A stretch of 64,000 bases of DNA from Escherichia coli. Lineage in GTDB: Bacteria > Pseudomonadota > Gammaproteobacteria > Enterobacterales > Enterobacteriaceae. Both the position numbers and the translations under genes were made by a program. The notes beneath the pieces were generated by a model, which saw only the letters and a list, made by a program, of their open reading frames with translations, had not been told where the DNA came from and did no database searches. Below, piece after piece: positions 1 through 64,000 of the stretch. The first letter of the stretch is position 1. Every line of letters begins with the position of its first letter. The DNA lies in the NCBI RefSeq assembly GCF_013315695.1, contig NZ_CP054353.1. The stretch is one strand, 5' to 3'.

Positions 1-899
<899 letters not shown>

Positions 900-967
900 C
901 CTTAAAGAAGCGTACTTTGAAGTGCTCACACAGATTGTCTGATGAAAATGAGCAGTAAAACCTCTAC

Positions 968-1044
<77 letters not shown>

Positions 1045-1086
1045 AATTTGCACCGCAAATTTGAAGAGGTTTTAACTACATGTTAT

Positions 1087-1162
1087 GGGGCTATAGCTCA
1101 GCTGGGAGAGCGCCTGCTTTGCACGCAGGAGGTCTGCGGTTCGATCCCGCATAGCTCCACCA
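1087..1162 (+). tRNA. alaV: tRNA-Ala (anticodon TGC), 16S-23S spacer
   Basis: GGGGCTATAGCTCAGCTGGGAGAGCGCCTGCTTTGCACGCAGGAGGTCTGCGGTTCGATCCCGCATAGCTCCACCA, 76 nt. Confidence 0.96.
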
Positions 1163-1345
1163 TCTCTGTAGTGATTAAATAAAAAATACTTCAGAGTGTA
1201 CCTGCAAAGGTTCACTGCGAAGTTTTGCTCTTTAAAAATCTGGATCAAGCTGAAAATTGAAACACTGAACAACGAAAGTTGTTCGTGAGTCTCTCAAATT
1301 TTCGCAACACGATGATGAGTCGAAAGAAACATCTTCGGGTTGTGA

Positions 1346-4249
<2,904 letters not shown>

Positions 4250-4343
4250 ACAACGCCGAAGATGTTTTGGCGGAAGAGACATCGATAAGTAAGCTTGATA
4301 ACAGATTAAATCAGAACGCAGAAGTGGTCTGATAAACAGAATT

Positions 4344-4463
4344 TGCCTGGCGGCCTTAGCGCGGTGGTCCCACCTGACCCCATGCCGAACTCAGAAGTGA
4401 AACGCCGTAGCGCCGATGGTAGTGTGGGGTCTCCCCATGCGAGAGTAGGGAACTGCCAGGCAT
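4344..4463 (+). rRNA. rrfH: 5S ribosomal RNA
   Basis: TGCCTGGCGGCC...GGGAACTGCCAGGCAT, 120 nt. Confidence 0.96.
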
Positions 4464-4515
4464 CAAATTAAGCAGTAAGCCGGTCATAAAACCGGTGGTT
4501 GTAAAAGAATTCGGT

Positions 4516-4592
4516 GGAGCGGTAGTTCAGTCGGTTAGAATACCTGCCTGTCACGCAGGGGGGCGCGGGTTCGAGTCCCGTCCGTTCCGCCA
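4516..4592 (+). tRNA. aspU: tRNA-Asp (anticodon GTC), distal tRNA of the rRNA operon
   Basis: GGAGCGGTAGTTCAGTCGGTTAGAATACCTGCCTGTCACGCAGGGGGGCGCGGGTTCGAGTCCCGTCCGTTCCGCCA; differs by one base (G at 4562) from the second tRNA-Asp copy at 13517..13593. Confidence 0.93.
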
Positions 4593-4602
4593 CTTATTAA
4601 GA

Positions 4603-4632
4603 AGCCTCGAGTTAACGCTCGAGGTTTTTTTT
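4603..4632 (+). terminator. Rho-independent terminator of the rRNA operon
   Basis: Hairpin CCTCGAG-ttaacg-CTCGAGG followed by T8. Confidence 0.75.
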
Positions 4633-5272
4633 CGTCTATATTTCTATTATTGCTTAAATCGCAAAAATCCTCTGCGTTTTACGCCCTTTTTCCGCAACAT
4701 TCTAAAGCCCATAATCACTTCAGTTAACGAAAATAGCATTAAAAGAGGCATATTATGGCTATCCCTGCATTTGGTTTAGGTACTTTCCGTCTGAAAGACG
4801 ACGTTGTTATTTCATCTGTGAAAACGGCGCTAGAACTTGGTTATCGCGCAATTGATACCGCACAAATCTATGATAACGAAGCCGCAGTAGGTCAGGCGAT
4901 TGCAGAAAGTGGCGTGCCGCGTCATGAACTCTACATCACCACTAAAATCTGGATTGAAAATCTCAACAAAGCTAAATTGATCCCGAGTCTGAAAGAGAGC
5001 CTGCAAAAATTGCGTACCGATTATGTTGATCTGACGCTAATCCACTGGCCGTCACCAAACGATGAAGTCTCTGTTGAAGAGTTTATGCAGGCGCTGCTGG
5101 AAGCCAAAAAACATGGGCTGACGCGTGAGATCGGTATTTCCAACTTCACGATCCCATTGATGGAAAAAGCGATTGCTGCTGTTGGCGCTGAAAACATCGC
5201 TACTAACCAGATTGAACTCTCTCCTTATCTGCAAAACCGTAAAGTGGTCGCTTGGGCTAAACAGCACGGCAT

Positions 5273-5281
5273 CCATATTAC
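5273..5281. repeat. IS1 target-site duplication, left copy (CCATATTAC)
   Basis: Identical 9-mer at 6050..6058 directly flanking the other IS1 end. Confidence 0.9.
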
Positions 5282-5336
5282 GGTGATGCTGCCAACTTAC
5301 TGATTTAGTGTATGATGGTGTTTTTGAGGTGCTCCA

Positions 5337-5612
5337 GTGGCTTCTGTTTCTATCAGCTGTCCCTCCTGTTCAGCTACTGACGGGGTGGTGCGTAACGGCA
5401 AAAGCACCGCCGGACATCAGCGCTATCTCTGCTCTCACTGCCGTAAAACATGGCAACTGCAGTTCACTTACACCGCTTCTCAACCCGGTACGCACCAGAA
5501 AATCATTGATATGGCCATGAATGGCGTTGGATGCCGGGCAACAGCCCGCATTATGGGCGTTGGCCTCAACACGATTTTACGTCACTTAAAAAACTCAGGC
5601 CGCAGTCGGTAA
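5337..5612 (+). CDS. insA: IS1 InsA (transposition inhibitor / DNA-binding protein)
   Basis: 91 aa [37 protein letters not shown]... zinc-finger-like N-terminus. Confidence 0.9.
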
Positions 5613-6034
5613 CCTCGCGCATACAGCCGGGCAGTGACGTCATCGTCTGCGCGGAAATGGACGAACAGTGGGGCTATGTCGGGGCTAAATCGCGCCAGCG
5701 CTGGCTGTTTTACGCGTATGACAGGCTCCGGAAGACGGTTGTTGCGCACGTATTCGGTGAACGCACTATGGCGACGCTGGGGCGTCTTATGAGCCTGCTG
5801 TCACCCTTTGACGTGGTGATATGGATGACGGATGGCTGGCCGCTGTATGAATCCCGCCTGAAGGGAAAGCTGCACGTAATCAGCAAGCGATATACGCAGC
5901 GAATTGAGCGGCATAACCTGAATCTGAGGCAGCACCTGGCACGGCTGGGACGGAAGTCGCTGTCGTTCTCAAAATCGGTGGAGCTGCATGACAAAGTCAT
6001 CGGGCATTATCTGAACATAAAACACTATCAATAA
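5531..6034 (+). CDS. insB: IS1 InsB frame (transposase made as InsAB' fusion by -1 frameshift)
   Basis: ORF in -1 frame relative to insA; slippery AAAAAAC at 5589..5595 in the insA/insB overlap. Confidence 0.85.
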
Positions 6035-6049
6035 GTTGGAGTCATTACC

Positions 6050-6058
6050 CCATATTAC
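6050..6058. repeat. IS1 target-site duplication, right copy (CCATATTAC)
   Basis: Identical to 5273..5281. Confidence 0.9.
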
Positions 6059-6331
6059 TTCCTATATGACGCTGGCGTATGGTAAGGCCCTGAAAGATGA
6101 GGTTATTGCTCGTATCGCAGCTAAACACAATGCGACTCCGGCACAAGTGATTCTGGCGTGGGCTATGGGGGAAGGTTACTCAGTAATTCCTTCTTCTACT
6201 AAACGTAAAAACCTGGAAAGTAATCTTAAGGCACAAAATTTACAGCTTGATGCCGAAGATAAAAAAGCGATCGCCGCACTGGATTGCAACGACCGCCTGG
6301 TTAGCCCGGAAGGTCTGGCTCCTGAATGGGA

Positions 6332-7246
6332 TTAAGCCTCTCTGACAGCTCCTCCGGGAGCTGTTTTTACATGCTCGCTAAGGAAATCGATAAAAGCCCG
6401 GATGCGTGTACTTACCGCACGGTCGCTGTAATATACGGCACTGAATGGCATTTCCACTGGCAATACTTTATCTGCCATTAACTCCACCAATTCTCCGCGA
6501 GCGATTTCTCTGTCGATCATGTAGTCGGACAAACACGCAATCCCGTTGCCACTCAGGCAAAGCTGTTTCAGTGTTTCCCCACTATTGGATGACAAACCGT
6601 ACTTCACCTCATGTAATTGTCCATCGCTACAGGCTATCGGCCAGGTATTGAGGGAAGCGGGTTCAGTGAATCCCAGGCAAACATGTTGCTTTAAATCGTC
6701 GATCGTTTCTGGCTTCCCGTAGCGGGAAATATAATCGGGGGAGGCGATAATTTTTCGATAACTGTTAAATAACGGCCTGGCACGTAAGCTGGAATCCGTT
6801 AACGTACCGGCGCGTATCGCGACATCCACTTTTCTTTCGATCAAATTAATAATTGTTTCGGAGGAGACTAGTGATAAAGTGACTTCCGGATAGCGTTCAC
6901 GGAAAGGCTTAATCAACGGCATCAGAAAGTGCAGCACCACTGGAGTTGCGGCATCGATGCGCAACAGTCCACGCGGTGTATTACGCGTCTCCATAATTTC
7001 TGATTCTGCCGCTGCCATCTCCTGCAAAATTGACTGTACGCGACGAAAATAACGCTCGCCTTCTTCCGTCAGGCTAAGTTGCCGCGTGGTCCGATTAAGC
7101 AGGCTAACGCCAAGTTTCATCTCCAGCTTTTTCACCGCCCGGCTTACCGCTGAGTTTGCTTGCCCTAATTGTTCCGCTGCCCGGCTAAAGCTGCCGCTTT
7201 CGACGACCGAAACAAAAATGGCGAGTTCTTCCGACGTGGCTTTCAT
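6332..7246 (-). CDS. yafC: LysR-family transcriptional regulator
   Basis: 304 aa; N-terminal HTH ([23 protein letters not shown]) and LysR substrate-binding domain. Confidence 0.9.
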
Positions 7247-7435
7247 TTTTGCTCCTGTTGCAAAATAGATGAGATATTTTGAATTTATTTGTCATTAAAC
7301 CATCAGGATGCGTGATATGTCATCCGATTTAATGTTCTCAATAATGAGCAAATTTCTGACCGGTGTAAGCACTTGCTTACATGACAATATACAATTGCTC
7401 GTTGAAAGAGTGAGCTAAAATCCCTATAACAGTAG

Positions 7436-8287
<852 letters not shown>

Positions 8288-8363
8288 GGTATGTCAGGTC
8301 TGCCACAGGGCAGACCAACGTTTGGCGCTGCCCTTTTTAATCAAACAATAAAAGGACAGCGCA

Positions 8364-9134
8364 ATGACAACACAATCCCACCATGACCACGTAGAAAAGC
8401 AGTTTAGCTCGCAGGCCAGTGAGTATTTAACCAGTACCGTACATGCATCCGGGCGAGATTTACAGCGCCTGGCGGTGCGTCTGGCTGATTATCCTGATGC
8501 AAGTGTACTTGATATGGGCTGCGGAGCAGGGCATGCCAGCTTTGTCGCTGCGCAGAACGTGAGCGCGGTGGTGGCGTATGACTTATCTGCCCAAATGCTG
8601 GATGTCGTGGCACAAGCTGCCGAAGCCCGGCAACTGAAAAATATCACCACCCGCCAGGGTTATGCCGAAAGTCTGCCATTTGCCGATAACGCATTTGATA
8701 TTGTTATCAGCCGTTATTCTGCCCATCACTGGCATGATGTTGGTGCAGCACTGCGTGAAGTGAATCGGGTATTGGAACCCGGCGGTAGGCTGATTGTGAT
8801 GGACGTAATGTCTCCGGGTCATCCAGTGCGCGACATCTGGTTACAGACGGTAGAAGCATTACGCGATACCTCTCACGTACGAAACTACGCCAGCGGTGAG
8901 TGGTTGAAGTTAATCAATGAAGCCAATCTGATAGTTGATAATTTAATTACAGATAAGTTACCGCTGGAATTTTCTTCATGGGTAGCGAGAATGCGTACGC
9001 CAGAAGCGTTAGTAGACGCTATTCGCATTTACCAACAGAGCGCATCGACAGAGGTGAAAACGTATTTTGCCTTGCAGAATGATGGCTCTTTCACCAGTGA
9101 TATCATCATGCTAGAAGCACATAAAGCGGCATAA
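8364..9134 (+). CDS. yafE: SAM-dependent methyltransferase (UbiE/COQ5-like)
   Basis: 256 aa; SAM-binding motif LDMGCGAGH; SD AAAGGA upstream of ATG 8364. Confidence 0.85.
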   Translation: MTTQSHHDHVEKQFSSQASEYLTSTVHASGRDLQRLAVRLADYPDASVLDMGCGAGHASFVAAQNVSAVVAYDLSAQMLDVVAQAAEARQLKNITTRQGYAESLPFADNAFDIVISRYSAHHWHDVGAALREVNRVLEPGGRLIVMDVMSPGHPVRDIWLQTVEALRDTSHVRNYASGEWLKLINEANLIVDNLITDKLPLEFSSWVARMRTPEALVDAIRIYQQSASTEVKTYFALQNDGSFTSDIIMLEAHKAA

Positions 9135-9136
9135 AT

Positions 9137-9170
9137 AAAAAAGGCACCGGGGGAATCGGTGCCTTTTTTA
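9137..9170. terminator. Bidirectional rho-independent terminator between yafE and mltD
   Basis: AAAAAAGGCACCG-ggggaat-CGGTGCCTTTTTT, A-tract/T-tract flanked hairpin. Confidence 0.65.
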
Positions 9171-9182
9171 TTATCTGGTTTG

Positions 9183-10541
9183 TCAGGAGTCTGGCATGCT
9201 GTTGTTTTTCACAAACAACGTCAGCTTATCGCCTGGTTGCAGATTCGCAGTATCGCTGTTCCAGCGCATTACATCTTTGATGTTCACGCCGTGGCGTTTA
9301 GCAATGCTTGAAAGCGAATCGCCTTTGCGCACACGATACGTAATGCTATCGCTGTTGTTTGCCAGTCGCTGTGCGCTACTGCCTGCACCAATCGTCAAAC
9401 TTTGGCCTGGCTTCAGCTTAGATCCGCGCAGTTTGTTCCACTGCTGCAAATCTTTGGTGCTTACGCCGAGACGTGAAGCGATACTTGAAAGCGTGTCGCC
9501 AGAGCGTACGGTGTAAACACGGCTGTTAAGCGGCGTATTGTCAGCAACCAGCGTCGACTGTACAGCAGCAATTTCGCCTGAAGCCAGAGATTCACGCAGT
9601 TGATCTGCATGCTTCTTTGGCACCATCACGTACTGCGGACCACTCGCGCCCAGCGTGGAGCCTTTTACGCCTGCGTTGAATGTCTTCAGCTTGCTGACGG
9701 AAATCCCCGCCATATCTGCAACCTTTGCCATTTCAACCGGGCTGCTCAGGTGCACACGCGCCAGAGCACGGCTTTCATCGGTCGTTGGCAGACGTACGCC
9801 ATAACGCTTGCTGTTTTTGAGAATATCACTCAATGCCAGCATCTTAGGCACGTACTGCTTCGTTTCCTGCGGCAACGGTAACGACCAGAAGTCCGTGGAT
9901 TTCCCTCGCGCTTTGTTCGTTTTAATTGCCTTCATGACTCGACCTTCGCCGCTGTTATAAGCAGCTACGGTCAGAAGCCAGTCGCCGTCAAACATCTTGT
10001 TCAGACGCTGCATCATGTTCAGCGCGGCAGTTGTTGAAGCAACAACATCGCGACGCGCGTCATAATTGCGGGTCTGTTTCAAACCATAATTGCGCCCCGT
10101 GCTCGGAATGATCTGCCAGATGCCCGCGGCATTGGCGCCAGACGTTGCGTGAGGATCAAAAGCGCTCTCCACTATGGGTAGTAGTACCAGTTCCATAGGC
10201 ATGTTACGTTTTTTAACTTGCCCGGCTATCCAGTACATATACGGCTCTGCCCGTAAAGTTACATCGTGGAGATAGCTCTTATTGCGTAAATATTTCTGTT
10301 TCTGTTCGCGAATCCGGTCGTTTTCCGGAATTCCCATCTTTAGCTCGTCGCCAATGAAAGCCCACAAGTCACCATCTGGCGCGATAGACGTCCCATCGTC
10401 CATCCATCGAGCCTGACTTGTAAACTTTGCTGCTTCCCCTTGACCAGCTGCAGAAAGGCTCTGTGCGTGCTGTTGAACGTTGCCGGTGCTCTGGCAACCC
10501 ACGAGCAGGACAGAGGCGAGTAATATCGCTTTTGCCTTCAT
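9183..10541 (-). CDS. mltD: Membrane-bound lytic murein transglycosylase D (lipoprotein with LysM repeats)
   Basis: 452 aa; lipoprotein signal LLVGCQS; SLT domain; C-terminal repeated LysM motifs (YTVRSGDTLSSIASRLGV / YRVRKGDSLSSIAKRHGV). Confidence 0.92.
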   Translation of the reverse strand: MKAKAILLASVLLVGCQSTGNVQQHAQSLSAAGQGEAAKFTSQARWMDDGTSIAPDGDLWAFIGDELKMGIPENDRIREQKQKYLRNKSYLHDVTLRAEPYMYWIAGQVKKRNMPMELVLLPIVESAFDPHATSGANAAGIWQIIPSTGRNYGLKQTRNYDARRDVVASTTAALNMMQRLNKMFDGDWLLTVAAYNSGEGRVMKAIKTNKARGKSTDFWSLPLPQETKQYVPKMLALSDILKNSKRYGVRLPTTDESRALARVHLSSPVEMAKVADMAGISVSKLKTFNAGVKGSTLGASGPQYVMVPKKHADQLRESLASGEIAAVQSTLVADNTPLNSRVYTVRSGDTLSSIASRLGVSTKDLQQWNKLRGSKLKPGQSLTIGAGSSAQRLANNSDSITYRVRKGDSLSSIAKRHGVNIKDVMRWNSDTANLQPGDKLTLFVKNNSMPDS

Positions 10542-10612
10542 GTGTGTGTCAATAGTTGCTTAAAAGACGACCGATCATAACGGCGAACGGAGCCGATGAC
10601 AAGAAAGTTTTA

Positions 10613-11371
<759 letters not shown>

Positions 11372-11401
11372 TTACCTCTCAGTGTGAAACGGAAGGTTGT
11401 G

Positions 11402-12124
11402 ATGAAACCGGCAAGAGTCCCTCAAACTGTCGTGGCTCCTGATCGCTGGGGCGATTTGCCCTGGGGAGAGCTTTATCGCAAGGCGCTGGAGCGCCAGCTC
11501 AACCCGTGGTTCACTAAAATGTATGGTTTTCATCTGCTTAAGATTGGCAATTTAAGCGCAGAAATCAATTGCGAAGCGAGCGCGGTTTCTCATCAAGTGA
11601 ATGTTTCTGCGCAAGGACTGCCCGTCCAGGTGCAGGCGGACCCACTTCATCTTCCTTTTGCCGATAAATCCGTTGATGTTTGTCTACTGGCACATACATT
11701 GCCGTGGTGCACCGATCCGCATCGTTTATTGCGTGAAGCCGATCGGGTATTGATTGATGATGGCTGGCTGGTGATTAGTGGCTTCAATCCCATCAGTTTA
11801 ATGGGATTACGCAAACTTGTGCCGGTATTGCGCAAAACCTCGCCCTATAACAGCCGGATGTTTACTCTGATGCGGCAGCTGGACTGGCTCTCTTTGTTGA
11901 ATTTTGAAGTGCTACACGCCAGCCGTTTCCACGTTCTCCCGTGGAACAAACACGGTGGAAAACTATTGAATGCGCATATTCCTGCGCTTGGTTGCTTACA
12001 ACTTATTGTCGCCCGGAAACGGACTATTCCTTTAACGCTAAATCCGATGAAACAGAGTAAAAACAAGCCACGAATTCGCCAGGCGGTTGGAGCCACCCGG
12101 CAATGTCGTAAACCACAGGCTTAA
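11402..12124 (+). CDS. yafS: SAM-dependent methyltransferase
   Basis: ORF track start 11384 is GTG; ATG at 11402 preceded by SD GGAAGG gives the 240 aa form MKPARVPQ... Confidence 0.83.
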
Positions 12125-12588
12125 ACTTCGACTTGATAGCCCGTATCTTCCAGTGTGGGATTCATCGCTGCGGCACGAGCCAGTTCATCGCAACGTTCGT
12201 TTTCTGGATGACCGGCATGGCCTTTAACCCATTCCCATTTGATTTGATGCTGCCCCAGCGCAGCATCAAGACGTTGCCAGAGATCGACATTTTTTACTGG
12301 TTTTTTGTCTGCTGTTTTCCAGCCACGTTTTTTCCAGTTATGGATCCACTGGGTGATACCCTGGCGGACATACTGGCTGTCGGTACTCAAAATGACTTCG
12401 CAATGTTCTTTTAACGCCTCCAGCGCGACAATAGCGGCCATCAACTCCATACGGTTGTTGGTGGTGCGGGTGTAGCCTGCGCTAAAGGTTTTCTCGCGTC
12501 CGCGATAGCGTAAAATAGCGCCGTAACCCCCAGGTCCAGGATTACCCAGACACGAACCATCGGTGAAAATTTCTACCTGTTTAAGCAT
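12121..12588 (-). CDS. rnhA: Ribonuclease HI
   Basis: 155 aa [26 protein letters not shown]...; track ORF extends upstream from an alternative start, ATG at 12588 chosen. Confidence 0.93.
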
Positions 12589-12652
12589 CTCTGGTAGACT
12601 TCCTGTAATTGAATCGAACTGTAAAACGACAAGTCTGACATAAATGACCGCT

Positions 12653-13384
12653 ATGAGCACTGCAATTACACGCCAGATCGTTCTCGATACCGAAACTACC
12701 GGTATGAACCAGATTGGTGCGCACTATGAAGGCCACAAGATCATTGAGATTGGTGCCGTTGAAGTGGTGAACCGTCGCCTGACGGGCAATAACTTCCATG
12801 TTTATCTCAAACCCGATCGGCTGGTGGATCCGGAAGCCTTTGGCGTACATGGTATTGCCGATGAATTTTTGCTCGATAAGCCCACGTTTGCAGAGGTAGC
12901 CGATGAGTTCATGGACTATATCCGCGGCGCGGAGCTGGTGATCCATAACGCAGCGTTCGATATCGGCTTTATGGACTACGAGTTTTCGTTGCTTAAGCGC
13001 GATATTCCGAAGACCAATACCTTCTGTAAGGTCACCGATAGCCTTGCGGTGGCGAGGAAAATGTTTCCCGGTAAGCGCAACAGCCTCGATGCGTTATGTG
13101 CCCGCTACGAAATAGATAACAGTAAACGAACGTTGCACGGGGCATTACTCGATGCCCAGATCCTTGCGGAAGTTTATCTGGCGATGACTGGTGGTCAAAC
13201 GTCGATGGCTTTTGCGATGGAAGGAGAGACACAACAGCAACAAGGTGAAACAACAATTCAGCGCATTGTGCGTCAGGCAAGTAAGTTACGCGTTGTTTTT
13301 GCGACAGATGAAGAGCTTGCGGCACATGAAGCCCGTCTCGATCTGGTGCAGAAGAAAGGCGGAAGCTGCCTCTGGCGGGCATAA
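12653..13384 (+). CDS. dnaQ: DNA polymerase III epsilon subunit (3'-5' proofreading exonuclease)
   Basis: 243 aa [19 protein letters not shown]...; divergent from rnhA. Confidence 0.93.
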
Positions 13385-13516
13385 ATACCTGTAAAAGGCG
13401 CTAAAAATAGCGACTTGGGCGATTTTTGCAGCAAACGATTCAAAAGATGAGAAAAACCGTTGACGAAGGGTGAGGCAATCCGTAATATTCGCCTCGTTCC
13501 CAACGGAACACAACGC

Positions 13517-13593
13517 GGAGCGGTAGTTCAGTCGGTTAGAATACCTGCCTGTCACGCAGGGGGTCGCGGGTTCGAGTCCCGTCCGTTCCGCCA
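13517..13593 (+). tRNA. aspV: tRNA-Asp (anticodon GTC)
   Basis: GGAGCGGTAGTTCAGTCGGTTAGAATACCTGCCTGTCACGCAGGGGGTCGCGGGTTCGAGTCCCGTCCGTTCCGCCA. Confidence 0.96.
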
Positions 13594-13602
13594 ATATTCA
13601 GA

Positions 13603-13640
13603 AAGCCCGAATCATTACTGATTCGGGCTTTCGTCGTTTA
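13603..13640 (+). terminator. Rho-independent terminator after aspV
   Basis: AAGCCCGAATC-attactg-ATTCGGGCTT followed by TCGTCGTTT. Confidence 0.65.
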
Positions 13641-13691
13641 AGTTCCAGAGAAAAATAGCCACGAAACTTATCTCGTAGCCATATTCACCCT

Positions 13692-14462
13692 CTAACGAAA
13701 TGTGAATTCATCCGCATCCCGCCATGCCGGAAACTTTTCTCTATACTCCCGCAACGCCACCATCGACAGCTCCGCATCAATGCGCGTTGCCTGATGCGCG
13801 TCGGCAGTAGCGATAATCTCGCCCTGTGGATTAATCACCCTGCTGTCACCACGATAATGGCAGCCGTTGCCATCGCTGCCGACGCGATTGCATCCCGCCA
13901 CATACGCCTGATTCTCAATCGCGCGGGCTGTCAGCAATGCCTGCCAGTGCAGAGAGCGCGGAGCAGGCCAGTTGGCGACGTACAGGGCGAGGTCATAATC
14001 GTTGAGATTGCGCGACCACACCGGAAAACGTAAGTCGTAGCACACCAGCGGCAAAATACGCCAGCCGCGCCATTCCACAATTACTCGCGCATTGCCCGCT
14101 TTATAATGCAGATGCTCATCTGCCATTCGGAACAGATGACGCTTATCATAAAAATGTACCGTGCCGCCCGGCTCAACCAGCAAAAAGCGGTTAACCGAAC
14201 CAGACTCCGTTTGTAATGCAACACTGCCTGCAATCAGCGCATTGCACCGCTGCGCTTTGGCTGTCATCCAGTTCACTACGTCATTTTGTGCTAGCGACGA
14301 AGCTGCCGCTTCCATGGCAAAGCCGCTGGTAAACATCTCCGGCAGAACGATCACATCGCGCCCGGTAATACCTTCCAGTTGACGATCAAAATGGCGCAGG
14401 TTGGCAGGGCCATCCATCCACACCAGTGGTTGCTGCAAAAGCGTAATCTTCAAACCAGGCAC
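13692..14462 (-). CDS. yafV: Carbon-nitrogen hydrolase family protein (omega-amidase-like)
   Basis: Nitrilase-superfamily ORF; GTG at 14462 preceded by SD AAGGAG preferred over track TTG start at 14471. Confidence 0.85.
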   Translation of the reverse strand: MPGLKITLLQQPLVWMDGPANLRHFDRQLEGITGRDVIVLPEMFTSGFAMEAAASSLAQNDVVNWMTAKAQRCNALIAGSVALQTESGSVNRFLLVEPGGTVHFYDKRHLFRMADEHLHYKAGNARVIVEWRGWRILPLVCYDLRFPVWSRNLNDYDLALYVANWPAPRSLHWQALLTARAIENQAYVAGCNRVGSDGNGCHYRGDSRVINPQGEIIATADAHQATRIDAELSMVALREYREKFPAWRDADEFTFR

Positions 14463-14615
14463 GGTGTACAACTCCTTTATGCGAAGGGTTTTATAACTCT
14501 AACACCTTATCAGGCAGTTGCCTTAGCGCAGAATAAATTGATAACAAATGCTGATATTGGAAATATCTGATTTGCAAATTATCGTGTTATCGCCAGGCTT
14601 TAGGAGGTTAATAAC

Positions 14616-15089
14616 ATGGGCAGGATAAGCTCGGGAGGAATGATGTTTAAGGCAATAACGACAGTCGCCGCTCTGGTCATCGCCACCAGTGCAATGGCGC
14701 AGGATGATTTAACCATTAGCAGCCTGGCAAAGGGCGAAACCACCAAAGCTGCATTTAATCAGATGGTACAAGGGCATAAGCTGCCAGCCTGGGTGATGAA
14801 AGGCGGTACTTATACCCCCGCACAAACCGTGACATTGGGAGATGAGACGTATCAGGTGATGAGCGCGTGCAAACCGCATGACTGTGGCTCGCAACGTATC
14901 GCTGTGATGTGGTCCGAGAAATCTAATCAGATGACGGGGCTGTTCTCGACCATTGATGAGAAAACGTCGCAAGAGAAACTCACCTGGCTGAATGTGAACG
15001 ATGCGCTTTCGATTGATGGTAAAACGGTGCTGTTCGCGGCGTTGACCGGCAGCCTGGAAAACCATCCGGATGGCTTTAATTTTAAATAA
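14616..15089 (+). CDS. ivy: Inhibitor of vertebrate lysozyme (periplasmic)
   Basis: 157 aa; signal peptide; conserved CKPHDCG loop motif. Confidence 0.9.
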   Translation: MGRISSGGMMFKAITTVAALVIATSAMAQDDLTISSLAKGETTKAAFNQMVQGHKLPAWVMKGGTYTPAQTVTLGDETYQVMSACKPHDCGSQRIAVMWSEKSNQMTGLFSTIDEKTSQEKLTWLNVNDALSIDGKTVLFAALTGSLENHPDGFNFK

Positions 15090-15102
15090 TTAGCCGATAA
15101 AG

Positions 15103-15125
15103 AAACGGAGCCTTTCGGCTCCGTT
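15103..15125. terminator. Bidirectional terminator between convergent ivy and fadE
   Basis: AACGGAGCC-tttc-GGCTCCGTT perfect hairpin. Confidence 0.65.
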
Positions 15126-15131
15126 ATTCAA

Positions 15132-17576
15132 TTACGCGGCTTCAACTTTTCGCACTTTCTCCGGCAACTTTACCGGCTTCGTCGCAAGCTCTTCCGGATC
15201 AAAGTCATCAACATTAATACTGCGCAGACGGCTTTCTTCAGCTTTCACAAGAATAGCTGCTTCATCTTTATCAATCAGCCCCTTCGCCAGCGCGTTGTGC
15301 GCCAGTTCATCCAGACGGGTAAACGGCAGGTTTTTACCCAACTCTTTACAGATCCGCTGATGAATCGGGTCGGCGGCAATCACATCCACCAGCGCCTCTT
15401 CCAGTAAACCAACCGGGTTATGCTTGCTCGGCGTCAGGTACTGACCGCGGCCAATACGTGAGCGGGTGGCGTTTGGCACTTGTAAAATCTTCGCCACTTT
15501 ATGATCCAGCTTGTCAGACGGTGCCAGATAATGACGTCCGGTCGGGAAGATCACCACATTCAGCAGCCCGGCAACCACGCGGTTCGGGAAGTTTTGCAGT
15601 AAATCATCCATCGCCTGTTCTGCCTGATACAGCGCATCCTGTACGCCCCAGTGCACCAGCGGCAGGTCGGCTTCATTACGGCCTTCGTCGTCATAACGCT
15701 TCAGAACGGCAGAGGCGAGGTAAAGCTGGCTTAAAATATCCCCCAGACGTGCCGAGATACGCTCGCGACGTTTCAGGCTGCCGCCCAGGACCGCCATCGA
15801 GACATCAGAAAGCAGGGCGAGGTTGGCGCTCAGGCGGTTCAGATGCTGATAATAACGTTTAGTGGCATCGCCAGTTGGTGTGCTGCTGGTTAAACCGCGC
15901 GTCAGGCCCAGCCAGAAGCTGCGAACTTTGTTGCTACCGACGTGACCGATATGTTTGAACAGCAGTTTATCGAACGCGTTGACGTCATTGTTCTTCGCCG
16001 CTTCCATCTCTTCCAGCACGTACGGATGGCAACGAATCGCTCCTTGTCCGAAGATCATCATGCTGCGGGTCAGAATGTTGGCCCCTTCAACGGTGATGGC
16101 AATCGGTGCGCCCTGGTAAGCTCGTGCCAGGAAGTTGCTCTGCCCGAGCATAATGCCTTTACCACCAGTGATATCCATCGCATCAATAATCGACTGCTGC
16201 CCACGGTGGGTACAATGATACTTAACGATAGCCGACAGCACGGCAGGTTTTTCACCGATCATAATGCCGTAGGTAATCAGCGATGCCGCAGCATCCATTA
16301 CATAAGCGTTTCCGGCAATACGCGCCAGCGGCTCTTCAATCCCTTCCATCTTACCAATAGAGATTTTGAACTGACGGCGGATGTGCGCATACGCACCCGT
16401 TGCCAGCGCTACCGATTTCACGCCGCCGGTTGAGTTGGAAGGCAGGGTGATACCGCGGCCTACCGAGAGGCACTCCACTAGCATCCGCCAGCCTTGCCCG
16501 GCCATTTTTGGTCCGCCGATAATGTAATCGATCGGTACGAAGACATCTTTACCGCGCGTCGGTCCGTTCTGGAACGGCACGTTCAGCGGGAAGTGGCGAC
16601 GACCAATTTCCACGCCCGGCGTGGTGGTCGGGATCAGCGCACAGGTAATACCTAAATCTTCTGCGCCACCCAGCAGTTTTTCCGGGTCGGAGAGTTTAAA
16701 CGCCAGACCAAGCACGGTCGCAATCGGTGCGAGCGTAATGTAACGTTTGTTCCAGGTCAGACGCATCCCCAGCACCTGCTGGCCCTGCCATTCCCCCATG
16801 CAGACAATCCCGGTATCCGGGATAGCGCCTGCATCGGAACCCGCTTCCGGGCTGGTCAGTGCAAAGCAAGGGATTTCCTGACCACGCGCCAGACGCGGCA
16901 GATAGTGATCTTTCTGCTCGTCAGTGCCGTAATGTTGCAGTAGCTCACCCGGGCCTAATGAGTTTGGCACGCCGACGGTAATCGCCAGGATCCCGCTCAC
17001 GCCGGAGAGTTTTTGCAGCACGCGAGACTGGGCATAAGCCGAGAACTCCAGCCCGCCGTACTCTTTTTTGATGATCATCGCGAAGAAGCGATGCTCTTTA
17101 AGATACGCCCACAGCTCCGGCGGCAAATCCGCCAGCTCATGGGTAATCTGGAAATCATTCGCCATCCGGCAGGCTTCTTCTACCGGACCGTCGAGAAACG
17201 CTTGCTCTTCAGCGGTCAGGCGCGGCTGCGGATAGTTATGCAGCTTTTTCCAGTCCGGCTTGCCCTGGAACAAATCGCCTTCCCACCAGGTGGTGCCCGC
17301 ATCAATCGCTTCTTTCTCAGTGCGCGACATCGGCGGCATCACCTTACGGAAACCGCGAAATACCGGCGCGGAAATCATCGACTTACGCATAGGCGCAAAG
17401 TTAAATGGCACGAGGATAATGGCCAGAGGCACCAGTACCCACGCCGACCACAGACCAGCAACGCCGAGTGCGGCTGTCCAGGCGAGCAAAATCAGACTGC
17501 TGATAAATAAGCTCACGCGGTGATAGAACAACGCGCCGAGCAGGACAACCGTAGCGAGAATACTCAAAATCATCAT
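15132..17576 (-). CDS. fadE: Acyl-CoA dehydrogenase
   Basis: 814 aa from ATG-ATG at 17576 ([14 protein letters not shown]...); SD AAGGGG upstream; track ORF begins at an upstream TTG. Confidence 0.93.
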
Positions 17577-17597
17577 AACGAAAAGCCCCTTACTTGT

Positions 17598-17614
17598 AGG
17601 AGGTCTGACCACTT
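17598..17614 (-). promoter_or_regulatory. Putative FadR operator in fadE promoter region
   Basis: Minus-strand AAGTGGTCAGACCTCCT resembles FadR consensus (CTGGTCnGACCTG core), about 21 nt upstream of fadE start. Confidence 0.5.
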
Positions 17615-17815
17615 GTGATGATATGGTTGTAGTGGATGTAAAAACATTTAGCAATACGTTTACAATATAATTACAACAAAGCTCACATTGTTGCTGTTTT
17701 TATCCGCACTTCAGGTCAAAAAGTCCTGGTCATAGCACCTGCCCGTACTTCTCGCTTTTGGCGGTATCCGGTACACTGCATTTTGTCTATTACATTTATG
17801 CTGAAGGATATCCTC

Positions 17816-18394
17816 ATGTACCAGGATCTTATTCGTAACGAACTGAACGAAGCGGCGGAAACGCTGGCTAATTTTTTAAAAGATGACGCCAATATTCACG
17901 CCATTCAGCGCGCGGCGGTCCTGTTAGCAGACAGCTTTAAAGGCGGTGGCAAAGTGCTTTCTTGCGGCAACGGCGGCTCCCATTGCGACGCTATGCACTT
18001 TGCCGAAGAGTTGACCGGTCGCTACCGTGAAAACCGTCCGGGCTACCCGGCGATTGCCATTTCTGACGTCAGCCATATTTCCTGCGTCGGTAACGATTTT
18101 GGTTTCAATGATATTTTCTCCCGTTACGTTGAAGCGGTAGGTCGCGAAGGCGATGTACTGCTGGGGATCTCCACCTCCGGTAACTCTGCAAACGTGATCA
18201 AAGCGATCGCGGCGGCGCGTGAGAAGGGGATGAAAGTGATCACCCTGACCGGTAAAGACGGCGGCAAAATGGCTGGCACGGCGGATATCGAAATTCGCGT
18301 ACCGCACTTTGGTTATGCCGACCGCATTCAGGAGATCCACATTAAAGTGATCCATATCCTGATCCAGTTAATTGAAAAAGAGATGGTTAAGTAA
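17816..18394 (+). CDS. gmhA: Sedoheptulose-7-phosphate isomerase
   Basis: 192 aa [21 protein letters not shown]...; SIS domain; SD AAGGA before ATG 17816. Confidence 0.93.
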
Positions 18395-18509
18395 GGTCTT
18401 TTCTCCCTTTCAGGGAGAGGGCCGGGGTGAGGGTAACAGCCTGCACCTTTTTACTTTTTAATCAATCTTCGCCGGGGGCCATGCGCTCCCGCTGTTGTGG
18501 AGGTTACCC

Positions 18510-19277
18510 ATGTGCGAATTGCTCGGGATGAGCGCCAACGTCCCTACCGATATCTGCTTTAGTTTCACCGGACTTGTACAGCGTGGTGGTGGAACCGGGC
18601 CACATAAAGATGGCTGGGGCATTACCTTTTACGAAGGTAAAGGCTGTCGCACATTTAAAGATCCGCAACCCAGCTTTAATTCCCCCATCGCCAAACTTGT
18701 CCAGGACTACCCGATAAAATCCTGTTCGGTTGTGGCTCATATTCGCCAGGCCAATCGGGGCGAGGTGGCGCTGGAAAATACTCACCCGTTTACCCGCGAG
18801 TTATGGGGACGTAACTGGACTTATGCCCATAACGGGCAACTGACGGGGTACAAATCACTGGAAACCGGCAACTTCCGCCCGGTCGGTGAAACCGACAGCG
18901 AAAAAGCCTTCTGCTGGCTCCTGCATAAATTAACGCAGCGTTACCCGCGCACACCGGGCAATATGGCGGCAGTGTTTAAATATATCGCCTCACTGGCGGA
19001 TGAACTGCGGCAGAAGGGCGTTTTCAACATGCTGCTTTCTGACGGACGCTATGTAATGGCGTATTGCTCGACTAATTTACACTGGATCACCCGCCGCGCG
19101 CCGTTTGGCGTGGCAACGTTGCTGGATCAGGATGTGGAAATCGACTTCAGCTCGCAGACCACACCGAATGATGTGGTCACGGTGATTGCAACACAGCCGC
19201 TGACGGGCAATGAAACCTGGCAAAAGATTATGCCAGGCGAATGGCGCTTATTTTGCCTCGGGGAGCGTGTAGTTTGA
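18510..19277 (+). CDS. yafJ: Class II glutamine amidotransferase-like protein
   Basis: N-terminal MCELLGM nucleophile Cys motif; SD GGAGG before ATG 18510. Confidence 0.88.
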
Positions 19278-19988
19278 TGCCAGCTGTGGCTGCACAACTT
19301 CGTGGCTTAACGGCTTGCTGACCACGTAACGGCCATTGACCACAGAAACGGTCGGTGGCTTACGGGTTTGCTCAAAGTAGTCGTAACCTGGCTTCAGCTG
19401 CTCCCAGAAGTCCTTAAAGTTGGAATATTTATGGCGCTTCATATTGGCGTCGGTCATGCGGAACGGGTAAATACTCACTTGCACGCTCGGCTGACCAAAA
19501 ACCAGCGCACCAGTAACGAACTGGAAGATCTCATCAATACCCTGATTGGTCATCGCGTAGCAGCCGATGGAAACACAATCGCCGTGGATCATCAGATATT
19601 TCCCTTCATAACCATGCGCACGGTCATAGGCATTGGGGAATCCAATATTAATCGCTTTGTAGTAACGGCTGTCTGGTTTTAACTGATTACGCTGGACGCT
19701 ATAAAACCCTTCCGGGCTTTTGAAATCGCCCTGACGCTGTTTTGGCCCTAAGCCGCCGGAATATTTACAGATTTTATAGCTGTCGAGCAGTTGATATTGC
19801 TCGCCCATTTTGACGTAGAGATCGAGCGTACGTTCTTCCTTGAAGATCTGGATGTAGACAGGGGATCCCATCAACTGCTGCTTATACTCTTTGCTCACTG
19901 GCGTGGTCGAGCTACTGCTGCCCAGCAAACCGGCAAACGAAACGCACGGGATCAACAACATCGCAAGAATTAATGCGATTTTACGCAT
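19248..19988 (-). CDS. yafK: L,D-transpeptidase-family periplasmic protein
   Basis: 246 aa; signal peptide; YkuD-like catalytic region with HGxxxxxxxSxGC-type motif ([14 protein letters not shown]). Confidence 0.88.
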
Positions 19989-20143
19989 ACTGCTTATTCC
20001 TTGATAAAACGGTTACACACGCCAGGACGGCAAAATGGATCCCAAATCGGAATAGTCTGGATTGGGAAGGCTCACATTATCACCAAAAGAGTTTTACGCA
20101 AGCCTGTCGGCGCAGGGTTTACAAATTTCATCGGCAGCGGGCT

Positions 20144-20422
20144 TTACCCAAAGAGCGCCGCGTGAGTTCCAGTTCTCTCAAATCGTAAAAGTTTATCGGT
20201 AAGTTTGTAAATCAGGATCCAGTCCGGTTCGACATGAGCATCGCGATAACCTTTCCATGAACCTTGCAGCGGGTGGTCTTTATAAACAGCTGGAAGCAGT
20301 AAAGTATTATTGATAAGAAGCGTCATAAGATATTTCAATTTATTCATATCCTTATGACGCTTTTGTGCAAGTTTTACATCCTTTGAAAATTGTCCCGAGT
20401 ATTCAATATCCCTTTGAATCAT
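20144..20422 (-). CDS. yafQ: Toxin YafQ (ribosome-dependent mRNA endoribonuclease, RelE family)
   Basis: 92 aa MIQRDIEYSGQFSKDVKLAQKRHKDMNKL...; immediately downstream of dinJ. Confidence 0.92.
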   Translation of the reverse strand: MIQRDIEYSGQFSKDVKLAQKRHKDMNKLKYLMTLLINNTLLLPAVYKDHPLQGSWKGYRDAHVEPDWILIYKLTDKLLRFERTGTHAALFG

Positions 20423-20424
20423 AT

Positions 20425-20685
20425 TTAAATTCCTAATTTATCAAATAAATCATCGGCGTCTTTGGCCTTATGAACACCAACGCCAGCTTCGCTGTTTTTG
20501 ATTGATTGAATAGTTAATTGATTAGGCTCGCGTAAATCAAACGGCAATGCCTTTTCACGCGCGACCTTTGTGAGGGTTATGCGAACCAGGTCAGAGATGG
20601 TCAGCCCCATCCCGGCCAGTACGTCCGCCGCCTGATTCTTCAGATCTTCATCGATTCGGGCGCGAACAAACGCGTTAGCAGCCAT
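20425..20685 (-). CDS. dinJ: Antitoxin DinJ
   Basis: 86 aa MAANAFVRARIDEDLKNQAADVLAGMGLTISD... RHH antitoxin. Confidence 0.92.
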   Translation of the reverse strand: MAANAFVRARIDEDLKNQAADVLAGMGLTISDLVRITLTKVAREKALPFDLREPNQLTIQSIKNSEAGVGVHKAKDADDLFDKLGI

Positions 20686-20699
20686 TGGGGTATCTCCTG

Positions 20700-20719
20700 T
20701 GCTGTATATTTATTCAGCT
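20700..20719 (-). promoter_or_regulatory. LexA box (SOS operator) of dinJ-yafQ
   Basis: Minus-strand AGCTGAATAAATATACAGCA: CTG-N10-CAG palindrome 15 nt upstream of dinJ start codon. Confidence 0.7.
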
Positions 20720-20894
20720 TGAATTGTAGCTCAAATGAGCAACAGCGACAATCTATGAGTAATTTAATAAACGGATGTTTTTACATAATTAACTGAAATA
20801 TATTTATTAATTTTATAATAATGGTTTATTAAGTTTGTTCAGGTACGGGCCGGGATACACTGCAACATCAATGCATGACCAGCCATTATTGAGT

Positions 20895-21725
<831 letters not shown>

Positions 21726-21820
21726 AATCTGTGCATTTTTTGCGAGCCGCTTTCCCGTTTTTCCATCACCTCATTGCTGACCTTTCCTTTTCTTCTTACC
21801 GTTGAGAAAAAGGAGTCGCT

Positions 21821-22318
21821 ATGTCTGAATATCGTCGTTATTACATCAAGGGGGGAACATGGTTTTTCACGATAAATTTGCGGAATCGTCGAAGCCAACT
21901 TTTGACCACCCAGTACCAGACGCTCCGTAACGCCATTGTTAAAGTTAAGCGAGCCAGACCTTTTGAAATTAACGCCTGGGTAGTCTTGCCAGAGCATATG
22001 CACTGTATCTGGACATTACCTGAAAGCGATGATGATTTTTCCTCTCGCTGGCGTGAGATTAAAAAACAGTTCACTCAAACTTGCGAAATGAAAAATATCT
22101 GGCAACCGCGTTTTTGGGAGCACGCCATCCGCAATACCAAAGATTATCGCCATCATGTTGATTATATTTATATAAATCCAGTAAAACATGGCTGGGTAAA
22201 GCAAGTGAGTGATTGGCCATTCTCAACGTTCCATCGCGATGTCGCGAAAGGGTTATATCCCATCGATTGGGCGGGGGACGTAACGGATTTAAATGCTGGC
22301 GAGCGTATTATTTTATAA
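21821..22318 (+). CDS. rayT: REP-associated tyrosine transposase RayT
   Basis: 165 aa; HuH motif (PEHMHCIW) and catalytic Tyr region; flanked on both sides by REP elements. Confidence 0.92.
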   Translation: MSEYRRYYIKGGTWFFTINLRNRRSQLLTTQYQTLRNAIVKVKRARPFEINAWVVLPEHMHCIWTLPESDDDFSSRWREIKKQFTQTCEMKNIWQPRFWEHAIRNTKDYRHHVDYIYINPVKHGWVKQVSDWPFSTFHRDVAKGLYPIDWAGDVTDLNAGERIIL

Positions 22319-22325
22319 TTGTGCG

Positions 22326-22412
22326 CTGATGCCGGATGCGCTTACGCTTATCCAGCCTACGAATCGTGCCTTAACAGTAGGACGGATAAGGCGTTTACGC
22401 CGCATCCGGCAG
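22326..22412. repeat. REP/BIME element at left boundary of Flag-2
   Basis: CTGATGCCGGATGCGCTTACGCTTATCCAGCCTAC ... GTAGGACGGATAAGGCGTTTACGCCGCATCCGGC. Confidence 0.85.
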
Positions 22413-22433
22413 TTGTGCACCGGTGCCGGATAC

Positions 22434-24527
22434 CTACATCAACGCCCCCATAATCTTCAACTCCAGCTCGTCCGGCACTTCGTTATACGACAGCACATGC
22501 AGCCCCGGTGCAAACAATCTCGCATAGCGCGCCAGCAAAGGGCGCAACTGCGGTGGCACCAGCAGCACAGGGTCTTTCCCCGCCGCTTTCATCTGCTCCT
22601 TCACCTGCGGCATCGTGTTCTGGAACTGGTTAAGCATATTCGGGTCCACCGGCACGCTGTCGAGCATCACTTTGCCGCCCTGTTGCGCCTGATTCACTAC
22701 GTTGGTCAGCAGATTTTCCAGCTCATTATTCAGCGTATACACCGTCAGCTCCTGTTTGCGAACGAACGGATGGGTAATGCTGCGCCGCAGCGCCAGGCGC
22801 ACATCGGCCGCCAGCAGAATATGATCTTTAGTCACCGCACTACTGGCGACCAGCACGGTGGCGATGGTGACGATATCGCGCAGGGAAACGCCTTCGGTCA
22901 GCAGCGTCCGGTACACTTTCAGCAACTGGCTGTAGTTGAGCGCCGCGCTCAAATCTTCCGCCAGGCGCGGTGCCATCGACGACAGGCGGTTATGCAACTG
23001 CGTGATGTCATCATAGTTAAATAATTCAGGAATATAGCTGCGCACAATCTTATTCACATGGGTGGCAATCACGCTGGCGCTGTCGATCACCTGATACCCC
23101 ATATTCAGCGCCTTCGCTTTCTGCGCAGGCTGGATCCAGGTGACCGGCATCCCATATGCCGGGTCATTCCCCAGTACGCCGTCAATCTCGCCGTAGGTTT
23201 CGCTGGAGGGCAACGCCATCAGTTTATCTGCCGGAATATCCGCTTCATCGGCCTTAATGCCGTTGATGAATATGGCGTACTGGCTGGGCTTGAGGCGGAA
23301 GTTTTCCCGAATACGGATCTCCGGCAGCAGCACGCCGTTGCCGTCGGAAATCACCTGCCGCACGCCGCGAATCCGCTGGGTGAGCGGGTTACCTTGGGCT
23401 TTATCGACCAGCGCCACCAGCTTGTAGCCGAGACTTAAGCTGATAGGCTCGATCAGCGGAATGGTTTCCCAACTGACCTGTTGCTCGCTGGTTTCGGTGA
23501 TGGTGCGGGTCAGTGTTTCGAGGCTTTTCTCTTCCGCCTCCGCCGCCTGCGGGCGTTTGCTCATCCGCCAGCCGGTAAAGCCAAGCAGGGCGCTGAACAG
23601 CAAAAATGGCAGATGCGGCATCCCCGGCACCACCGCCAGCACAAACATGATCCCGGTGGCGGTGTAGAGCACCGACGGGCTTGCCAGCAGCTGGTGGCGC
23701 ACGTCATGGGCGATATCGCCGTTGTCGCTGACGCGGGTGACGATAATTGCCGCCGCGGTGGAGAGCAGCAGGGACGGGATCTGCGCCACCAGGCCGTCGC
23801 CGATGGTCATCAGCACATATTGCTGGAAGGCGGCGTCGGCGCTCAGGTTGTATTTGAAGATGCCGATACAGACGCCGCCGATCAGGTTGATCGCCAGAAT
23901 CATCATCCCGGCGATGGCATCGCCGCGCACAAACTTCGATGCCCCGTCCATCGCGCCGTAGAAATCGGCCTCGCTGGCAACATCTTTACGCCGTGTTTGC
24001 GCCTGCGCCTGGTTGATCAATCCGGCGTTAAGATCGGCGTCAATCGCCATCTGCTTGCCGGGCATCGCGTCCAGGGTAAAGCGGGCAGAAACCTCGGAAA
24101 TACGCTCGGCCCCTTTGGTGACGACGATAAAGTTGATGATCATCAGGATGATAAACACCACAAAGCCGACGACAAAGTTGCCGCCAATCACCACCTGACC
24201 AAATGACTCAATCACCTTACCCGCCGCGCCTGCGCCGAGATGCCCGTGCAGCAGCACCACGCGCGTAGAAGCAACGTTAAGCGTCAGGCGCATTAAAGTG
24301 GTGATCAGCAAAATGGTCGGGAACAGGCTGAATTCCAGCGGTCGTTTCGCCGACACCGCCACCAGCAGCACCATCACCGCCAGCACAATGTTGAAGGTGA
24401 ACAGAATATCCAGCAGCGCAGGCGGCAGCGGCAGAATAACCATCGCCAGAATACAAAGTATAACCAGCGGTACGCCGAGATTACCGCCGCGCAGCAGCGC
24501 GAGGAACGATTTAGTTGTTTTCGCCAT
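22434..24527 (-). CDS. lfhA: Flag-2 flagellar export apparatus protein, FlhA homologue (full length)
   Basis: 697 aa; FlhA/LcrD family transmembrane N-domain plus cytoplasmic C-domain. Confidence 0.9.
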   Translation of the reverse strand: MAKTTKSFLALLRGGNLGVPLVILCILAMVILPLPPALLDILFTFNIVLAVMVLLVAVSAKRPLEFSLFPTILLITTLMRLTLNVASTRVVLLHGHLGAGAAGKVIESFGQVVIGGNFVVGFVVFIILMIINFIVVTKGAERISEVSARFTLDAMPGKQMAIDADLNAGLINQAQAQTRRKDVASEADFYGAMDGASKFVRGDAIAGMMILAINLIGGVCIGIFKYNLSADAAFQQYVLMTIGDGLVAQIPSLLLSTAAAIIVTRVSDNGDIAHDVRHQLLASPSVLYTATGIMFVLAVVPGMPHLPFLLFSALLGFTGWRMSKRPQAAEAEEKSLETLTRTITETSEQQVSWETIPLIEPISLSLGYKLVALVDKAQGNPLTQRIRGVRQVISDGNGVLLPEIRIRENFRLKPSQYAIFINGIKADEADIPADKLMALPSSETYGEIDGVLGNDPAYGMPVTWIQPAQKAKALNMGYQVIDSASVIATHVNKIVRSYIPELFNYDDITQLHNRLSSMAPRLAEDLSAALNYSQLLKVYRTLLTEGVSLRDIVTIATVLVASSAVTKDHILLAADVRLALRRSITHPFVRKQELTVYTLNNELENLLTNVVNQAQQGGKVMLDSVPVDPNMLNQFQNTMPQVKEQMKAAGKDPVLLVPPQLRPLLARYARLFAPGLHVLSYNEVPDELELKIMGALM

Positions 24528-25650
24528 CCAGTTTAAGCACCTCTTTGGGAATGGAAATATGTCTGTTCAGGGCCGGGCGCGGCTGTGCGCCCTCGCGCCA
24601 GTGTTTCATTTGCAGGACGTAGGTCAGAACGTGGGCGATAGCCCGGTAAAGCTGAAACGGAATTTGTTGGTTCACCTGCGTGGTGTAGTAAACCGAGCGC
24701 GCCAGCCGCGGGAACTCGACCACTTCCACCTGATTCTCAGCGGCGACCTGGCGAATATAGAGGGCGATTTCATCGGTGCCTTTTGCCACCACAAACGGCG
24801 CGGCGGCGCGAGACTGGTCATACTGCAACGCCACGGCGTAGTGGGTCGGGTTGGTGATCACCACGTTGGCTTTCGGCACCACTTTGCGGATTTGCCCCAT
24901 CGCCAGCTGCCGTTGCAGCCGTCGCACGCGCGCCTTCACTTCCGGCTTGCCTTCCTGATTTTTGTACTCTTCTTTCAGCTCCTGCTTGGTCATCTTCAGC
25001 CCTTTGGTAAACAGGGCTTTCGCCAGCGGCACGTCGATAAGCGCAAAGAAGATAAACAGGATGACAAAGTTGCGCATCACGCTGGCGTAGAGCGACAAAC
25101 CCTCATTCATCGCCAGTTTGAACGGCAGCGCTTGCAGGCCGAGGAAGGCGGCAAAGTTATTGCGCAGGCTAATCCACAGCATCACCAGCACCACCACCGA
25201 CTTCGCCGTCATCTTTCCCGTTTCCGCCAGATGTTCACTGGAAAACAGCCGCCCAATCCCTTTTAACGGGCTAATTTTGCTGAAATCCGGGAGGATTTTT
25301 TTCGGCAGAAACAGCCAGCCGCCAGGCACCAGCGAGGAGAGCAGCGCAGCGGCGGGCATCGGCAGCAAGGTAAGAATAAACTTGCCGAGAATTAACAGGT
25401 GATGGCGCAGAAACTGGCCGATCACATCCGGGTTATTAATCTCCTGCGCGTACTGATGCACGCTGATAAAACTCTCACGCACAAAATCGGCATACCACGG
25501 GAAGCTGCTGGAGATCACCACAAACGCCGCAAACAGGCTCGCCGCCAGCCCCATATCCTTCGAGCGCGGCAGTTGCCCCTCTTCACGCGCTTTACGCAGC
25601 TTTTGCGCCGAGGGTTTCTCTGTTTTTTCTTCGCTGCTGCTATCCGCCAT
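24511..25650 (-). CDS. lfhB: Flag-2 flagellar export switch protein, FlhB homologue
   Basis: 379 aa; conserved NPTH autocleavage motif (VITNPTHYAVAL); overlaps lfhA start by 17 nt. Confidence 0.9.
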   Translation of the reverse strand: MADSSSEEKTEKPSAQKLRKAREEGQLPRSKDMGLAASLFAAFVVISSSFPWYADFVRESFISVHQYAQEINNPDVIGQFLRHHLLILGKFILTLLPMPAAALLSSLVPGGWLFLPKKILPDFSKISPLKGIGRLFSSEHLAETGKMTAKSVVVLVMLWISLRNNFAAFLGLQALPFKLAMNEGLSLYASVMRNFVILFIFFALIDVPLAKALFTKGLKMTKQELKEEYKNQEGKPEVKARVRRLQRQLAMGQIRKVVPKANVVITNPTHYAVALQYDQSRAAAPFVVAKGTDEIALYIRQVAAENQVEVVEFPRLARSVYYTTQVNQQIPFQLYRAIAHVLTYVLQMKHWREGAQPRPALNRHISIPKEVLKLDGENN

Positions 25651-26422
25651 AGTGACCTTTCAGCGCGTCGAGTTGCTGCAACACAAAATTCGCCAGATGC
25701 AGATAGTGATCCGGCAGGTTGTAGAGCAGGGTGGCGAAGCAAACCAGCCCCGCCAGCATGTTGATGGGAAAGCCGAGCGAAAAAAGGTTCAGCGGCGGCG
25801 CAATGCGGTTAAGCAGGCCAAAGCAGCCCTGCACAATCAGCATGATAAAAGTGGTCGGCAGCGCCAGCAGTGATGCGGACGCCAGCACCCAGCTAAAGGC
25901 CAGCGCGATGGTGCGCAGGGGTTGCGGATGCAGCGCGTTGCCAATCGGCCAGTAGGTGAAGCCCTTATACAGCACGCTTACCAGCAGCAGATGCCCGTCC
26001 ATGGCAAAAAACAGCAGGATCGCGTAGACGTTAATTAACTCTGCCAGCACGGTTGTTGATGCGCCGCTGCTCGGGGCGTTCATCACCGCCATGCTCATCC
26101 CCATATTGAACGAGAGAATTTGCCCGGCCAGTTGCAGCGCCAGAAACAGAAACTGAAACATCAGCCCGAACAACATGCCCCATAATATTTGCTCCACCGT
26201 CAGGATCAGGCTATTGAGCGATAGCAGGTCGTGGGGAATGGGATGGGGGATCAACGGCGTGATGATGATCGCCAGCGCCAGCGACAATATAATCCGCACG
26301 CGCACGGTCAGGGCGCTGTTATCCAGCACCGGCACATAGCGCAGAAACGCCATAATGCGCACGAAGGGGAACCACAGCCCCAGCACCAGATCCATCAGTT
26401 GCGTAACGTCGCTTGTGCGCAT
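25640..26422 (-). CDS. lfiR: Flag-2 export apparatus protein, FliR homologue
   Basis: Polytopic membrane protein; ATG at 26422 directly follows lfiQ stop; track ORF extends 17 codons further upstream. Confidence 0.85.
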   Translation of the reverse strand: MRTSDVTQLMDLVLGLWFPFVRIMAFLRYVPVLDNSALTVRVRIILSLALAIIITPLIPHPIPHDLLSLNSLILTVEQILWGMLFGLMFQFLFLALQLAGQILSFNMGMSMAVMNAPSSGASTTVLAELINVYAILLFFAMDGHLLLVSVLYKGFTYWPIGNALHPQPLRTIALAFSWVLASASLLALPTTFIMLIVQGCFGLLNRIAPPLNLFSLGFPINMLAGLVCFATLLYNLPDHYLHLANFVLQQLDALKGHYGG

Positions 26423-26423
26423 C

Positions 26424-26696
26424 TTAATGCACCAGCAGGGCGGCCTGACTAAACAGATGAATGCAGAGATCATGCAACTGGATAATCATCCATTTGCCGC
26501 ACACCCCCAGCACCACCAGCGTGACAATCAGCCTTGGCAAAAAGCTCAGGGTCTGTTCGTTAATCTGCGTCACCGCCTGGAACACGCTCACCAGCAGGCC
26601 GACCAGCAGGCTTGGCACCACCAGTACCGAAACCAGCAAAATCACTACTTTAATGCCGCTGGCGACAATGTCGGCGGCTACGTCTACGGTCAACAT
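26424..26696 (-). CDS. lfiQ: Flag-2 export apparatus protein, FliQ homologue
   Basis: 90 aa, two TM helices. Confidence 0.9.
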   Translation of the reverse strand: MLTVDVAADIVASGIKVVILLVSVLVVPSLLVGLLVSVFQAVTQINEQTLSFLPRLIVTLVVLGVCGKWMIIQLHDLCIHLFSQAALLVH

Positions 26697-26698
26697 AA

Positions 26699-27451
26699 TC
26701 AGCCCAGCCCCAGCCCGCGAATGCTGGTGGTGAGCGTGCCGATGGTCAGCGACCAGCCGTCAATCAGCACAAACAGCATCAGTTTAAAGGGCAGCGAAAC
26801 AATCAGCGGCGACAGCATCATCATCCCCATCGCCATCAGTACGCTGGCGACAATCAGGTCGATAACCAGAAACGGGATGTAAATCATAAAGCCAATCTGG
26901 AAAGCGGTTTTCAGCTCGCTCAGTACATAGGCGGGCACCACGATGGAGAGATCCTGGTCGGCGGCATTGCCCTTCGCGCCGCCGATGGTCATGATTTGCG
27001 CCATCGCTTTTTTGTCGGTCTGCGCCAGCATAAAGCGTTTTAGCGGCGTCGCGGCGGTGCTTAACGCATCGGTCAGGGTAATCTGATCGTTTTCAAACGG
27101 CACTACCGCGTGGTCGTAAATATTGAGCCAGATGGGGCGCATTACCAGCAGGGTGAGTGAGAGCGCAATACCTATCAGAATGCGGTTCGGCGGCGTTTGT
27201 TGCAGCCCCAGCGCCTGGCGCAGCAGCGACAGCACGATAATAAAGCGCGTAAAGCAGGTCATCATCAGCACCATCGTCGGCAGCAAACCGACGAGGGTCA
27301 TCAGAATCAGTACCTGAATTTTGACGCTGTACTCCTGAGTGTTGCCGTGGGTCACCACGTTAAGTAGCGCAATATCGCCACCCTGGGCCAACGCCAGCGG
27401 CGCAAGCGCCAGCAGCCCAAGGCCCAGCGCCAGTTGAGTGCGGCGTTTCAT
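26699..27451 (-). CDS. lfiP: Flag-2 export apparatus protein, FliP homologue
   Basis: 250 aa with signal peptide and FliP family membrane core. Confidence 0.9.
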   Translation of the reverse strand: MKRRTQLALGLGLLALAPLALAQGGDIALLNVVTHGNTQEYSVKIQVLILMTLVGLLPTMVLMMTCFTRFIIVLSLLRQALGLQQTPPNRILIGIALSLTLLVMRPIWLNIYDHAVVPFENDQITLTDALSTAATPLKRFMLAQTDKKAMAQIMTIGGAKGNAADQDLSIVVPAYVLSELKTAFQIGFMIYIPFLVIDLIVASVLMAMGMMMLSPLIVSLPFKLMLFVLIDGWSLTIGTLTTSIRGLGLG

Positions 27452-27819
27452 GGTGCCAGGTCGTTGATATCGCGGGTGTTAAACTCCAGCACGCGCAGGC
27501 CGTACTTCTCGTTGACCACCACCACTTCCGCTTTGCCCAGCAGGATATTGTTCACTTTAATATCCAGCGGCTCCCCGGCGAGTTTATCCAGCTCAATCAC
27601 CGTGTCGTCGTCGATGTTAAGCAGGTCGGCTAACATAATTTCCACCGACGACACTTCCAGCGTTAAGGTCACCGGAATGCGTTTCAGCAGCGTCATCGAG
27701 TCGGAAAAGCGGTCTTCCAGGCGGGTGACCAGCGTTTCGGCGTCGGCGGATTTCGTGACAGGCGCAACTTCATCGGCGAGGCCAAAATCCCCGGCTAAAA
27801 TATCGTCTTGTTTACTCAT
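27448..27819 (-). CDS. lfiN: Flag-2 C-ring protein, FliN homologue
   Basis: SpoA domain; ATG at 27819 (MSKQDD...) chosen over upstream track start; ATGA overlap with lfiP. Confidence 0.85.
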   Translation of the reverse strand: MSKQDDILAGDFGLADEVAPVTKSADAETLVTRLEDRFSDSMTLLKRIPVTLTLEVSSVEIMLADLLNIDDDTVIELDKLAGEPLDIKVNNILLGKAEVVVVNEKYGLRVLEFNTRDINDLAP

Positions 27820-28663
27820 GGCTATTCTCATTCTTGCCCGCCAGCTCCGACAAAAACAGTTTGTCTTTGTCTTCCACAATCAGGGCGCTAAATAATTCAG
27901 ATTGCCCAATCGCCACCGGGAACGTTTCTCCCAGCGAGATGGGTAAAATATCCCCGGCTTTTATCTGCGCCAGATCGGCGACATTCATCGATAGCTCGGC
28001 GATTTTGACGTTCAGGGTCAGCGGCAGGGAGCGGATGATTTCTTTAATCAGGGCCGGTTTATTAACGGATTTCGCCACCTGCTGCGGTTTACTGTGCTCG
28101 CTGTGGCGGATCAGATTCAAAATAAAATCGGTGTGGGCGTCGTCGAGCAAAATACGAAAACTGCTCTCTTCATCGCCCGCAAGGGTAAAGGTTAATTGAT
28201 ACGCCCAGTGGGTAATCACCGTGCTGCTGTCCAGTTTTAATTTCAGCGCAATACCGGAGGTTTGCAGATTAAAGATCAGCGTGCAGATATCCAGCGCGAG
28301 TCGGTTCTTTAACCGCGTTTCGGTTTTGGTCGGCAGCCCGTTATGCGCTTTCGCCTCTTCAAGAGAGGACTCCAGACCATAAAAATTGCCCAGCAGCATT
28401 AACAGCAAGGAGCGATCAATATCAAACGCCAGATGCCCGACCTGGGAAACCATCAGTTCGGCGTTTTTATTAATAATATCCATTTCGCAGCCAATCTTTT
28501 TTAGGGTGATATTGCTGCGATGCTTTTTGAGAAAGTAGCTGCCAAGATGCGAATCAATCACGTCAAAATTCCCCGTAAACAGGGTCGGCAGGCGATGGTA
28601 GGGGCGTCCGAGCCGATTACCTTCTAATTTAAAGATGCCTGGCGTTTTACTGTACTTCAGCAT
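27812..28663 (-). CDS. lfiM: Flag-2 C-ring switch protein, FliM homologue
   Basis: 283 aa; first gene of the lfiMNPQR-lfhBA operon. Confidence 0.85.
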   Translation of the reverse strand: MLKYSKTPGIFKLEGNRLGRPYHRLPTLFTGNFDVIDSHLGSYFLKKHRSNITLKKIGCEMDIINKNAELMVSQVGHLAFDIDRSLLLMLLGNFYGLESSLEEAKAHNGLPTKTETRLKNRLALDICTLIFNLQTSGIALKLKLDSSTVITHWAYQLTFTLAGDEESSFRILLDDAHTDFILNLIRHSEHSKPQQVAKSVNKPALIKEIIRSLPLTLNVKIAELSMNVADLAQIKAGDILPISLGETFPVAIGQSELFSALIVEDKDKLFLSELAGKNENSHE

Positions 28664-28841
28664 GGCTTACTTTCTCTGCTGTAATGGTATGGGCGTTGTT
28701 GTGCACGCAAATCCGGCAGTGACACAAGGTGAGGTATTAAATAGAGGGGGCGTGAAAGGGGCAAATTATTAATAGGGTGAAAAAATAATTAAATTATTAA
28801 AGGGCGAGGTATCGGGCATCGTCATAAAACATTGCACGAAT

Positions 28842-28926
28842 TGTAGGCCTGATAAGAGGCGCAGCGTCGCATCAGGCATCGGTGCACAATTGCCGGATGG
28901 CGGCGTAAACGCCTTATCCGGCCTAC
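28842..28926. repeat. REP/BIME element in lfiM-lafK divergent intergenic region
   Basis: TGTAGGCCTGATAAGAGGCGCAGCGTCGCATCAGGCA ... TTGCCGGATGGCGGCGTAAACGCCTTATCCGGCCTAC. Confidence 0.8.
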
Positions 28927-29050
28927 GGTTCTAACTCATTGTTTATCAACAAATAATATTTTTATTATCGTTTAATTCGAACTTGTTAATCCCGCCGGTG
29001 ATACGCTTCAGAACATCCTGTTTTCTGTCGCTACTTATATCGTTCACCCT

Positions 29051-30037
29051 ATGTCTGAACTTATTGCAACTGCCGCTTCCAGCATTAACGCTTTTACTCT
29101 GGCAAAGCGTGTCGCCGCCTTTAACGTGCCGGTGCTCATTCAGGGCGAAACCGGCGCGGGCAAAGAATGCGTGGCGAAATATATTCACACCGTAGCCTTT
29201 GGTGAAAATGAAAGCGCACCCTATGTCGGCGTGAACTGCGCGGCGATCCCGGAAAATATGCTGGAATCCACGCTATTTGGCTATGACAAAGGCGCATTTA
29301 CCGGCGCAATTGCCAGCGTGCCAGGAAAAATGGAACTGGCAAATAACGGCTCCTTATTGCTCGATGAAATTGGTGAAATGCCGCTGGCGCTACAGGCCAA
29401 AATATTACGCGTGTTGCAGGAACAACAGGTTGAGCGATTAGGCAGCAACCGACAAATCAAACTCAATTTTCGCCTGATTGCCTGCACCAATAAAAACCTG
29501 GAGCAGGAAGTTGCCGCCGGACGTTTTCGTGAAGATCTCTATTATCGTCTGGCGGTTATCCCTATTACCATGCCGCCACTGCGTGAACGCCTGAACGATA
29601 TTATTCCGCTGGCGGAGTCATTTATTAAAAAATACTCCACGGTGCTGGTGAAAAATATCACCCTGTCCGAATCCACCCGCCGTGCGCTGCTTAATTACCG
29701 CTGGCCCGGTAACGTGCGCCAACTGGAAAACGCCATTCAGCGGGGAATGATTTTAAATCGCGACGGCGTAATTTACCCGGATGCATTAGGCCTGCTGGAA
29801 ACGGACGTTGCTGACCACAGCGAACTGCAATGGCCTGTTCAGCCCGCCGTCCACATTGCCGAAACCAGCGATTTGGGCCAGCACGGACGAAGCGCGCAAT
29901 ATCAATATATCGCCGACCTGATGCGTAAATATCAGGGCAACCGCAGCAAAATCGCCGACCTGTTAGGCATTACCCCGCGCGCACTGCGCTATCGACTGGC
30001 CTCCATGCGCAAGCAAGGTATCGAAGTTTTCTCCTGA
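29051..30037 (+). CDS. lafK: Sigma-54-dependent transcriptional activator (AAA+ domain plus C-terminal HTH, no N-terminal receiver or sensor domain)
   Basis: 328 aa; Walker A GETGAGKE at residues ~32-39; GAFTGA sigma-54 contact motif; C-terminal Fis-type HTH. Confidence 0.88.
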   Translation: MSELIATAASSINAFTLAKRVAAFNVPVLIQGETGAGKECVAKYIHTVAFGENESAPYVGVNCAAIPENMLESTLFGYDKGAFTGAIASVPGKMELANNGSLLLDEIGEMPLALQAKILRVLQEQQVERLGSNRQIKLNFRLIACTNKNLEQEVAAGRFREDLYYRLAVIPITMPPLRERLNDIIPLAESFIKKYSTVLVKNITLSESTRRALLNYRWPGNVRQLENAIQRGMILNRDGVIYPDALGLLETDVADHSELQWPVQPAVHIAETSDLGQHGRSAQYQYIADLMRKYQGNRSKIADLLGITPRALRYRLASMRKQGIEVFS

Positions 30038-30051
30038 CCCGGAAGTTAAAA

Positions 30052-30393
30052 ATGAGCATTACCACAATCAACAGCACCATGCAGGCGCAAATCATGCAGG
30101 ACGTGCAGCGGATGCAGGCCAACGCCCAGGCACCGGTGCTGCCCGCCATGACCTTCAGTTCCACCGACCCGGACGTTTCGTTTAACCGCATTATGAGCGG
30201 TGCGCTCGGTCATGTTGACCAGTTCCAGCAGGTGGCGGAGCAGCAGCAAACGGCTGTCGACACGGGCAAAAGTGATGACCTTGCCGGGGCGATGATCGCC
30301 AGCCAGCAGGCGTCGCTCTCTTTCTCCGCGCTGGTGCAGGTGCGCAACAAAATCGCCACCGGATTTAACGATCTGATGAGTATGTCGATCTAA
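30052..30393 (+). CDS. lfiE: Flag-2 basal body protein, FliE homologue
   Basis: 113 aa. Confidence 0.85.
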   Translation: MSITTINSTMQAQIMQDVQRMQANAQAPVLPAMTFSSTDPDVSFNRIMSGALGHVDQFQQVAEQQQTAVDTGKSDDLAGAMIASQQASLSFSALVQVRNKIATGFNDLMSMSI

Positions 30394-30397
30394 CCCT

Positions 30398-32053
30398 ATG
30401 AATGCACAAATAAAGAAGTTAACCCAGGCGTTTCCGGCGTTTCGACTGCGTCTTGCAGATAACAAACGCTGGGCATTGATGGCGGGAGTGGGGCTTGCCG
30501 TTGCGGCGACGGCGATTATCGTCAGCGTACTGTGGACCGGTAATCGCGGCTACGTCTCGCTCTACGGACGCCAGGAAAATCTGCCCGTGTCGCAGATTGT
30601 CACCGTGCTGGATGGCGAAAAGCTCAGCTACCGCATCGACCCGCAAAGCGGGCAGATTCTGGTGCCGGAAGATGAACTGTCGAAAACGCGCATGACCCTT
30701 GCTGCCAAAGGCGTGCAGGCGATCTTGCCCAGCGGCTACGAGCTGATGGACAAAGACGAAGTGCTCGGCAGCAGCCAGTTCGTGCAGAACGTGCGCTACA
30801 AACGCAGCCTCGAAGGGGAGCTGGCGCAGAGCATTATGTCGCTGGACGCGGTGGAGAGCGCGCGGGTGCATCTGGCGCTCAACGAAGAGAGCTCGTTTGT
30901 GGTCAGCGATGAGCCGCAAAACAGCGCCTCGGTGGTGGTGCGTCTGCATTACGGCGCGAAGCTGAATATGGACCAGGTGAACGCCATTGTGCATCTGGTT
31001 TCCGGCAGCATTCCGGGGCTGCACGCCAGCAAAGTTAGCGTCGTCGATCAGGCGGGAAATCTGCTGACCGACGGCATTGGCGCGGGCGAAGCGGTTTCAG
31101 CCGCTACCCGTAAACGCGATCAGATCCTCAAAGATATTCAGGACAAAACCCGCGCCAGCGTGGCGAACGTGCTGGATTCGCTGGTCGGCAGCGGGAATTA
31201 CCGCGTCAGCGTCATGCCGGATCTCGACCTCAGTAATATCGATGAAACTCAGGAACACTACGGCGACGCGCCGAAAATCAACCGCGAAGAAAACGTGCTG
31301 GACAGCGATACCAATCAGGTGGCGATGGGTGTGCCCGGTTCGCTTAGCAACCGCCCGCCGGTTGCACCTAATCAGGTTACTAACGGCGCGATGCCCGCCG
31401 ACGAAAATCGCTCGCCGGAAGCCCTTTCGAAACACAGCGAAAGCAAGCGCGATTACTCTTACGACCGCAGCGTCCAGCATATTCAGCATCCCAGCTTTAC
31501 GGTGAAACGCCTCAACGTGGCGGTGGTGCTCAATCAAAACGCTCCGGCGCTGAAAAACTGGAAGCCGGAGCAGACCACGCAGCTTACCGCGCTGCTGAAC
31601 AATGCCGCCGGGATCGACGCGCAACGTGGAGACAATCTCACCTTATCGCTGCTTAACTTTGTCCCGCAGGCGGTGCCGGTCGAACCAATTATTCCGTTGT
31701 GGAAAGATGACAGCGTGCTGGCCTGGGTGCGGCTGATTGGCTGCGGCCTGCTGGCGCTGTTGTTGCTGTTCTTTGTGGTGCGCCCGGTAATGAAACGACT
31801 GACGGCGGTACGTGCGCCGGTTATCACACCAGAACCGGAAGCTGTCAGCGAACCGTGGATTGCCATGCCGGAAGAGGAACGCAAAAACGTCGATCTGCCG
31901 TCGCTGCCCGGCGATGACAGCCTGCCGTCCCAGAGTTCCGGCCTCGAAGTAAAACTCGAGTTCCTGCAAAAACTGGCCATGAGCGACACCGATCGCGTAG
32001 CCGAAGTTCTCAGACAATGGATCACCAGCAATGAGCGAATTGACAACAAATAA
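30398..32053 (+). CDS. lfiF: Flag-2 MS-ring protein, FliF homologue
   Basis: 551 aa; N-terminal and C-terminal TM segments flanking a periplasmic ring-building domain. Confidence 0.9.
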   Translation: MNAQIKKLTQAFPAFRLRLADNKRWALMAGVGLAVAATAIIVSVLWTGNRGYVSLYGRQENLPVSQIVTVLDGEKLSYRIDPQSGQILVPEDELSKTRMTLAAKGVQAILPSGYELMDKDEVLGSSQFVQNVRYKRSLEGELAQSIMSLDAVESARVHLALNEESSFVVSDEPQNSASVVVRLHYGAKLNMDQVNAIVHLVSGSIPGLHASKVSVVDQAGNLLTDGIGAGEAVSAATRKRDQILKDIQDKTRASVANVLDSLVGSGNYRVSVMPDLDLSNIDETQEHYGDAPKINREENVLDSDTNQVAMGVPGSLSNRPPVAPNQVTNGAMPADENRSPEALSKHSESKRDYSYDRSVQHIQHPSFTVKRLNVAVVLNQNAPALKNWKPEQTTQLTALLNNAAGIDAQRGDNLTLSLLNFVPQAVPVEPIIPLWKDDSVLAWVRLIGCGLLALLLLFFVVRPVMKRLTAVRAPVITPEPEAVSEPWIAMPEEERKNVDLPSLPGDDSLPSQSSGLEVKLEFLQKLAMSDTDRVAEVLRQWITSNERIDNK

Positions 32054-33041
32054 GAGCAACAGCTACCTGGAACAGGCGGCGATCCTGCTGCTGTGTCTGG
32101 GCGAAGAGGCGGCGGCAACGGTGATGCAAAAACTCAGCCGTGAAGAAGTGGTGCGCCTGAGCGAAAACATGGCGCGGCTTTCCGGTGTCAAAACCAGCAT
32201 GGCGCGCAAAGTGATCAACAACTTCTTTGATGAGTTCCGCGAACAGAGCGGGATCAATGGCGCGTCGCGATCTATGTTGCAGGGCATTCTCAACAAAGCG
32301 CTAGGCACCGAGATCGCCAGCAGCGTGATCAACGGCATCTACGGCGATGAGATCCGCTCGCGGATGGCGCGACTGCAATGGGTGGAACCGCGCCAGCTGG
32401 CGATGCTGATCTCCGAAGAGCATCTGCAATTGCAGGCAGTATTCCTCGCGTTTCTGACGCCGGAAATCTCGGCGGCGGTGCTCTCGTATCTCAATGAATC
32501 GGTGCAAAACGAAATTCTCTATCGGGTGGCGAAACTCAACGACGTCAACCGCGACGTGGTGGATGAACTGGACAGGCTGATTGAACGCGGCCTGTCGGTG
32601 CTTTCGGAGCACGGCTCGAAGGTGAAAGGCATCAAACAGGCGGCGGATATCGTCAACCGCTTCCAGGGCAACCAGCAGGTGATCCTCGACCAGATGCGCG
32701 AGCGCGACGAAGACGTGCTGGAGCAGCTTCAGGATGAGATGTACGACTTCTTTATCCTCAGCCGCCAGAACGAAGAGGTGCGTCGACGTCTGCTCGACGA
32801 AGTACCGATGGAAGACTGGGCGGTAGCGCTGAAAGGCACCGAAGCCCTGTTGCGCCGTTCCATTTACGCGGTGATGCCAAAACGTCAGGCGCAGCAACTG
32901 GAAGCGATCACCGCGCGTCTGGGGCCGGTGCCGGTCAGCCGTATCGAACAGATCCGCCGCGAAATCATGGGCATTGCCCGTGAACTGGAAGAGGCGGGCG
33001 AAATTCAGCTACAGCTCTTTGCGGAACAGACGGCGGAGTAA
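32031..33041 (+). CDS. lfiG: Flag-2 rotor/switch protein, FliG homologue
   Basis: 336 aa. Confidence 0.9.
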   Translation: MSELTTNKSNSYLEQAAILLLCLGEEAAATVMQKLSREEVVRLSENMARLSGVKTSMARKVINNFFDEFREQSGINGASRSMLQGILNKALGTEIASSVINGIYGDEIRSRMARLQWVEPRQLAMLISEEHLQLQAVFLAFLTPEISAAVLSYLNESVQNEILYRVAKLNDVNRDVVDELDRLIERGLSVLSEHGSKVKGIKQAADIVNRFQGNQQVILDQMRERDEDVLEQLQDEMYDFFILSRQNEEVRRRLLDEVPMEDWAVALKGTEALLRRSIYAVMPKRQAQQLEAITARLGPVPVSRIEQIRREIMGIARELEEAGEIQLQLFAEQTAE

Positions 33042-33043
33042 CC

Positions 33044-33754
33044 ATGACCATTGAAACACTGCGCGGGCGCTATCGCCTGCACCGTTTTCCGCCGCGCCAG
33101 CGTGCGGTGACCGGAGAACCGCTCACCGCCAGCATTAGCGCCGCCGATTACCAGCGCCAGTTGATGGACGGTTTTCAGGAAGGGCTGCAAAAAGGGTTTG
33201 CTCAGGGAATGACCGAAGGCCAGGAGCAGGGCTTTAGCGAAGGTCATCAACAAGGTTTTGCCGAGGGGCGACGCCAGGGCTACACCGAAGGCAGCCTCGC
33301 CGGGCAGCAGGAAGGGCGCAAACAGTTTGTTGACGCGGCACAGCCGCTGGAAGCCATCAGCGGAAAAGTGAACGACTTTCTCGCCCATATCGAACGCAAA
33401 CAGCGGGAAGATTTGCTGCAACTGGTGGAAAAAGTCACCCGCCAGGTGATCCGCTGCGAACTGGCGCTGCAACCGACGCAGTTGCTGGCGCTGGTGGAAG
33501 AGGCACTGGCGGCCTTCCCGGCAATGCCGGAGACCCTCCAAGTGATGCTAAGTACGGAAGAATTTAACCGCTTGCGCGACGCGGTGCCGGAAAAGGTCAG
33601 CGAATGGGGGCTGACGCCTTCGCCGGATCTGCCGCCGGGTGAATGCCGGGTGATCACCGATAAATCCGAACTGGATATCGGCTGCGAGCACCGCCTGGAA
33701 CAATGCATGACCGCGCTACAAGAGACGCTAACGCCGGAGTCACAGGGTGAGTGA
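33044..33754 (+). CDS. lfiH: Flag-2 export ATPase regulator, FliH homologue
   Basis: 236 aa; glycine-rich repeats GFAQGMTEGQEQGFSEGHQQGFAEGRRQGYTEG. Confidence 0.85.
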   Translation: MTIETLRGRYRLHRFPPRQRAVTGEPLTASISAADYQRQLMDGFQEGLQKGFAQGMTEGQEQGFSEGHQQGFAEGRRQGYTEGSLAGQQEGRKQFVDAAQPLEAISGKVNDFLAHIERKQREDLLQLVEKVTRQVIRCELALQPTQLLALVEEALAAFPAMPETLQVMLSTEEFNRLRDAVPEKVSEWGLTPSPDLPPGECRVITDKSELDIGCEHRLEQCMTALQETLTPESQGE

Positions 33755-35084
33755 TTTTTCCGCTTTCGATAACGCCCTGCGCTCGCTGGAGTCGATCCCG
33801 CTGGCCCGCGTCGCCGGGCGGCTGGTGCGCCTTAATGGCATCCTGCTGGAGAGCGTCGGCTGCCCGCTAATGACCGGGCAGCTGTGTCGCATCGAAAGCG
33901 CCAACCACACGCTTATCGACGCGCAGGCCGTAGGCTTTAATCGCGATATCACTTACTTAATGCCGTTTAAACAGCCGGTCGGCCTGATGGCGGGGGCGCG
34001 CGTCTTCCCGGAAGAAAAAGCCCACGACATCCTGATTGGCGAAAGCTGGTTAGGCCGCGTGGTTAACGGCCTCGGCGAACCGCTGGATGGCAAAGGCCGC
34101 CTGAACGGCAACGACCTTCTGCCGCCGCTGCCGCCGTCGGTTAATCCCTTAACCCGCCGTTCGGTGGACGAACCGCTGGACGTGGGCGTGAAAGCGATCA
34201 ACGGCCTGCTGACCATCGGCAAAGGCCAGCGTGTCGGGCTGATGGCGGGCAGCGGCGTCGGGAAAAGCGTGCTGCTGGGGATGATCACCCGCCAGACCAA
34301 AGCCGACATTGTGGTGGTCGGGTTGATTGGCGAACGCGGGCGCGAAGTAAAAGAGTTTATCGACCACTCGCTGGGCGCGGACGGGCTGGCAAAGTCTATC
34401 GTCGTCGTCGCGCCCGCCGATGAATCGCCGCTGATGCGCCTGAAAGCCACCGAACTGTGCCACTCCATCGCCGCCTGGTTTCGCGACCGCGGGCATCACG
34501 TTTTACTGCTGGTGGATTCCCTGACCCGTTACGCGATGGCCCAGCGGGAAATAGCTCTCTCGCTCGGCGAACCGCCCGCCACCAAAGGCTATCCGCCGTC
34601 GGCATTCGGCATGATCCCCAAACTGGTCGAGAGCGCAGGCAACAGCGAAAGCGCGGGATCGATGACCGCCATCTACACCGTGTTGGCGGAAGGCGACGAT
34701 CAGCAAGATCCGATTGTCGACTGCGCCCGTGCGGTGCTGGACGGGCATATCGTATTAACCCGCAAACTGGCGGAAGCGGGGCACTATCCGGCTATTGATA
34801 TCGGCCAGTCGATCAGCCGTTGCATGAATCAGGTGACCAGCCTGGAACATCAGCAATCCGCCCGTGCGTTAAAGCAAAACTACGCCGCGTATATGGAGAT
34901 CAAACCGCTGATCCCGCTCGGCGGCTACGTGGCAGGTGCCGACGCCAGCGTCGACAAAGCGGTAAAAATGTTCCCGGCTATCGAGCGTTTTTTGCGCCAG
35001 GAGATGCGCGAACCTGCCTCCCTGGAACTGGTGCAAAGCCGCCTGCAAATTCTCTTTCCTGGTGTCAAAAAGGCAGAACAGTAA
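33747..35084 (+). CDS. lfiI: Flag-2 flagellum-specific ATPase, FliI homologue
   Basis: 445 aa; Walker A GSGVGKS, F1/T3SS ATPase family. Confidence 0.93.
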   Translation: MSDFSAFDNALRSLESIPLARVAGRLVRLNGILLESVGCPLMTGQLCRIESANHTLIDAQAVGFNRDITYLMPFKQPVGLMAGARVFPEEKAHDILIGESWLGRVVNGLGEPLDGKGRLNGNDLLPPLPPSVNPLTRRSVDEPLDVGVKAINGLLTIGKGQRVGLMAGSGVGKSVLLGMITRQTKADIVVVGLIGERGREVKEFIDHSLGADGLAKSIVVVAPADESPLMRLKATELCHSIAAWFRDRGHHVLLLVDSLTRYAMAQREIALSLGEPPATKGYPPSAFGMIPKLVESAGNSESAGSMTAIYTVLAEGDDQQDPIVDCARAVLDGHIVLTRKLAEAGHYPAIDIGQSISRCMNQVTSLEHQQSARALKQNYAAYMEIKPLIPLGGYVAGADASVDKAVKMFPAIERFLRQEMREPASLELVQSRLQILFPGVKKAEQ

Positions 35085-35086
35085 CC

Positions 35087-35521
35087 ATGCGACAAATCAT
35101 CGACACCCTGGCGCAGTTGCAGCGCCTGCGGGATAAATCGGTCAAAGACAAAACCGTCGAGCTGGCAAAGCAAAAACAGATTTGTGCGGGTTATGACAAC
35201 AATATCAAAGCATTAGGCTACCTGGTGGAGAAAACATCTGCGGGCGCGGCAGCGTCGGTGGAATCGCTGAAAAACGTCAGCGACTACAAAGGCACCTTGC
35301 GCAAGGTGATCGCCTGGCAGGAGCAGGAAAAAACGCTGGCTAACATCAAAGCCACGCGAATGCAGAAAAACCTGACGGCGGCGGCGTGCGAAGAGAAAGT
35401 GGTGGCCCTGACGCTGGACGACAAACGCCGCGAGCAGCAAGAAAGTGCCACGGCGAAAGCGCAAAAAGCGGTGGATGACATCGCCGTCCAGTGCTGGCTG
35501 CGGCATAAGTTAGCGGAGTAG
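35087..35521 (+). CDS. lfiJ: Flag-2 export chaperone/stalk protein, FliJ homologue
   Basis: 144 aa coiled-coil protein starting at ATG 35087 right after lfiI stop. Confidence 0.8.
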   Translation: MRQIIDTLAQLQRLRDKSVKDKTVELAKQKQICAGYDNNIKALGYLVEKTSAGAAASVESLKNVSDYKGTLRKVIAWQEQEKTLANIKATRMQKNLTAAACEEKVVALTLDDKRREQQESATAKAQKAVDDIAVQCWLRHKLAE

Positions 35522-35523
35522 CC

Positions 35524-35928
35524 ATGAAAACGGTCATCACCTTCGGCACCTTCGATGTGTTTCATGTCGGTCATCTGCGCCTTTTACAACGCGCCCGCAC
35601 GCTGGGCGAACGGCTGCTGGTCGGCGTATCGTCCGACGCCTTAAATATCGCCAAAAAGGGCAGAGCACCGGTTTACCCTCAGGATGACCGCATGTCGATC
35701 ATCGCCGGGCTGGCGTGCGTGGATGGCGTATTTCTGGAGGAATCGCTGGAGCAGAAAGCGGAGTATCTGCGGGGGTACCGTGCGGATATTTTAGTGATGG
35801 GCGATGACTGGGCAGGAAAGTTTGACAGCTTCGCGTATATTTGTGAGGTAGTGTATTTCCCCCGCACGCCGTCGGTGTCGACGACGGGGATTATTGAGGT
35901 GATTAGGGGTAAATCAGCCACCTACTGA
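35524..35928 (+). CDS. Glycerol-3-phosphate cytidylyltransferase (TagD-like, makes CDP-glycerol)
   Basis: 134 aa MKTVITFGTFDVFHVGHLRLLQRA... with HxGH motif and ...VVYFPRTPSVSTTGIIEVI; start codon 2 nt after lfiJ stop with SD GGAG. Confidence 0.85.
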   Translation: MKTVITFGTFDVFHVGHLRLLQRARTLGERLLVGVSSDALNIAKKGRAPVYPQDDRMSIIAGLACVDGVFLEESLEQKAEYLRGYRADILVMGDDWAGKFDSFAYICEVVYFPRTPSVSTTGIIEVIRGKSATY

Positions 35929-35976
35929 TTTAATTCCCGCAGTGAGAGAAGATGATGCCGTTTGGCTATGTTAAAT

Positions 35977-36079
35977 ATGTTTAAAAAATCGCGTTTTTTC
36001 GACATATCCCCAAAACATGTCGATGGCATAAACGTATTCCAACGACATGTTTAAAAATCGCATTTTATCGACATATCCC
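35977..36079. repeat. Two copies of a ~34-bp imperfect direct repeat plus a 10-bp inverted repeat
   Basis: ATGTTTAAAAAATCGCGTTTTTTCGACATATCCC (35977..36010) and ATGTTTAAAAATCGCATTTTATCGACATATCCC (36047..36079); inverted arms AAACATGTCG 36013..36022 / CGACATGTTT 36043..36052. Confidence 0.7.
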
Positions 36080-38521
36080 TGACGATTCCTTGCCCGCCAA
36101 CGCCTCCACAATCACCATCGTCGCCCGTTCTCCCGCCTTGCCATCCATAAACGCATCGCAATAGTGATGACGAATCTTCGTAAGCCGCGCCTGCACCGCC
36201 CCCCAGTCAAACGCCTCTGACAACAAGTAACGCAACTCTGCCATATCATGAGCCACCGGCAATATTTCGCGGATTTGCTGATCGGCGCTCTCCGGCGTGG
36301 AGTAGCTTTTCTCGCCGTCGAGCAATTCACTCATGCCCGGAAAGTCGAGCAGGATCACCCGCTTATCAACGTGGATAGCATCGAAAATAAAGCCGCTGTT
36401 ATCGGTCAGCACGTAATCGGCCTTTGCCAGCAGCGCCAGCGTGTGACGGGCGGAGTCGGTGCGCTGTTTTAAATGCCTGCGAGCCAGGGCCAGCGATGCA
36501 GCTTCTTCCGGGCGCGAGCAGGTGCCGTGGTGCAGTTTGCAAATCAGGTTCACATCATCGCTTAAGCGCCCCAATTTTTCTGCCCAGTGGGGCAGGGAGC
36601 TTAATGCGCCAAACGTTGGGGCGTAGAGTACGGTGGGTTTACGCTCGTCCAGTTTGATATTTTCCGGCAACGCGCGGTCGAACGTGGCGTTATGCCAGGC
36701 GTCGAAGCGCGGGTTGCCGACCACTATTGCGTTGCTGAGGTGCGCCAGCGCCTGCTGGCTGTAGTGGCTGTAACACAAAATGCGCTGATAAAAACGGTTC
36801 CAGTCGGCGTGGTTCCACGTTTCTTTGGCTAAGCCGTACATGGCGCGAATGTTCAGGGGGGAAAGGCCACTGAGCGCAGGCGTGTGATAGGGGCTGACCA
36901 GGCATTTTACTCGCTGACCGTGTGCCTGCATTTCTGACAGACGCATACCTTTAAGCTGCGGATCGTCGATGTTTTTCAGTGTTTCCAGCATCTCATCCAG
37001 AAACGGTTTAAACACGCGGTCATTGATCACCAGTGTGCAGCTCTGCCCCTGCGCCTGCAGGGCGGTGATGATTGGGCGGTAGAGCGCGTAGTGGAATGAG
37101 GTTTCCATAAAAAAGCCGATGGTATCGGCGATAGGTAATGTAGATGGCTTGGTGGCTACGGGTAACTTATTGAAGTAGTGGTTAATGTTATCAGTCGCTT
37201 TTTTCTCGATATCACTAAAGCCCGGTCGCTGATAACAAAGGCTCGGGTAACAGGCCAGCCATTTGTCGGTGCGCAGCAGCGGCTGCCAGCCGTCTTCCAG
37301 CGAATGCTCATCGTTGTTCATCTGCTGCGCCAGCTGCGGGTAGTAGCGGCGGTTCACCAGATAAGCGCACACTTTGCGGCAGTCCCGCGCGTGCACCAGC
37401 CCAGGCAAACTTTTTAGCATCGTTCCCTGCGAAATTTCGCCGCCGAGGATCATCACCTGCCAGGGAATTTTCGCCAGGCTCGCCAGCAGCGCGTTCAGCA
37501 CCTGAATATGTTTCTCCTGTTTGAGAATAACCGCGTCATCTTCCAGCAGCAGGTAGTTTTGCCAGCCGCGTTGTTGCGCCAGACGCAGTGCCTGCAAGTG
37601 TGATTGCTGGCGGCCCCGTTGACCGTTTTCATTTTCACTGGCGGCAAGGCGGGTGATCTTCTCAGGAGGAATATGCAGCAATGTGAGTTCTTCACGGATC
37701 TGCTGTAAGCGATCCGGGCGTTTATCCAGATTCAGCAGAACGATCTGATCGATCGCCTGATGATGAGTGGCGTTATGCAGACTCAGATAAGCATTGCGGA
37801 GCAGCGGATCGCGGACGATATCCGTAAGCGTCGCGTTTACTGGCGTGCTGGCCCCGAGAATAAAGTCTTTATCAAAGGTGTTGTGGCTGTGCGAGATACA
37901 CAAAATCGTGCGCTCGCCGGGCAGTTGTAGCGGGTTAACGCTGAAATTGTCGGTGAAACTTTTCTCTTCGCCTAAATTGCAATCGTCATCGTAGCGGTGC
38001 TTTTTCAGGTAGTTACGGTGATAGCAAAAGGTGCCGTTGAGGATGTTATGCGGGCCGAAGCTGCGGCTTTGAAAGATGCGATTGATGTGGCTGTACCAGA
38101 TGGGGATCTGGTCGGAACCGGAGATGAGCGCCCGGTTTTTTTGCATCATAGCGATGGTGTAAGAGATTTTATCTGCCGGGTAGTAGTCGTCATCGTCCAT
38201 GCAGAGGATGTATTCGCCGCGCGCCAGTTCGTTGAGCATATTGCGTTTTTTGCCCAGCGGCAGTTTTTCCGGGTGATGGATGTAGCGGATGTTGAAGGCT
38301 TCCGGTGTGCCATTGGTCAGGCGGTCGATGATGTGTTGATGGCTTTGCGGGGAATCGTCGAGGATGATGAGTTCGCGGCGGTCTGCCGGGTAGTCCTGAT
38401 AGCGGTACATATAAAGCAGGTACGGCAGGAATGCGCTGCGGTTCCAGGTTGGCGTGACGACGCTGACGGACGGTTTTTCGCGCTGGGTGGCGAGTGTTTT
38501 GATAATGGTTGGTGTTGGCAT
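36065..38521 (-). CDS. Large multidomain glycosyltransferase: N-terminal GT2 domain, central GT25-like domain, C-terminal CDP-glycerol glycerophosphotransferase (TagB/TagF-like) domain
   Basis: GT2: VSVVTPTWNR...ILDDSP...CMDDDDYY; GT25-like: IVLLNLDKRPDRLQQI...YLLLEDDAVIL; TagF-like: VLYAPTFGALSS...VLTDNSGFIFDA; start set to ATG 38521 (MPTPTII), track start 38593 is GTG inside a repeat. Confidence 0.75.
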   Translation of the reverse strand: MPTPTIIKTLATQREKPSVSVVTPTWNRSAFLPYLLYMYRYQDYPADRRELIILDDSPQSHQHIIDRLTNGTPEAFNIRYIHHPEKLPLGKKRNMLNELARGEYILCMDDDDYYPADKISYTIAMMQKNRALISGSDQIPIWYSHINRIFQSRSFGPHNILNGTFCYHRNYLKKHRYDDDCNLGEEKSFTDNFSVNPLQLPGERTILCISHSHNTFDKDFILGASTPVNATLTDIVRDPLLRNAYLSLHNATHHQAIDQIVLLNLDKRPDRLQQIREELTLLHIPPEKITRLAASENENGQRGRQQSHLQALRLAQQRGWQNYLLLEDDAVILKQEKHIQVLNALLASLAKIPWQVMILGGEISQGTMLKSLPGLVHARDCRKVCAYLVNRRYYPQLAQQMNNDEHSLEDGWQPLLRTDKWLACYPSLCYQRPGFSDIEKKATDNINHYFNKLPVATKPSTLPIADTIGFFMETSFHYALYRPIITALQAQGQSCTLVINDRVFKPFLDEMLETLKNIDDPQLKGMRLSEMQAHGQRVKCLVSPYHTPALSGLSPLNIRAMYGLAKETWNHADWNRFYQRILCYSHYSQQALAHLSNAIVVGNPRFDAWHNATFDRALPENIKLDERKPTVLYAPTFGALSSLPHWAEKLGRLSDDVNLICKLHHGTCSRPEEAASLALARRHLKQRTDSARHTLALLAKADYVLTDNSGFIFDAIHVDKRVILLDFPGMSELLDGEKSYSTPESADQQIREILPVAHDMAELRYLLSEAFDWGAVQARLTKIRHHYCDAFMDGKAGERATMVIVEALAGKESSGICR

Positions 38522-38570
38522 GGTGTTTGGGTGAGTTAATGGGTGAATGTGATGAATGTGCGTGCTGATG

Positions 38571-38684
38571 CCCTCACCCCGACCCTCTCCCACAGGGAGA
38601 GGGAGAAAACCAGCGCCGATTTTAACACCGTGCTCGATCGGTTCCCTCGCCCCTTTGGGGAGAGGGTTAGGGGGAGGGGAAAAG
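38571..38684. repeat. GC-rich composite palindromic intergenic repeat (CCCTCTCCC/GGGAGAGGG and GGTGAGGG-type motifs)
   Basis: Perfect hairpin CCCTCTCCC-aca-GGGAGAGGG at 38583..38603 and CCCTCGCCCCTTTGGGGAGAGGGTTAGGGGGAGGGG at 38644..38679; related copy at 18402..18436. Confidence 0.6.
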
Positions 38685-38699
38685 CGCGCACAGAGCGAC

Positions 38700-39629
38700 T
38701 CACGTCAGCAGCGAAAATGCTGACAGCAGCGGCTCTGCCGCACATAACGACTGGAGCTGCTGGCGAATCGCCGCAGCATTTTCACTCTCTCGCCAGCGTT
38801 CAAACACCGCAAAAAGGGCGAAAATATCCTCCTTCCGCAGCGGTGAACCATCCAGCGTCCATAAACTGATTAACGTGCGGATGAGATAAAAATCACACAC
38901 CAGCGGGCAATAATCTGCTCCGTCTGCCTGCCCAATCACGTCGTGATAAACGCGGTAAATCAGCCAGTTGCGCATCATCCACGGCGCGGCGGCAAAATGC
39001 TGTTGCCAGGTGGTTTGCCACTGCACCTTAAGCTGCTGTTGCAACAAAGCTTCGCTGTTGGCGTCATGCAACGTCAGCAAAGTCACCTGCAACGGTAGCG
39101 AGGCTTTGCGCGGGCTTTCCGGCAAAATCGACCAGTCAAACGCAAAACTCCCGAGCAGCGTCACCAGTTGGCGCGCCAGTTGTGGCACGGGTGGGAGTTG
39201 GGCGAACTGTGCCTGTAGCGTGCCTTTTTGTGCATGATCCCCCAGCGCCTGTGGCAGCGTCGTCAAGCGGGCAAGAATATCTCCGTCTCTGCCCGGCATT
39301 TTACTGGCGCGGGAGAGCAAAATCCCGACGGCATACAGGGAAAGCTCCGGGGTTAAATCGGGGAGCGTAAGGGTGCTCAAAATGGCCTGGTTTACTATCG
39401 CATCGCGCGCGGATAGCTCGGCGGCATTGTCTTCCACAGGGCGGTAGGTGAGCTGTAAATCAAAGGCCCTGGCATCGTTGAGCACCGCTTTGCAACTTTC
39501 AATATCGGTCAATGCCAGGCTCTGGCGAATCTCATTCTTCCAGACCTTGCGGACGTACAAAGGCGAATCGGGATATTGCGTCATAAAATTGCGCACGTAT
39601 TCCGGTTCGTAACATTCAATAAAACTCAT
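38700..39629 (-). CDS. Hypothetical protein, Flag-2 internal, function unknown
   Basis: 309 aa from ATG 39629 (MSFIECYEPEYVRNF...); no motif I can recognise; track ORF starts at upstream TTG 39668. Confidence 0.6.
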   Translation of the reverse strand: MSFIECYEPEYVRNFMTQYPDSPLYVRKVWKNEIRQSLALTDIESCKAVLNDARAFDLQLTYRPVEDNAAELSARDAIVNQAILSTLTLPDLTPELSLYAVGILLSRASKMPGRDGDILARLTTLPQALGDHAQKGTLQAQFAQLPPVPQLARQLVTLLGSFAFDWSILPESPRKASLPLQVTLLTLHDANSEALLQQQLKVQWQTTWQQHFAAAPWMMRNWLIYRVYHDVIGQADGADYCPLVCDFYLIRTLISLWTLDGSPLRKEDIFALFAVFERWRESENAAAIRQQLQSLCAAEPLLSAFSLLT

Positions 39630-39756
39630 AGGTGGCTTCCAGTCTTTATTACTTTGCGGAATGTGCAATAAGCGTGCCGGGAATTTTTGTAATCAAAAAC
39701 AAGGGATTGAGAATCAGGCGGAAAATCCGTTTCCGCGATGGGGGAAGGAATTGTCG

Positions 39757-40185
39757 TTATTCCTGGTACAGAAAATCTGTTTCGCCGCCTAAAAAAAACT
39801 GAATAAATTCATACTGGCGAATCAACAGCTCGCCGTTTTTGTCGTTGTAGGCTTTGCAGCGTTCCGCTTTTTGCTCAAGGCGTTGCCACAACTGTTGTGC
39901 TGCTGCTTTTTGCACAGCCGGAAGCCAGGCAAAAACCTGCGCCAGACCGTCACGATTTACACTGACATTAAGCATTTTCAGCAGGCTGTGCCGCTGATGG
40001 CTATGCCCATGCAACTGTTCATAGTGCTGCGTTATCTCGTCGTTTACCGCCAGCAGATCTTCGCTGGCGCGGCGAATCATGCAGATCCGCTGACGCTGGA
40101 GAAGTTCGCGCAGGGAATCGTACAGTGCGTCGTCGTCACGAATGCCCTGCAACAACGCCTTCACCTGTTGTAACCGGATACTCAC
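39757..40185 (-). CDS. lfgN: Flag-2 export chaperone, FlgN homologue
   Basis: 142 aa; GTG start with SD AAGAGG overlapping the lfgM stop; position downstream of flgM homologue. Confidence 0.78.
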   Translation of the reverse strand: MSIRLQQVKALLQGIRDDDALYDSLRELLQRQRICMIRRASEDLLAVNDEITQHYEQLHGHSHQRHSLLKMLNVSVNRDGLAQVFAWLPAVQKAAAQQLWQRLEQKAERCKAYNDKNGELLIRQYEFIQFFLGGETDFLYQE

Positions 40186-40197
40186 TTCATCGGCCTC

Positions 40198-40476
40198 TTA
40201 GTTCTGGAAAAAACTCAGCATGTCGCTGGCTAACTGTTCGGTGTCCACTTGCAGGCTGCCGGACGCCAGCATCGCCTGCATTTGCGCCACTTTATCGCTG
40301 TCGATATCGCTCTCTTGCTGGTCGTTCAGCGTTTGCTGGGCAGACTGCAATCCCGCCTGGGTAATGTCGTCTGCGCTCTGCGTAGTGGTGGTGGTCGCCG
40401 TGCTTTTGCGTGGCTGGCTGGAGCCAGCCGTTGTGGCTGTCGGGCGATTGCCTGGCATAGTCGGGGTGATTTTCAT
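40198..40476 (-). CDS. lfgM: Flag-2 anti-sigma-28 factor, FlgM homologue
   Basis: 92 aa; Thr/Ser-rich N-terminus and conserved C-terminal region. Confidence 0.8.
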   Translation of the reverse strand: MKITPTMPGNRPTATTAGSSQPRKSTATTTTTQSADDITQAGLQSAQQTLNDQQESDIDSDKVAQMQAMLASGSLQVDTEQLASDMLSFFQN

Positions 40477-40512
40477 CGCAACCTCGTCTCGGTATTTAGG
40501 TGGGTTACTCCA

Positions 40513-40542
40513 GTAAAGCGGTTAACAGGCGGCAAAACTTTA
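40513..40542 (-). promoter_or_regulatory. Candidate sigma-28 (LafS)-type promoter upstream of lfgM-lfgN
   Basis: Minus strand TAAAGTTT-N14-CGCTTTAC; -35 element is a perfect match to the FliA TAAAGTTT consensus; 37 nt upstream of lfgM ATG. Confidence 0.45.
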
Positions 40543-40556
40543 ATCGCCTGCGCAAA

Positions 40557-41294
40557 TTACTCCGCGCTTACCGTCGTCACCACGCCGCTTTCTGCCACCC
40601 TCGCGCTAATGACCCGCTGGCTGCTGGCGTTACGCACTTTCACCATCTCGCCCTTACGACCATTTTTCAGCGCCACGCCGGGCATCGAGGCGCTGAGCCC
40701 CGCGCTCTGGTAAACAATCATCACCGGTTGATCGCGCTCGACCAGCACCGGAGATATCAGTTCTTCTTTGGTGATTGGCCTGCCCGGTTGCAGCGCGTGT
40801 TTACTGCTGAAACCAATCGCGTCATTGGGTTCCATCAACACCTCCCGGTGCTGGGCACTGACGTTGTAAGGCTTCAACTCCACATCATTCGCCGTGAGCG
40901 GCGTATCGCGGGCAACCAGTGACTTTGCCATCACCACCGGCACCAGAACATCCGGGCGTACCGCGACGTTCATCTGCCAGCTTTGCGGGCAACTGACGGT
41001 GAAGTTCATCCGGTTGAGGGCGATTTCCGCAGGCGAAGTCAGCGTGACGCCGGGGGCCGTAGCGCAGGGCGTGGCGGTCGCAATCTGCGAGGGAATGTAG
41101 ACCTTAAAGGTGTAGCGATAGTCATGCCACTGCCGTTGTTGCGCCAGCGATTCAATCTGCTGGCTCGCGGCATTCAGCACCTGGGCGTTGACTTGTTCCC
41201 GCGCGCTGTGTTGCACGGGGTGGACGGCGGCGTAGCCCGGTAAGGTCAGCGCCAGGAGGAAATAAAACTTCCGCCTGCAAAATTGAAAACTCAT
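40557..41294 (-). CDS. lfgA: Flag-2 P-ring assembly chaperone, FlgA homologue
   Basis: ATG 41294 (MSFQFCRRKFYFLLALTLPGYAA...) with signal peptide; SD AAGGG. Confidence 0.83.
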   Translation of the reverse strand: MSFQFCRRKFYFLLALTLPGYAAVHPVQHSAREQVNAQVLNAASQQIESLAQQRQWHDYRYTFKVYIPSQIATATPCATAPGVTLTSPAEIALNRMNFTVSCPQSWQMNVAVRPDVLVPVVMAKSLVARDTPLTANDVELKPYNVSAQHREVLMEPNDAIGFSSKHALQPGRPITKEELISPVLVERDQPVMIVYQSAGLSASMPGVALKNGRKGEMVKVRNASSQRVISARVAESGVVTTVSAE

Positions 41295-41323
41295 AAACCC
41301 TTTCTCATCAGTCACTTAAAAAA

Positions 41324-41339
41324 TGGCACGGCAATTGCT
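41324..41339 (+). promoter_or_regulatory. Sigma-54 promoter upstream of lfgB operon
   Basis: TGGCACG-gcaa-TTGCT, exact match to -24/-12 consensus TGGCACG-N4-TTGCW; 37 nt upstream of lfgB ATG. Confidence 0.75.
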
Positions 41340-41375
41340 TAGCGTATGCGGATTGAAGCAGGAGTGACGCAGAGA

Positions 41376-41711
41376 ATGGGGATCAGTTTTCAACAAGCAT
41401 TGGGAGTGCATCCGCAGGCAGTGAAGTTACGTCTTGAGAGGACCGAGCTACTGACTGCGAATCTGGCGAACGTCGATACGCCAAATTTCAAGGCTAAAGA
41501 TATTGATTTTGCCAGGGAGATGCAACGGGCAAATAACGCGGCGGTGGATGTCCAGTACCGCGTGCCGATGCAGCCGTCAGAAGATGGCAACACCGTGGAA
41601 CTGAACAGCGAACAGGCACGGTTTTCACAAAATAGTATGGATTATCAAAGCTGTCTGACCTTTCTGAATCTGCAAATCAGCGGCATCAGAGAGGCCATTG
41701 AAGGGAAATAA
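41376..41711 (+). CDS. lfgB: Flag-2 proximal rod protein, FlgB homologue
   Basis: ATG 41376 preceded by SD AGGAG; conserved rod N-terminal motif. Confidence 0.88.
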   Translation: MGISFQQALGVHPQAVKLRLERTELLTANLANVDTPNFKAKDIDFAREMQRANNAAVDVQYRVPMQPSEDGNTVELNSEQARFSQNSMDYQSCLTFLNLQISGIREAIEGK

Positions 41712-41713
41712 GC

Positions 41714-42145
41714 ATGTCATTTACTGATATCTATCAGATTTCCGGCTCGGCGATGACGGCGCAAACGCTACGTCTGAATACCGTCGCCAGTAACCTGGCG
41801 AATGCTAATGCACCTGCCAGCAGCGAGGCGCAGGCGTATAAAGCGCGCAGCCCGGTGTTTGCGACGGTGTATCACCACAGCTTGCTGGTGGGTACACATC
41901 GTCATGCCATTGATGGTGCCAGCGTGCAGGTGCAGGACGTGCTGCAAACCGGCGGGGCGGTGAAACGCTATGAACCGCATTCGCCGCTGGCGGATGCTAA
42001 CGGGGATGTCTGGTATCCCGACGTCAACGTGGTGGAACAGATGGCGGACATGATGTCGGCCTCGCGCGATTTTGAAACCAATGTCGATGTGCTCAACAAC
42101 GTGAAAAGTATGCAGCAAAGCCTGCTGAAACTGGGAGAAGCCTGA
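41714..42145 (+). CDS. lfgC: Flag-2 proximal rod protein, FlgC homologue
   Basis: 143 aa. Confidence 0.9.
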   Translation: MSFTDIYQISGSAMTAQTLRLNTVASNLANANAPASSEAQAYKARSPVFATVYHHSLLVGTHRHAIDGASVQVQDVLQTGGAVKRYEPHSPLADANGDVWYPDVNVVEQMADMMSASRDFETNVDVLNNVKSMQQSLLKLGEA

Positions 42146-42858
42146 TGAATACCCTGGCGCTGAATGCGCAATCGCCGCAGCCGACCGCCACGGCGGAAAG
42201 CAACAACGTGGCGGCCAGCGACACGACAAGCAGCAGCGATAGCTCGCCCGTTGATACTTTCCTGACGCTGTTTGTCGCTGAGATCCAAAACCAGGACCCG
42301 ACCGACCCGACCGACGCCACCGAATATATCGACCAGCTTTCGTCAATGGCGCAGGTGGCGATGATGGAAGAGATGAGCGTGCAGGCGAATACCAACGCGG
42401 TGTTGATGAGCAACATTCAGGTGATGGCGCTCGGCAACCTGGTGGGCGACGACATTATGGTGCAGACCACCGCCTTGCAGGTGAGTGACCAGACCATTAA
42501 CGGTCGCGCCACGCTGGATGACGCCTGTACCACCGCCGATCTCCACTTTACCGATGCTGCGGGCGATGACTACACCGTCTCGCTGATCCCGGAAGGGAGT
42601 TCGTCGGTTGGGCCAGGCCAGGTCGATTTCTCGATTAATCCGGCGGATTACGGCATCCCGCCGGGCGATTACGACGTCTCGGTGGTGACCAACACCGGGG
42701 AAGAAGAGGTGCCGATTGAAGTCTCCGGCGAAGTGGAAGATGTACGCATCCCGCTCGACGGCAGCTCTCCGGTGCTCAACGTTGCAGGTGTGGGCGAAGT
42801 GCCGTTCACCATGATTAGCCAGTTTGGCGTACCCGATGCCGACAGTGATGTGGCGTGA
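42145..42858 (+). CDS. lfgD: Flag-2 hook capping/scaffold protein, FlgD homologue
   Basis: 237 aa. Confidence 0.85.
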   Translation: MNTLALNAQSPQPTATAESNNVAASDTTSSSDSSPVDTFLTLFVAEIQNQDPTDPTDATEYIDQLSSMAQVAMMEEMSVQANTNAVLMSNIQVMALGNLVGDDIMVQTTALQVSDQTINGRATLDDACTTADLHFTDAAGDDYTVSLIPEGSSSVGPGQVDFSINPADYGIPPGDYDVSVVTNTGEEEVPIEVSGEVEDVRIPLDGSSPVLNVAGVGEVPFTMISQFGVPDADSDVA

Positions 42859-42874
42859 TGTCTGGTGCCAAATT

Positions 42875-42971
42875 GCCTGATGCGCTTCGCTTATCAGGCC
42901 TACATGAAACTGCAATGTATTGAATCTGCATGGTTTTGTAGGCCGGACAAGGCGTTCACGCCGCATCCGGC
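42875..42971. repeat. REP/BIME element between lfgD and lfgE
   Basis: GCCTGATGCGCTTCGCTTATCAGGCCTAC ... GTAGGCCGGACAAGGCGTTCACGCCGCATCCGGC. Confidence 0.8.
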
Positions 42972-43017
42972 AAAACAACGGGCACGCAGTCAAAATTTGA
43001 ATTAACAGGACGAAACA

Positions 43018-44220
43018 ATGAGTTATGAAATTGCCGCAACGGGGTTGAATGCCGTTAACGAACAACTGGACGGGATCAGTAACAACATCGCCAACGCCGG
43101 AACGGTAGGCTATAAGTCGATGACCACCCAGTTTTCAGCCATGTATGCCGGAAGTCAGGCGATGGGCGTCAGCATGGCAGGCACCGCGCAAAGTATTTCG
43201 CGCGGCGGTTCGCTGGTATCCACCGGTAACGCGCTGGATCTGGCGATTAACGACGACGGCTTTTTTGTTACCTGCGACAGCGCGGGCAACATTTCTTATA
43301 CCCGCGCCGGATCGTTTGAAACCGACAAAAACGGCTATATCGTCAACGCCTCAGGCGCTTATTTGCAGGGCTATCCGGTCGATGACACGGGCACTCTGCA
43401 AACCGGTACAGTCACCGATATCCAGATCAAAACTGGCAATATTCCGGCGCAGGCCAGCAGCAGCCTGACCTTTACCGCCAACTTCGATGCCAGCGACGAC
43501 GCTATCGACCGCACTACCGTACCGTTCGACGCGACCAACAGCAGCTCGTATACCGACAGCTACACCACCACGGTGTACGACTCATTAGGTAACGAACACT
43601 CGGTATGCCAGTACTTCACCAAAACCAGCGACAACACCTGGGAAGTGCAGTACACCTTCGACGGTCAGCAGCAGACCGGCGTTCCGGCGACGACGTTAAC
43701 CTTCGACCCGAACACCGGAAAACTGACCTCGCCAACTACGCCGCAGACCATTGAGTTTCAGACCGACGCCGCCGCGCCCATCGATTTAACCGTCGATTAC
43801 TCCACCTGTACGCAATACGGTTCTGAATTTTCTGTCACCACCAACGCCGCCGACGGCTACGCCTCCGCGACTCAGAACGGTGTGCAGGTCGATGACGATG
43901 GCAAAGTTTACGCCACCTACAGCAACGGCGAGCGCATGTTGCAGGGCCAGGTGGTGCTGGCGACTTTCCCGAATGAAAACGGCCTGGAGGCAGTGAGCGG
44001 CACCGCGTGGGTACAAACCGGGGAATCCGGCACCCCGCTGATTGGCGTTCCCGGCTCCGGCACCTGCGGTACGCTGTCGTCCGGCGTGCTCGAAAGCTCT
44101 AACGTCGATATCACCAGCGAGTTAGTCAACCTGATGACCGCCCAGCGTAACTATCAGGCCAACACCAAAGTTATCGCTACCAGCACGCAGCTCGATGACG
44201 CGCTGTTCCAGGCAATGTAA
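43018..44220 (+). CDS. lfgE: Flag-2 hook protein, FlgE homologue
   Basis: 400 aa; conserved flagellar rod/hook N- and C-terminal helices. Confidence 0.9.
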   Translation: MSYEIAATGLNAVNEQLDGISNNIANAGTVGYKSMTTQFSAMYAGSQAMGVSMAGTAQSISRGGSLVSTGNALDLAINDDGFFVTCDSAGNISYTRAGSFETDKNGYIVNASGAYLQGYPVDDTGTLQTGTVTDIQIKTGNIPAQASSSLTFTANFDASDDAIDRTTVPFDATNSSSYTDSYTTTVYDSLGNEHSVCQYFTKTSDNTWEVQYTFDGQQQTGVPATTLTFDPNTGKLTSPTTPQTIEFQTDAAAPIDLTVDYSTCTQYGSEFSVTTNAADGYASATQNGVQVDDDGKVYATYSNGERMLQGQVVLATFPNENGLEAVSGTAWVQTGESGTPLIGVPGSGTCGTLSSGVLESSNVDITSELVNLMTAQRNYQANTKVIATSTQLDDALFQAM

Positions 44221-44957
44221 TGGATCGCCTGATTTATACCGCCCTGAGCGGGGCTTCTCAGACGTTGTACGAGCAGCAAATTAGCGCCAACAACCTGGCG
44301 AACGTCAACACCAACGGTTTTCGCGCCGATATGGCGATGGCGACCAACGACAAGGTGAAAGGCGGCGGCTTCGACACGCGCTATATGGCGCAGGAAGGGG
44401 CCAGCGGCGTGAACGACAGCACAGGTGTGGCGGAGAAAACAGAACGCCCGCTGGACGTGGCGATTCAGGGCGCGGGTTACATTGCGGTGCAGGATAAAAA
44501 CGGCAACGAAGTCTATACCCGCAACGGCAACATTCAGCAGGACGACCAGGGGCAACTGACCATCGACGGCAATCTGGTGCTGGGGGATAACGGGCCGATT
44601 ATTCTGCCGCCGAACGCCATCGCCTCGTTTGGCAGCGACGGCACGCTGTCGGTGACGCCCGATGACGGCGACGTGACCGCGACGATGGATATCGACCGCC
44701 TGAAGCTGGTGGATATTCCGGTCGCTAACCTGGCGAAAAATCCTGAAGGGATGCTGATAACTGCCGACGGCGTTCCGGCCCAGCGCGATGAAAACATCAA
44801 AGTCAGCGGCGGTTTTCTCGAAGGCAGCAACGTCTCGGCGGTGAGCGAAATGATGTCGTCCATCGCCATGAATCGCCAGTTTGAAGCGCAGATCAAGATG
44901 ATGAAAACCGCCGAAGATATCAGCGACGCGGGCAACCGCTTATTGCGCGGCTCGTAA
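44220..44957 (+). CDS. lfgF: Flag-2 rod protein, FlgF homologue
   Basis: 245 aa. Confidence 0.9.
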   Translation: MDRLIYTALSGASQTLYEQQISANNLANVNTNGFRADMAMATNDKVKGGGFDTRYMAQEGASGVNDSTGVAEKTERPLDVAIQGAGYIAVQDKNGNEVYTRNGNIQQDDQGQLTIDGNLVLGDNGPIILPPNAIASFGSDGTLSVTPDDGDVTATMDIDRLKLVDIPVANLAKNPEGMLITADGVPAQRDENIKVSGGFLEGSNVSAVSEMMSSIAMNRQFEAQIKMMKTAEDISDAGNRLLRGS

Positions 44958-44966
44958 CCGCACATC

Positions 44967-45001
44967 GTAGGCCGGATAAGGCGTTCACGCCGCATCCGGC
45001 A
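44967..45001. repeat. REP element between lfgF and lfgG
   Basis: GTAGGCCGGATAAGGCGTTCACGCCGCATCCGGCA. Confidence 0.8.
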
Positions 45002-45035
45002 ACTGCGGCCCAAAAATAACACGGAATTTACCACC

Positions 45036-54470: not shown

Positions 54471-55787
54471 ATGATCAACCCAAGAACCATTGCGCAAGAA
54501 ATCGCCTATGCGGATGTTGCCACTCAGGCGGCAAACTTGCAGGAGAAGCAGAGCGAGCTGGATGCGGAAAGCAGCGGCCTGGACTCGCTCAGCTCAGCGT
54601 TGAGCGATTTTCAGAGCGCCGTTGACGCGCTGAACAGCGATACTGACGGCCCGGTGACGTTTGCCGCCACCAGCAATAATGACTCGGCGACCGTTTCCGC
54701 CAATTCCCAGGCGCAGGCGGGAAGCTACTCATTTTTCGTTGAGCAACTGGCACAGGGGCAGCAAACCACGTTCAGTATGGGCGACGACGCCTTTTCCGCT
54801 ACCGGCACCTTCGAACTGACGATGGGCGGCAGCACCATGGATATCGATCTGTCGGCGGCGGATCAAAACGGTGACGGCGACGGTTTTATCGACGCCAGTG
54901 AACTGGTGAATGCGATTAACGACTCTGATGACAATCCGGGCGTGTCGGCGGCACTGGTAAAAACCGACGGCACCACCACGATTATGCTCACCTCCGATAG
55001 CACCGGGGCGCAGAGCGCATTTTCGGTGAGCGTAACGGGGCATGACGCCAGCAACGACAGCGCCAGCGCGCCTGTTGCTACGGATGTTTCCTCCGCCCAG
55101 GACGCGATTATTCATCTCGGCAGCGCCACGGGGCCAGAGATCACTAATAGCAGCAATACCTTTGATGATGTGATCCCCGGCGTCACCATGACTTTCACCG
55201 AAGTCAGCGATTCTGACAGCGATCTCACTACCTTTAACATCAGCGAAGATTCCAGCGCCAGCCAGGAGAAAGTACAGACCTTTGTCGATGCATATAACAC
55301 CTTGATTGATACGGTTGATTCGCTGACCACCCACGGTGATGACAGTACCAGCGCCGGGGTATTTGCAGGCGACGCCGGACTCAGCTCACTGGCAAACCAG
55401 CTCGATGACATCGCCCATGCCAGCTACAACGGCGTGTCGATTGTCGACTATGGCATTACGCTCGATTCTCACGGCCATTTACAGATTGATTCAGACCAGT
55501 TCAACGACGCGATGAAGAGCGATCCCGACGGCCTGACCTCTATTTTCGTCGGCGATAACAGCATGGTGGCGCAGATGGACAGCCTTATTGACACCTATAC
55601 CGACTCCAGCAACGGCATCATCACCCTGCGCCAGCAGAACATTGACGATCAGATGAGCAAAATTCAGGACGAAGGCGATCAGCTTACCGATACCTATAAC
55701 GCCAACTACGACCGTTATCTGGAGGAGTACACCAACACGCTGGTTGAGGTGTACACCATGAAAGCCAGCATGGCGGCATTCGCGTAA
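54471..55787 (+). CDS. lafB: Flag-2 filament cap protein, FliD homologue
   Basis: 438 aa. Confidence 0.85.
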   Translation: MINPRTIAQEIAYADVATQAANLQEKQSELDAESSGLDSLSSALSDFQSAVDALNSDTDGPVTFAATSNNDSATVSANSQAQAGSYSFFVEQLAQGQQTTFSMGDDAFSATGTFELTMGGSTMDIDLSAADQNGDGDGFIDASELVNAINDSDDNPGVSAALVKTDGTTTIMLTSDSTGAQSAFSVSVTGHDASNDSASAPVATDVSSAQDAIIHLGSATGPEITNSSNTFDDVIPGVTMTFTEVSDSDSDLTTFNISEDSSASQEKVQTFVDAYNTLIDTVDSLTTHGDDSTSAGVFAGDAGLSSLANQLDDIAHASYNGVSIVDYGITLDSHGHLQIDSDQFNDAMKSDPDGLTSIFVGDNSMVAQMDSLIDTYTDSSNGIITLRQQNIDDQMSKIQDEGDQLTDTYNANYDRYLEEYTNTLVEVYTMKASMAAFA

Positions 55788-55809
55788 CTCAGAAGGAATA
55801 TCCCTAAAG

Positions 55810-56202
55810 ATGTACCAAGTACAGGATGGCTATTCGCAATACAAAGAGGTCGATCTCGCGGCGCGTACCGCTGCGGCATCGCCTCTTGAACTGGTGCTGG
55901 TGCTGTTTTCTGGCCTGATGGACGAGCTGGAACGCGCCAGAAGCCACATTGAAGGGCGGCGTTTCGAGAAGAAAGCCCAGAGCATCAATAAATGCATCGA
56001 CATTCTCAATGCGCTCACCAGTTCGCTGGAGTTTGAAACCGGTGGCGAGCTGGTGGTGAATCTTTCTCGCCTCTATGACCACTGCGTGTATCGCTTGTAT
56101 GAAGCCAGTGGCGAACTGTCGGCAGAGAAAATCGATGAAGTGATGCTGATCTTAAGCAACCTGCGTGAAGGCTGGGAAGGGCTTTCGGGCAAGCTGGGTT
56201 AA
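55810..56202 (+). CDS. lafC: Flag-2 flagellin chaperone, FliS homologue
   Basis: 130 aa. Confidence 0.88.
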   Translation: MYQVQDGYSQYKEVDLAARTAAASPLELVLVLFSGLMDELERARSHIEGRRFEKKAQSINKCIDILNALTSSLEFETGGELVVNLSRLYDHCVYRLYEASGELSAEKIDEVMLILSNLREGWEGLSGKLG

Positions 56203-56206
56203 GACG

Positions 56207-56518
56207 ATGGAAAAACAACGCAGGCAACTTTTCGCGCTGGTTGAAGCGATGAACGAAGCCCTCGACAAGCAACGCTGGCGACGCCTTCCGGCACTGCATC
56301 AGCAGTTGATGCGCCAGTTTCACGATTACGTGGCGGCGGAAACCGACGCGGCGCAGTTGTGTGCGGTGAAGGCGCAGCTGTACGGCGCGTTTAATGCCCT
56401 GATTAAACGGCGCGAGCAGCGTGCAGAAGTGTTGAAGGCGCGTATGGAACAGCATCAGCGGCATCAGGAAGGCGTACTGGCCTACTCAATTGTTAATTTA
56501 CTTTCGGAGAAGTCATGA
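56207..56518 (+). CDS. lafD: Flag-2 small helical protein, probable FliT-like chaperone
   Basis: 103 aa from ATG 56207 right after lafC stop; assignment by position after fliS homologue, sequence not diagnostic. Confidence 0.55.
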   Translation: MEKQRRQLFALVEAMNEALDKQRWRRLPALHQQLMRQFHDYVAAETDAAQLCAVKAQLYGAFNALIKRREQRAEVLKARMEQHQRHQEGVLAYSIVNLLSEKS

Positions 56519-57603
56519 ATCCGGCATTGCTTGCCACGCTCGGAACACTTGCGGAAACGGCGTCGCTGAAAGCGGATATTTTACCGCCGGTGAGTAGTGA
56601 AAACGCGCCCGCGTTTACCCTGCCGAAAATGGCGGTCGCGGCGGTGGCGGAGCGCGTTCATAGCGCTAAAACCAGTCAGCATCAGGCGACGCGCCCGCAG
56701 GAGAACGATCCGGTGGCGATGCAGGCGCTAATGGCGCTGTTACTTCCGCAACCTGCCGCGCCGCATCAGGACACGCCGCAGCCGCGAAACGTCGCAACAT
56801 CGCCGGTTATCCAGCAATTGACGAAAGCGGTGGTGCAAAACGCGCCGCAACGCCCGACGCAGCAGCAGGAACTCACGTCGTTGCCGCCGCAGTTGCAGGA
56901 ACTCACGTCGTTGCCGCCGCAGTTGCAGGAACTGATCGGTCAGTTGCCGCAGGCGAAACCCGAACAGCAGGCCAGACTGGCGACTTACGCCAGTGACGAT
57001 TTACATGCCATTGCGCCGACGCAGCCGCGCGTCTCAACACCGCCAGCTCGCCCGAAACCTGAACTACCCCGTGTGAACGCGCGCCCGCAGGTCGAGCGTA
57101 AAACGGAAAAAGTGCCGGACAGCGAACCGGTTATTGCGCGTGCGGTGTTGCAGGTTAAGACGCCGGATCTGGTCAGCGAACATCATGAGATTGTCGCCAA
57201 ACCAGCCACGCTTTCGATGGACGAACTGGGCGAAAAACTGACGACGCTGTTGAAAGATCAGATCCACTTTCAGCTCAACAAACAACAGCAGATCTCCACC
57301 ATCCGTCTCGATCCACCGTCGCTTGGCAAGCTTGAGATCGCCGTACAACTCGATAACGGCAAACTGATGGTGCACATCGGCGCGAACCAAAGTGAAGTTT
57401 GCCGCGCGTTACAACAGTTTAGCGACGATCTCTGCCAGCATTTGACGGCGCAAAATTTTATGGAGGTGAACGTACAGGTTTCCTCCGAAGGGCAGTCGCA
57501 GCAACAACAGTCGGGCCATCAGCAGGAAGAGGTGAGTGCCGCCTTACAGCTTGATGATGCGCCTCAATTTCAACAGAACGAATCCGTTTTGATCAAAGTG
57601 TAA
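56515..57603 (+). CDS. lafE: Flag-2 hook-length control protein, FliK homologue
   Basis: 362 aa; Pro/Gln-rich central region; conserved C-terminal FliK domain; contains in-frame 30-bp tandem repeat. Confidence 0.8.
   Translation: MNPALLATLGTLAETASLKADILPPVSSENAPAFTLPKMAVAAVAERVHSAKTSQHQATRPQENDPVAMQALMALLLPQPAAPHQDTPQPRNVATSPVIQQLTKAVVQNAPQRPTQQQELTSLPPQLQELTSLPPQLQELIGQLPQAKPEQQARLATYASDDLHAIAPTQPRVSTPPARPKPELPRVNARPQVERKTEKVPDSEPVIARAVLQVKTPDLVSEHHEIVAKPATLSMDELGEKLTTLLKDQIHFQLNKQQQISTIRLDPPSLGKLEIAVQLDNGKLMVHIGANQSEVCRALQQFSDDLCQHLTAQNFMEVNVQVSSEGQSQQQQSGHQQEEVSAALQLDDAPQFQQNESVLIKV
56866..56925 (+). repeat. Perfect 30-bp tandem direct repeat (2 full copies plus 8 bp) inside lafE
   Basis: CAGGAACTCACGTCGTTGCCGCCGCAGTTG x2, encoding QELTSLPPQL twice. 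Confidence 0.92.
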
Positions 57604-57610
57604 AGGCAAT

Positions 57611-58078
57611 ATGAAGAAAATCGTGGTGGCGGGCGTGGTCAGCGCCGTTCTGGCGTTGGTGGTGGGGGCCGGAGCTGGATGGGGTGTCTGGCATCATTAT
57701 GCCGGAAAAGGAAAACCGACTGCCGCCGCGCAGACGGAAACGGTGGAAACCCTGGATGAAAGCAAAAGCGTATTTGTGACGTTGCCGGAAACCATTGTCA
57801 CGCTGCATGACAACAACGGCGCGGACCATTATTTGTCGGCGGAATTAGTGATGGTGGTCGCCAGTGACAAAGAAGCGGAAAAAATAAAACATCAGGAGCC
57901 GCTGTATCAAAGTATTGCAGTTGAATGCCTGACGGAAATGAAATTTGAAGATTTGCGTGGCATGAAAATATCCGCCATCCGCAAACTGATTTCGGATGCG
58001 TTAAAGAAAGATCTTCAACGTCGCAAAATGAGCGCACCGTATAAGGATTTGCTGGTGAAAAAAGTGGTCTTCCAGTAA
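57611..58078 (+). CDS. lafF: Flag-2 FliL-like basal-body-associated protein
   Basis: 155 aa; N-terminal TM helix then FliL-like periplasmic domain. Confidence 0.78.
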   Translation: MKKIVVAGVVSAVLALVVGAGAGWGVWHHYAGKGKPTAAAQTETVETLDESKSVFVTLPETIVTLHDNNGADHYLSAELVMVVASDKEAEKIKHQEPLYQSIAVECLTEMKFEDLRGMKISAIRKLISDALKKDLQRRKMSAPYKDLLVKKVVFQ

Positions 58079-58097
58079 TCACCAGGCGGATATAAAC

Positions 58098-58817
58098 ATG
58101 CTACAGGACGTATTATTCGAGTCAGAAGAATTTGCTGCCGCGCCGGTATTAACCCCGCAGCAGGAGAGCCACTACTTGCAGGCCTATTTACCTCTGGTGC
58201 GTAAAGTGGTGCGGCAACTTGCCCCGCAGTGTAATTGCATTATTGATCGTCAGGATATGGAACAAACGGCGTTAATGGGGCTGTTGAACGCCATTCGTCG
58301 CTATGGGCTGCCGGACGAAGGTTTTGCGGGCTATGCCGTGCACCGGATTCGCGGCGCGATCCTTGATGAGCTGCGCGCTCTCGACTGGCGACCGCGCCAG
58401 CTGCGACAGAAATATCATCAGATGAAAGACCTGATTCGCGAAACGCGTAAAAAACTGGGGCACGAACCGGAGTGGCAGGAGCTGGCTGAGGAAGGGATCT
58501 CGCATGAAGATTATCTCGAATATCAGCAACTGGAAGGGGCGGAAACGCTCGCCAGCCTGGACGAACTGCTGAACGGCGAAGGGCCAGGCATTCCGCTTGC
58601 TGGCAGAGACCTGGAAGATCAGTTTGTCACCCAGCAAATGCTGCAACACGCGCTTTCACAATTAAGCGAAAAAGAGCAACTGATCCTCTCCATGTATTAC
58701 CAGCATGAGATGAATCTCAAAGAGATTGCGCTGGTATTAGGGCTAACCGAGGCCCGAATTTGTCAACTGAATAAACAGATCGCGCAGAAAATTCGTGATT
58801 TTGTCTATCCGAATTAA
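58098..58817 (+). CDS. lafS: Flag-2 sigma-28-type alternative sigma factor, FliA homologue
   Basis: 239 aa; sigma-70 family regions 2 and 4. Confidence 0.9.
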   Translation: MLQDVLFESEEFAAAPVLTPQQESHYLQAYLPLVRKVVRQLAPQCNCIIDRQDMEQTALMGLLNAIRRYGLPDEGFAGYAVHRIRGAILDELRALDWRPRQLRQKYHQMKDLIRETRKKLGHEPEWQELAEEGISHEDYLEYQQLEGAETLASLDELLNGEGPGIPLAGRDLEDQFVTQQMLQHALSQLSEKEQLILSMYYQHEMNLKEIALVLGLTEARICQLNKQIAQKIRDFVYPN

Positions 58818-58829
58818 AGTGAAGAAATC

Positions 58830-59693
58830 ATGCAAAAAATATTAGGTTTACTGGTGGTGCTCGGCTGCGTATTTGGCGGTTATTTTGAAGCGGGCGGCCA
58901 ATTAGTGGCTATCTGGCAGCCTGCAGAGATAGTTATTATTTTAGGTGCTGGTTTCGGGGCGATGATTATTGGGAACCCGAAACATGTGCTGAAAGAGATT
59001 GCCCATCAAATTAAAGGCGTGATCAGTAAAAAACAGCTCGGGCCGGAGTTTCAGCGCCAGCTATTAATGTGCCTGTATGAGTTGCTTGAAATGGTACAAA
59101 ACGGCGGTCTGCGGATGTTGGATCAGCATATTGAGCAGCCGGAAGAGAGTACCGTTTTCCAGAAATACCCGCTGGTGTTAACCCAGAAGCGGCTGGTGAC
59201 TTTTATTGCCGATAACTTTCGCCTGATGGCGATGGGTAAAATCGACGCCCATGAACTGGAAGGCATTCTCGATCAGGAGCTGGATACCGCCGAAGAGTCG
59301 CTGCTAACGCCGTCACGCTCGCTGCAACGGACCGCCGAAGCGATGCCGGGATTTGGTATTTGTGCAGCAGTGTTGGGCATCATCATTACCATGCAGTCGA
59401 TTGACGGCTCTATCGCCCTGATCGGCCTGAAAGTGGCGGCAGCGCTGGTGGGGACGTTTTTAGGCGTGTTTATCTGCTACTGCCTGATGGATCCGCTTGC
59501 CAACGCCATGGAACAACAGGCGCGGGCGGAACATTCGCTGCTGGAGTGTGTGCGTACCGTGCTGGTGGCCCAGGCGGGCGGCAAACCGACGCTGTTGGCG
59601 GTGGACGCCGGGCGTAAGTTGCTGCATCTGGCGTCCAAACCGACCTTCGCCAACCTCGACGCGTGGGTGAATGCGATGCTGGAGCAAGAATAA
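58830..59693 (+). CDS. lafT: Flag-2 stator protein, MotA homologue
   Basis: 287 aa, four TM segments. Confidence 0.9.
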   Translation: MQKILGLLVVLGCVFGGYFEAGGQLVAIWQPAEIVIILGAGFGAMIIGNPKHVLKEIAHQIKGVISKKQLGPEFQRQLLMCLYELLEMVQNGGLRMLDQHIEQPEESTVFQKYPLVLTQKRLVTFIADNFRLMAMGKIDAHELEGILDQELDTAEESLLTPSRSLQRTAEAMPGFGICAAVLGIIITMQSIDGSIALIGLKVAAALVGTFLGVFICYCLMDPLANAMEQQARAEHSLLECVRTVLVAQAGGKPTLLAVDAGRKLLHLASKPTFANLDAWVNAMLEQE

Positions 59694-59695
59694 GC

Positions 59696-60619
59696 ATGAG
59701 AAAGACGGGCAACCGCCGCGAGCGTGGGGCAAAAACCACCATCGTCCGGCGGCAGATCAAAAAGAATCATGCCGGGCATCATGGCGGGGCGTGGAAGGTG
59801 GCGTTCGCCGACTTTACCCTGGCGATGATGGCGCTATTTATGACGCTGTGGATTGTCAACAGCGTCAGTAAATCCGAGCGTGAAAGCATTATCGCCGCGC
59901 TGCACGGGCAGTCGATTTTTAATGGTGGAGGGCTGTCGCCGTTAAATAAAATCAGCCCGTCTCATCCGCCAAAACCTGCCACCGTGGCGGTGCCGGAAGA
60001 GACGGAGAAAAAAGCGCGTGACGTCAATGAGAAAACGGCGCTGCTGAAGAAGAAATCCGCTACTGAGCTTGGCGAGCTGGCGACCAGTATCAACACTATT
60101 GCCCGTGATGCACATATGGAAGCGAATCTGGAGATGGAGATTGTTCCCCAGGGACTGCGCGTGCTGATTAAAGATGACCAGAACCGCAATATGTTTGAAC
60201 GCGGCAGCGCACAGATTATGCCGTTCTTTAAAACTTTGCTGGTGGAGTTAGCGCCGGTTTTTGATTCGCTCGACAATAAGATCATCATCACCGGGCATAC
60301 CGATGCGATGGCCTACAAAAACAATATCTACAACAACTGGAACCTTTCGGGTGACCGCGCGCTTTCGGCTCGTCGGGTGCTGGAAGAGGCAGGAATGCCG
60401 GAAGATAAAGTGATGCAGGTGAGCGCAATGGCGGACCAGATGCTGCTGGATGCCAAAAATCCGCAAAGCGCGGGCAACCGGCGCATTGAGATTATGGTGC
60501 TGACTAAAAGCGCGTCCGATACGCTGTATCAATACTTTGGTCAGCATGGGGATAAAGTGGTGCAGCCGCTGGTGCAAAAGCTGGATAAGCAGCAGGTACT
60601 TTCACAGCGAACGCGCTAG
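59696..60619 (+). CDS. lafU: Flag-2 stator protein, MotB homologue (full length)
   Basis: ATG 59696 (MRKTGNRRERG...); single TM helix; C-terminal OmpA-like peptidoglycan-binding domain. Confidence 0.88.
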   Translation: MRKTGNRRERGAKTTIVRRQIKKNHAGHHGGAWKVAFADFTLAMMALFMTLWIVNSVSKSERESIIAALHGQSIFNGGGLSPLNKISPSHPPKPATVAVPEETEKKARDVNEKTALLKKKSATELGELATSINTIARDAHMEANLEMEIVPQGLRVLIKDDQNRNMFERGSAQIMPFFKTLLVELAPVFDSLDNKIIITGHTDAMAYKNNIYNNWNLSGDRALSARRVLEEAGMPEDKVMQVSAMADQMLLDAKNPQSAGNRRIEIMVLTKSASDTLYQYFGQHGDKVVQPLVQKLDKQQVLSQRTR

Positions 60620-60655
60620 ATGCTGAATCTTTACGCATTTCTCAAACCCTGAAAT

Positions 60656-60675
60656 CACTGTATACTTTACCAGTG
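60656..60675 (+). promoter_or_regulatory. LexA box (SOS operator) of dinB
   Basis: CACTGTATACTTTACCAGTG, CTG-N10-CAG palindrome 15 nt upstream of dinB ATG. Confidence 0.8.
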
Positions 60676-60689
60676 TTGAGAGGTGAGCA

Positions 60690-61745
60690 ATGCGTAAAAT
60701 CATTCATGTGGATATGGACTGCTTTTTCGCAGCGGTGGAGATGCGCGACAATCCCGCTCTGCGCGATATCCCTATTGCTATTGGCGGCAGCCGCGAACGT
60801 CGGGGGGTGATCAGCACCGCCAATTATCCCGCGCGTAAATTTGGCGTACGCAGCGCTATGCCGACAGGGATGGCGCTCAAATTATGCCCACATCTCACCT
60901 TGCTTCCGGGGCGCTTTGACGCCTACAAAGAAGCCTCAAATCATATCCGAGAAATTTTCTCGCGCTATACCTCGCGCATTGAACCGTTATCACTGGATGA
61001 AGCCTATCTCGACGTCACCGATAGTGTGCATTGCCACGGTTCTGCGACCCTCATCGCCAAGGAAATCCGTCAGACGATCTTTAACGAGCTGCAACTGACG
61101 GCATCTGCGGGCGTTGCGCCGGTAAAGTTTCTCGCCAAAATTGCTTCCGACATGAATAAACCCAACGGTCAGTTTGTGATTACGCCGGCAGAAGTTCCGG
61201 CATTTCTGCAAACCTTACCGCTGGCAAAAATTCCCGGCGTCGGCAAAGTCTCGGCGGCAAAACTGGAAGCGATGGGGCTACGGACCTGCGGCGATGTACA
61301 AAAGTGTGATCTGGTGACTCTGCTCAAACGTTTTGGCAAATTTGGACGCATTTTGTGGGAGCGTAGTCAGGGCATTGACGAGCGCGACGTTAACAGCGAG
61401 CGGTTGCGAAAATCCGTCGGCGTGGAACGCACGATGGCGGAAGATATTCATCACTGGTCTGAATGTGAAGCGATTATCGAGCGGCTGTATCCTGAACTTG
61501 AACGCCGTCTGGCAAAGGTAAAACCTGATTTACTGATTGCTCGCCAGGGGGTGAAATTAAAGTTTGATGATTTTCAGCAAACCACTCAGGAGCACGTCTG
61601 GCCGCGGCTGAATAAAGCTGACTTAATCGCCACCGCGCGTAAAACCTGGAATGAACGCCGTGGCGGGCGCGGTGTGCGTCTGGTGGGGCTGCATGTGACG
61701 TTGCTTGACCCTCAAATGGAAAGACAACTGGTGCTGGGATTATGA
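60690..61745 (+). CDS. dinB: DNA polymerase IV (Y-family translesion polymerase)
   Basis: 351 aa [33 protein letters not shown]... Confidence 0.95.
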
Positions 61746-61796
61746 TGTATACTATTATGTATATTCTGATGTGCATTATTATGAGGGGATCACTGT

Positions 61797-62090
61797 ATGC
61801 ATCGAATTCTCGCTGAAAAATCGGTCAATATCACTGAGTTACGTAAAAACCCAGCTAAATACTTTATTGATCAACCGGTTGCGGTTCTTTCTAATAATCG
61901 CCCCGCAGGATATCTCTTAAGTGCCAGCGCATTTGAAGCGTTAATGGACATGCTTGCTGAACAAGAGGAGAAAAAACTGGTTAAGGCGCGCTTCCGTCCG
62001 AGTGCCGCAAGATTAGAGGAAATTACACGCCGCGCTGAACAATATCTTAATGATATGACGGATGATGATTTCAATGACTTTAAGGAATAA
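61797..62090 (+). CDS. yafN: Antitoxin YafN
   Basis: 97 aa. Confidence 0.9.
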   Translation: MHRILAEKSVNITELRKNPAKYFIDQPVAVLSNNRPAGYLLSASAFEALMDMLAEQEEKKLVKARFRPSAARLEEITRRAEQYLNDMTDDDFNDFKE

Positions 62091-62092
62091 GG

Positions 62093-62491
62093 ATGCGGGT
62101 ATTCAAAACAAAACTTATTCGCCTGCAACTTACAGCAGAGGAACTTGATGCGTTAACGGCGGATTTTATTTCCTATAAGCGTGACGGTGTTTTGCCAGAT
62201 ATATTTGGTCGCGATGCACTCTACGACGACTCGTTTACCTGGCCATTAATCAAATTTGAGCGAGTTGCTCATATTCATCTGGCAAATGTGAATAATCCAT
62301 TTCCGCCACAGTTGCGCCAATTCAGCAGAACGAATGACGAAGCGCATTTGGTATATTGTCAGGGTGCGTTTGATGAGCAAGCATGGTTGCTCATTGCCAT
62401 TCTGAAACCTGAACCTCATAAACTGGCTCGAGATAACAACCAAATGCATAAAATTGGGAAAATGGCAGAAGCGTTTCGCATGCGTTTTTGA
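62093..62491 (+). CDS. yafO: Toxin YafO (ribosome-dependent mRNA interferase)
   Basis: 132 aa. Confidence 0.9.
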   Translation: MRVFKTKLIRLQLTAEELDALTADFISYKRDGVLPDIFGRDALYDDSFTWPLIKFERVAHIHLANVNNPFPPQLRQFSRTNDEAHLVYCQGAFDEQAWLLIAILKPEPHKLARDNNQMHKIGKMAEAFRMRF

Positions 62492-62500
62492 ATTTATATT

Positions 62501-62953
62501 ATGAATAACATACAAATAAGAAACTATCAGCCTGGCGATTTTCAGCAACTATGCGCTATTTTCATTAGAGCGGTTACGATGACCGCCAGTCAGCATTATT
62601 CACCACAACAAATTGCCGCCTGGGCGCAGATTGACGAATCTCGCTGGAAGGAGAAACTCGCGAAATCACAAGTGCGGATTGCAGTCATTAATGCAAAACT
62701 GGTCGGCTTTATTACCTGCGTTGAACACTATATCGATATGTTATTTGTTGACCCTGAGTACACCCGCCGTGGGGTTGCCAGCGCTTTGTTAAAACCTTTG
62801 ATTAAGTCTGAATCCGAACTTACTGTGGACGCCAGCATAACCGCAAAACCCTTTTTTGAACGTTATGGTTTTCAGACAGTTAAGCAGCAGCGCGTTGAAT
62901 GCCGGGGAGCGTGGTTTACTAATTTTTATATGCGATATAAACCGCAACATTAA
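62501..62953 (+). CDS. yafP: GNAT-family N-acetyltransferase
   Basis: 150 aa. Confidence 0.88.
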   Translation: MNNIQIRNYQPGDFQQLCAIFIRAVTMTASQHYSPQQIAAWAQIDESRWKEKLAKSQVRIAVINAKLVGFITCVEHYIDMLFVDPEYTRRGVASALLKPLIKSESELTVDASITAKPFFERYGFQTVKQQRVECRGAWFTNFYMRYKPQH

Positions 62954-63143
62954 ATCCAGCTTGCAAAGAAAATAACGCCCGCCTAGTATGTGCGCGTTTT
63001 CTTATTCCACAAACTGCAAGGAGGTAAATCATGACAAATCCTTTATCAATGACTCTTTCCAGACCTTTCCAGGATTAATTCTTTTTTTCTTGCCCTGGAT
63101 TCGTCTGCCATTTCCTGATTTTTATTCATAAATGGAATGGTAC

Positions 63144-64000
63144 ATGGGCAAATATATTCGTCCCTTATCTGATGCGGTACTTACCATCGCATCTGATGAC
63201 CTGTGGATCGAGAGTTCAGCGATCCAACAATTACACACCACGGCAAATTTACCCGACATGCAACGCGTAGTAGGGATGCCAGATTTACACCCCGGACGCG
63301 GCTATCCGATTGGCGCAGCGTTCTTCTCCGTAGGCCGTTTTTACCCGGCACTGGTCGGCAATGATATCGGCTGCGGTATGGCGCTATGGCAAACAGATAT
63401 TTTCGCGCGCAAATACAACGCCGATAAGTTTGAAAAGCGATTATCTGCGCTGGATGACGTTGCTGAAGAAAGCTGGCTGGAGGAAAACCTGCCGTCAGCG
63501 TTAGCACAGCATCCGTGGCGCAGCTCGCTGGGTTCCATCGGTGGCGGAAACCACTTCGCAGAACTGCAACAAGTTGATCAAATTATCGACGCTGAACTGT
63601 TTGCACTGACAGGTCTGGATGCGCAGCATCTGCAACTGCTGGTTCATAGCGGCTCGCGGGGTTTGGGCCAGTCTATTTTACAGCGGCATATTGCCTCGTT
63701 TTCGCATCATGGTTTGCCTGAAGGCAGTGACGACGCGCTAAGTTATATTGTGGAACATGATGATGCGCTGGCGTTTGCGCGTATTAATCGCCAGATGATC
63801 GCTTTGCGCATAATGCAACAGGTTAAGGCCACCGGAAGTCCTGTTCTGGATGTGGCGCATAACTTTGTTAGCGCCTGTCAAATCGGCGATCAACAGGGCT
63901 GGTTGCATCGTAAAGGTGCCACGCCGGATGACAACGGTCTGGTGATTATTCCCGGTTCACGCGGTGATTACTCCTGGCTGGTTAAACCTGTTGCGAACGA
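63144..64000 (+). CDS. RtcB-family RNA ligase-like protein, 5' portion (continues past window end; not in ORF track because no stop is reached)
   Basis: Manual translation from ATG 63144 is open to the window end: MGKYIRPLSDAVL...VGMPDLHPGRGYPIGAAF...GNDIGCGM...GGGNHFAEL...HSGSRGLG; an in-frame ATG also exists at 63132. Confidence 0.8.
   Translation, partial: MGKYIRPLSDAVLTIASDDLWIESSAIQQLHTTANLPDMQRVVGMPDLHPGRGYPIGAAFFSVGRFYPALVGNDIGCGMALWQTDIFARKYNADKFEKRLSALDDVAEESWLEENLPSALAQHPWRSSLGSIGGGNHFAELQQVDQIIDAELFALTGLDAQHLQLLVHSGSRGLGQSILQRHIASFSHHGLPEGSDDALSYIVEHDDALAFARINRQMIALRIMQQVKATGSPVLDVAHNFVSACQIGDQQGWLHRKGATPDDNGLVIIPGSRGDYSWLVKPVAN

What the first reader, a model, noticed from the sequence alone, without database searches (positions are those of the whole stretch)
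35977..36079. Duplicated 34-bp element and inverted repeat at the convergent junction of the modification genes
Two near-identical copies of ATGTTTAAAAA(A)TCGC(G/A)TTTT(T/A)TCGACATATCCC lie 70 bp apart. The second copy overlaps the last codons and stop of the large glycosyltransferase. A 10-bp inverted repeat (AAACATGTCG / CGACATGTTT) lies between them. This could be a bidirectional terminator, a protein-binding site or a footprint of a local duplication that reshaped the 3' end of the gene.
Basis: seen in the sequence. Interest (0 to 1): 0.45.

Follow-up and report, generated by a model that had tools for sequence, protein, structure and literature searches.

The report
Leftover control region of deleted SoFic gene
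The duplicated 34-bp element and inverted repeat are real, but they are the leftover upstream control repeats of a SoFic toxin/anti-phage gene that once sat between the two flagellar-modification genes and was later almost entirely deleted, so this is a gene-decay scar and not a terminator or a local duplication.

Summary
In detail: two 33/34-nt copies start 70 bp apart (35977-36010, 36047-36079), with an inverted repeat between them. The window is the E. coli Flag-2 locus.

The same junction in other genomes explains it. E. coli EC1515, Escherichia sp. E1V33 and Pseudocitrobacter carry an intact 358-aa SoFic-type fic gene between the cytidylyltransferase and glycosyltransferase genes. 2.5 copies of a 70-bp tandem repeat abut its start codon. 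The window keeps 1.5 of those units plus two dead fic fragments: the last 21 nt, and 30 nt of internal codons. About 107 of ~680 junction-bearing E. coli genomes have this relic, 9 have intact fic, and most have a REP/BIME pair instead.

The unit belongs to a family tied to SoFic genes across Proteobacteria (68 of 72 units are exactly 70 bp). Its conserved blocks also occur in the 100-bp Shewanella fragment that dimeric SoFic was shown to bind. The repeats are therefore most likely SoFic autoregulatory operator/promoter units, orphaned here.

Side effects: a lost stop codon lets the glycosyltransferase read 5 codons into the repeat, and the cytidylyltransferase tail differs from the majority allele. 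It is not a canonical terminator. This is ordinary decay, with a useful by-product: a predicted SoFic operator.

The parts
35524..35928 (+). Glycerol-3-phosphate cytidylyltransferase (TagD-like) gene, 134 aa. Its last codons (...G KSATY*, from ~35910) differ from the majority allele (...G LL*) and overlap the fic stop codon.
   Evidence: ORF; NCBIfam TIGR01518/TIGR00125; allele comparison.
35922..35942 (-). Dead fragment 1 of fic: the last six codons plus the stop (LRELNQ*).
   Evidence: Window 35500-35942 = L006 2435-2877 at 94.8%, running 21 nt into the fic ORF. Translations.
35943..35972 (-). Dead fragment 2 of fic: internal codons (NIAKRQTASSYL region, C-terminal wHTH domain), with a 7-nt deletion (TGCCGTC) that is polymorphic among strains.
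   Evidence: Local alignment to L006 2952-2988, 1 mismatch plus a 7-nt gap. Strains 118UI, A10, NRZ14408 and JNEC-KY178 keep the 7 nt.
35977..36010 (-). 34-mer copy 1. In the native fic-sense (minus) orientation it reads GGGATATGTCGAAAAAACGCGATTTTTTAAACAT: a half-site followed by the AT-rich leader that natively precedes the fic ATG.
36011..36046 (-). The 36-nt remainder of the one complete 70-bp unit. It holds the inverted half-site ATGTCGA (36017-36023) and the conserved ATAAAC block.
   Evidence: Unit alignments.
36047..36079 (-). 34-mer copy 2, the terminal half-unit of the array. Native arrays always end with this half-unit.
   Evidence: the shared module ends at the terminal 34-mer.
35999..36023 (.). 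Family-conserved palindrome TCGACAT-N11-ATGTCGA, the predicted SoFic operator core.
   Evidence: Conservation profile. The same half-sites occur in the S. oneidensis fragment bound by SoFic and at -26 in protein-selected relatives.
36013..36052 (.). As RNA it folds at -16.9 (+) and -16.7 (-) kcal/mol.
   Evidence: (I2).
36065..36082 (-). Five extra glycosyltransferase codons plus the stop (S-G-I-C-R-*). They arise because the codon at 36080-36082 is TCA here and TAA in Pseudocitrobacter. The tail length varies among E. coli strains.
36065..38593 (-). Large GT2-family glycosyltransferase. The longest ORF is 842 aa; PGAP annotates 818 aa.

Best explanation
The element is a relic of a SoFic cassette. 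A module made of a SoFic-type fic gene (a protein adenylyltransferase, toxin and anti-phage defence protein with a C-terminal winged-helix domain) and its upstream array of 70-bp tandem repeats was once present at this point of Flag-2 variable region 1, with fic on the minus strand. In the window's lineage two deletions (about 74 nt and about 1 kb) removed nearly all of fic and one repeat unit. What remains is 21 nt plus 30 nt of fic coding sequence and 1.5 repeat units. In the native state each unit carries the palindrome ATCGACAT-N9-11-ATGTCGAT, then ATAAAA, then an AT-rich leader (TTTTTTAAACAT) that in the proximal unit ends at the fic ATG. The units are most likely operator/promoter modules through which dimeric SoFic binds its own upstream DNA and represses itself, as was shown for the related Fic-HTH protein CccR. 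Here, with no fic gene, the repeats are orphan sites. Their demonstrable effects are structural. They replace the REP/BIME pair that most strains have at this junction, and after loss of a stop codon they supply the last 5 codons and the stop of the glycosyltransferase. The cytidylyltransferase tail is also changed, by 12 nt of filler and the fic 3' end. Shown here: the homology, the fic fragments, the allele series, the family distribution and the motif match to SoFic-bound DNA. Inferred: that SoFic binds these particular half-sites, that binding represses, and that the relic is now functionless.
For: (1) Intact alleles exist at the same junction. In EC1515 and AHM8C212RI the order is fliJ, cytidylyltransferase, fic (minus strand), 2.5 repeat units, glycosyltransferase. 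The same order is found in Pseudocitrobacter faecalis, a Pseudocitrobacter MAG and Escherichia sp. E1V33.
(2) Segment-by-segment homology of the window to EC1515: 35500-35942 at 94.8%, including the fic stop and last 6 codons; 35943-35972 matches internal fic codons; 35974-36088 matches repeat units 2 to 2.5 at 87%; 36097-36400 matches the glycosyltransferase at 88%.
(3) Pseudocitrobacter L015 is collinear with window 35974-36400 in one 428-nt alignment at 89.3% with fic intact. It has TAA where the window has TCA.
(4) Family evidence: a pattern scan of one genome per species found 53 loci. In 28 of them a SoFic gene adjoins the repeat, in the same orientation in all but one, with its start codon abutting the repeat or one to two units away. 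68 of 72 units are exactly 70 bp. TRF reports arrays of 7.4 and 9.4 copies. Homology shared between genera runs exactly from the fic stop codon to the end of the terminal 34-mer.
(5) Protein identity: NCBIfam SoFic equivalog at 589.6 bits (cutoff 550); Pfam Fic_N + Fic + SoFic-like_C; PADLOC SoFic at 403 bits; PDB 9vjc at 706 bits and SoFic 3EQX at 497 bits over the full length.
(6) Function of the native region: dimeric SoFic specifically binds the 100 bp next to its start codon (bioRxiv 10.64898/2026.07.09.737422). That fragment's sequence carries ATCGACAT, ATGTCGATAAAA and TTTTTTTAAAC|ATG. It aligns to the window relic with score 27 against 11.2 +/- 2.0 for shuffles (maximum 19), with TGTCGA at -27 in Shewanella and -28 in EC1515. 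Protein-selected relatives on Salmonella, Martelella and Rhizobium plasmids have TGTCGA at -26. CccR autorepresses through a palindrome over its -35/-10 boxes (PMC9755527).
(7) Relic status: there is no Fic gene in the window and no second copy of the repeat in the source genome (places = 1). The dead fic fragments are as conserved (pi 0.023) as the repeats (0.018), and the glycosyltransferase tail length is polymorphic.
Against: No footprint or mutational mapping shows that SoFic contacts the ATCGACAT/ATGTCGAT half-sites; binding is mapped only to a 100-bp fragment, in Shewanella. The promoter has not been mapped. The sigma-70-like match differs between enterics (TCGACA-N17-GATAAA, no T at -7) and Shewanella (TCGACA-N18-TATTAT), both read by eye. 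The closest intact alleles are only 87-89% identical to the relic, so the direct ancestor was not found. Orphan arrays are frequent: about 20 of the 53 pattern-selected loci have no fic, and some sit in a flank conserved across genera. That could mean the repeats have a role of their own. The relic is about 3 times less diverse than its flanks; I attribute this to a recent single origin, but constraint is not excluded. Whether the source genome has a SoFic gene without repeats elsewhere was not checked.
Confidence: 0.85

Rival explanations
1. The relic has been co-opted as an RNA 3'-end element for the two convergent transcripts, either as a weak bidirectional terminator or as a protective 3' hairpin. 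In that case it would functionally replace the REP/BIME pair found at this junction in most strains.
For: The central hairpin folds at -16.9 kcal/mol on the plus strand (z -4.4) and -16.7 on the minus strand (z -3.5). That is as stable as the REP hairpins of the majority allele, which range from -11.1 to -15.7. The whole 162-nt region folds better than shuffles (z -2.84 and -1.94). The window's version of this hairpin (16 of 18 bp) pairs better, by my own reading, than the corresponding sequence in the intact alleles EC1515 and L015.
Against: The terminator scan finds nothing in 35929-36064. The stems are AU-rich with two mismatches. On the plus strand the hairpin is followed by AAAAAUCGCA, and on the minus strand by only UGGGG. 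The complementarity is a by-product of the operator palindromes that every unit of the family has. The minus-strand hairpin lies downstream of the glycosyltransferase stop, but the plus-strand hairpin lies about 85 nt past the cytidylyltransferase stop.
Confidence: 0.15
2. The orphan units are still active DNA sites in this strain. They could be unrepressed fic promoters firing leftwards (minus strand) as antisense RNA into the cytidylyltransferase/fliJ operon. Or they could be binding sites for a SoFic-like or other regulator encoded elsewhere.
For: For CccR, destroying the palindrome strongly derepresses the promoter (PMC9755527). By analogy, an operator/promoter without its repressor would be constitutively on. 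Copy 1 keeps TCGACA-N17-GAAAAA and the leader sequence. Orphan arrays persist in many genomes, and the relic has low diversity.
Against: The promoter is unmapped. In copy 1 the -10-like hexamer is degraded (GAAAAA against the family's GATAAA), and copy 2 has no -35-like box because that position is now glycosyltransferase coding DNA (sequence reading). No other copy of the repeat, and so probably no cognate SoFic, is found in the source genome. The dead fic fragments are equally conserved, which argues against selection specific to the repeats.
Confidence: 0.1
3. A local tandem duplication arose in place at the glycosyltransferase 3' end, independently of any fic gene.
For: There are two direct copies 70 bp apart, and the second overlaps the gene's last codons.
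Against: The same two copies, with the same 70-bp spacing, exist upstream of intact fic genes at this junction in other genomes and in unrelated contexts across genera. The duplication therefore predates the relic and belongs to the cassette. The overlap with the gene end comes from a point change, TAA to TCA.
Confidence: 0.03
4. The element is an autonomous small mobile repeat (MITE-like or REP-like) that inserted at the junction.
For: It is about 110 bp long, contains inverted repeats, occurs in many genomes and in several contexts, and sits where other strains have a REP/BIME pair.
Against: It has no terminal inverted repeats bounding the element and no target-site duplication. Copies are tandem, not dispersed singly: '8 places per genome' is a single array. 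Copies are tied to a fic start codon or to fic stubs. In the window the element is contiguous with fic fragments. It has no similarity to the REP consensus present in the majority allele. Rfam finds nothing.
Confidence: 0.02

Closest known systems
Autoregulatory operator of the Fic-HTH protein CccR (Yersinia pseudotuberculosis; PMC9755527)
   Same: A Fic-domain toxin with a C-terminal HTH domain binds, as a dimer, a palindrome in its own promoter and represses itself. Here each unit also carries a conserved palindrome immediately upstream of a Fic-wHTH gene.
   Different: The half-site is different: AGATAATCAT-N26-ATGATAATCT for CccR, ATCGACAT-N9-11-ATGTCGAT here. CccR is only distantly related to SoFic (29% identity over 45% coverage, as stated in that paper). 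CccR has a single operator, not a 70-bp tandem array. In the window the gene itself is gone.
SoFic (mloA, SO_4266) upstream region of Shewanella oneidensis, bound by dimeric SoFic (bioRxiv 10.64898/2026.07.09.737422)
   Same: The proteins are orthologous: the EC1515 Fic scores ~497 bits against PDB 3EQX over its full length. The bound 100-bp fragment contains the same blocks at the same distance from the ATG.
   Different: In Shewanella the palindrome spacer is about 21 nt, one helical turn longer than the 11 nt here, and there is no regular 70-bp array. The binding motif was not mapped in that study. The window holds only a 1.5-unit orphan.
SoFic anti-phage defence system / EcSofic toxin with AS1 antitoxin (PADLOC SoFic; PMC12249575)
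   Same: The deleted gene is this protein family (PADLOC SoFic at 403 bits; PDB 9vjc at 706 bits).
   Different: That paper describes a downstream 47-aa antitoxin gene and says nothing about upstream repeats. In the Flag-2 cassette the conserved module ends at the fic stop codon, and the fic 3' end overlaps the cytidylyltransferase gene, so no AS1 gene can lie directly downstream of it.
REP/BIME elements of E. coli
   Same: They occupy this very junction in most E. coli Flag-2 loci and form hairpins at the 3' ends of convergent genes.
   Different: The sequence is unrelated. REPs are GC-rich, about 35-bp palindromic units dispersed genome-wide. The element here is AT-rich, has a 70-bp period and is linked to fic.
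Iterated protein-binding arrays such as sopC of F plasmid (12 x 43-bp repeats, each with an inverted repeat), recalled from general knowledge
   Same: Tandem units of fixed length, each carrying a short palindrome that a dimeric DNA-binding protein could bind.
   Different: No partition genes are adjacent. The array abuts the start codon of a toxin gene, and the unit includes that gene's leader. This is a functional analogy only.

Membership tests
SoFic upstream operator/promoter repeat (family defined here) | Sequence homology to the 70-bp unit consensus ATGTTTAAAAAA-N5-TTTTATCGACATAT-N6-AACATGTCGATG-N2-ATAAACATGT | tested here: met
   The window units align with units from 34 loci. They are 87-89% identical to the arrays of intact Flag-2 fic alleles.
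SoFic upstream operator/promoter repeat (family defined here) | Lies immediately upstream of a SoFic-type fic start codon, in divergent orientation to the ATGTTTAAAAAA strand | tested here: not met
   There is no intact fic in the window. Only 21-nt and 30-nt fic fragments lie beside the repeats. The feature is met in the homologous alleles L006, L007, L015, L018 and L046, so the window copy is an orphaned member.
SoFic upstream operator/promoter repeat (family defined here) | Bound by dimeric SoFic | not testable with these tools
   Indirect evidence only: the S. oneidensis fragment F1, bound in vitro, contains the same blocks.
Intrinsic (Rho-independent) terminator | GC-rich stem-loop followed directly by a run of U | tested here: not met
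   The scan finds no site in 35929-36064. The hairpins are AU-rich, and the sequence after the stem is AAAAAUCG (+) or UGGGG (-).
REP/BIME | Match to the REP consensus (GCCGGATGCGGCG...CTTATCCGGCCTAC) and genome-wide dispersal | tested here: not met
   The REP pair is present in the majority allele and in EC1515, but it does not align with the element.
MITE | Terminal inverted repeats, target-site duplication, solitary dispersed copies | tested here: not met
   Copies are tandem and linked to fic. The module's edges are a stop codon and a half-unit, not inverted termini.
CRISPR array | Conserved repeats separated by unique spacers | tested here: not met
   The 36-nt stretches between the 34-mers are themselves conserved among units and among genomes.
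Type III toxin-antitoxin RNA repeats (ToxI-like) | Tandem RNA repeats upstream of an endoribonuclease toxin gene, separated from it by a terminator | tested here: not met
   The adjacent gene is an adenylyltransferase, not an RNase. There is no terminator between the array and the gene, and the proximal unit runs into the start codon. Whether the array is transcribed was not tested.
Known RNA families (Rfam 15) | Covariance-model match at or near the gathering score | tested here: not met
   The best hits score 10-16 bits against gathering scores of 55-90.
SoFic protein family (for the deleted gene) | Full-length match above the curated cutoff, with Fic_N + Fic + SoFic-like_C architecture | tested here: met
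   Tested on the intact allele EC1515: NF046030 at 589.6 bits (cutoff 550), Pfam domains, PADLOC, PDB. The window's fragments translate to NIAKR... and LRELNQ*, matching its C-terminal domain.

The most novel reading that the evidence does not exclude
The 70-bp units are self-contained operator-promoter-leader modules, and their copy number (1.5 to about 10) tunes or buffers expression of the SoFic toxin/defence protein, for instance through cooperative binding or titration of the repressor. Orphan arrays left after fic decay, like the one in the window, would then not be inert. They would persist because they act as constitutive promoters making antisense RNA (here into the Flag-2 export/glycosylation operon), as decoy sites, or as 3' hairpins that took over the role of the lost BIME.
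Probability: 0.12. Interest if true: 0.55.

Novelty: new member of a known kind. Interest (0 to 1): 0.3.

Why it matters
For this window the result is mainly a clean-up. A puzzling repeat at a gene junction turns out to be a scar from a deleted defence/toxin gene. It also explains why the C-terminal tails of two flagellin-modification enzymes differ between E. coli lineages. It adds SoFic to the cargo recorded for Flag-2 variable region 1, a known integration hotspot, and gives an allele series at one site: BIME only, intact cassette, relic.

The more useful by-product is a testable prediction for Fic biology. The operator of SoFic-type enzymes should be ATCGACAT-N(11 or 21)-ATGTCGAT, placed so that TGTCGA sits 26-28 nt before the start codon. 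In many Enterobacterales it is multiplied as exact 70-bp tandem units. The only published binding data narrow the site to 100 bp, so this motif could be used directly to design EMSA or footprint probes and to find SoFic relics in genomes.

Tried and rejected
- Rfam scan of 35800-36250 at E<=10: only noise.
- TRF on the window: no call, because only 1.5 units remain.
- Promoter/terminator consensus scan: nothing inside the intergenic region.
- Sigma-28 (FliA/LafS-type) promoter, suggested by GTCGATAA on the minus strand: rejected by reading the sequence, since there is no TAAA-type -35 box at the required spacing in either copy.
- DnaA box (TTATCGACA against TTATCCACA): one mismatch in one copy and two in the other, with no supporting context. 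Dropped.
- CRISPR-like reading (34-nt repeat plus 36-nt spacer): rejected because the 'spacers' are conserved.
- MITE or REP reading: rejected.
- ToxI-like RNA antitoxin: rejected on gene family and layout.
- BLAST with the EC1515 cassette was swamped by REP matches, so only the '>=80% coverage' count (9 genomes) is usable.
- I tried to assign a sigma-70 promoter inside the unit. The enteric candidate (TCGACA-N17-GATAAA) and the Shewanella candidate (TCGACA-N18-TATTAT) are not equivalent, so the promoter position is left open.
- Covariation in the palindrome was not pursued, because symmetric change is expected both for an RNA hairpin and for a dimeric protein site and so does not discriminate between them.
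- Literature searches found no description of an operator motif or repeat array for SoFic, and no mention of Fic in the main text of the 2020 Flag-2 comparative paper (PMC6993521). The library is limited, so this is weak evidence of novelty.

Full report
**1. Observation**

The window is the E. coli Flag-2 (lateral flagella) locus. It is 100% identical to strain MSB1_4I over the region tested. The finding lies in the 136-bp gap between two convergent genes:
- a TagD-like glycerol-3-phosphate cytidylyltransferase gene (35524-35928, plus strand);
- a large GT2 glycosyltransferase gene (36065-38593, minus strand).

The two copies are at 35977-36010 and 36047-36079. They start 70 nt apart and differ by two mismatches and one indel. 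Copy 2 overlaps the last four sense codons and the stop of the glycosyltransferase. A match this good is not expected by chance (0.00 in shuffles).

**2. The junction is polymorphic, which explains the element**

BLAST against 5,426 complete E. coli genomes shows about 680 that hold this gene junction. Only 107 have the window's version of the intergenic DNA. Most have an unrelated sequence there, a classic REP/BIME pair, along with different last codons in both genes.

Nine genomes have a third allele. In strains EC1515 and AHM8C212RI a complete 358-aa fic gene lies on the minus strand between the two genes. Its stop codon overlaps the cytidylyltransferase stop. Its start codon abuts 2.5 copies of the same repeat (CAT|ATGTTTAAAAAATCGCG...). 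The same arrangement occurs in Pseudocitrobacter faecalis, a Pseudocitrobacter MAG and Escherichia sp. E1V33.

**3. The window allele is a deletion derivative**

Homology to EC1515, piece by piece:
- Window 35500-35942 matches at 94.8% and runs 21 nt into fic, covering codons LRELNQ and the stop.
- Window 35943-35972 matches internal fic codons (NIAKRQTASSYL) with one mismatch and a 7-nt gap. Several other remnant-type strains still carry those 7 nt.
- Window 35974-36088 matches repeat units 2 to 2.5 at 87%.
- Window 36097 onward matches the glycosyltransferase.

Two fragments of a coding sequence beside the repeats can only be explained by loss of a gene that was once there. Insertion of a gene into a pre-existing repeat would not leave them.

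Pseudocitrobacter faecalis (L015) shows the right-hand side in its earlier state. The last 34-mer runs straight into the glycosyltransferase 3' end, in one 428-nt alignment at 89.3%. That gene stops at TAA just outside the repeat (...VEALVGRKP*). The window has TCA at that codon and reads on for five codons (SGICR*) into the repeat. Among ten remnant-type E. coli alleles the tail ends at three different places, so it is unlikely to matter.

**4. What the repeat is in its native state**

In about 280 E. coli genomes (including O104:H4 and NCTC86) the same unit forms an array of about 8.5 units on a MobH-relaxase island, between an HTH gene and another SoFic-type fic gene.

A scan of one genome per species with the core pattern gave 53 loci, mostly Enterobacterales:
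- In 28 loci a SoFic homologue adjoins the repeat, in the same orientation in all but one. Its start codon touches the repeat or lies exactly one or two units away.
- A few loci carry only N-terminal fic stubs.
- About 20 loci carry no fic at all, so orphaning as in the window is recurrent.

Unit length is tightly fixed: 68 of 72 complete units are exactly 70 bp. The conserved blocks are ATGTTTAAAAAA, TTTTATCGACATAT, AACATGTCGATG and ATAAACATGT. Between genera, nucleotide homology starts at the fic stop codon and ends at the terminal 34-mer. 'fic plus array' is therefore a discrete module.

**5. Likely mechanism**

The gene is a true SoFic. It exceeds the NCBIfam equivalog cutoff, has the Fic_N, Fic and SoFic-like C-terminal winged-helix domains, hits the PADLOC SoFic model, and gives full-length matches to the solved E. 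coli and Shewanella structures.

What is known about these proteins:
- SoFic is a toxin and anti-phage defence protein that acts as a dimer (PMC12249575).
- The related Fic-HTH protein CccR represses itself through a palindrome over its -35/-10 boxes (PMC9755527).

The preprint's supplement gives the bound Shewanella sequence. It ends ...GAATCGACATAAGC...TATTATGTCGATAAAAGAAGGTTTTTTTAAAC|ATG. These are the same blocks as the enterobacterial unit read on the fic-sense strand. TGTCGA lies at -27 in Shewanella and -28 in EC1515, and the alignment with the window relic is far above shuffled controls (27 against 11.2 +/- 2.0).

SoFic relatives chosen by protein alone show the same thing. Copies on Salmonella, Martelella and Rhizobium plasmids (56-74% aa identity) have TGTCGA at -26 plus further half-sites. 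More distant viral-contig relatives have a different palindrome (ACCTTTA/TAAAGGT), once as an exact 70-bp duplication. That is what one expects if an operator co-evolves with its DNA-binding domain.

I conclude that the units are SoFic operator/promoter/leader modules. Binding to these particular half-sites, and repression, are inferred and not shown.

**6. What the relic does now**

There is no fic in the window and no second copy of the repeat in the source genome. The sites are orphaned.

The terminator idea fails the canonical test. The central hairpin is, however, as stable as the REP hairpins it replaced: -16.9 and -16.7 kcal/mol against -11 to -15.7. A role as a 3' RNA hairpin therefore stays open at low probability.

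The relic is less diverse (pi about 0.02) than the flanking genes (about 0.06). The dead fic fragments are just as conserved as the repeats, which points to a recent single origin and not to selection on the repeats.

**7. Comparison with known systems, and novelty**

The closest known systems are the CccR operator and the SoFic promoter-binding result. The element works like them in origin, but it differs in three ways: the half-site sequence, the 70-bp tandem multiplication, and (in the window) the absence of its gene.

It is not a terminator, REP/BIME, MITE, CRISPR array, ToxI-like array or Rfam family (see the membership rows).

No paper in the searchable library describes the SoFic operator motif or the arrays. 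The main text of the 2020 Flag-2 comparative paper I read (PMC6993521) describes variable region 1 as an integration hotspot carrying TagD and GT2 genes, and does not mention Fic.

**8. Verdict**

The thing itself is an ordinary gene-decay scar of a known kind of cassette. Interest is modest (0.3). The main value is a clean explanation of the junction and a concrete operator prediction for SoFic-type Fic enzymes.

Noticed in passing
L004 697-775 (E. coli E2863); also L006 4226-4322: Most E. coli Flag-2 loci have a REP/BIME pair (two inverted REP units) at the cytidylyltransferase/glycosyltransferase junction. EC1515 has both the fic cassette and the BIME. The window allele and Pseudocitrobacter L015 lack the BIME.
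   Followed up: partly
L007 4216-4424 and L046 (reverse-complement coordinates 6102-6395): In AHM8C212RI and Escherichia sp. E1V33 the fic cassette is followed by a second, internally deleted cytidylyltransferase pseudogene. It is 80-90% identical to the intact copy. In L007 two hypothetical genes follow before the glycosyltransferase. This suggests the cassette arrived by recombination with a diverged Flag-2 allele and not by a clean insertion.
   Followed up: partly
L002 1572-2091; L057 1497-2157: The long arrays on the MobH island (E. coli, Citrobacter sp. 18056) have a 140-bp super-period with 89-95% matches. Two unit types alternate, so recent expansion was by double units.
   Followed up: no
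L063-L067, upstream of position 2501; L064 2323-2454: SoFic relatives on viral contigs (~50% aa identity) have upstream palindromes built on ACCTTTA/TAAAGGT in place of TCGACA/TGTCGA. In L064 there is an exact 70-bp x 1.9 tandem repeat: the same period with a different half-site.
   Followed up: partly
L013, L033, L043, L050, L053 (Citrobacter, Salmonella arizonae and diarizonae, Atlantibacter): Orphan two-unit arrays without fic share one conserved left flank (a 383-aa ORF) across genera. In L013 the array lies next to hipBA-like genes. Such long persistence of orphan arrays is not explained by simple decay.
   Followed up: no
window 35524-35921 and 36080-36700, against 35922-36079: The Flag-2 VR1 modification genes are unusually diverse among E. 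coli strains (pi about 0.056-0.063 in 10 alleles), about three times the diversity of the intergenic relic.
   Followed up: partly
L015, L018 (Pseudocitrobacter): In Pseudocitrobacter the Flag-2 FliJ, cytidylyltransferase and glycosyltransferase are 90-99% identical in protein to those of E. coli. This suggests recent exchange of the locus, or of VR1, between genera.
   Followed up: no
window 38522-38593: The longest glycosyltransferase ORF starts at GTG 38593 (842 aa). RefSeq annotates a start 24 codons downstream (818 aa) in the identical strain.
   Followed up: no
L002 2132-2428; L057 2200-2493; L013 3081-3383: A HipB/XRE-like HTH gene (98 aa) flanks the far end of the long island arrays and recurs near an orphan array. 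It might also act on the repeats.
   Followed up: no
L025 3404-3442; L030 2457-2570: On a Pseudomonas plasmid and in the Enterobacter cancerogenus chromosome, the repeat is attached to a stub holding only the first ~40 fic codons. These are independent fic decay events that again spare the upstream repeat.
   Followed up: partly

What the first reader, a model, noticed from the sequence alone, without database searches (positions are those of the whole stretch)
38700..39629. Orphan 309-aa protein embedded between the glycosylation module and lfgN
No recognisable catalytic or flagellar motif, yet it sits inside an otherwise functionally coherent locus, between the glycosyltransferase and the FlgN/FlgM chaperone genes. 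It may be a substrate-targeting factor or the methylase-like accessory reported for this locus, which I cannot confirm from sequence alone.
Basis: inference. Interest (0 to 1): 0.6.

Follow-up and report, generated by a model that had tools for sequence, protein, structure and literature searches.

The report
Lateral-flagellar FliB relic lacking its iron-sulfur module
The 309-aa gene is lafV of the E. coli lateral-flagella (Flag-2) locus: a conserved relative of the flagellin methylase FliB that has lost the whole iron-sulfur module FliB needs for catalysis and is always paired with a glycosyltransferase, so its usual label 'lysine-N-methylase' is probably wrong.

Summary
The ORF is real (window 38700-39629, minus strand, 309 aa) and is not an orphan. 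It is lafV of the E. coli Flag-2 locus. It occurs in 1,278 of 5,426 complete E. coli genomes and in Citrobacter, Pseudocitrobacter, Phytobacter, Leminorella and others.

It is homologous to the flagellin lysine-N-methylase FliB, but only to the first ~15 residues and the C-terminal domain (Pfam FliB_C). The ~90-residue Cys-rich block, which carries the CX4CX3CC [4Fe-4S] site that published work shows is essential for FliB methylation, is cleanly excised. LafV keeps 0 of FliB's 8 invariant cysteines and scores 39 bits against a curated cutoff of 85.

The gene is under purifying selection (dN/dS ~0.15, no internal stops in 29 loci). It folds confidently (pLDDT 91) into a fold with no solved relative. 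A conserved sigma-54-type promoter lies 34 nt upstream of its start codon.

In every locus examined it is adjacent to a GT2 glycosyltransferase, even where the gene order is reversed. Canonical FliB instead sits next to the flagellin gene.

Best reading: a non-methylating FliB derivative that serves the lateral-flagellin glycosylation machinery, possibly as its flagellin-recognition subunit. The loss of the module is shown; the positive function is inferred. This is a new variant of a known kind, of moderate interest.

The parts
38700..39629 (-). lafV coding sequence, 309 aa. It is a FliB-derived protein made of FliB residues ~1-15 joined to the FliB_C domain, with the Cys-rich [4Fe-4S] module excised.
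   Evidence: ORF and sequence. RefSeq CDS WP_000008087.1. NCBIfam NF038110 scores 39.2 bits against a cutoff of 85, aligned to profile positions 106-367 only. Alignment with full-length FliB. AF2 pLDDT 91.3. AFDB matches. dN/dS 0.146.
39664..39679 (-). Sigma-54-type promoter core (cGGCAC-N5-TTGCA; GG-N10-GC) ending 34 nt upstream of the lafV start codon. It would drive lafV and probably the downstream glycosyltransferase.
   Evidence: It is one of only two exact GGCAC-N5-TTGCW sites in 64 kb (0.53 expected by chance). The other lies upstream of flgB. The element is conserved at 33-96 nt upstream of lafV in 20 of 23 type-A loci of several genera; 15 of 23 score >=9/11, against 3% of background windows. 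Function is inferred, not shown.
39636..39640 (-). Shine-Dalgarno-like GGAAG, 6 nt upstream of the ATG.
   Evidence: Read directly from the sequence.
36065..38521 (-). Three-part glycosyltransferase, 818 aa: GT2 domain, a GT25-like middle part, and a CDP-glycerol glycerophosphotransferase-like C-terminal part. It lies immediately downstream of lafV on the same strand and is the proposed functional partner.
   Evidence: Pfam GT2 residues 20-134 (E 1.4e-17) and Glyphos_transf residues 597-723 (E 2.3e-5). NCBIfam GT2-type hits. The GT25-like label for the middle part comes from a weak Pfam hit on a separate ORF at this position in L041, from homology of the type-B GT2 C-terminal part to separate ORFs in L033/L034 and from sequence resemblance judged by eye; it was not scored on this protein. 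The orthologous GT2 follows lafV in all type-A loci that have downstream DNA. lafV and this gene co-occur in 1,277 of 1,278 E. coli genomes that carry lafV.
35524..35928 (+). TagD-like cytidylyltransferase, 134 aa. It is the likely supplier of the CDP-activated donor (CDP-glycerol-like) for the glycerophosphotransferase-like domain.
   Evidence: TIGR01518 glycerol-3-phosphate cytidylyltransferase scores 113.8 bits, below the equivalog cutoff of 165.4. The generic cytidyltransferase domain passes its threshold.
39757..40185 (-). flgN (lfgN), the export chaperone gene directly upstream of lafV on the same strand.
   Evidence: RefSeq annotation. Pfam FlgN on orthologues.
40198..40476 (-). flgM (lfgM), the anti-sigma-28 factor gene.
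   Evidence: TIGR03824 scores 51.4 bits against a cutoff of 40.75.
53351..54265 (+). lafA, the lateral flagellin. It is the presumed substrate of the modification machinery and lies ~14 kb from lafV.
   Evidence: Orthologous CDS is annotated 'lateral flagellin LafA' in L036, L038 and L039. It is 99.0-99.3% identical to the window ORF.

Best explanation
The gene is lafV, a derivative of the flagellin lysine-N-methylase FliB in which the ~90-residue cysteine-rich module has been excised. That module binds the catalytic [4Fe-4S] cluster. What remains is the small N-terminal beta-sheet and the all-helical FliB_C domain.

SHOWN: the module and all 8 invariant FliB cysteines are absent. The remaining fold is intact. 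The gene is kept by purifying selection in many genera. It has its own conserved sigma-54-type promoter motif. It is always next to a GT2-family glycosyltransferase, whereas full-length FliB sits next to the flagellin gene.

INFERRED: LafV no longer methylates lysines. Instead it works as a non-catalytic subunit of the lateral-flagellin modification machinery (GT2 + GT25-like + TagF-like transferase, fed by the TagD-like cytidylyltransferase). It most plausibly keeps FliB's ability to engage unexported flagellin in the cytoplasm and presents LafA to the transferase. It would be made under LafK/sigma-54 control together with the hook-basal-body genes, that is, before flagellin.

My confidence differs by step. 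That it is a FliB derivative lacking the Fe-S module: ~0.95. That it is not a FliB-type methylase: ~0.75. That it functions with the glycosyltransferase: ~0.6. That it specifically acts as a flagellin-recognition adaptor: ~0.35.
For: (1) Domain loss. NCBIfam FliB aligns only profile positions 106-367 and scores 39.2 bits against a cutoff of 85. All five short forms tested fail the cutoff (39-77 bits) and all six long forms tested pass (157-286 bits).

(2) The alignments show residues 1-15 retained, then a clean gap from C17 to about C103, resuming at 'YP(R/D)'. In a 92-sequence alignment the window protein keeps 0 of 8 invariant FliB cysteines. It also lacks the conserved W30, D35, Y106-P107-R108 and H373.

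(3) Among library representatives, 0 of 38 short forms carry the Cys motif, against 55 of 60 long forms.

(4) A C17A/C22A/C26A/C27A FliB mutant loses the cluster and all methylation activity (PMC8598068).

(5) The gene is not decaying. dN/dS is 0.146, comparable to flgN at 0.140 and flgM at 0.189, and 0 of 29 loci have internal stops. AF2 gives pLDDT 91 and pTM 0.90. TM-score is 0.94-0.97 to short homologues and ~0.8 to the FliB C-terminal part.

(6) Glycosyltransferase linkage. In all type-A loci with downstream DNA the order is flgN-lafV-GT2 on one strand. In 4 of 4 type-B loci the order is reversed, fliJ-GT2-lafV; the reading frames overlap by 4-14 nt in L010 and L011 and are 4-35 nt apart in L042 and L041. 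In the literature, LafV is present in 342 of 592 Flag-2 loci and glycosyltransferases in 341 of 592; LafV6 occurs in 219 strains and GT2-1 in 222. In contrast, canonical FliB lies in fliC-fliB-fliA with no glycosyltransferase nearby.

(7) A Cys-less FliB_C is fused to a PM0188 sialyltransferase domain in P0217; this is weak evidence.

(8) A conserved sigma-54-type site lies upstream of lafV.

(9) Precedent: the substrate specificity of the flagellin O-glycosyltransferase FlmG is conferred by a dedicated flagellin-binding domain (PMC7591256).
Against: There is no direct evidence that LafV binds LafA or the glycosyltransferase.

An AF2 run on a GT2-linker-LafV fusion with 14 genome-paired sequences gave pTM 0.54. 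The GT2 half was poorly folded, so that test is uninformative.

It is not known which part of FliB binds flagellin; the FliB paper does not map it. The idea that this activity is retained is therefore an assumption.

LafA is 99% conserved among E. coli strains while LafV differs by up to 12%, so no covariation signal is available.

The most conserved FliB_C motif (N-Y-x-x-Y-R-x-Y-H-D) is retained. That could mean a residual enzymatic or ligand-binding site.

Gene adjacency inside a 'variable region' that collects flagellin-modification genes may reflect common inheritance rather than physical cooperation.

The natural fusion P0217 rests on one 2.2-kb, 3x-coverage metagenome contig and could be a frameshift artefact.
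Confidence: 0.5

Rival explanations
1. LafV is, as annotated, a flagellin lysine-N-methylase. It would methylate LafA either by a cluster-independent mechanism located in the FliB_C domain, or together with a separately encoded Fe-S or cysteine-cluster protein acting in trans.
For: There is homology to FliB. The most conserved FliB_C motif NYxxYRxYHD is retained. RefSeq and UniProt name the protein 'lysine-N-methylase'. The Flag-2 literature predicts methylation. Type-B short forms keep a CxCxxC motif plus one further Cys, which could still bind a metal. The SAM-binding site of FliB has not been mapped.
Against: The quadruple Cys mutant of FliB is inactive and has no cluster. The window protein has 0 of 8 conserved cysteines, and one close relative (P0096) has only 2 Cys in total. 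All short forms fail the curated equivalog cutoff. No Fe-S module is encoded anywhere in the 64-kb window: the Cys motifs occur only in spurious antisense ORFs, and an HMM of the module finds nothing. The fold is not Rossmann, SET or radical-SAM. The gene context has switched from the flagellin gene to a glycosyltransferase.
Confidence: 0.17
2. LafV has a function unrelated to the neighbouring glycosyltransferase. Examples: a FlgN-like or FliS-like export or assembly accessory factor, a regulator of lateral flagellin, or an enzyme with a new activity using the retained NYxxYRxYHD pocket.
For: In type-A loci it sits directly after flgM-flgN. Its evolutionary rate is chaperone-like: dN/dS 0.146, against 0.140 for flgN. 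A conserved polar motif and family-specific invariant residues (W30, E33, R35, N80, Q81, R174, K175, E277, W279, R280) point to a specific binding or active site. The fold has no solved relative, so its activity cannot be read from structure.
Against: The pairing with GT2 survives inversion of the gene order and relocation into the fliE-J operon, whereas adjacency to flgN does not. LafV and glycosyltransferase counts across 592 Flag-2 loci are nearly identical. Flag-2 loci without the variable region lack lafV yet keep the conserved flagellar gene complement, which argues against a core assembly role.
Confidence: 0.23
3. LafV is a non-functional relic: a decaying remnant of a FliB gene whose reading frame happens to be intact.
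For: The catalytic module is lost. lafV has the highest dN of any gene in the locus among E. coli strains (0.034-0.064). Many E. coli Flag-2 loci are degenerate; in strain G4/9, fliF, fliH, flgK and the glycosyltransferase are pseudogenes.
Against: dN/dS is ~0.15-0.18, not ~1. None of 29 loci has an internal stop, and length stays at 306-315 aa down to 40% identity across genera. About 50 residues are invariant. The AF2 model is confident. The promoter motif is conserved.
Confidence: 0.05

Closest known systems
FliB, flagellin lysine-N-methylase of Salmonella enterica (NCBIfam NF038110; [4Fe-4S]/SAM enzyme, PMC8598068)
   Same: LafV is homologous over the first ~15 residues and the whole C-terminal domain (Pfam PF27117 FliB_C). 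Foldseek TMq is ~0.8 to full-length FliB models. The NYxxYRxYHD motif is shared. Both are encoded in flagellar gene clusters.
   Different: LafV lacks the ~90-residue module with CX4CX3CC and all 8 invariant cysteines. It scores 39 bits against a cutoff of 85. It is ~310 aa rather than ~400 aa. It neighbours a GT2 glycosyltransferase rather than the flagellin gene. It belongs to the lateral (Flag-2) system, not the primary flagellar system.
LafV orthogroups LafV1-LafV10 of enterobacterial Flag-2 variable region 1 (De Maayer et al. 2020, PMC6993521)
   Same: This is the same gene. It lies between lfiJ and lfgN, is ~300-318 aa, and is described as a FliB-like predicted methylase.
   Different: There is no difference in identity. 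The difference is in interpretation: that paper, which predates the FliB Fe-S biochemistry, predicts methylation. No paper found in the held library notes that LafV lacks the cluster module.
Type-B short FliB_C proteins of other lateral-flagellar loci (for example Rouxiella, Buttiauxella, Kluyvera, Pantoea and Burkholderia mayonis models in AFDB)
   Same: They have the same short architecture and the same locus slot, are paired with GT2, and give TM 0.82-0.90. They group with the E. coli type against long FliB in 34/40 (p-distance) and 21/40 (corrected) bootstraps.
   Different: They keep a mini CxCxxC motif plus the Cys that aligns with FliB C125, so they may still bind a metal. The E. coli type has lost these too. 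The gene order is GT2 then lafV inside the fliE-J operon, rather than flgN-lafV-GT2.
FlmG of Caulobacter crescentus, a flagellin O-glycosyltransferase with a separate flagellin-binding domain (PMC7591256)
   Same: This is a functional analogy only. There, substrate specificity of a cytoplasmic flagellin glycosyltransferase is supplied by a dedicated flagellin-binding module made before flagellin export.
   Different: There is no sequence or fold relationship. In FlmG the binding module is fused to the enzyme, whereas LafV is a separate polypeptide. LafV's binding to flagellin is not demonstrated.

Membership tests
FliB flagellin lysine-N-methylase (NCBIfam NF038110 equivalog) | Whole-protein score at or above the curated cutoff (85 bits), covering the full profile | tested here: not met
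   The score is 39.2 bits, and only profile positions 106-367 of 373 are aligned. Other short forms score 45-77 bits; long forms score 157-286 bits.
FliB flagellin lysine-N-methylase (NCBIfam NF038110 equivalog) | N-terminal CX4CX3CC motif that ligates the [4Fe-4S] cluster and is essential for activity (PMC8598068) | tested here: not met
   The motif is absent: the alignment shows a clean gap. 0 of 38 short representatives carry it, against 55 of 60 long ones.
FliB flagellin lysine-N-methylase (NCBIfam NF038110 equivalog) | Eight highly conserved cysteines (C17, C22, C26, C27, C79, C88, C103, C125) | tested here: not met
   0 of 8 are retained. T17 and D42 occupy the C17 and C125 columns, and the other six fall inside the deletion.
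FliB flagellin lysine-N-methylase (NCBIfam NF038110 equivalog) | FliB C-terminal domain (Pfam PF27117 FliB_C) and its fold | tested here: met
   PF27117 is precomputed on homologues of 83-100% identity and on orthologues in their loci. Foldseek TMq is ~0.8 to FliB models. The local Pfam-A copy lacks this family.
FliB flagellin lysine-N-methylase (NCBIfam NF038110 equivalog) | Gene adjacent to the flagellin gene it modifies | tested here: not met
   lafA is ~14 kb away, and lafV's conserved neighbour is GT2. The control long FliB lies in fliC-fliB-fliA.
FliB flagellin lysine-N-methylase (NCBIfam NF038110 equivalog) | SAM-dependent epsilon-N-methylation of flagellin lysines | not testable with these tools
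   This needs biochemistry or mass spectrometry of LafA.
LafV of Flag-2 variable region 1 (PMC6993521) | Located between lfiJ (fliJ) and lfgN (flgN) in a Flag-2 locus; ~300-318 aa; weak FliB similarity | tested here: met
   Position. Size and FliB similarity. The window is 100% identical to the E. coli MSB1_4I Flag-2 region.
Radical-SAM enzymes | CX3CX2C cluster motif and a partial or full TIM-barrel fold | tested here: not met
   No such motif is present. The model is a 4-strand sheet plus a helical bundle. There is no Pfam hit.
Class I (Rossmann) or SET-domain methyltransferases | Rossmann-like alpha/beta fold with a GxGxG SAM motif, or a SET fold | tested here: not met
Flagellin-binding specificity modules of flagellin glycosyltransferases (FlmG type) | Demonstrated direct binding to flagellin; fused to or complexed with the glycosyltransferase | tested here: inconclusive
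   Only gene linkage to GT2 was established. The AF2 fusion test was uninformative. There is no sequence relationship to FlmG.

The most novel reading that the evidence does not exclude
The short LafV proteins are pseudoenzymes. An ancestral [4Fe-4S] flagellin methylase lost its catalytic module, probably once, with stepwise loss of the remaining cysteines. Its flagellin-engaging scaffold was then co-opted as the substrate-recognition subunit of a glycosyl/glycerophosphotransferase that decorates lateral flagellin. That would be a switch of one post-translational modification system into the targeting device of another. Under this reading, 'lysine-N-methylase' annotations on thousands of enterobacterial genomes are wrong.
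Probability: 0.3. Interest if true: 0.6.

Novelty: new variant of a known kind. Interest (0 to 1): 0.45.

Why it matters
LafV is annotated as a lysine-N-methylase in RefSeq and UniProt, and the Flag-2 literature cites it as evidence that lateral flagellins are methylated. The FliB Fe-S cluster was shown to be essential only in 2021, after that literature was written. As far as the held library shows, nobody has since noticed that every Flag-2 LafV lacks the cluster module.

Correcting this changes what modification one expects on lateral flagellin: a glycan or glycerophosphate rather than methyl-lysine. It also gives a natural dissection of FliB into a catalytic module and a scaffold domain, which helps define what FliB_C does. 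Finally, it yields a simple, testable hypothesis for how a flagellin glycosyltransferase with no obvious substrate-binding domain finds its substrate.

The matter is specialised. Flag-2 is often degenerate in E. coli, so the broader impact is moderate.

Tried and rejected
(1) Pfam-A scan of the protein returned nothing. The local library lacks PF27117, which appears only in precomputed annotations.

(3) Pseudogene hypothesis: rejected on dN/dS and intact frames.

(4) Split-enzyme hypothesis within the locus: no Fe-S module is encoded anywhere in the window. The rest of the genome was not searched.

(5) LafV-LafA covariation in E. coli: uninformative, because LafA is 99% conserved. In L037 lafA lay outside the fetched stretch.

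(6) AF2 of a GT2-linker-LafV fusion with a genome-paired alignment gave pTM 0.54 with the GT2 half unfolded. This is inconclusive.

(7) Natural fusion P0217 (FliB_C + PM0188 sialyltransferase): kept only as weak support, because it sits on a single 2.2-kb, 3x-coverage contig. P0236 turned out to be an ordinary long FliB with an N-terminal extension.

(8) A first NJ bootstrap gave 50/50 support, but the distance matrix contained NaN values. I discarded it and redid the analysis, obtaining 34/40 and 21/40.

(9) The sigma-70 promoter scan and the sigma-28 consensus search around lafV were negative, and no convincing terminator lies between flgN and lafV.

It was redone with A1, so only the E. coli/Citrobacter-type subfamily was sampled genome-wide.

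(11) The original Flag-2 paper (Ren et al. 2005) is not held.

(12) Rfam on the flanking spacers returned only sub-threshold hairpin noise on the palindromic repeat.
Full report
**1. The observation.** Window 38700-39629 on the minus strand holds an ORF of 309 codons from ATG to TGA. An in-frame TTG 13 codons upstream is possible. However, the N-terminus MSFIECYEPEYVR is conserved from residue 1 in all relatives, a GGAAG box precedes the ATG, and RefSeq annotates the same 930-nt CDS.

The window is an Escherichia coli Flag-2 (lateral flagella) locus. The 5.2-kb segment around the ORF is 100% identical to strain MSB1_4I.
- fliJ, then a TagD-like cytidylyltransferase (35524-35928, +);
- an 818-aa glycosyltransferase (36065-38521, -) with Pfam GT2 and CDP-glycerol glycerophosphotransferase domains;
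- the ORF itself;
- flgN and flgM.

**2. It is not an orphan.** A word-indexed search found 95 relatives of almost constant length (306-315 aa). They come from Escherichia species, Pseudocitrobacter, Citrobacter (including C. rodentium), Phytobacter and others, down to 40% identity. All carry the precomputed Pfam domain PF27117, named FliB_C. The gene is present in 1,278 of 5,426 complete E. coli genomes. In 1,277 of them the whole tagD-GT-ORF-flgN-flgM segment is present. A scan of one genome per species found it in 24 species-level genomes.

The literature calls it LafV. De Maayer et al. list LafV1-LafV10 in variable region 1 of Flag-2, between lfiJ and lfgN. [quoted passage not shown] RefSeq names the protein either 'hypothetical protein' or 'lysine-N-methylase'.

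**3. What it is: FliB minus its catalytic module.** The NCBIfam equivalog model for flagellin lysine-N-methylase FliB matches the protein at E = 5.7e-10. The score is only 39.2 bits (curated cutoff 85), and only profile positions 106-367 of 373 align.

An exhaustive profile search of 1.84 billion representatives returned 158 relatives in two length classes:
- about 297-327 aa, matching from residue 1;
- about 390-437 aa, matching only from about residue 105-120.

The long ones pass the FliB cutoff (157-286 bits). All short ones tested fail (39-77 bits).

An explicit alignment shows that the short proteins are not 5'-truncated. They keep FliB residues ~1-15 (I-x-x-Y-E-P-E-F-V-R-x-F). They then skip precisely the block from C17 to about C103 and resume at the 'YP(R/D)...W..E.R.SL.L' strand.

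In a 92-sequence alignment, FliB has eight invariant cysteines (C17, C22, C26, C27, C79, C88, C103, C125), in agreement with the published count. The window protein retains none of them: T17 and D42 occupy two of the columns, and six fall inside the deletion. Conserved W30, D35, Y106-P107-R108 and H373 are also gone. Across representatives of at least 280 aa, 0 of 38 short proteins carry a CX2-5CX2-4CC motif, against 55 of 60 long ones.

Wang et al. showed that FliB holds one [4Fe-4S] cluster ligated by CX4CX3CC. They also showed that the C17A/C22A/C26A/C27A mutant has no cluster and no methylation activity (PMC8598068).

No Fe-S module is encoded separately anywhere in the 64-kb window.

**4. 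Structure.** With an 18-sequence alignment, AF2 gives a confident model (pLDDT 91.3, pTM 0.90). It has a small four-stranded sheet, formed by the N-terminal strand and the strands that follow the deletion point, plus an all-helical domain. The Fe-S module of FliB therefore looks like an insertion in a loop of this sheet, and its removal leaves the fold intact (inference).

Foldseek against AFDB50 finds short-family members at TM 0.94-0.97. More distant short forms score 0.82-0.90. Full-length FliB models give TMq ~0.8 and TMt ~0.64, as expected when the target carries one extra module.

**5. Two grades of reduction.** Among short forms, the E. coli/Citrobacter type ('type A') has no cysteine motif at all; one member has only two Cys in the whole protein. 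Many others ('type B', from other lateral-flagellar loci) keep a mini C-x-C-x-x-C motif at residues ~20-30, plus the Cys that aligns with FliB C125. They may still bind a metal.

On the shared domain, short forms separate from long forms in 34/40 (p-distance) and 21/40 (corrected-distance) NJ bootstraps. A single origin is plausible but not firmly established. 'Type A' as defined by absence of Cys is not a clean clade. An earlier run with NaN distances was discarded.

**6. It is maintained by selection.** Across 29 loci there are no internal stops. Median pairwise dN/dS values (Nei-Gojobori, pairs with 0.05 < dS < 1.5):

| Gene | Median dN/dS |
|---|---|
| lafV | 0.146 |
| flgN | 0.140 |
| flgM | 0.189 |
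| fliJ | 0.116 |
| TagD-like gene | 0.107 |
| GT2 domain | 0.100 |

Among E. coli allele classes lafV has the highest dN in the locus (0.034-0.064, against at most 0.012 for the rod, hook and ring genes), with dN/dS ~0.17. LafA is 99.0-99.3% identical. LafV is therefore a fast-evolving but constrained accessory protein, not a pseudogene.

**7. Context is the strongest functional clue.** In every type-A locus with downstream sequence, lafV is followed within ~40-260 bp, on the same strand, by the same orthologous GT2 domain. This covers the window, six further E. coli strains (L002, L003, L036-L039), E. fergusonii, 24 species-level genomes, C. rodentium and metagenomic contigs. The GT2 domain is either fused into an ~820-850-aa three-part enzyme or encoded as a separate 289-aa protein followed by a 526-aa protein. 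The single exception (L007) has a weakly GT2-like gene downstream and another GT2 gene upstream.

In all four type-B loci examined, the gene is in the same fliJ-flgN slot but the order is reversed: fliJ, GT2 (461-502 aa), lafV. The stop and start overlap by 14 and 4 nt in L010 and L011, and the genes are 4 and 35 nt apart in L042 and L041. The GT2-LafV pairing therefore survives rearrangement, whereas adjacency to flgN does not.

The published counts agree: LafV in 342 of 592 loci against glycosyltransferases in 341 of 592, and LafV6 in 219 strains against GT2-1 in 222.

As a control, a canonical 401-aa FliB lies in fliD<-, fliC->, fliB->, fliA with no glycosyltransferase. The long form closest to LafV lies in a non-flagellar context.

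One representative (P0217) is a fusion of a Cys-less FliB_C with a PM0188-type sialyltransferase domain. It comes from a single low-coverage 2.2-kb contig, so I count it only as weak support.

**8. Expression signal.** The 127-bp flgN-lafV spacer has no sigma-70-like or sigma-28 consensus and no convincing terminator. It does contain cGGCAC-N5-TTGCA (39664-39679, minus), which matches the sigma-54 -24/-12 core (a consensus I recall from established knowledge) and ends 34 nt before the ATG.

Only two exact GGCAC-N5-TTGCW sites exist in the 64-kb window (0.53 expected by chance). The other is a perfect TGGCAC-N5-TTGCT immediately upstream of flgB, where a sigma-54/LafK-dependent class-2 promoter is expected for lateral systems (expectation from established knowledge of Vibrio and Aeromonas lateral flagella).

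A GG-N10-GC site of this type lies 33-96 nt upstream of lafV in 20 of 23 type-A loci, including genera where LafV is 40% identical. Fifteen of the 23 score at least 9/11, against 3% of background windows. It is absent from type-B loci, where lafV is internal to an operon.

I infer that lafV, and probably the glycosyltransferase, is transcribed under LafK/sigma-54 with the hook-basal-body genes, that is, before flagellin. This is a motif-level inference, not a demonstration.

**9. Mechanism.**

Shown: LafV is a FliB homologue without the Fe-S module. It is conserved and well folded, tied to GT2 genes, and carries a conserved sigma-54-type motif.

Inferred: it cannot carry out the FliB reaction. 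Instead it acts as a non-catalytic partner of the lateral-flagellin modification enzymes. Those are the GT2, GT25-like and TagF-like domains, with the TagD-like enzyme supplying a CDP-activated donor. LafV most plausibly retains the ability to engage cytoplasmic flagellin and presents LafA to the transferase.

The precedent is FlmG, in which a dedicated flagellin-binding domain confers specificity on a flagellin O-glycosyltransferase (PMC7591256).

The weak points are as follows:
- No interaction is shown.
- The part of FliB that binds flagellin is unmapped.
- My AF2 fusion test was uninformative.
- The retained NYxxYRxYHD motif could mark a residual catalytic or ligand site.

**10. Rivals.**
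- (a) It is still a methylase, cluster-independent or complemented in trans: probability ~0.17.
- (b) It has a function independent of the glycosyltransferase (chaperone, regulator or a new enzyme): ~0.23.
- (c) It is an inert relic: ~0.05.

**11. Comparison and novelty.** LafV is a member of the published LafV group and of Pfam FliB_C. It fails four defining features of the FliB equivalog: the score threshold, the CX4CX3CC motif, the eight cysteines and flagellin-gene adjacency. I therefore do not file it as a FliB methylase. I found no paper in the held library that notes the missing module. I class it as a new variant of a known kind: a probable pseudoenzyme derivative of FliB, re-associated with glycosylation.

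**12. Verdict.** The finding is real and more interesting than a plain hypothetical protein, but it is not categorically new. Interest: 0.45.

Noticed in passing
window 38557-38692 (lafV-glycosyltransferase spacer): A GC-rich imperfect palindrome (51-nt arms, 73% complementary) fills the 178-bp spacer. It accounts for the thousands of extra megablast places when the region is searched (25,897 places in 4,816 E. coli genomes), so it is a high-copy intergenic repeat. From memory it resembles the BoxC-type elements of E. coli. It is absent from this spacer in ST131 strain JJ2434 (46-bp gap) and in Citrobacter (~40-97 bp gaps).
   Followed up: partly
L008 (E. fergusonii) 8001-8927, compared with window 38700-39629: lafV of E. 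fergusonii is only 64% identical to the window allele (dS 2.35, dN 0.26), although the flanking flgN, flgM and GT2 domain are 95-100% identical (dS 0.13-0.20). This looks like a gene-sized allelic replacement confined to lafV.
   Followed up: partly
window 41324-41339 (+) and 54424-54439 (+): A perfect sigma-54 core (TGGCACGGCAATTGCT) lies upstream of flgB. A one-mismatch site (TGGCACGCCTTTTGCC) lies ~30 nt upstream of lafB/fliD. Both are candidate LafK-dependent promoters of the lateral system.
   Followed up: partly
window 36065-38521 compared with L002, L003, L036: The glycosyltransferase is mosaic among E. coli strains. Its middle part is 100% (L003) or 97.9% (L036) identical in nucleotide sequence to the window allele, while its C-terminal part is 95.0% and 90.8%. 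In L002 the N-terminal part is 99.1% and the middle part 91.2%. This suggests recombination breakpoints between the three enzyme domains.
   Followed up: no
L004 (C. rodentium) 8994-11552: The enzyme that is one ~820-850-aa protein in E. coli and in Citrobacter sp. 18056 is called as two genes (289 aa and 526 aa) in C. rodentium. The split falls at the start of the GT25-like part. It could be a disruption or a real two-subunit form.
   Followed up: no
L039 (E. coli G4/9) and L037 (E. coli O166:H15): Flag-2 of G4/9 is decaying: fliF, fliH, flgK and the glycosyltransferase are annotated pseudogenes, while lafV is intact. In O166:H15 a type II restriction endonuclease/cytosine methyltransferase pair is inserted between flgM and flgA, and a RelE/ParE toxin module lies before lafZ.
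   Followed up: no
window 35524-35928: The TagD-like cytidylyltransferase scores 113.8 bits on the glycerol-3-phosphate cytidylyltransferase model, below the equivalog cutoff of 165.4. RefSeq variously calls it 'FAD synthase family protein'. Its true nucleotide-activated product is therefore uncertain.
   Followed up: no
literature: There is a name clash. In the Vibrio parahaemolyticus and c-di-GMP papers returned by the 'lafV' search, the name appears to refer to a different protein; from memory it is a c-di-GMP phosphodiesterase, but I did not open those papers. Text searches for 'LafV' mix the two.
   Followed up: no
L009 8001-9218 (P0122): The full-length FliB homologue most similar to the short family lies in a non-flagellar neighbourhood, between an efp/radical-SAM (epmB-like) pair and groES. 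Not all FliB-family proteins need act on flagellin.
   Followed up: no

What the first reader, a model, noticed from the sequence alone, without database searches (positions are those of the whole stretch)
56866..56925. Perfect 30-bp in-frame tandem repeat in the hook-length ruler gene lafE
CAGGAACTCACGTCGTTGCCGCCGCAGTTG occurs twice in tandem plus 8 bp of a third copy, encoding QELTSLPPQL-QELTSLPPQL in the Pro/Gln-rich linker of the FliK homologue. FliK linker length is known to set hook length, so copy-number change by slippage would be a simple way to vary lateral hook length between strains.
Basis: partly seen in the sequence, partly recalled or inferred. Interest (0 to 1): 0.6.

Follow-up and report, generated by a model that had tools for sequence, protein, structure and literature searches.

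The report
Ten-residue duplication in lateral-flagellum hook ruler
One E. coli lineage carries an exact 30-bp in-frame duplication in the spacer of LafE, the protein that measures hook length for the second (Flag-2) flagellar system; it is a real slippage polymorphism, but it is rare, stable at two copies and predicted to lengthen the hook by only about 2-4 nm, so it is ordinary.

Summary
A perfect period-30 tract lies at 56865-56933 (two full units plus 9 bp) inside the 362-aa ORF 56515-57603. That ORF is the FliK-family hook-length protein LafE of an intact E. coli Flag-2 cluster.

The duplication sits in the Pro/Gln-rich, weakly constrained, low-confidence central region, more than 100 residues upstream of the conserved T3S4 switch domain, so it lies in the ruler part.

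Copy number does vary in nature, but rarely:
- Of 1304 complete E. coli genomes carrying lafE, three have two copies, and those three are nearly identical around the locus.
- Draft assemblies show the two-copy allele on about 530 contigs, always with exactly two copies.
- Rare alleles with -30, +33 and -33 bp occur at the same spot. The two checked at DNA level (-30, +33) are bounded by 8-9-bp direct repeats; -33 is inferred from the protein.

The mechanism is replication slippage at a relic degenerate repeat, not a fast-switching locus.

Salmonella calibrations (0.2 nm per residue; 5-residue deletions give about -4 nm with no motility defect; wild type 53 +/- 6.5 nm) predict a shift within normal scatter. 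Natural repeat-number variation in a type III ruler is already known for Yersinia YscP. Flag-2 function in E. coli has not been demonstrated. Interest is low.

The parts
56515..57603 (+). lafE: FliK-family hook-length control (ruler) gene of the Flag-2 lateral flagellar cluster, 362 aa
   Evidence: ORF. Pfam PF02120 Flg_hook at residues 250-331, E 1.3e-15. PGAP names it 'flagellar hook-length control protein FliK', WP_001067483.1. Foldseek top hits are 2RRL FliK_C and 5CUK PscP.
56865..56933 (+). Perfect period-30 tract: two full 30-bp units plus 9 bp
   Evidence: 39-nt exact self-match at offset 30, unique in the window; sequence.
56866..56895 (+). Repeat unit 1, encoding QELTSLPPQL (residues 118-127)
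56896..56925 (+). Repeat unit 2, the extra copy absent from nearly all other E. coli alleles (residues 128-137)
   Evidence: Alignments with one-copy alleles.
56926..56952 (+). Older degenerate unit encoding QELIGQLPQ, present in all alleles. It supplies the short homologies used for slippage.
   Evidence: The TRF array extends to 56950. The unit is conserved in one-copy alleles and in other Escherichia species.
56865..56873 (+). 9-bp direct repeat GCAGGAACT, also at 56895-56903 and 56925-56933. In the one-copy allele two such copies lie 30 bp apart and bound both the +30 and the -30 events.
   Evidence: Sequence. The zero-copy allele L013 shows an exact deletion between these repeats.
56880..56887 (+). 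8-bp direct repeat GTTGCCGC, also at 56910-56917 and 56943-56950. Pairs lie 33 bp apart and bound the +33 event (DNA seen) and, by inference from the protein, the -33 event.
   Evidence: L014 DNA for the +33 allele. P0125 (364 aa) and P0006 (342 aa) protein sequences.
57262..57507 (+). Region encoding the T3S4 (Flg_hook) switch domain, residues 250-331
   Evidence: Pfam. Nearly invariant across E. coli alleles. pN/pS 0.04 over residues 236-362. Model pLDDT 55-72.
22437..60616 (.). Flag-2 gene cluster, flhA to lafU. All 41 genes checked are full length without stops.
   Evidence: tblastn of MS 21-1 Flag-2 proteins against the window; annotation.

Best explanation
The feature is a lineage-specific 30-bp in-frame tandem duplication in lafE.

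How it arose (inferred from sequence anatomy and parallel alleles): replication slippage between two 9-bp direct repeats, GCAGGAACT, which lie 30 bp apart in the ancestral one-copy allele. Those repeats are left over from an older, now degenerate duplication (QELTPLPPQL / QELIGQLPQ).

What it changes (shown): it adds ten residues, QELTSLPPQL, to the Pro/Gln-rich, weakly constrained central spacer of LafE. LafE is the secreted FliK-type ruler of the Flag-2 lateral flagellar system.

Expected effect (inferred from Salmonella FliK): in the ruler model, hook growth stops when the C-terminal T3S4 domain meets FlhB while the N-terminus is still at the hook tip. Ten extra spacer residues should therefore lengthen the lateral hook by about 2-4 nm. 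That is within the normal scatter of hook length, so the allele is most likely neutral or nearly neutral and spread with the clone that carries it. It is not a rapidly switching locus.
For: Duplication and mechanism:
- The tract is perfect.
- One-copy alleles carry GCAGGAACT on both sides of the unit.
- The reciprocal -30-bp allele is an exact deletion between the same repeats (L013).
- An independent +33-bp allele (L014) uses the neighbouring GTTGCCGC pair; the -33-bp allele (P0006) fits the same pair at protein level.

Single origin and stability:
- Only 3 of 1304 complete genomes carrying lafE have two copies.
- Two of those (MSB1_4I, AF3) differ from the window by 2-7 SNPs over 16-17 kb, against 13 SNPs for the closest one-copy strains. 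LafE of the latter is otherwise identical.
- Both copies carry the same TCG (Ser) codon, which also occurs in one-copy ST131-type and AF14 alleles, so the substitution predates the duplication.
- Two-copy proteins occur on about 530 contigs and all full-length members have exactly two copies. One metagenome contig also has two.

Location in a tolerant spacer:
- All natural in-frame indels fall within residues 58-190, most of them within 84-180.
- pN/pS is 0.52 in the central region against 0.04 in the C-terminal region.
- Pro is 18% and Gln 16% over residues 78-200.
- Model pLDDT is below 50 for residues 77-134.

Small predicted effect:
- 0.2 nm per inserted residue, and motility is clearly reduced only at FliK <=363 or >=520 aa (PMC6126814).
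- 5-residue linker deletions give about -4 nm with no loss of motility; wild type is 53.3 +/- 6.5 nm (PMC6972891).
Against: - No phenotype was measured. The calibration comes from Salmonella FliK, not from LafE.
- In Salmonella, 5-residue linker deletions shortened hooks by about twice the geometric prediction, so ten residues could matter more than 2 nm.
- The duplicated unit contains a motif, SLPP(Q/K)LQ, that is partly conserved in Citrobacter, Kluyvera and Salmonella orthologues. Doubling it might do more than add length.
- The cluster is intact and the T3S4 domain is under strong purifying selection. The system is therefore probably used, and a small change in the hook could be visible to selection.
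- The spread of the allele on hundreds of contigs fits hitch-hiking but does not exclude selection.
Confidence: 0.72

Rival explanations
1. Adaptive tuning. Slippage at this repeat is a mechanism by which E. coli strains adjust lateral hook length, and the two-copy allele was selected because a longer hook helps in some niche.
For: - The repeat lies in the ruler part, and ruler length scales with hook length in Salmonella.
- Length variants of -30, +30, -33 and +33 bp all exist at this spot.
- The homologous injectisome ruler YscP shows natural repeat-number variation that has been proposed to affect virulence (PMC3469391).
- The Flag-2 cluster is intact.
Against: - One copy is overwhelmingly dominant.
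- Two copies occur in one closely related lineage and never three.
- The -30 and +/-33 alleles are on 1-7 contigs each and are absent from the 5426 complete genomes searched.
- Much larger in-frame deletions of the same region also persist (282 aa on 74 contigs; 233 aa), which points to tolerance rather than tuning.
- The predicted shift of about 2-4 nm is inside the wild-type standard deviation.
Confidence: 0.1
2. Motif doubling. The unit carries a functional short motif (SLPPQLQ), for example a contact site for the hook cap, the hook or a chaperone. Two copies would change how often or how well LafE measures, rather than acting through length.
For: - The motif is the best conserved stretch of the otherwise divergent central region across genera.
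- In Salmonella the region aa 121-160 of FliK_N matters for function beyond its length (bioRxiv 10.1101/2020.03.25.007062).
Against: - Natural E. coli alleles delete the motif entirely and still keep an open reading frame. Some of these are found on many contigs (P0011, P0013, P0026, P0030, P0034).
- The region is predicted without stable structure.
- No binding data exist.
Confidence: 0.06
3. No consequence at all, because Flag-2 is cryptic in E. coli. On this view lafE is not expressed under any natural condition and the duplication is one sign of slow decay.
For: - Flag-2 function has not been demonstrated in E. coli, and earlier work regarded it as non-functional (PMC6993521; PMC4481668).
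- One two-copy strain, MSB1_4I, has a flgI pseudogene.
- Many deletion alleles of lafE exist, as does a LafE-LafU fusion.
Against: - All 41 Flag-2 genes checked are intact in the window.
- The lafE C-terminal region has pN/pS 0.04 and the N-terminus 0.18, which a dead gene would not show.
- 1299 of 1304 complete genomes that carry lafE cover at least 80% of it.
Confidence: 0.1
4. Sequencing or assembly artefact that collapsed or expanded a repeat.
For: Short tandem repeats can be mis-assembled.
Against: The same two-copy sequence appears in three independently assembled complete genomes from the USA, Australia and the UK, on hundreds of draft contigs and on one metagenome contig. A 60-bp tract is shorter than a single short read.
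Confidence: 0.01

Closest known systems
Salmonella/E. coli FliK (flag-1 hook-length ruler; Pfam PF02120, structure 2RRL)
   Same: - C-terminal T3S4 domain.
- A long N-terminal and central part with low sequence constraint that serves as the ruler.
- Insertions and deletions there change hook length linearly, about 0.2 nm per residue (PMC6126814).
- Encoded in a flagellar gene cluster.
   Different: - LafE is shorter (352-362 aa against 405 aa) and gave no sequence hit to any solved structure at E <= 0.01.
- It belongs to the separate sigma-54/LafK-controlled Flag-2 lateral system and lies downstream of lafA-fliD-fliS.
- The length changes studied in FliK were engineered; here the change is natural.
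LafE of Vibrio parahaemolyticus (VPA1553), Aeromonas and Plesiomonas lateral flagella
   Same: Same name, the same position in the lafA-B-C-D-E-F-S-T-U gene order, and the same annotated role of hook-length control (PMC4481668).
   Different: No comparison with these sequences was made here. The 30-bp duplication is specific to one E. coli lineage, and orthologues in other Escherichia species, Citrobacter, Kluyvera and Salmonella have a single unit.
YscP of Yersinia (injectisome needle-length ruler) with natural repeat-number polymorphism
   Same: - A secreted type III ruler with a T3S4 domain.
- Tandem repeats of 14, 25 and 46 aa in the ruler part differ in number between strains (452-538 aa).
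- Protein length correlates linearly with needle length (PMC3469391 citing Wagner 2009).
   Different: - YscP varies by up to 86 residues, with measurable differences in needle length; here the change is 10 residues in a flagellar ruler with no measurement.
- LafE scores below the curated cut-off of the YscP model (39.9 against 76.5 bits).
Simple-sequence contingency loci (phase-variable genes)
   Same: Both change by slipped-strand mispairing at tandem repeats within a coding sequence.
   Different: Here the unit is 30 bp, there are only two copies, the change stays in frame, there is no on/off switching, and the state is stable across hundreds of isolates.

Membership tests
FliK/LafE flagellar hook-length control proteins | C-terminal T3S4 (Flg_hook, PF02120) substrate-specificity switch domain | tested here: met
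   Pfam hit at residues 250-331, E 1.3e-15. The AF2 model's best PDB matches are FliK_C 2RRL (E 9.7e-6) and the PscP SS domain 5CUK (TM 0.70 normalised to the target, rmsd 2.8 A).
FliK/LafE flagellar hook-length control proteins | Long N-terminal/central region of low complexity and low sequence constraint that acts as ruler and spacer | tested here: met
   Pro 18% and Gln 16% over residues 78-200. pLDDT below 50 for 77-134 and 162-233. pN/pS 0.52. Many indels between genera.
FliK/LafE flagellar hook-length control proteins | Encoded within a flagellar gene cluster; for LafE, in the order lafA-fliD-fliS-lafD-lafE-fliL-fliA-motA-lafU | tested here: met
   NCBIfam hits of the neighbours; PGAP annotation; laf gene order in PMC4481668.
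FliK/LafE flagellar hook-length control proteins | Secreted during hook assembly, and its length determines hook length | not testable with these tools
   Needs secretion assays and electron microscopy of hook-basal bodies.
YscP-type injectisome needle-length determinant (TIGR02514) | Score above the curated cut-off of the equivalog-domain model | tested here: not met
   39.9 bits against a cut-off of 76.5. It is related through the T3S4 domain only.
Type III ruler proteins with natural tandem-repeat length polymorphism (YscP-like behaviour) | Tandem repeat located in the ruler part, with copy number differing between strains | tested here: met
   The repeat is at residues 118-137, upstream of T3S4. 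Alleles with 0, 1 and 2 units exist.
Type III ruler proteins with natural tandem-repeat length polymorphism (YscP-like behaviour) | Length of the built structure follows the repeat number | not testable with these tools
   No hook measurements exist for any E. coli Flag-2 system.
Contingency (hypermutable repeat) locus | Frequent copy-number change among closely related isolates | tested here: not met
   All full-length members of the two-copy protein cluster have exactly two copies, across about 530 contigs. The three complete genomes and one metagenome contig also have two.
Contingency (hypermutable repeat) locus | Repeat change switches expression or reading frame | tested here: not met
   The unit is 30 bp, and all variants seen (+/-30, +/-33) keep the frame.

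The most novel reading that the evidence does not exclude
The central spacer of LafE is a naturally evolvable ruler. On this reading, E. coli lineages carry alleles from 233 to 364 aa, produced by slippage between short direct repeats. These set different lateral-hook lengths suited to different surfaces or viscosities, and the +/-30 and +/-33-bp hotspot acts as the fine adjustment.
Probability: 0.07. Interest if true: 0.5.

Novelty: new member of a known kind. Interest (0 to 1): 0.2.

Why it matters
If copy number measurably changed the lateral hook, lafE would offer a natural allelic series (0, 1 and 2 units, plus larger deletions). That series could test the ruler model in a second flagellar system, and show whether hook length is under selection outside the laboratory. 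As the evidence stands, the feature is a tidy example of slippage at a relic repeat in a tolerant spacer, and possibly a marker for one E. coli lineage. It is not a new mechanism.

Tried and rejected
- A 50-nt junction query returned 424 genomes. Of these, 421 were spurious gapped matches to the one-copy Ser-codon allele of ST131-type strains, as shown by alignment. Only the three 100% matches are true two-copy alleles.
- A concatenated query of synthetic junctions for the -30, +33 and -33 alleles, on two sequence backgrounds each, found nothing in the complete genomes. These alleles are known only from draft assemblies.
- A metagenome scan for the unit-unit junction gave a single contig, with two copies. 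No allele with three or more copies was seen anywhere.
- A sequence search of LafE against solved structures found nothing at E <= 0.01. The fold comparison was needed instead.
- The AF2 model is poor overall (mean pLDDT 46.9). It is used only to say that the T3S4 domain folds and that the repeat region has no confident structure.
- I first assumed the window was strain MS 21-1 because lafE is 100% identical. This is wrong. The window differs by 15 SNPs over 24 kb and by a 15-bp indel, lacks the ClbS/ISEc53 insertion of MS 21-1, and has an IS1 that MS 21-1 lacks.
- The original Flag-2 paper (Ren et al. 2005, PMC545627) is not held.
- The in-frame bias of the indels cannot be read as selection, because frameshifted alleles would not appear as full-length proteins in the protein collection.

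Full report
**1. The observation**

The 30-bp unit CAGGAACTCACGTCGTTGCCGCCGCAGTTG occupies 56866-56895 and again 56896-56925. It is followed by CAGGAACT. The exact self-match at offset 30 is 39 nt long, so the perfect tract is 56865-56933. It is the only perfect tandem duplication with period 7-300 in the window, against about 7e-17 expected by chance. Tandem Repeats Finder extends the array to 56854-56950 (3.1 copies, 89% matches) because a third, older and degenerate unit follows. The tract is in frame in the ORF 56515-57603 (362 aa) and encodes QELTSLPPQL-QELTSLPPQL-QELIGQLPQ.

**2. The gene and its setting**

The ORF carries a Pfam Flg_hook (FliK, T3S4) domain at residues 250-331, E 1.3e-15. 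It has a weak, sub-threshold match to the YscP needle-length model. Its neighbours are FliD, FliS, a small unnamed ORF, then LafE, FliL, a FliA-type sigma factor, MotA and LafU. This is the lafA-to-lafU order of lateral flagellar clusters, in which LafE is the hook-length control protein (PMC4481668).

An AlphaFold model built from 18 homologues is poor overall (mean pLDDT 46.9). It does fold residues 235-325 into an alpha/beta domain with pLDDT 55-72. The best solved matches to that domain are the C-terminal domain of FliK (2RRL) and the PscP switch domain (5CUK, TM 0.70, 2.8 A).

The window is E. coli. lafE is 100% identical to that of strains MS 21-1 and MSB1_4I. The window is not MS 21-1 itself, however. 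All 41 Flag-2 genes checked, from flhA (22437) to lafU (60616), are full length with no stop codons. [quoted passage not shown]

**3. Where the repeat sits in the protein**

Residues 78-200 are 18% Pro and 16% Gln. The model gives pLDDT below 50 and no secondary structure for residues 109-134.

Among five E. coli alleles, summed over pairwise comparisons, pN/pS is:
- 0.18 for residues 1-83
- 0.52 for residues 84-235
- 0.04 for residues 236-362

Between genera the central part is full of substitutions and indels, whereas the C-terminal domain is nearly invariant. The repeat, at residues 118-137, therefore lies in the spacer between the N-terminus and the T3S4 domain. In FliK this spacer is the ruler (PMC6972891; bioRxiv 10.1101/2020.03.25.007062). 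One caveat is that the unit overlaps SLPP(Q/K)LQ, the best conserved short motif of that region.

**4. Variation between strains**

lafE is present in 1304 of 5426 complete E. coli genomes.

Two-copy alleles in complete genomes:
- A junction-specific query found three true two-copy genomes: MS 21-1 (USA), MSB1_4I (Australia) and AF3 (UK).
- The other 421 hits to that query were spurious matches to the one-copy allele of ST131-type strains, which shares the Ser codon.
- Every other allele sampled had one unit, with gene lengths of 1062, 1059 or 1053 bp. The small differences come from a CAG run and a 9-bp repeat elsewhere in the gene.

Relatedness of the two-copy strains:
- Over 16-17 kb around lafE, MSB1_4I and AF3 differ from the window by 2 and 7 SNPs.
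- The closest one-copy strains, AF14 and AF10, differ by 13 SNPs. Their LafE is identical apart from the ten residues.

Protein collection:
- The exact window protein occurs on 238 contigs, and a one-substitution variant on 266.
- Smaller variants occur on 19, 9 and 1 contigs.
- All full-length members have exactly two units.
- A metagenome scan for the unit-unit junction returned one contig, also with two units.
- No three-unit allele was seen.

**5. Other events at the same spot, and the mechanism**

| Change | Allele | Evidence | Bounding repeat |
|---|---|---|---|
| -30 bp | P0004, P0005 (343 aa; 3 and 4 contigs, two backgrounds) | P0004 DNA (L013): exact 30-bp deletion leaving one GCAGGAACT | GCAGGAACT, 30 bp apart |
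| +33 bp | P0125 (364 aa; 4 contigs) | DNA (L014): tandem duplication in a shifted register | GTTGCCGC, 33 bp apart |
| -33 bp | P0006 (342 aa) | Protein only; the reciprocal loss | GTTGCCGC, inferred |

None of these three alleles is present in the complete genomes.

In the one-copy allele the unit is flanked by GCAGGAACT on both sides. Both copies of the window's duplication carry the same TCG codon, which is also found in one-copy alleles. The substitution therefore came before the duplication.

Together these point to slipped-strand mispairing between short direct repeats left by an older duplication. That is inference from anatomy and from the parallel alleles; no rate was measured.

Larger in-frame deletions, at least two of them between short direct repeats, remove 5 to 120 residues, all within residues 58-190 and most within 84-180. 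Examples are a 325-aa allele on 16 contigs, a 282-aa allele on 74 contigs, and a 233-aa allele. Because frameshifted alleles would not appear as full-length proteins in that collection, the in-frame bias cannot be taken as evidence of selection.

**6. Expected consequence**

In Salmonella:
- Hook length rises by 0.2 nm per residue inserted in FliK.
- Motility in soft agar falls clearly only for FliK of 363 aa or less, or 520 aa or more, compared with 405 aa in the wild type (PMC6126814).
- Five-residue deletions in the linker shorten hooks from 53.3 +/- 6.5 nm to about 49 nm without affecting motility or secretion.
- A fully extended chain would give 0.37 nm per residue (PMC6972891).

Ten residues therefore predict about +2 nm if helical and +3.7 nm if extended; scaling linearly from the 5-residue deletions would give up to about 8 nm. 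The geometric figures are a third to a half of one wild-type standard deviation (6.5 nm); the upper bound slightly exceeds it. This is an extrapolation to a different protein. No measurement of an E. coli Flag-2 hook exists, and Flag-2 function in E. coli has not been demonstrated (PMC6993521).

**7. Comparison with what is known**

LafE passes the tests for the FliK/LafE family that could be run here: the T3S4 domain, the low-constraint spacer and the gene context. It is not a YscP equivalog.

Its 14-, 25- and 46-residue repeats vary in number between Yersinia enterocolitica strains (452-538 aa), and YscP length correlates linearly with needle length (PMC3469391).

The lafE site fails the tests for a contingency locus. 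It is stable at two copies across hundreds of isolates, and every change seen stays in frame.

**8. Verdict**

- It overstates the dynamics and the likely effect.
- This is a new, minor example of a known kind of polymorphism.
- Interest is low unless measurement shows an unexpectedly large effect on the hook.

Noticed in passing
window 48000-48310: A 117-bp tandem repeat, 2.6 copies at 92% identity, lies in the gap between the rod-binding (FlgJ-like) gene and flgK. Two units match Rfam naRNA4 (RF02564, REP-derived) at 48073-48150 and 48191-48267.
   Followed up: partly
window 5282-6049: An IS1 element (InsA and InsB ORFs) is inserted in dkgB, flanked by the 9-bp target duplication CCATATTAC. 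It is absent from strain MS 21-1, so the window comes from a different strain of the same lineage.
   Followed up: partly
window ~37751: A 15-bp in-frame indel lies inside the large Flag-2 glycosyltransferase gene. GATCGCCTGATACTG is present in MS 21-1 and absent from the window.
   Followed up: no
window ~60662-60669 (between lafU and dinB): At this point MS 21-1 carries a 1.9-kb insertion with a ClbS/DfsB-family gene and an ISEc53 (ISL3-like) transposase. The window, MSB1_4I and AF3 lack it.
   Followed up: no
window 56631-56650 and ~57499-57510 (both within lafE): lafE has two further small in-frame length polymorphisms. One is a 9-bp repeat, GGCGGTCGC; isolate SC477 lacks 9 bp here, removing three residues. 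The other is a CAG run encoding 4, 5 or 6 Gln in different alleles.
   Followed up: partly
lafE residues 58-190 in other E. coli (proteins P0007, P0011-P0030, P0031, P0034, P0045, P0049): Many natural in-frame deletions of 5-120 residues occur in the LafE spacer, at least two of them between short direct repeats. They include a 282-aa allele on 74 contigs and a 233-aa allele. There is also a LafE-LafU fusion protein. The T3S4 domain is untouched in all deletion alleles.
   Followed up: partly
L009 313-1164 (strain MSB1_4I, a two-copy strain): The Flag-2 P-ring gene flgI is annotated as a pseudogene (truncated). At least one member of the two-copy lineage has therefore probably lost Flag-2 function.
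   Followed up: no

What the first reader, a model, noticed from the sequence alone, without database searches (positions are those of the whole stretch)
63018..64000. Intact RtcB-like gene preceded by a 15-codon upstream ORF with a strong RBS
From ATG 63144 the plus strand is open to the window end and encodes RtcB hallmark motifs; this position is a pseudogene in K-12. Upstream, AAGGAGG plus a 6-nt spacer precedes ATG 63031, encoding MTNPLSMTLSRPFQD (63031..63078), followed by a T-rich tract: a possible leader peptide or translational control element.
Basis: partly seen in the sequence, partly recalled or inferred. Interest (0 to 1): 0.45.

Follow-up and report, generated by a model that had tools for sequence, protein, structure and literature searches.

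The report
Leader ORF controlling ribosome-repair operon
The 15-codon ORF in front of the E. coli ribosome-repair genes rtcB2-prfH is real, conserved across Proteobacteria, and is the counterpart of a stalled-ribosome-sensing leader peptide (PA5471.1) already proven in Pseudomonas aeruginosa, so the repair operon is probably switched on when ribosomes stall.

Summary
AAGGAGG (63018-24), a 6-nt spacer, then ATG 63031 to TAA 63078 encodes MTNPLSMTLSRPFQD. From ATG 63144 an RtcB2-type ligase runs off the window. A 100%-identical genome shows it intact (379 aa) with prfH behind it.

The uORF is not chance. An SD-led ORF of 12-16 codons precedes rtcB2 in 21 of 21 gamma/beta-proteobacterial loci examined, sharing the nucleotide core ACCCUUUGCAGG. 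The P. aeruginosa copy, MIQFSTLCRLRLA, is PA5471.1, the published leader peptide of armZ(rtcB2)-PA5470(prfH); there, early ribosome stalling switches the operon on.

The peptide varies freely; RNA pairings are what is conserved, with compensatory changes:
- uORF SD with the uORF core.
- uORF core with a downstream segment.
- That segment with the rtcB2 SD, AUG and codons 2-4.

I found no intrinsic terminator in the compact E. coli leader, so I infer control of translation initiation there. That step is not shown.

Rfam has no match, RefSeq annotates nothing at the uORF, and none of the RtcB2-PrfH papers I read mentions a leader.

Verdict: real, supported, a new member of a known kind. It links the E. 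coli ribosome-repair and Pseudomonas MexXY literatures.

The parts
62961..62989 (+). Predicted sigma-70-type promoter of the leader: -35 TTGCAA (62961-66), 17-nt spacer, -10 TAGTAT (62984-89). The transcription start is predicted near 62996.
   Evidence: Sequence. The pattern TTGCnn-17-TAnnAT lies 40-49 nt upstream of the uORF AUG in most of 21 species. TTGC and TAnTAT are invariant among the enteric genera aligned. It falls below the threshold of the generic scan. The P. aeruginosa promoter is described as constitutive (PMC13041342). The prediction was not tested here.
63015..63024 (+). Segment 1: UGCAAGGAGG, which is the Shine-Dalgarno of the uORF (AAGGAGG 63018-24) and the 5' arm of helix H0.
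   Evidence: UGCAAAGG pairs with CCUUUGCA inside the uORF: 87.5-93% of cells are paired against 36-64% in slid controls, and Xenorhabdus has a compensatory C-G to A-U change.
63031..63078 (+). Leader ORF of 15 codons, MTNPLSMTLSRPFQD, stop TAA. It is the counterpart of P. aeruginosa PA5471.1. Position 63059 (C, giving Ser10) is a minority variant; it is G (Cys10) in the 7 other E. coli strains aligned.
   Evidence: The AUG-to-core distance is 22, 25 or 28 nt, always in frame, in 20 of 21 species (read).
63053..63073 (+). Segment 2, inside the uORF: CUCUUUCC (3' arm of H0), then (G/C)CAGAC 63059-64 and CCAGG 63069-73 (5' arm of H1).
   Evidence: The core ACCCUUUGCAGG is conserved at nucleotide level even where the reading frame differs (Achromobacter).
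63079..63091 (+). T-rich tract UUCUUUUUUUCUU, which together with the stop codon forms the loop of H1. It is not a terminator tail.
   Evidence: No intrinsic-terminator-like site was found in 63031-63143.
63090..63114 (+). Segment 3. It holds UUGCCC (63090-95, pairs with rtcB2 codons 2-3), CCUGG (63094-98) and GUCUGC (63103-08), which form the 3' arm of H1, and the anti-SD UGCCAUUUC (63106-14). The H1 arm and the sequestering strand share 63094-95 and 63106-08.
63134..63151 (+). Segment 4, the rtcB2 translation initiation region: GGAAUGGUA (63134-42), AUG (63144-46) and GGGCAA (63146-51). It is paired to segment 3 in the closed form.
   Evidence: RNAduplex gives -19.3 kcal/mol, z -3.5 against shuffled initiation regions, and the same two-part pairing appears in most compact leaders. 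On the 13-sequence alignment 88.5% of cells are paired against 27-49% when slid, and 0 of 500 shuffles reach the covariation score.
63144..64000 (+). rtcB2 (RNA ligase RtcB family, 'release factor H-coupled'), codons 1-285 of 379. It runs off the window; prfH follows in the identical genome.

Best explanation
The 15-codon ORF is the enterobacterial counterpart of the P. aeruginosa leader peptide PA5471.1. It is the sensing part of a ribosome-mediated attenuator in the 5' leader of the rtcB2-prfH ribosome-repair operon.

The leader is transcribed from its own sigma-70-like promoter and contains four interacting RNA segments:
- Segment 1 is the uORF Shine-Dalgarno region.
- Segment 2 lies in uORF codons 8-14.
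- Segment 3 lies after the uORF.
- Segment 4 is the rtcB2 SD, AUG and codons 2-4.

When the uORF is translated to its stop, segment 2 is inside the ribosome or re-pairs with segment 1. Segment 3 then closes the rtcB2 initiation region, and the operon is off.

When a ribosome is held on the SD and the first few codons, segment 1 is masked and segment 2 is free to pair with segment 3 (helix H1). H1 overlaps both halves of the sequestering strand, so the rtcB2 initiation region loosens and healthy ribosomes can make RtcB2 and PrfH. Candidates for such a held ribosome are one blocked by a drug, one starved of charged tRNA, or one made decoding-defective by colicin E3 or CdiA-CT cleavage.

Shown here: the uORF, its conservation, its homology to PA5471.1, and the three conserved pairings with compensatory changes. 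Taken from the P. aeruginosa literature: the direction of the switch (full translation gives off; early stalling, an early stop or leader deletion gives on). Inferred: that the E. coli output acts on translation initiation rather than on transcription termination, and that damaged ribosomes are a natural input.
For: Homology. P. aeruginosa ArmZ is 59% identical to E. coli RtcB2 over 375 aa and is followed by a 204-aa RF-1-family gene. Its leader reads CGCAAAGGAGG-N8-AUG AUU CAG UUC UCU ACC CUU UGC AGG CUG CGC CUG GCC UAA, i.e. MIQFSTLCRLRLA. That matches the published Q3, F4, C7 and C12 of PA5471.1. It shares the SD context, the core and the downstream GGUCUGCC...GGAUUGG...AUGGGCAA with E. coli.

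Breadth. 21 of 21 gamma/beta-proteobacterial loci carry the uORF. A covariance model built from 8 Enterobacteriaceae hits only rtcB2 leaders with E below 0.1 in 624 kb. It scores 150.8 bits in the window, E 1e-11 in Serratia, 4e-8 in Aquitalea, and below 0.05 in Pseudomonas, Cupriavidus and Xenorhabdus.

The constraint is on RNA, not on the peptide. The N-terminal residues vary freely, there are non-synonymous changes in the internal loops, and Achromobacter keeps the nucleotides in a different frame.

Pairings.
- H1: 83-85% of cells paired against 15-50% when slid. One pair shows G-C in 9, A-U in 6 and G-U in 1 sequence; Serratia silvae has GCGGG/CCCGC where its congener has GCAGG/CCUGC.
- H0.
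- Closed helix: 5 pairs with compensatory change, and 0 of 500 shuffles reach the score. Serratia silvae changes RtcB2 Gly2 to Ser together with the partner base, and Cupriavidus has GUUGCCC/GGGCAAC.

Selection within E. coli. The leader is 98.4-99.2% identical while rtcB2 is 93.6-95.2% identical, with 10-13% divergence at third codon positions.

Published genetics fits the segments. Q3Am and leader deletion give constitutive armZ. The clinical deletion of nucleotides 16-22 removes exactly ACCCUUU, the H0-specific half of segment 2 (my reading of the sequence). E. coli ykfJ was reported to be inducible by 4-azaleucine (PMC3516279).
Against: There is no experimental evidence for E. coli in anything I could read. 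The uORF is absent from one Ribo-seq small-ORF supplement for K-12, although K-12 has a weakened -10 element.

The masking simulation gives only a modest effect. The mean unpaired probability of the rtcB2 initiation region is 0.35-0.36 with no ribosome or with a ribosome on the AUG, against 0.20-0.25 with a ribosome on the 3' half of the uORF. Across 21 species the medians are 0.36 and 0.25-0.26, and part of the SD stays paired in every state.

The published P. aeruginosa model is transcription attenuation, not translational control.

The covariation counts rest on 13-16 related sequences, and one of the alignments was fitted to the tested structure.

The window strain itself carries a G-to-C change that weakens H0 and removes the outermost H1 pair.
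Confidence: 0.7

Rival explanations
1. Same leader ORF and same sensing logic, but the output is premature transcription termination (intrinsic or Rho-dependent) between the uORF and rtcB2, as proposed for P. aeruginosa PA5471.1. The pairing with the rtcB2 start would then be secondary.
For: The published model for the orthologous operon says that the segment 3:4 hairpin acts as a transcription terminator (PMC13041342 and PMC12057347). The E. coli spacer 63079-63130 is pyrimidine-rich and G-poor, as Rho-binding sites are (sequence).
Against: The simple scan found no hairpin-plus-U-tract site in window 63031-63143 or in the P. aeruginosa leader. The E. coli leader is only 65 nt from uORF stop to rtcB2 AUG. 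The conserved, covarying 3' helices enclose the SD, the AUG and codons 2-4, which is what translational control looks like. The 2025 review itself says the attenuation mechanism still needs confirmation. Rho was not testable here.
Confidence: 0.22
2. The conserved leader is a structured RNA that responds to something other than uORF translation, for example a protein or a small RNA. The short ORF would be tolerated but irrelevant.
For: Conservation is mainly at the nucleotide and pairing level, and the peptide sequence is free to vary.
Against: The SD, the AUG and an open frame through the core are kept in all 21 loci. Length changes between the AUG and the core are all multiples of three (distances of 22, 25 and 28 nt). 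The core-to-stop distance is 17 nt in most species. The other two frames carry stops in most species. In P. aeruginosa a nonsense mutation at codon 3 changes expression. Rfam has no match.
Confidence: 0.05
3. The uORF encodes a small protein that acts in trans, or it simply feeds ribosomes to rtcB2 by termination and reinitiation.
For: The SD is very strong. 15-residue functional proteins do exist in E. coli (for example the one encoded by Spot 42, PMC8916003, listed).
Against: Only L-C-R, which is imposed by the RNA core, is shared; everything else in the peptide varies. The distance from uORF stop to rtcB2 AUG ranges from 60 to 292 nt, and reaches about 190 nt in E. coli strains carrying the ERIC insertion. 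I judge such variable and long distances a poor fit for reinitiation coupling.
Confidence: 0.03

Closest known systems
PA5471.1 leader peptide of the armZ (PA5471)-PA5470 (prfH) operon, Pseudomonas aeruginosa (Morita et al. 2009, as described in PMC3516279, PMC12057347 and PMC13041342)
   Same: The downstream genes are orthologous: ArmZ is 59% identical to RtcB2 and a prfH follows. Both have a strong SD of the form GCAAAGGAGG. Both leader ORFs are 13-15 codons long and share the core ACC CUU UGC AGG (T-L-C-R). Both have the downstream G(G/U)CUGCC segment and GGAUUGG...AUGGGCAA at the main start. Both promoters look constitutive.
   Different: The E. coli leader is compact: 65 nt from uORF stop to the main AUG, against about 210 nt in P. 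aeruginosa (uORF stop at L218 2288, armZ AUG at 2501). It has no terminator-like hairpin, and segment 3 pairs directly with the rtcB2 initiation region. The P. aeruginosa anti-SD looks degenerate. E. coli has no MexZ/MexXY output; the product is the ribosome-repair pair itself. No experiments exist for E. coli in the literature I could read.
ErmCL-ermC and cat/cmlA leader-peptide translation attenuation
   Same: Four RNA segments are involved. A ribosome held on the leader frees segment 2 to pair with segment 3, which exposes the SD and AUG of the downstream gene. The response is to impaired translation.
   Different: Those systems need a specific arrest peptide together with a drug in the exit tunnel. 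Here the peptide is not conserved, and segment 1 is the uORF's own SD region rather than codons inside the ORF.
ToiL-topAI and other 'generic' stalling sensors
   Same: A short leader ORF senses several ribosome inhibitors through stalling and remodels the downstream RNA.
   Different: The sequence and the target genes are unrelated, and Rho is an established part of that system.
RtcR/sigma-54 control of rtcBA (the other E. coli RtcB)
   Same: It induces an RtcB-family RNA repair ligase when the translation apparatus is damaged (PMC5175333, PMC12606134; listed).
   Different: It is a transcriptional activator that senses RNA ligands, with no leader ORF. RtcB1 and RtcB2 are distinct subfamilies.

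Membership tests
RtcB2 ('release factor H-coupled RtcB', NCBIfam NF007153 / TIGR03073) | Profile score above the curated cut-off | tested here: met
   The full-length protein from the 100%-identical genome scores 640 bits (cut-off 407) and 621.7 bits (cut-off 271.8). The window fragment of 285 aa scores 470.4 and 467.7 bits.
RtcB2 ('release factor H-coupled RtcB', NCBIfam NF007153 / TIGR03073) | A prfH gene immediately downstream, with overlapping stop and start codons | tested here: met
   This lies outside the window. In NZ_OZ547117 the prfH start overlaps the rtcB2 stop by 4 nt. PrfH scores 326.6 bits on TIGR03072 (cut-off 166.65), and the GGQ motif is present.
RtcB2 ('release factor H-coupled RtcB', NCBIfam NF007153 / TIGR03073) | Catalytic histidine (His294, mutated to Asn in PMC9304027) | tested here: met
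   His294 is present in ...SLAHGAGRKW... of the identical genome's protein. The codon lies beyond the window end. The H294N construct is named.
PA5471.1-type leader of rtcB2/armZ-prfH operons | A short SD-led ORF upstream of an RtcB2-family gene that is followed by prfH | tested here: met
   Window 63018-63078. Present in all 21 gamma/beta-proteobacterial loci examined.
PA5471.1-type leader of rtcB2/armZ-prfH operons | Sequence homology to PA5471.1 and its flanks | tested here: met
   Shared elements are GCAA(A)GGAGG, the core CUUUGCAG(G/A), the G(G/U)CUGCC segment, and GGA(A/U)UGG-N-AUGGGCAA. The model built from Enterobacteriaceae hits the P. aeruginosa 5' module at 16 bits, E 0.011 in 6 kb, which is weak. 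It hits other Pseudomonas leaders at E 4e-5 and 0.0065.
PA5471.1-type leader of rtcB2/armZ-prfH operons | Alternative RNA pairings among four segments | tested here: met
   H0, H1 and the closed helix are each well above the slid controls and each show compensatory changes.
PA5471.1-type leader of rtcB2/armZ-prfH operons | The segment 3:4 hairpin acts as a transcription terminator | tested here: not met
   There is no terminator-like site in window 63031-63143; the 3:4 helix instead encloses the rtcB2 SD and AUG. The same simple scan also finds none in the P. aeruginosa leader, so the test is weak.
PA5471.1-type leader of rtcB2/armZ-prfH operons | Induction by ribosome stalling (ribosome-targeting drugs, an early nonsense codon) | not testable with these tools
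   There is only indirect literature: K-12 ykfJ was reported inducible by 4-azaleucine (PMC3516279).
Arrest-peptide leaders (ErmCL, TnaC, SecM type) | A conserved nascent-peptide arrest motif | tested here: not met
   The peptides share only L-C-R, which is imposed by the RNA core. Cys is replaced by Phe, Ser or Gly in some species, and Achromobacter reads the core in another frame.
Any Rfam 15 family | A covariance-model match | tested here: not met
   No match with E up to 1 in window 61500-64000.

The most novel reading that the evidence does not exclude
Across Proteobacteria, E. coli included, this leader is a translational switch. Its universal output is opening of a conserved helix that buries the rtcB2 SD, AUG and codons 2-4. 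Its physiological input is the damaged ribosome itself. A colicin-E3- or CdiA-CT-cleaved, decoding-defective ribosome initiates on the very strong uORF SD and then cannot decode codon 2. It stays parked over segment 1, and that turns on the RtcB2-PrfH repair pair. PrfH then releases the parked ribosome and resets the sensor. Together these steps would form a self-contained damage-sensing and repair circuit. The published 'transcription terminator' model for P. aeruginosa would then be incomplete.
Probability: 0.3. Interest if true: 0.7.

Novelty: new member of a known kind. Interest (0 to 1): 0.5.

Why it matters
Two literatures describe the same operon without referring to each other. In E. 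coli, RtcB2-PrfH is studied as a repair system for colicin-E3-cleaved ribosomes, always expressed from plasmids or 'at natural expression levels' whose control is not addressed. In P. aeruginosa the orthologues ArmZ and PA5470 are studied as regulators of the MexXY efflux pump, under the leader peptide PA5471.1. A 2025 review calls regulation of an anti-repressor protein via a leader peptide apparently unique to MexXY.

The leader is conserved from E. coli to Burkholderiales, and its 100-nt core is present in 99% of complete E. coli genomes. This implies three things:
- Induction by stalled ribosomes is an ancestral property of the repair operon.
- A small set of reporter and toeprint experiments can test it in E. 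coli.
- The conserved helix over the rtcB2 start codon suggests a translational layer that the published model does not include.

It also supplies an unannotated element to add to genome annotation and to Rfam.

Tried and rejected
- The metagenome pattern scan (GCAAAGGAG-N-ATG-N-TTGCRGG) returned 120 chance matches, none beside an RtcB2.
I recovered them through the look-up of encoding contigs.
- Rfam gave nothing.
- The generic promoter scan missed the promoter, which scores 8 of 12. I re-scored it by script.
- Intrinsic terminator downstream of the uORF: none found. The T-rich tract is the loop of H1.
- Arrest-peptide idea: rejected because the peptide is not conserved.
- Reinitiation coupling: rejected because the stop-to-AUG distance is 60-292 nt.
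- The exact K-12 peptide appears in no held paper and not in the Stringer 2021 supplement. The Weaver 2019 supplements are not held. 'The Cryptic Bacterial Microproteome' does not mention rtcB or prfH.
- Morita et al. 2009 could not be read, so its model is quoted second-hand.
- The equilibrium masking simulation gave only a modest predicted opening. I report it as weak support, not as proof.
- My regex mis-placed the core in five Enterobacteriaceae and one Orbaceae locus. The correct values (28 and 17 nt for the enterics) are read.
Full report
**1. The observation**

The end of the window is the E. coli region lafU-dinB-yafN-yafO-yafP, followed by a 190-nt intergenic region and an open frame from ATG 63144.

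- AAGGAGG at 63018-24, then the spacer TAAATC.
- ATG at 63031, 15 codons (MTNPLSMTLSRPFQD), TAA at 63076-78.
- The run TTCTTTTTTTCTT after the stop.

The 285 residues encoded up to the window end pass the curated cut-offs of NCBIfam NF007153 and TIGR03073 ('release_rtcB').

E. coli AF3 is 100% identical over window 62900-64000. There the gene is an intact 379-aa RtcB-family protein, overlapped by 4 nt by an intact prfH, with pepD on the other strand behind it. PrfH passes TIGR03072.

In K-12 the same position holds the ykfJ and prfH pseudogenes, and nothing is annotated between yafP and ykfJ. About half of complete E. coli genomes (2672 of 5426) have the long form.

The gene pair is the known RtcB2-PrfH system, which rescues and re-ligates ribosomes cut by colicin E3 (PMC9223846, PMC9304027, PMC13166195).

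**2. The uORF is conserved, first among enteric bacteria**

Synteny (dinB ... rtcB2-prfH, then pepD on the other strand, gpt, frsA) holds in Citrobacter, Salmonella, Klebsiella, Enterobacter, Cronobacter and Kosakonia.

In all of them an SD of the form AAGG(A/G)GG, an AUG 6 nt later and a 15-codon frame sit at the same place.

The first eight codons differ freely (MTNPLSMT, MMTHYKNS, MTLYSLNA, MNTDFQNI ...). The last part is conserved as nucleotides rather than as amino acids.

Within E. coli:
- The 100-nt core is present in 5365 of 5426 complete genomes, always at 95% identity or more, and is never annotated.
- The 126-nt leader differs at 1-2 positions between strains whose rtcB2 differs at 41-55 of 857 positions, with 10-13% divergence at third codon positions.

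**3. The uORF is conserved far beyond the enterics**

Loci were retrieved by PrfH homology only. An SD-led ORF of 12-16 codons precedes rtcB2 in all 21 gamma- and beta-proteobacterial loci I examined closely. These include Pragia, Serratia, Xenorhabdus, Providencia, Orbaceae, Gilliamella, Pseudomonas, Solimonas, Aquitalea, Parachitinimonas, Cupriavidus and Achromobacter.

They share the core ACC-CUU-UGC-AGG.
- The AUG-to-core distance is 22, 25 or 28 nt, always in frame, in 20 of 21 loci.
- The core-to-stop distance is 17 nt in most.
- Achromobacter keeps the nucleotides but reads them in another frame.

Three further Burkholderiales loci, and several alphaproteobacterial ones, have different SD-led uORFs. 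Some of the alphaproteobacterial uORFs overlap the rtcB2 start.

A sigma-70-like promoter (TTGCnn, 17 nt, TAnnAT) lies 40-49 nt upstream of the uORF AUG in most species. In the window it is at 62961-62989.

**4. What is conserved is RNA pairing**

Three helices recur.

*H0.* The uORF SD region UGCAAAGG pairs with CCUUUGCA in the uORF. 87.5-93% of cells are paired, against 36-64% in slid controls. Xenorhabdus changes C-G to A-U and thereby changes Cys to Phe.

*H1.* GCAGGYC, plus CCAGG in enterics, pairs with CCUGG...GRCCUGC downstream of the uORF.
- 83-85% of cells are paired, against 15-50% when slid.
- One pair is G-C in 9 sequences, A-U in 6 and G-U in 1.
- Serratia silvae and Providencia have GCGGG/CCCGC.
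- The uORF stop codon and the T-rich tract form the loop of H1 in E. coli.

*Closed helix.* AUUGCCC pairs with GGGCAAU (rtcB2 codons 2-4), and UGCCAnnUCC pairs with GGAnUGGUA (the rtcB2 SD).
- RNAduplex finds this two-part pairing in most compact leaders: -19.3 kcal/mol in E. coli, z -3.5.
- Compensatory changes include Serratia silvae GUAUUGCU/AGCAAUAC, which alters RtcB2 residue 2.
- Others are Cupriavidus GUUGCCC/GGGCAAC and Xenorhabdus CACCCUUAU/AUAAGGUUG.
- On a 13-sequence model-based alignment the closed structure is 88.5% paired, against 27-49% when slid. Five pairs show compensatory change, and 0 of 500 shuffles reach its covariation score. That alignment was fitted to this structure, so the figure leans in its favour.

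H0 and H1 share GCA. H1 and the closed helix share 63094-95 and 63106-08. So the pairings form a chain of alternatives.

A covariance model built from eight Enterobacteriaceae finds only rtcB2 leaders with E below 0.1 in 624 kb searched on both strands. That search included the whole window and a sample of unrelated metagenome contigs.

Rfam has no match.

**5. It has a known relative**

A search for 'ykfJ' led to the MexXY literature.
- P. aeruginosa PA5471 (armZ) is an RtcB-like protein of the same PRK09588 cluster.
- PA5470 is prfH.
- The operon is controlled by a 13-residue leader peptide, PA5471.1.

The published model, as given in PMC13041342 and PMC12057347:
- The promoter is constitutive.
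- Complete translation of the leader lets segments 3 and 4 pair, and armZ is off.
- Ribosome stalling, an amber codon at position 3, or deletion of the leader turns armZ on. Reported causes of stalling are aminoglycosides, chloramphenicol, and suhB or cca mutations.

I fetched a P. aeruginosa locus.
- ArmZ is 59% identical to E. coli RtcB2.
- The leader is CGCAAAGGAGG-N8-AUG AUU CAG UUC UCU ACC CUU UGC AGG CUG CGC CUG GCC UAA, i.e. MIQFSTLCRLRLA. Its Gln3, Phe4, C7 and C12 are as published.
- The 3' module (GGCUUCGGUCUGCC ... AUGGAUUGGAUUAUGGGCAAC) is present just upstream of armZ.

So the E. coli uORF is the counterpart of PA5471.1. The clinical deletion of nucleotides 16-22 that makes armZ constitutive removes ACCCUUU. 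By my reading that is the H0-specific half of segment 2, which fits the chain of alternatives above.

A review also reports that truncated K-12 ykfJ is inducible by 4-azaleucine.

**6. How it most likely works in E. coli**

The direction of the switch comes from the Pseudomonas genetics. The anatomy comes from this analysis.

Full translation of the uORF puts segment 2 inside the ribosome. With the stop codon 17 nt after the core, the H0 arm emerges first behind a terminating ribosome (inference). Segment 3 then closes the rtcB2 initiation region.

A ribosome held on the SD and the first codons masks segment 1. Segment 2 is then free to form H1, which competes with both halves of the closed helix.

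A simple masking simulation agrees in direction. In the E. coli leader, H1 plus a small hairpin switches to the fully closed helix when the 3' half of the uORF is masked. The effect on the unpaired probability of the initiation region is modest: 0.35 against 0.20-0.25.

I found no terminator-like site in the 65-nt spacer. So I favour control of translation initiation in the compact enteric leaders, but Rho-dependent termination could not be tested.

The idea that E3-cleaved, decoding-defective ribosomes are the natural trigger, and that PrfH resets the sensor, is an inference with no data behind it.

**7. Novelty and score**

The gene pair is known, and the leader-peptide mechanism is known in P. 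aeruginosa. Three things are not described in any paper I could search:
- The E. coli and enterobacterial leader itself.
- Its breadth across Proteobacteria.
- The conserved helix over the rtcB2 start.

The relevant checks are. I could not read Morita et al. 2009, so it may contain some comparative remarks.

I rate this a new member of a known kind, with interest 0.5.

Noticed in passing
window 63124/63125 (insertion point); L002 2725-2851, L213, L217, L003; L216 (short form): K-12, O157:H7, AR437 and strain 755 carry a 127-nt ERIC/IRU-like repeat inserted in the loop between the anti-SD and the rtcB2 SD. The window strain lacks it. Strain 09-00049 has a remnant about 55 nt long. Strain 755 has the insertion together with an rtcB2 annotated as a full-length 1140-nt CDS, so the insertion is not tied to the pseudogene state. 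The ERIC identification is from memory of the consensus and was not tested.
   Followed up: partly
window 62985 (second base of the predicted -10): The three strains with truncated rtcB2/prfH that I aligned (K-12, O157:H7, AR437) have TGGTAT instead of TAGTAT, losing the conserved A of the -10 hexamer. The five strains with intact rtcB2 keep TAGTAT. This may be promoter decay accompanying pseudogenisation, or simply shared ancestry.
   Followed up: no
window 63059: The window strain has C where the 7 other E. coli strains aligned have G (uORF Cys10 to Ser). The change removes the outermost pair of H1 and weakens H0: -9.1 kcal/mol, against -11 to -14 in the other enterics. By the identity bands this is a minority allele.
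   Followed up: partly
window 62973-63004: A weak hairpin (ACGC-C-CGC ... GUG-C-GCGU) followed by UUUUCUUAUU overlaps the promoter spacer, the -10 and the start region. It could terminate dinB-yafNOP transcripts. The GC-rich stretch right after the -10 (GTGCGCG) is conserved across genera and resembles a stringent-control discriminator.
   Followed up: no
L058 3730-3830, L059 3690-3775, L060 3745-3810 (approximate): Alphaproteobacterial rtcB2 genes (Hyphomicrobium and Caulobacterales MAGs) also have strong-SD uORFs, but these run into and overlap the rtcB2 start codon out of frame. L059 still reads ...A-T-L-C-Q-A. This may be a different architecture of the same control.
   Followed up: no
L011, L012, L016 (about 130-190 nt upstream of rtcB2): Three Burkholderiales loci have SD-led uORFs of 19-20 codons beginning MQK or MPK, without the LCR core. 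The covariance model gives at best a marginal hit (L012, E 0.19).
   Followed up: no
window 59663-60619 and L001 1-1220: lafU is annotated as full-length in the identical genome, and a motA-like gene lies upstream, so this strain probably carries the lateral-flagella (Flag-2) cluster. The K-12 derivative AML003_par (L002) shows a shorter lafU.
   Followed up: no
L003 550-2054: Strain AR437 lacks the yafN-yafO toxin-antitoxin pair; dinB is followed directly by yafP, overlapping it. The same is seen in Klebsiella (L086).
   Followed up: no
E. coli genome searches: 15 matches to the region lie on plasmid records rather than chromosomes.
   Followed up: no
L004, L007, L008, L064, L091, L218 (just upstream of the CCUGCC segment): Outside the Enterobacteriaceae, segment 3 contains a small hairpin GGC-UNCG-GCC (UUCG or UCCG tetraloop; CUUG or CAAG in two betaproteobacteria). 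It could hold the 3' arm of H1 when the uORF is being translated. In Solimonas a local CAGGCC/GGCCUG hairpin mimics segment 2.
   Followed up: no
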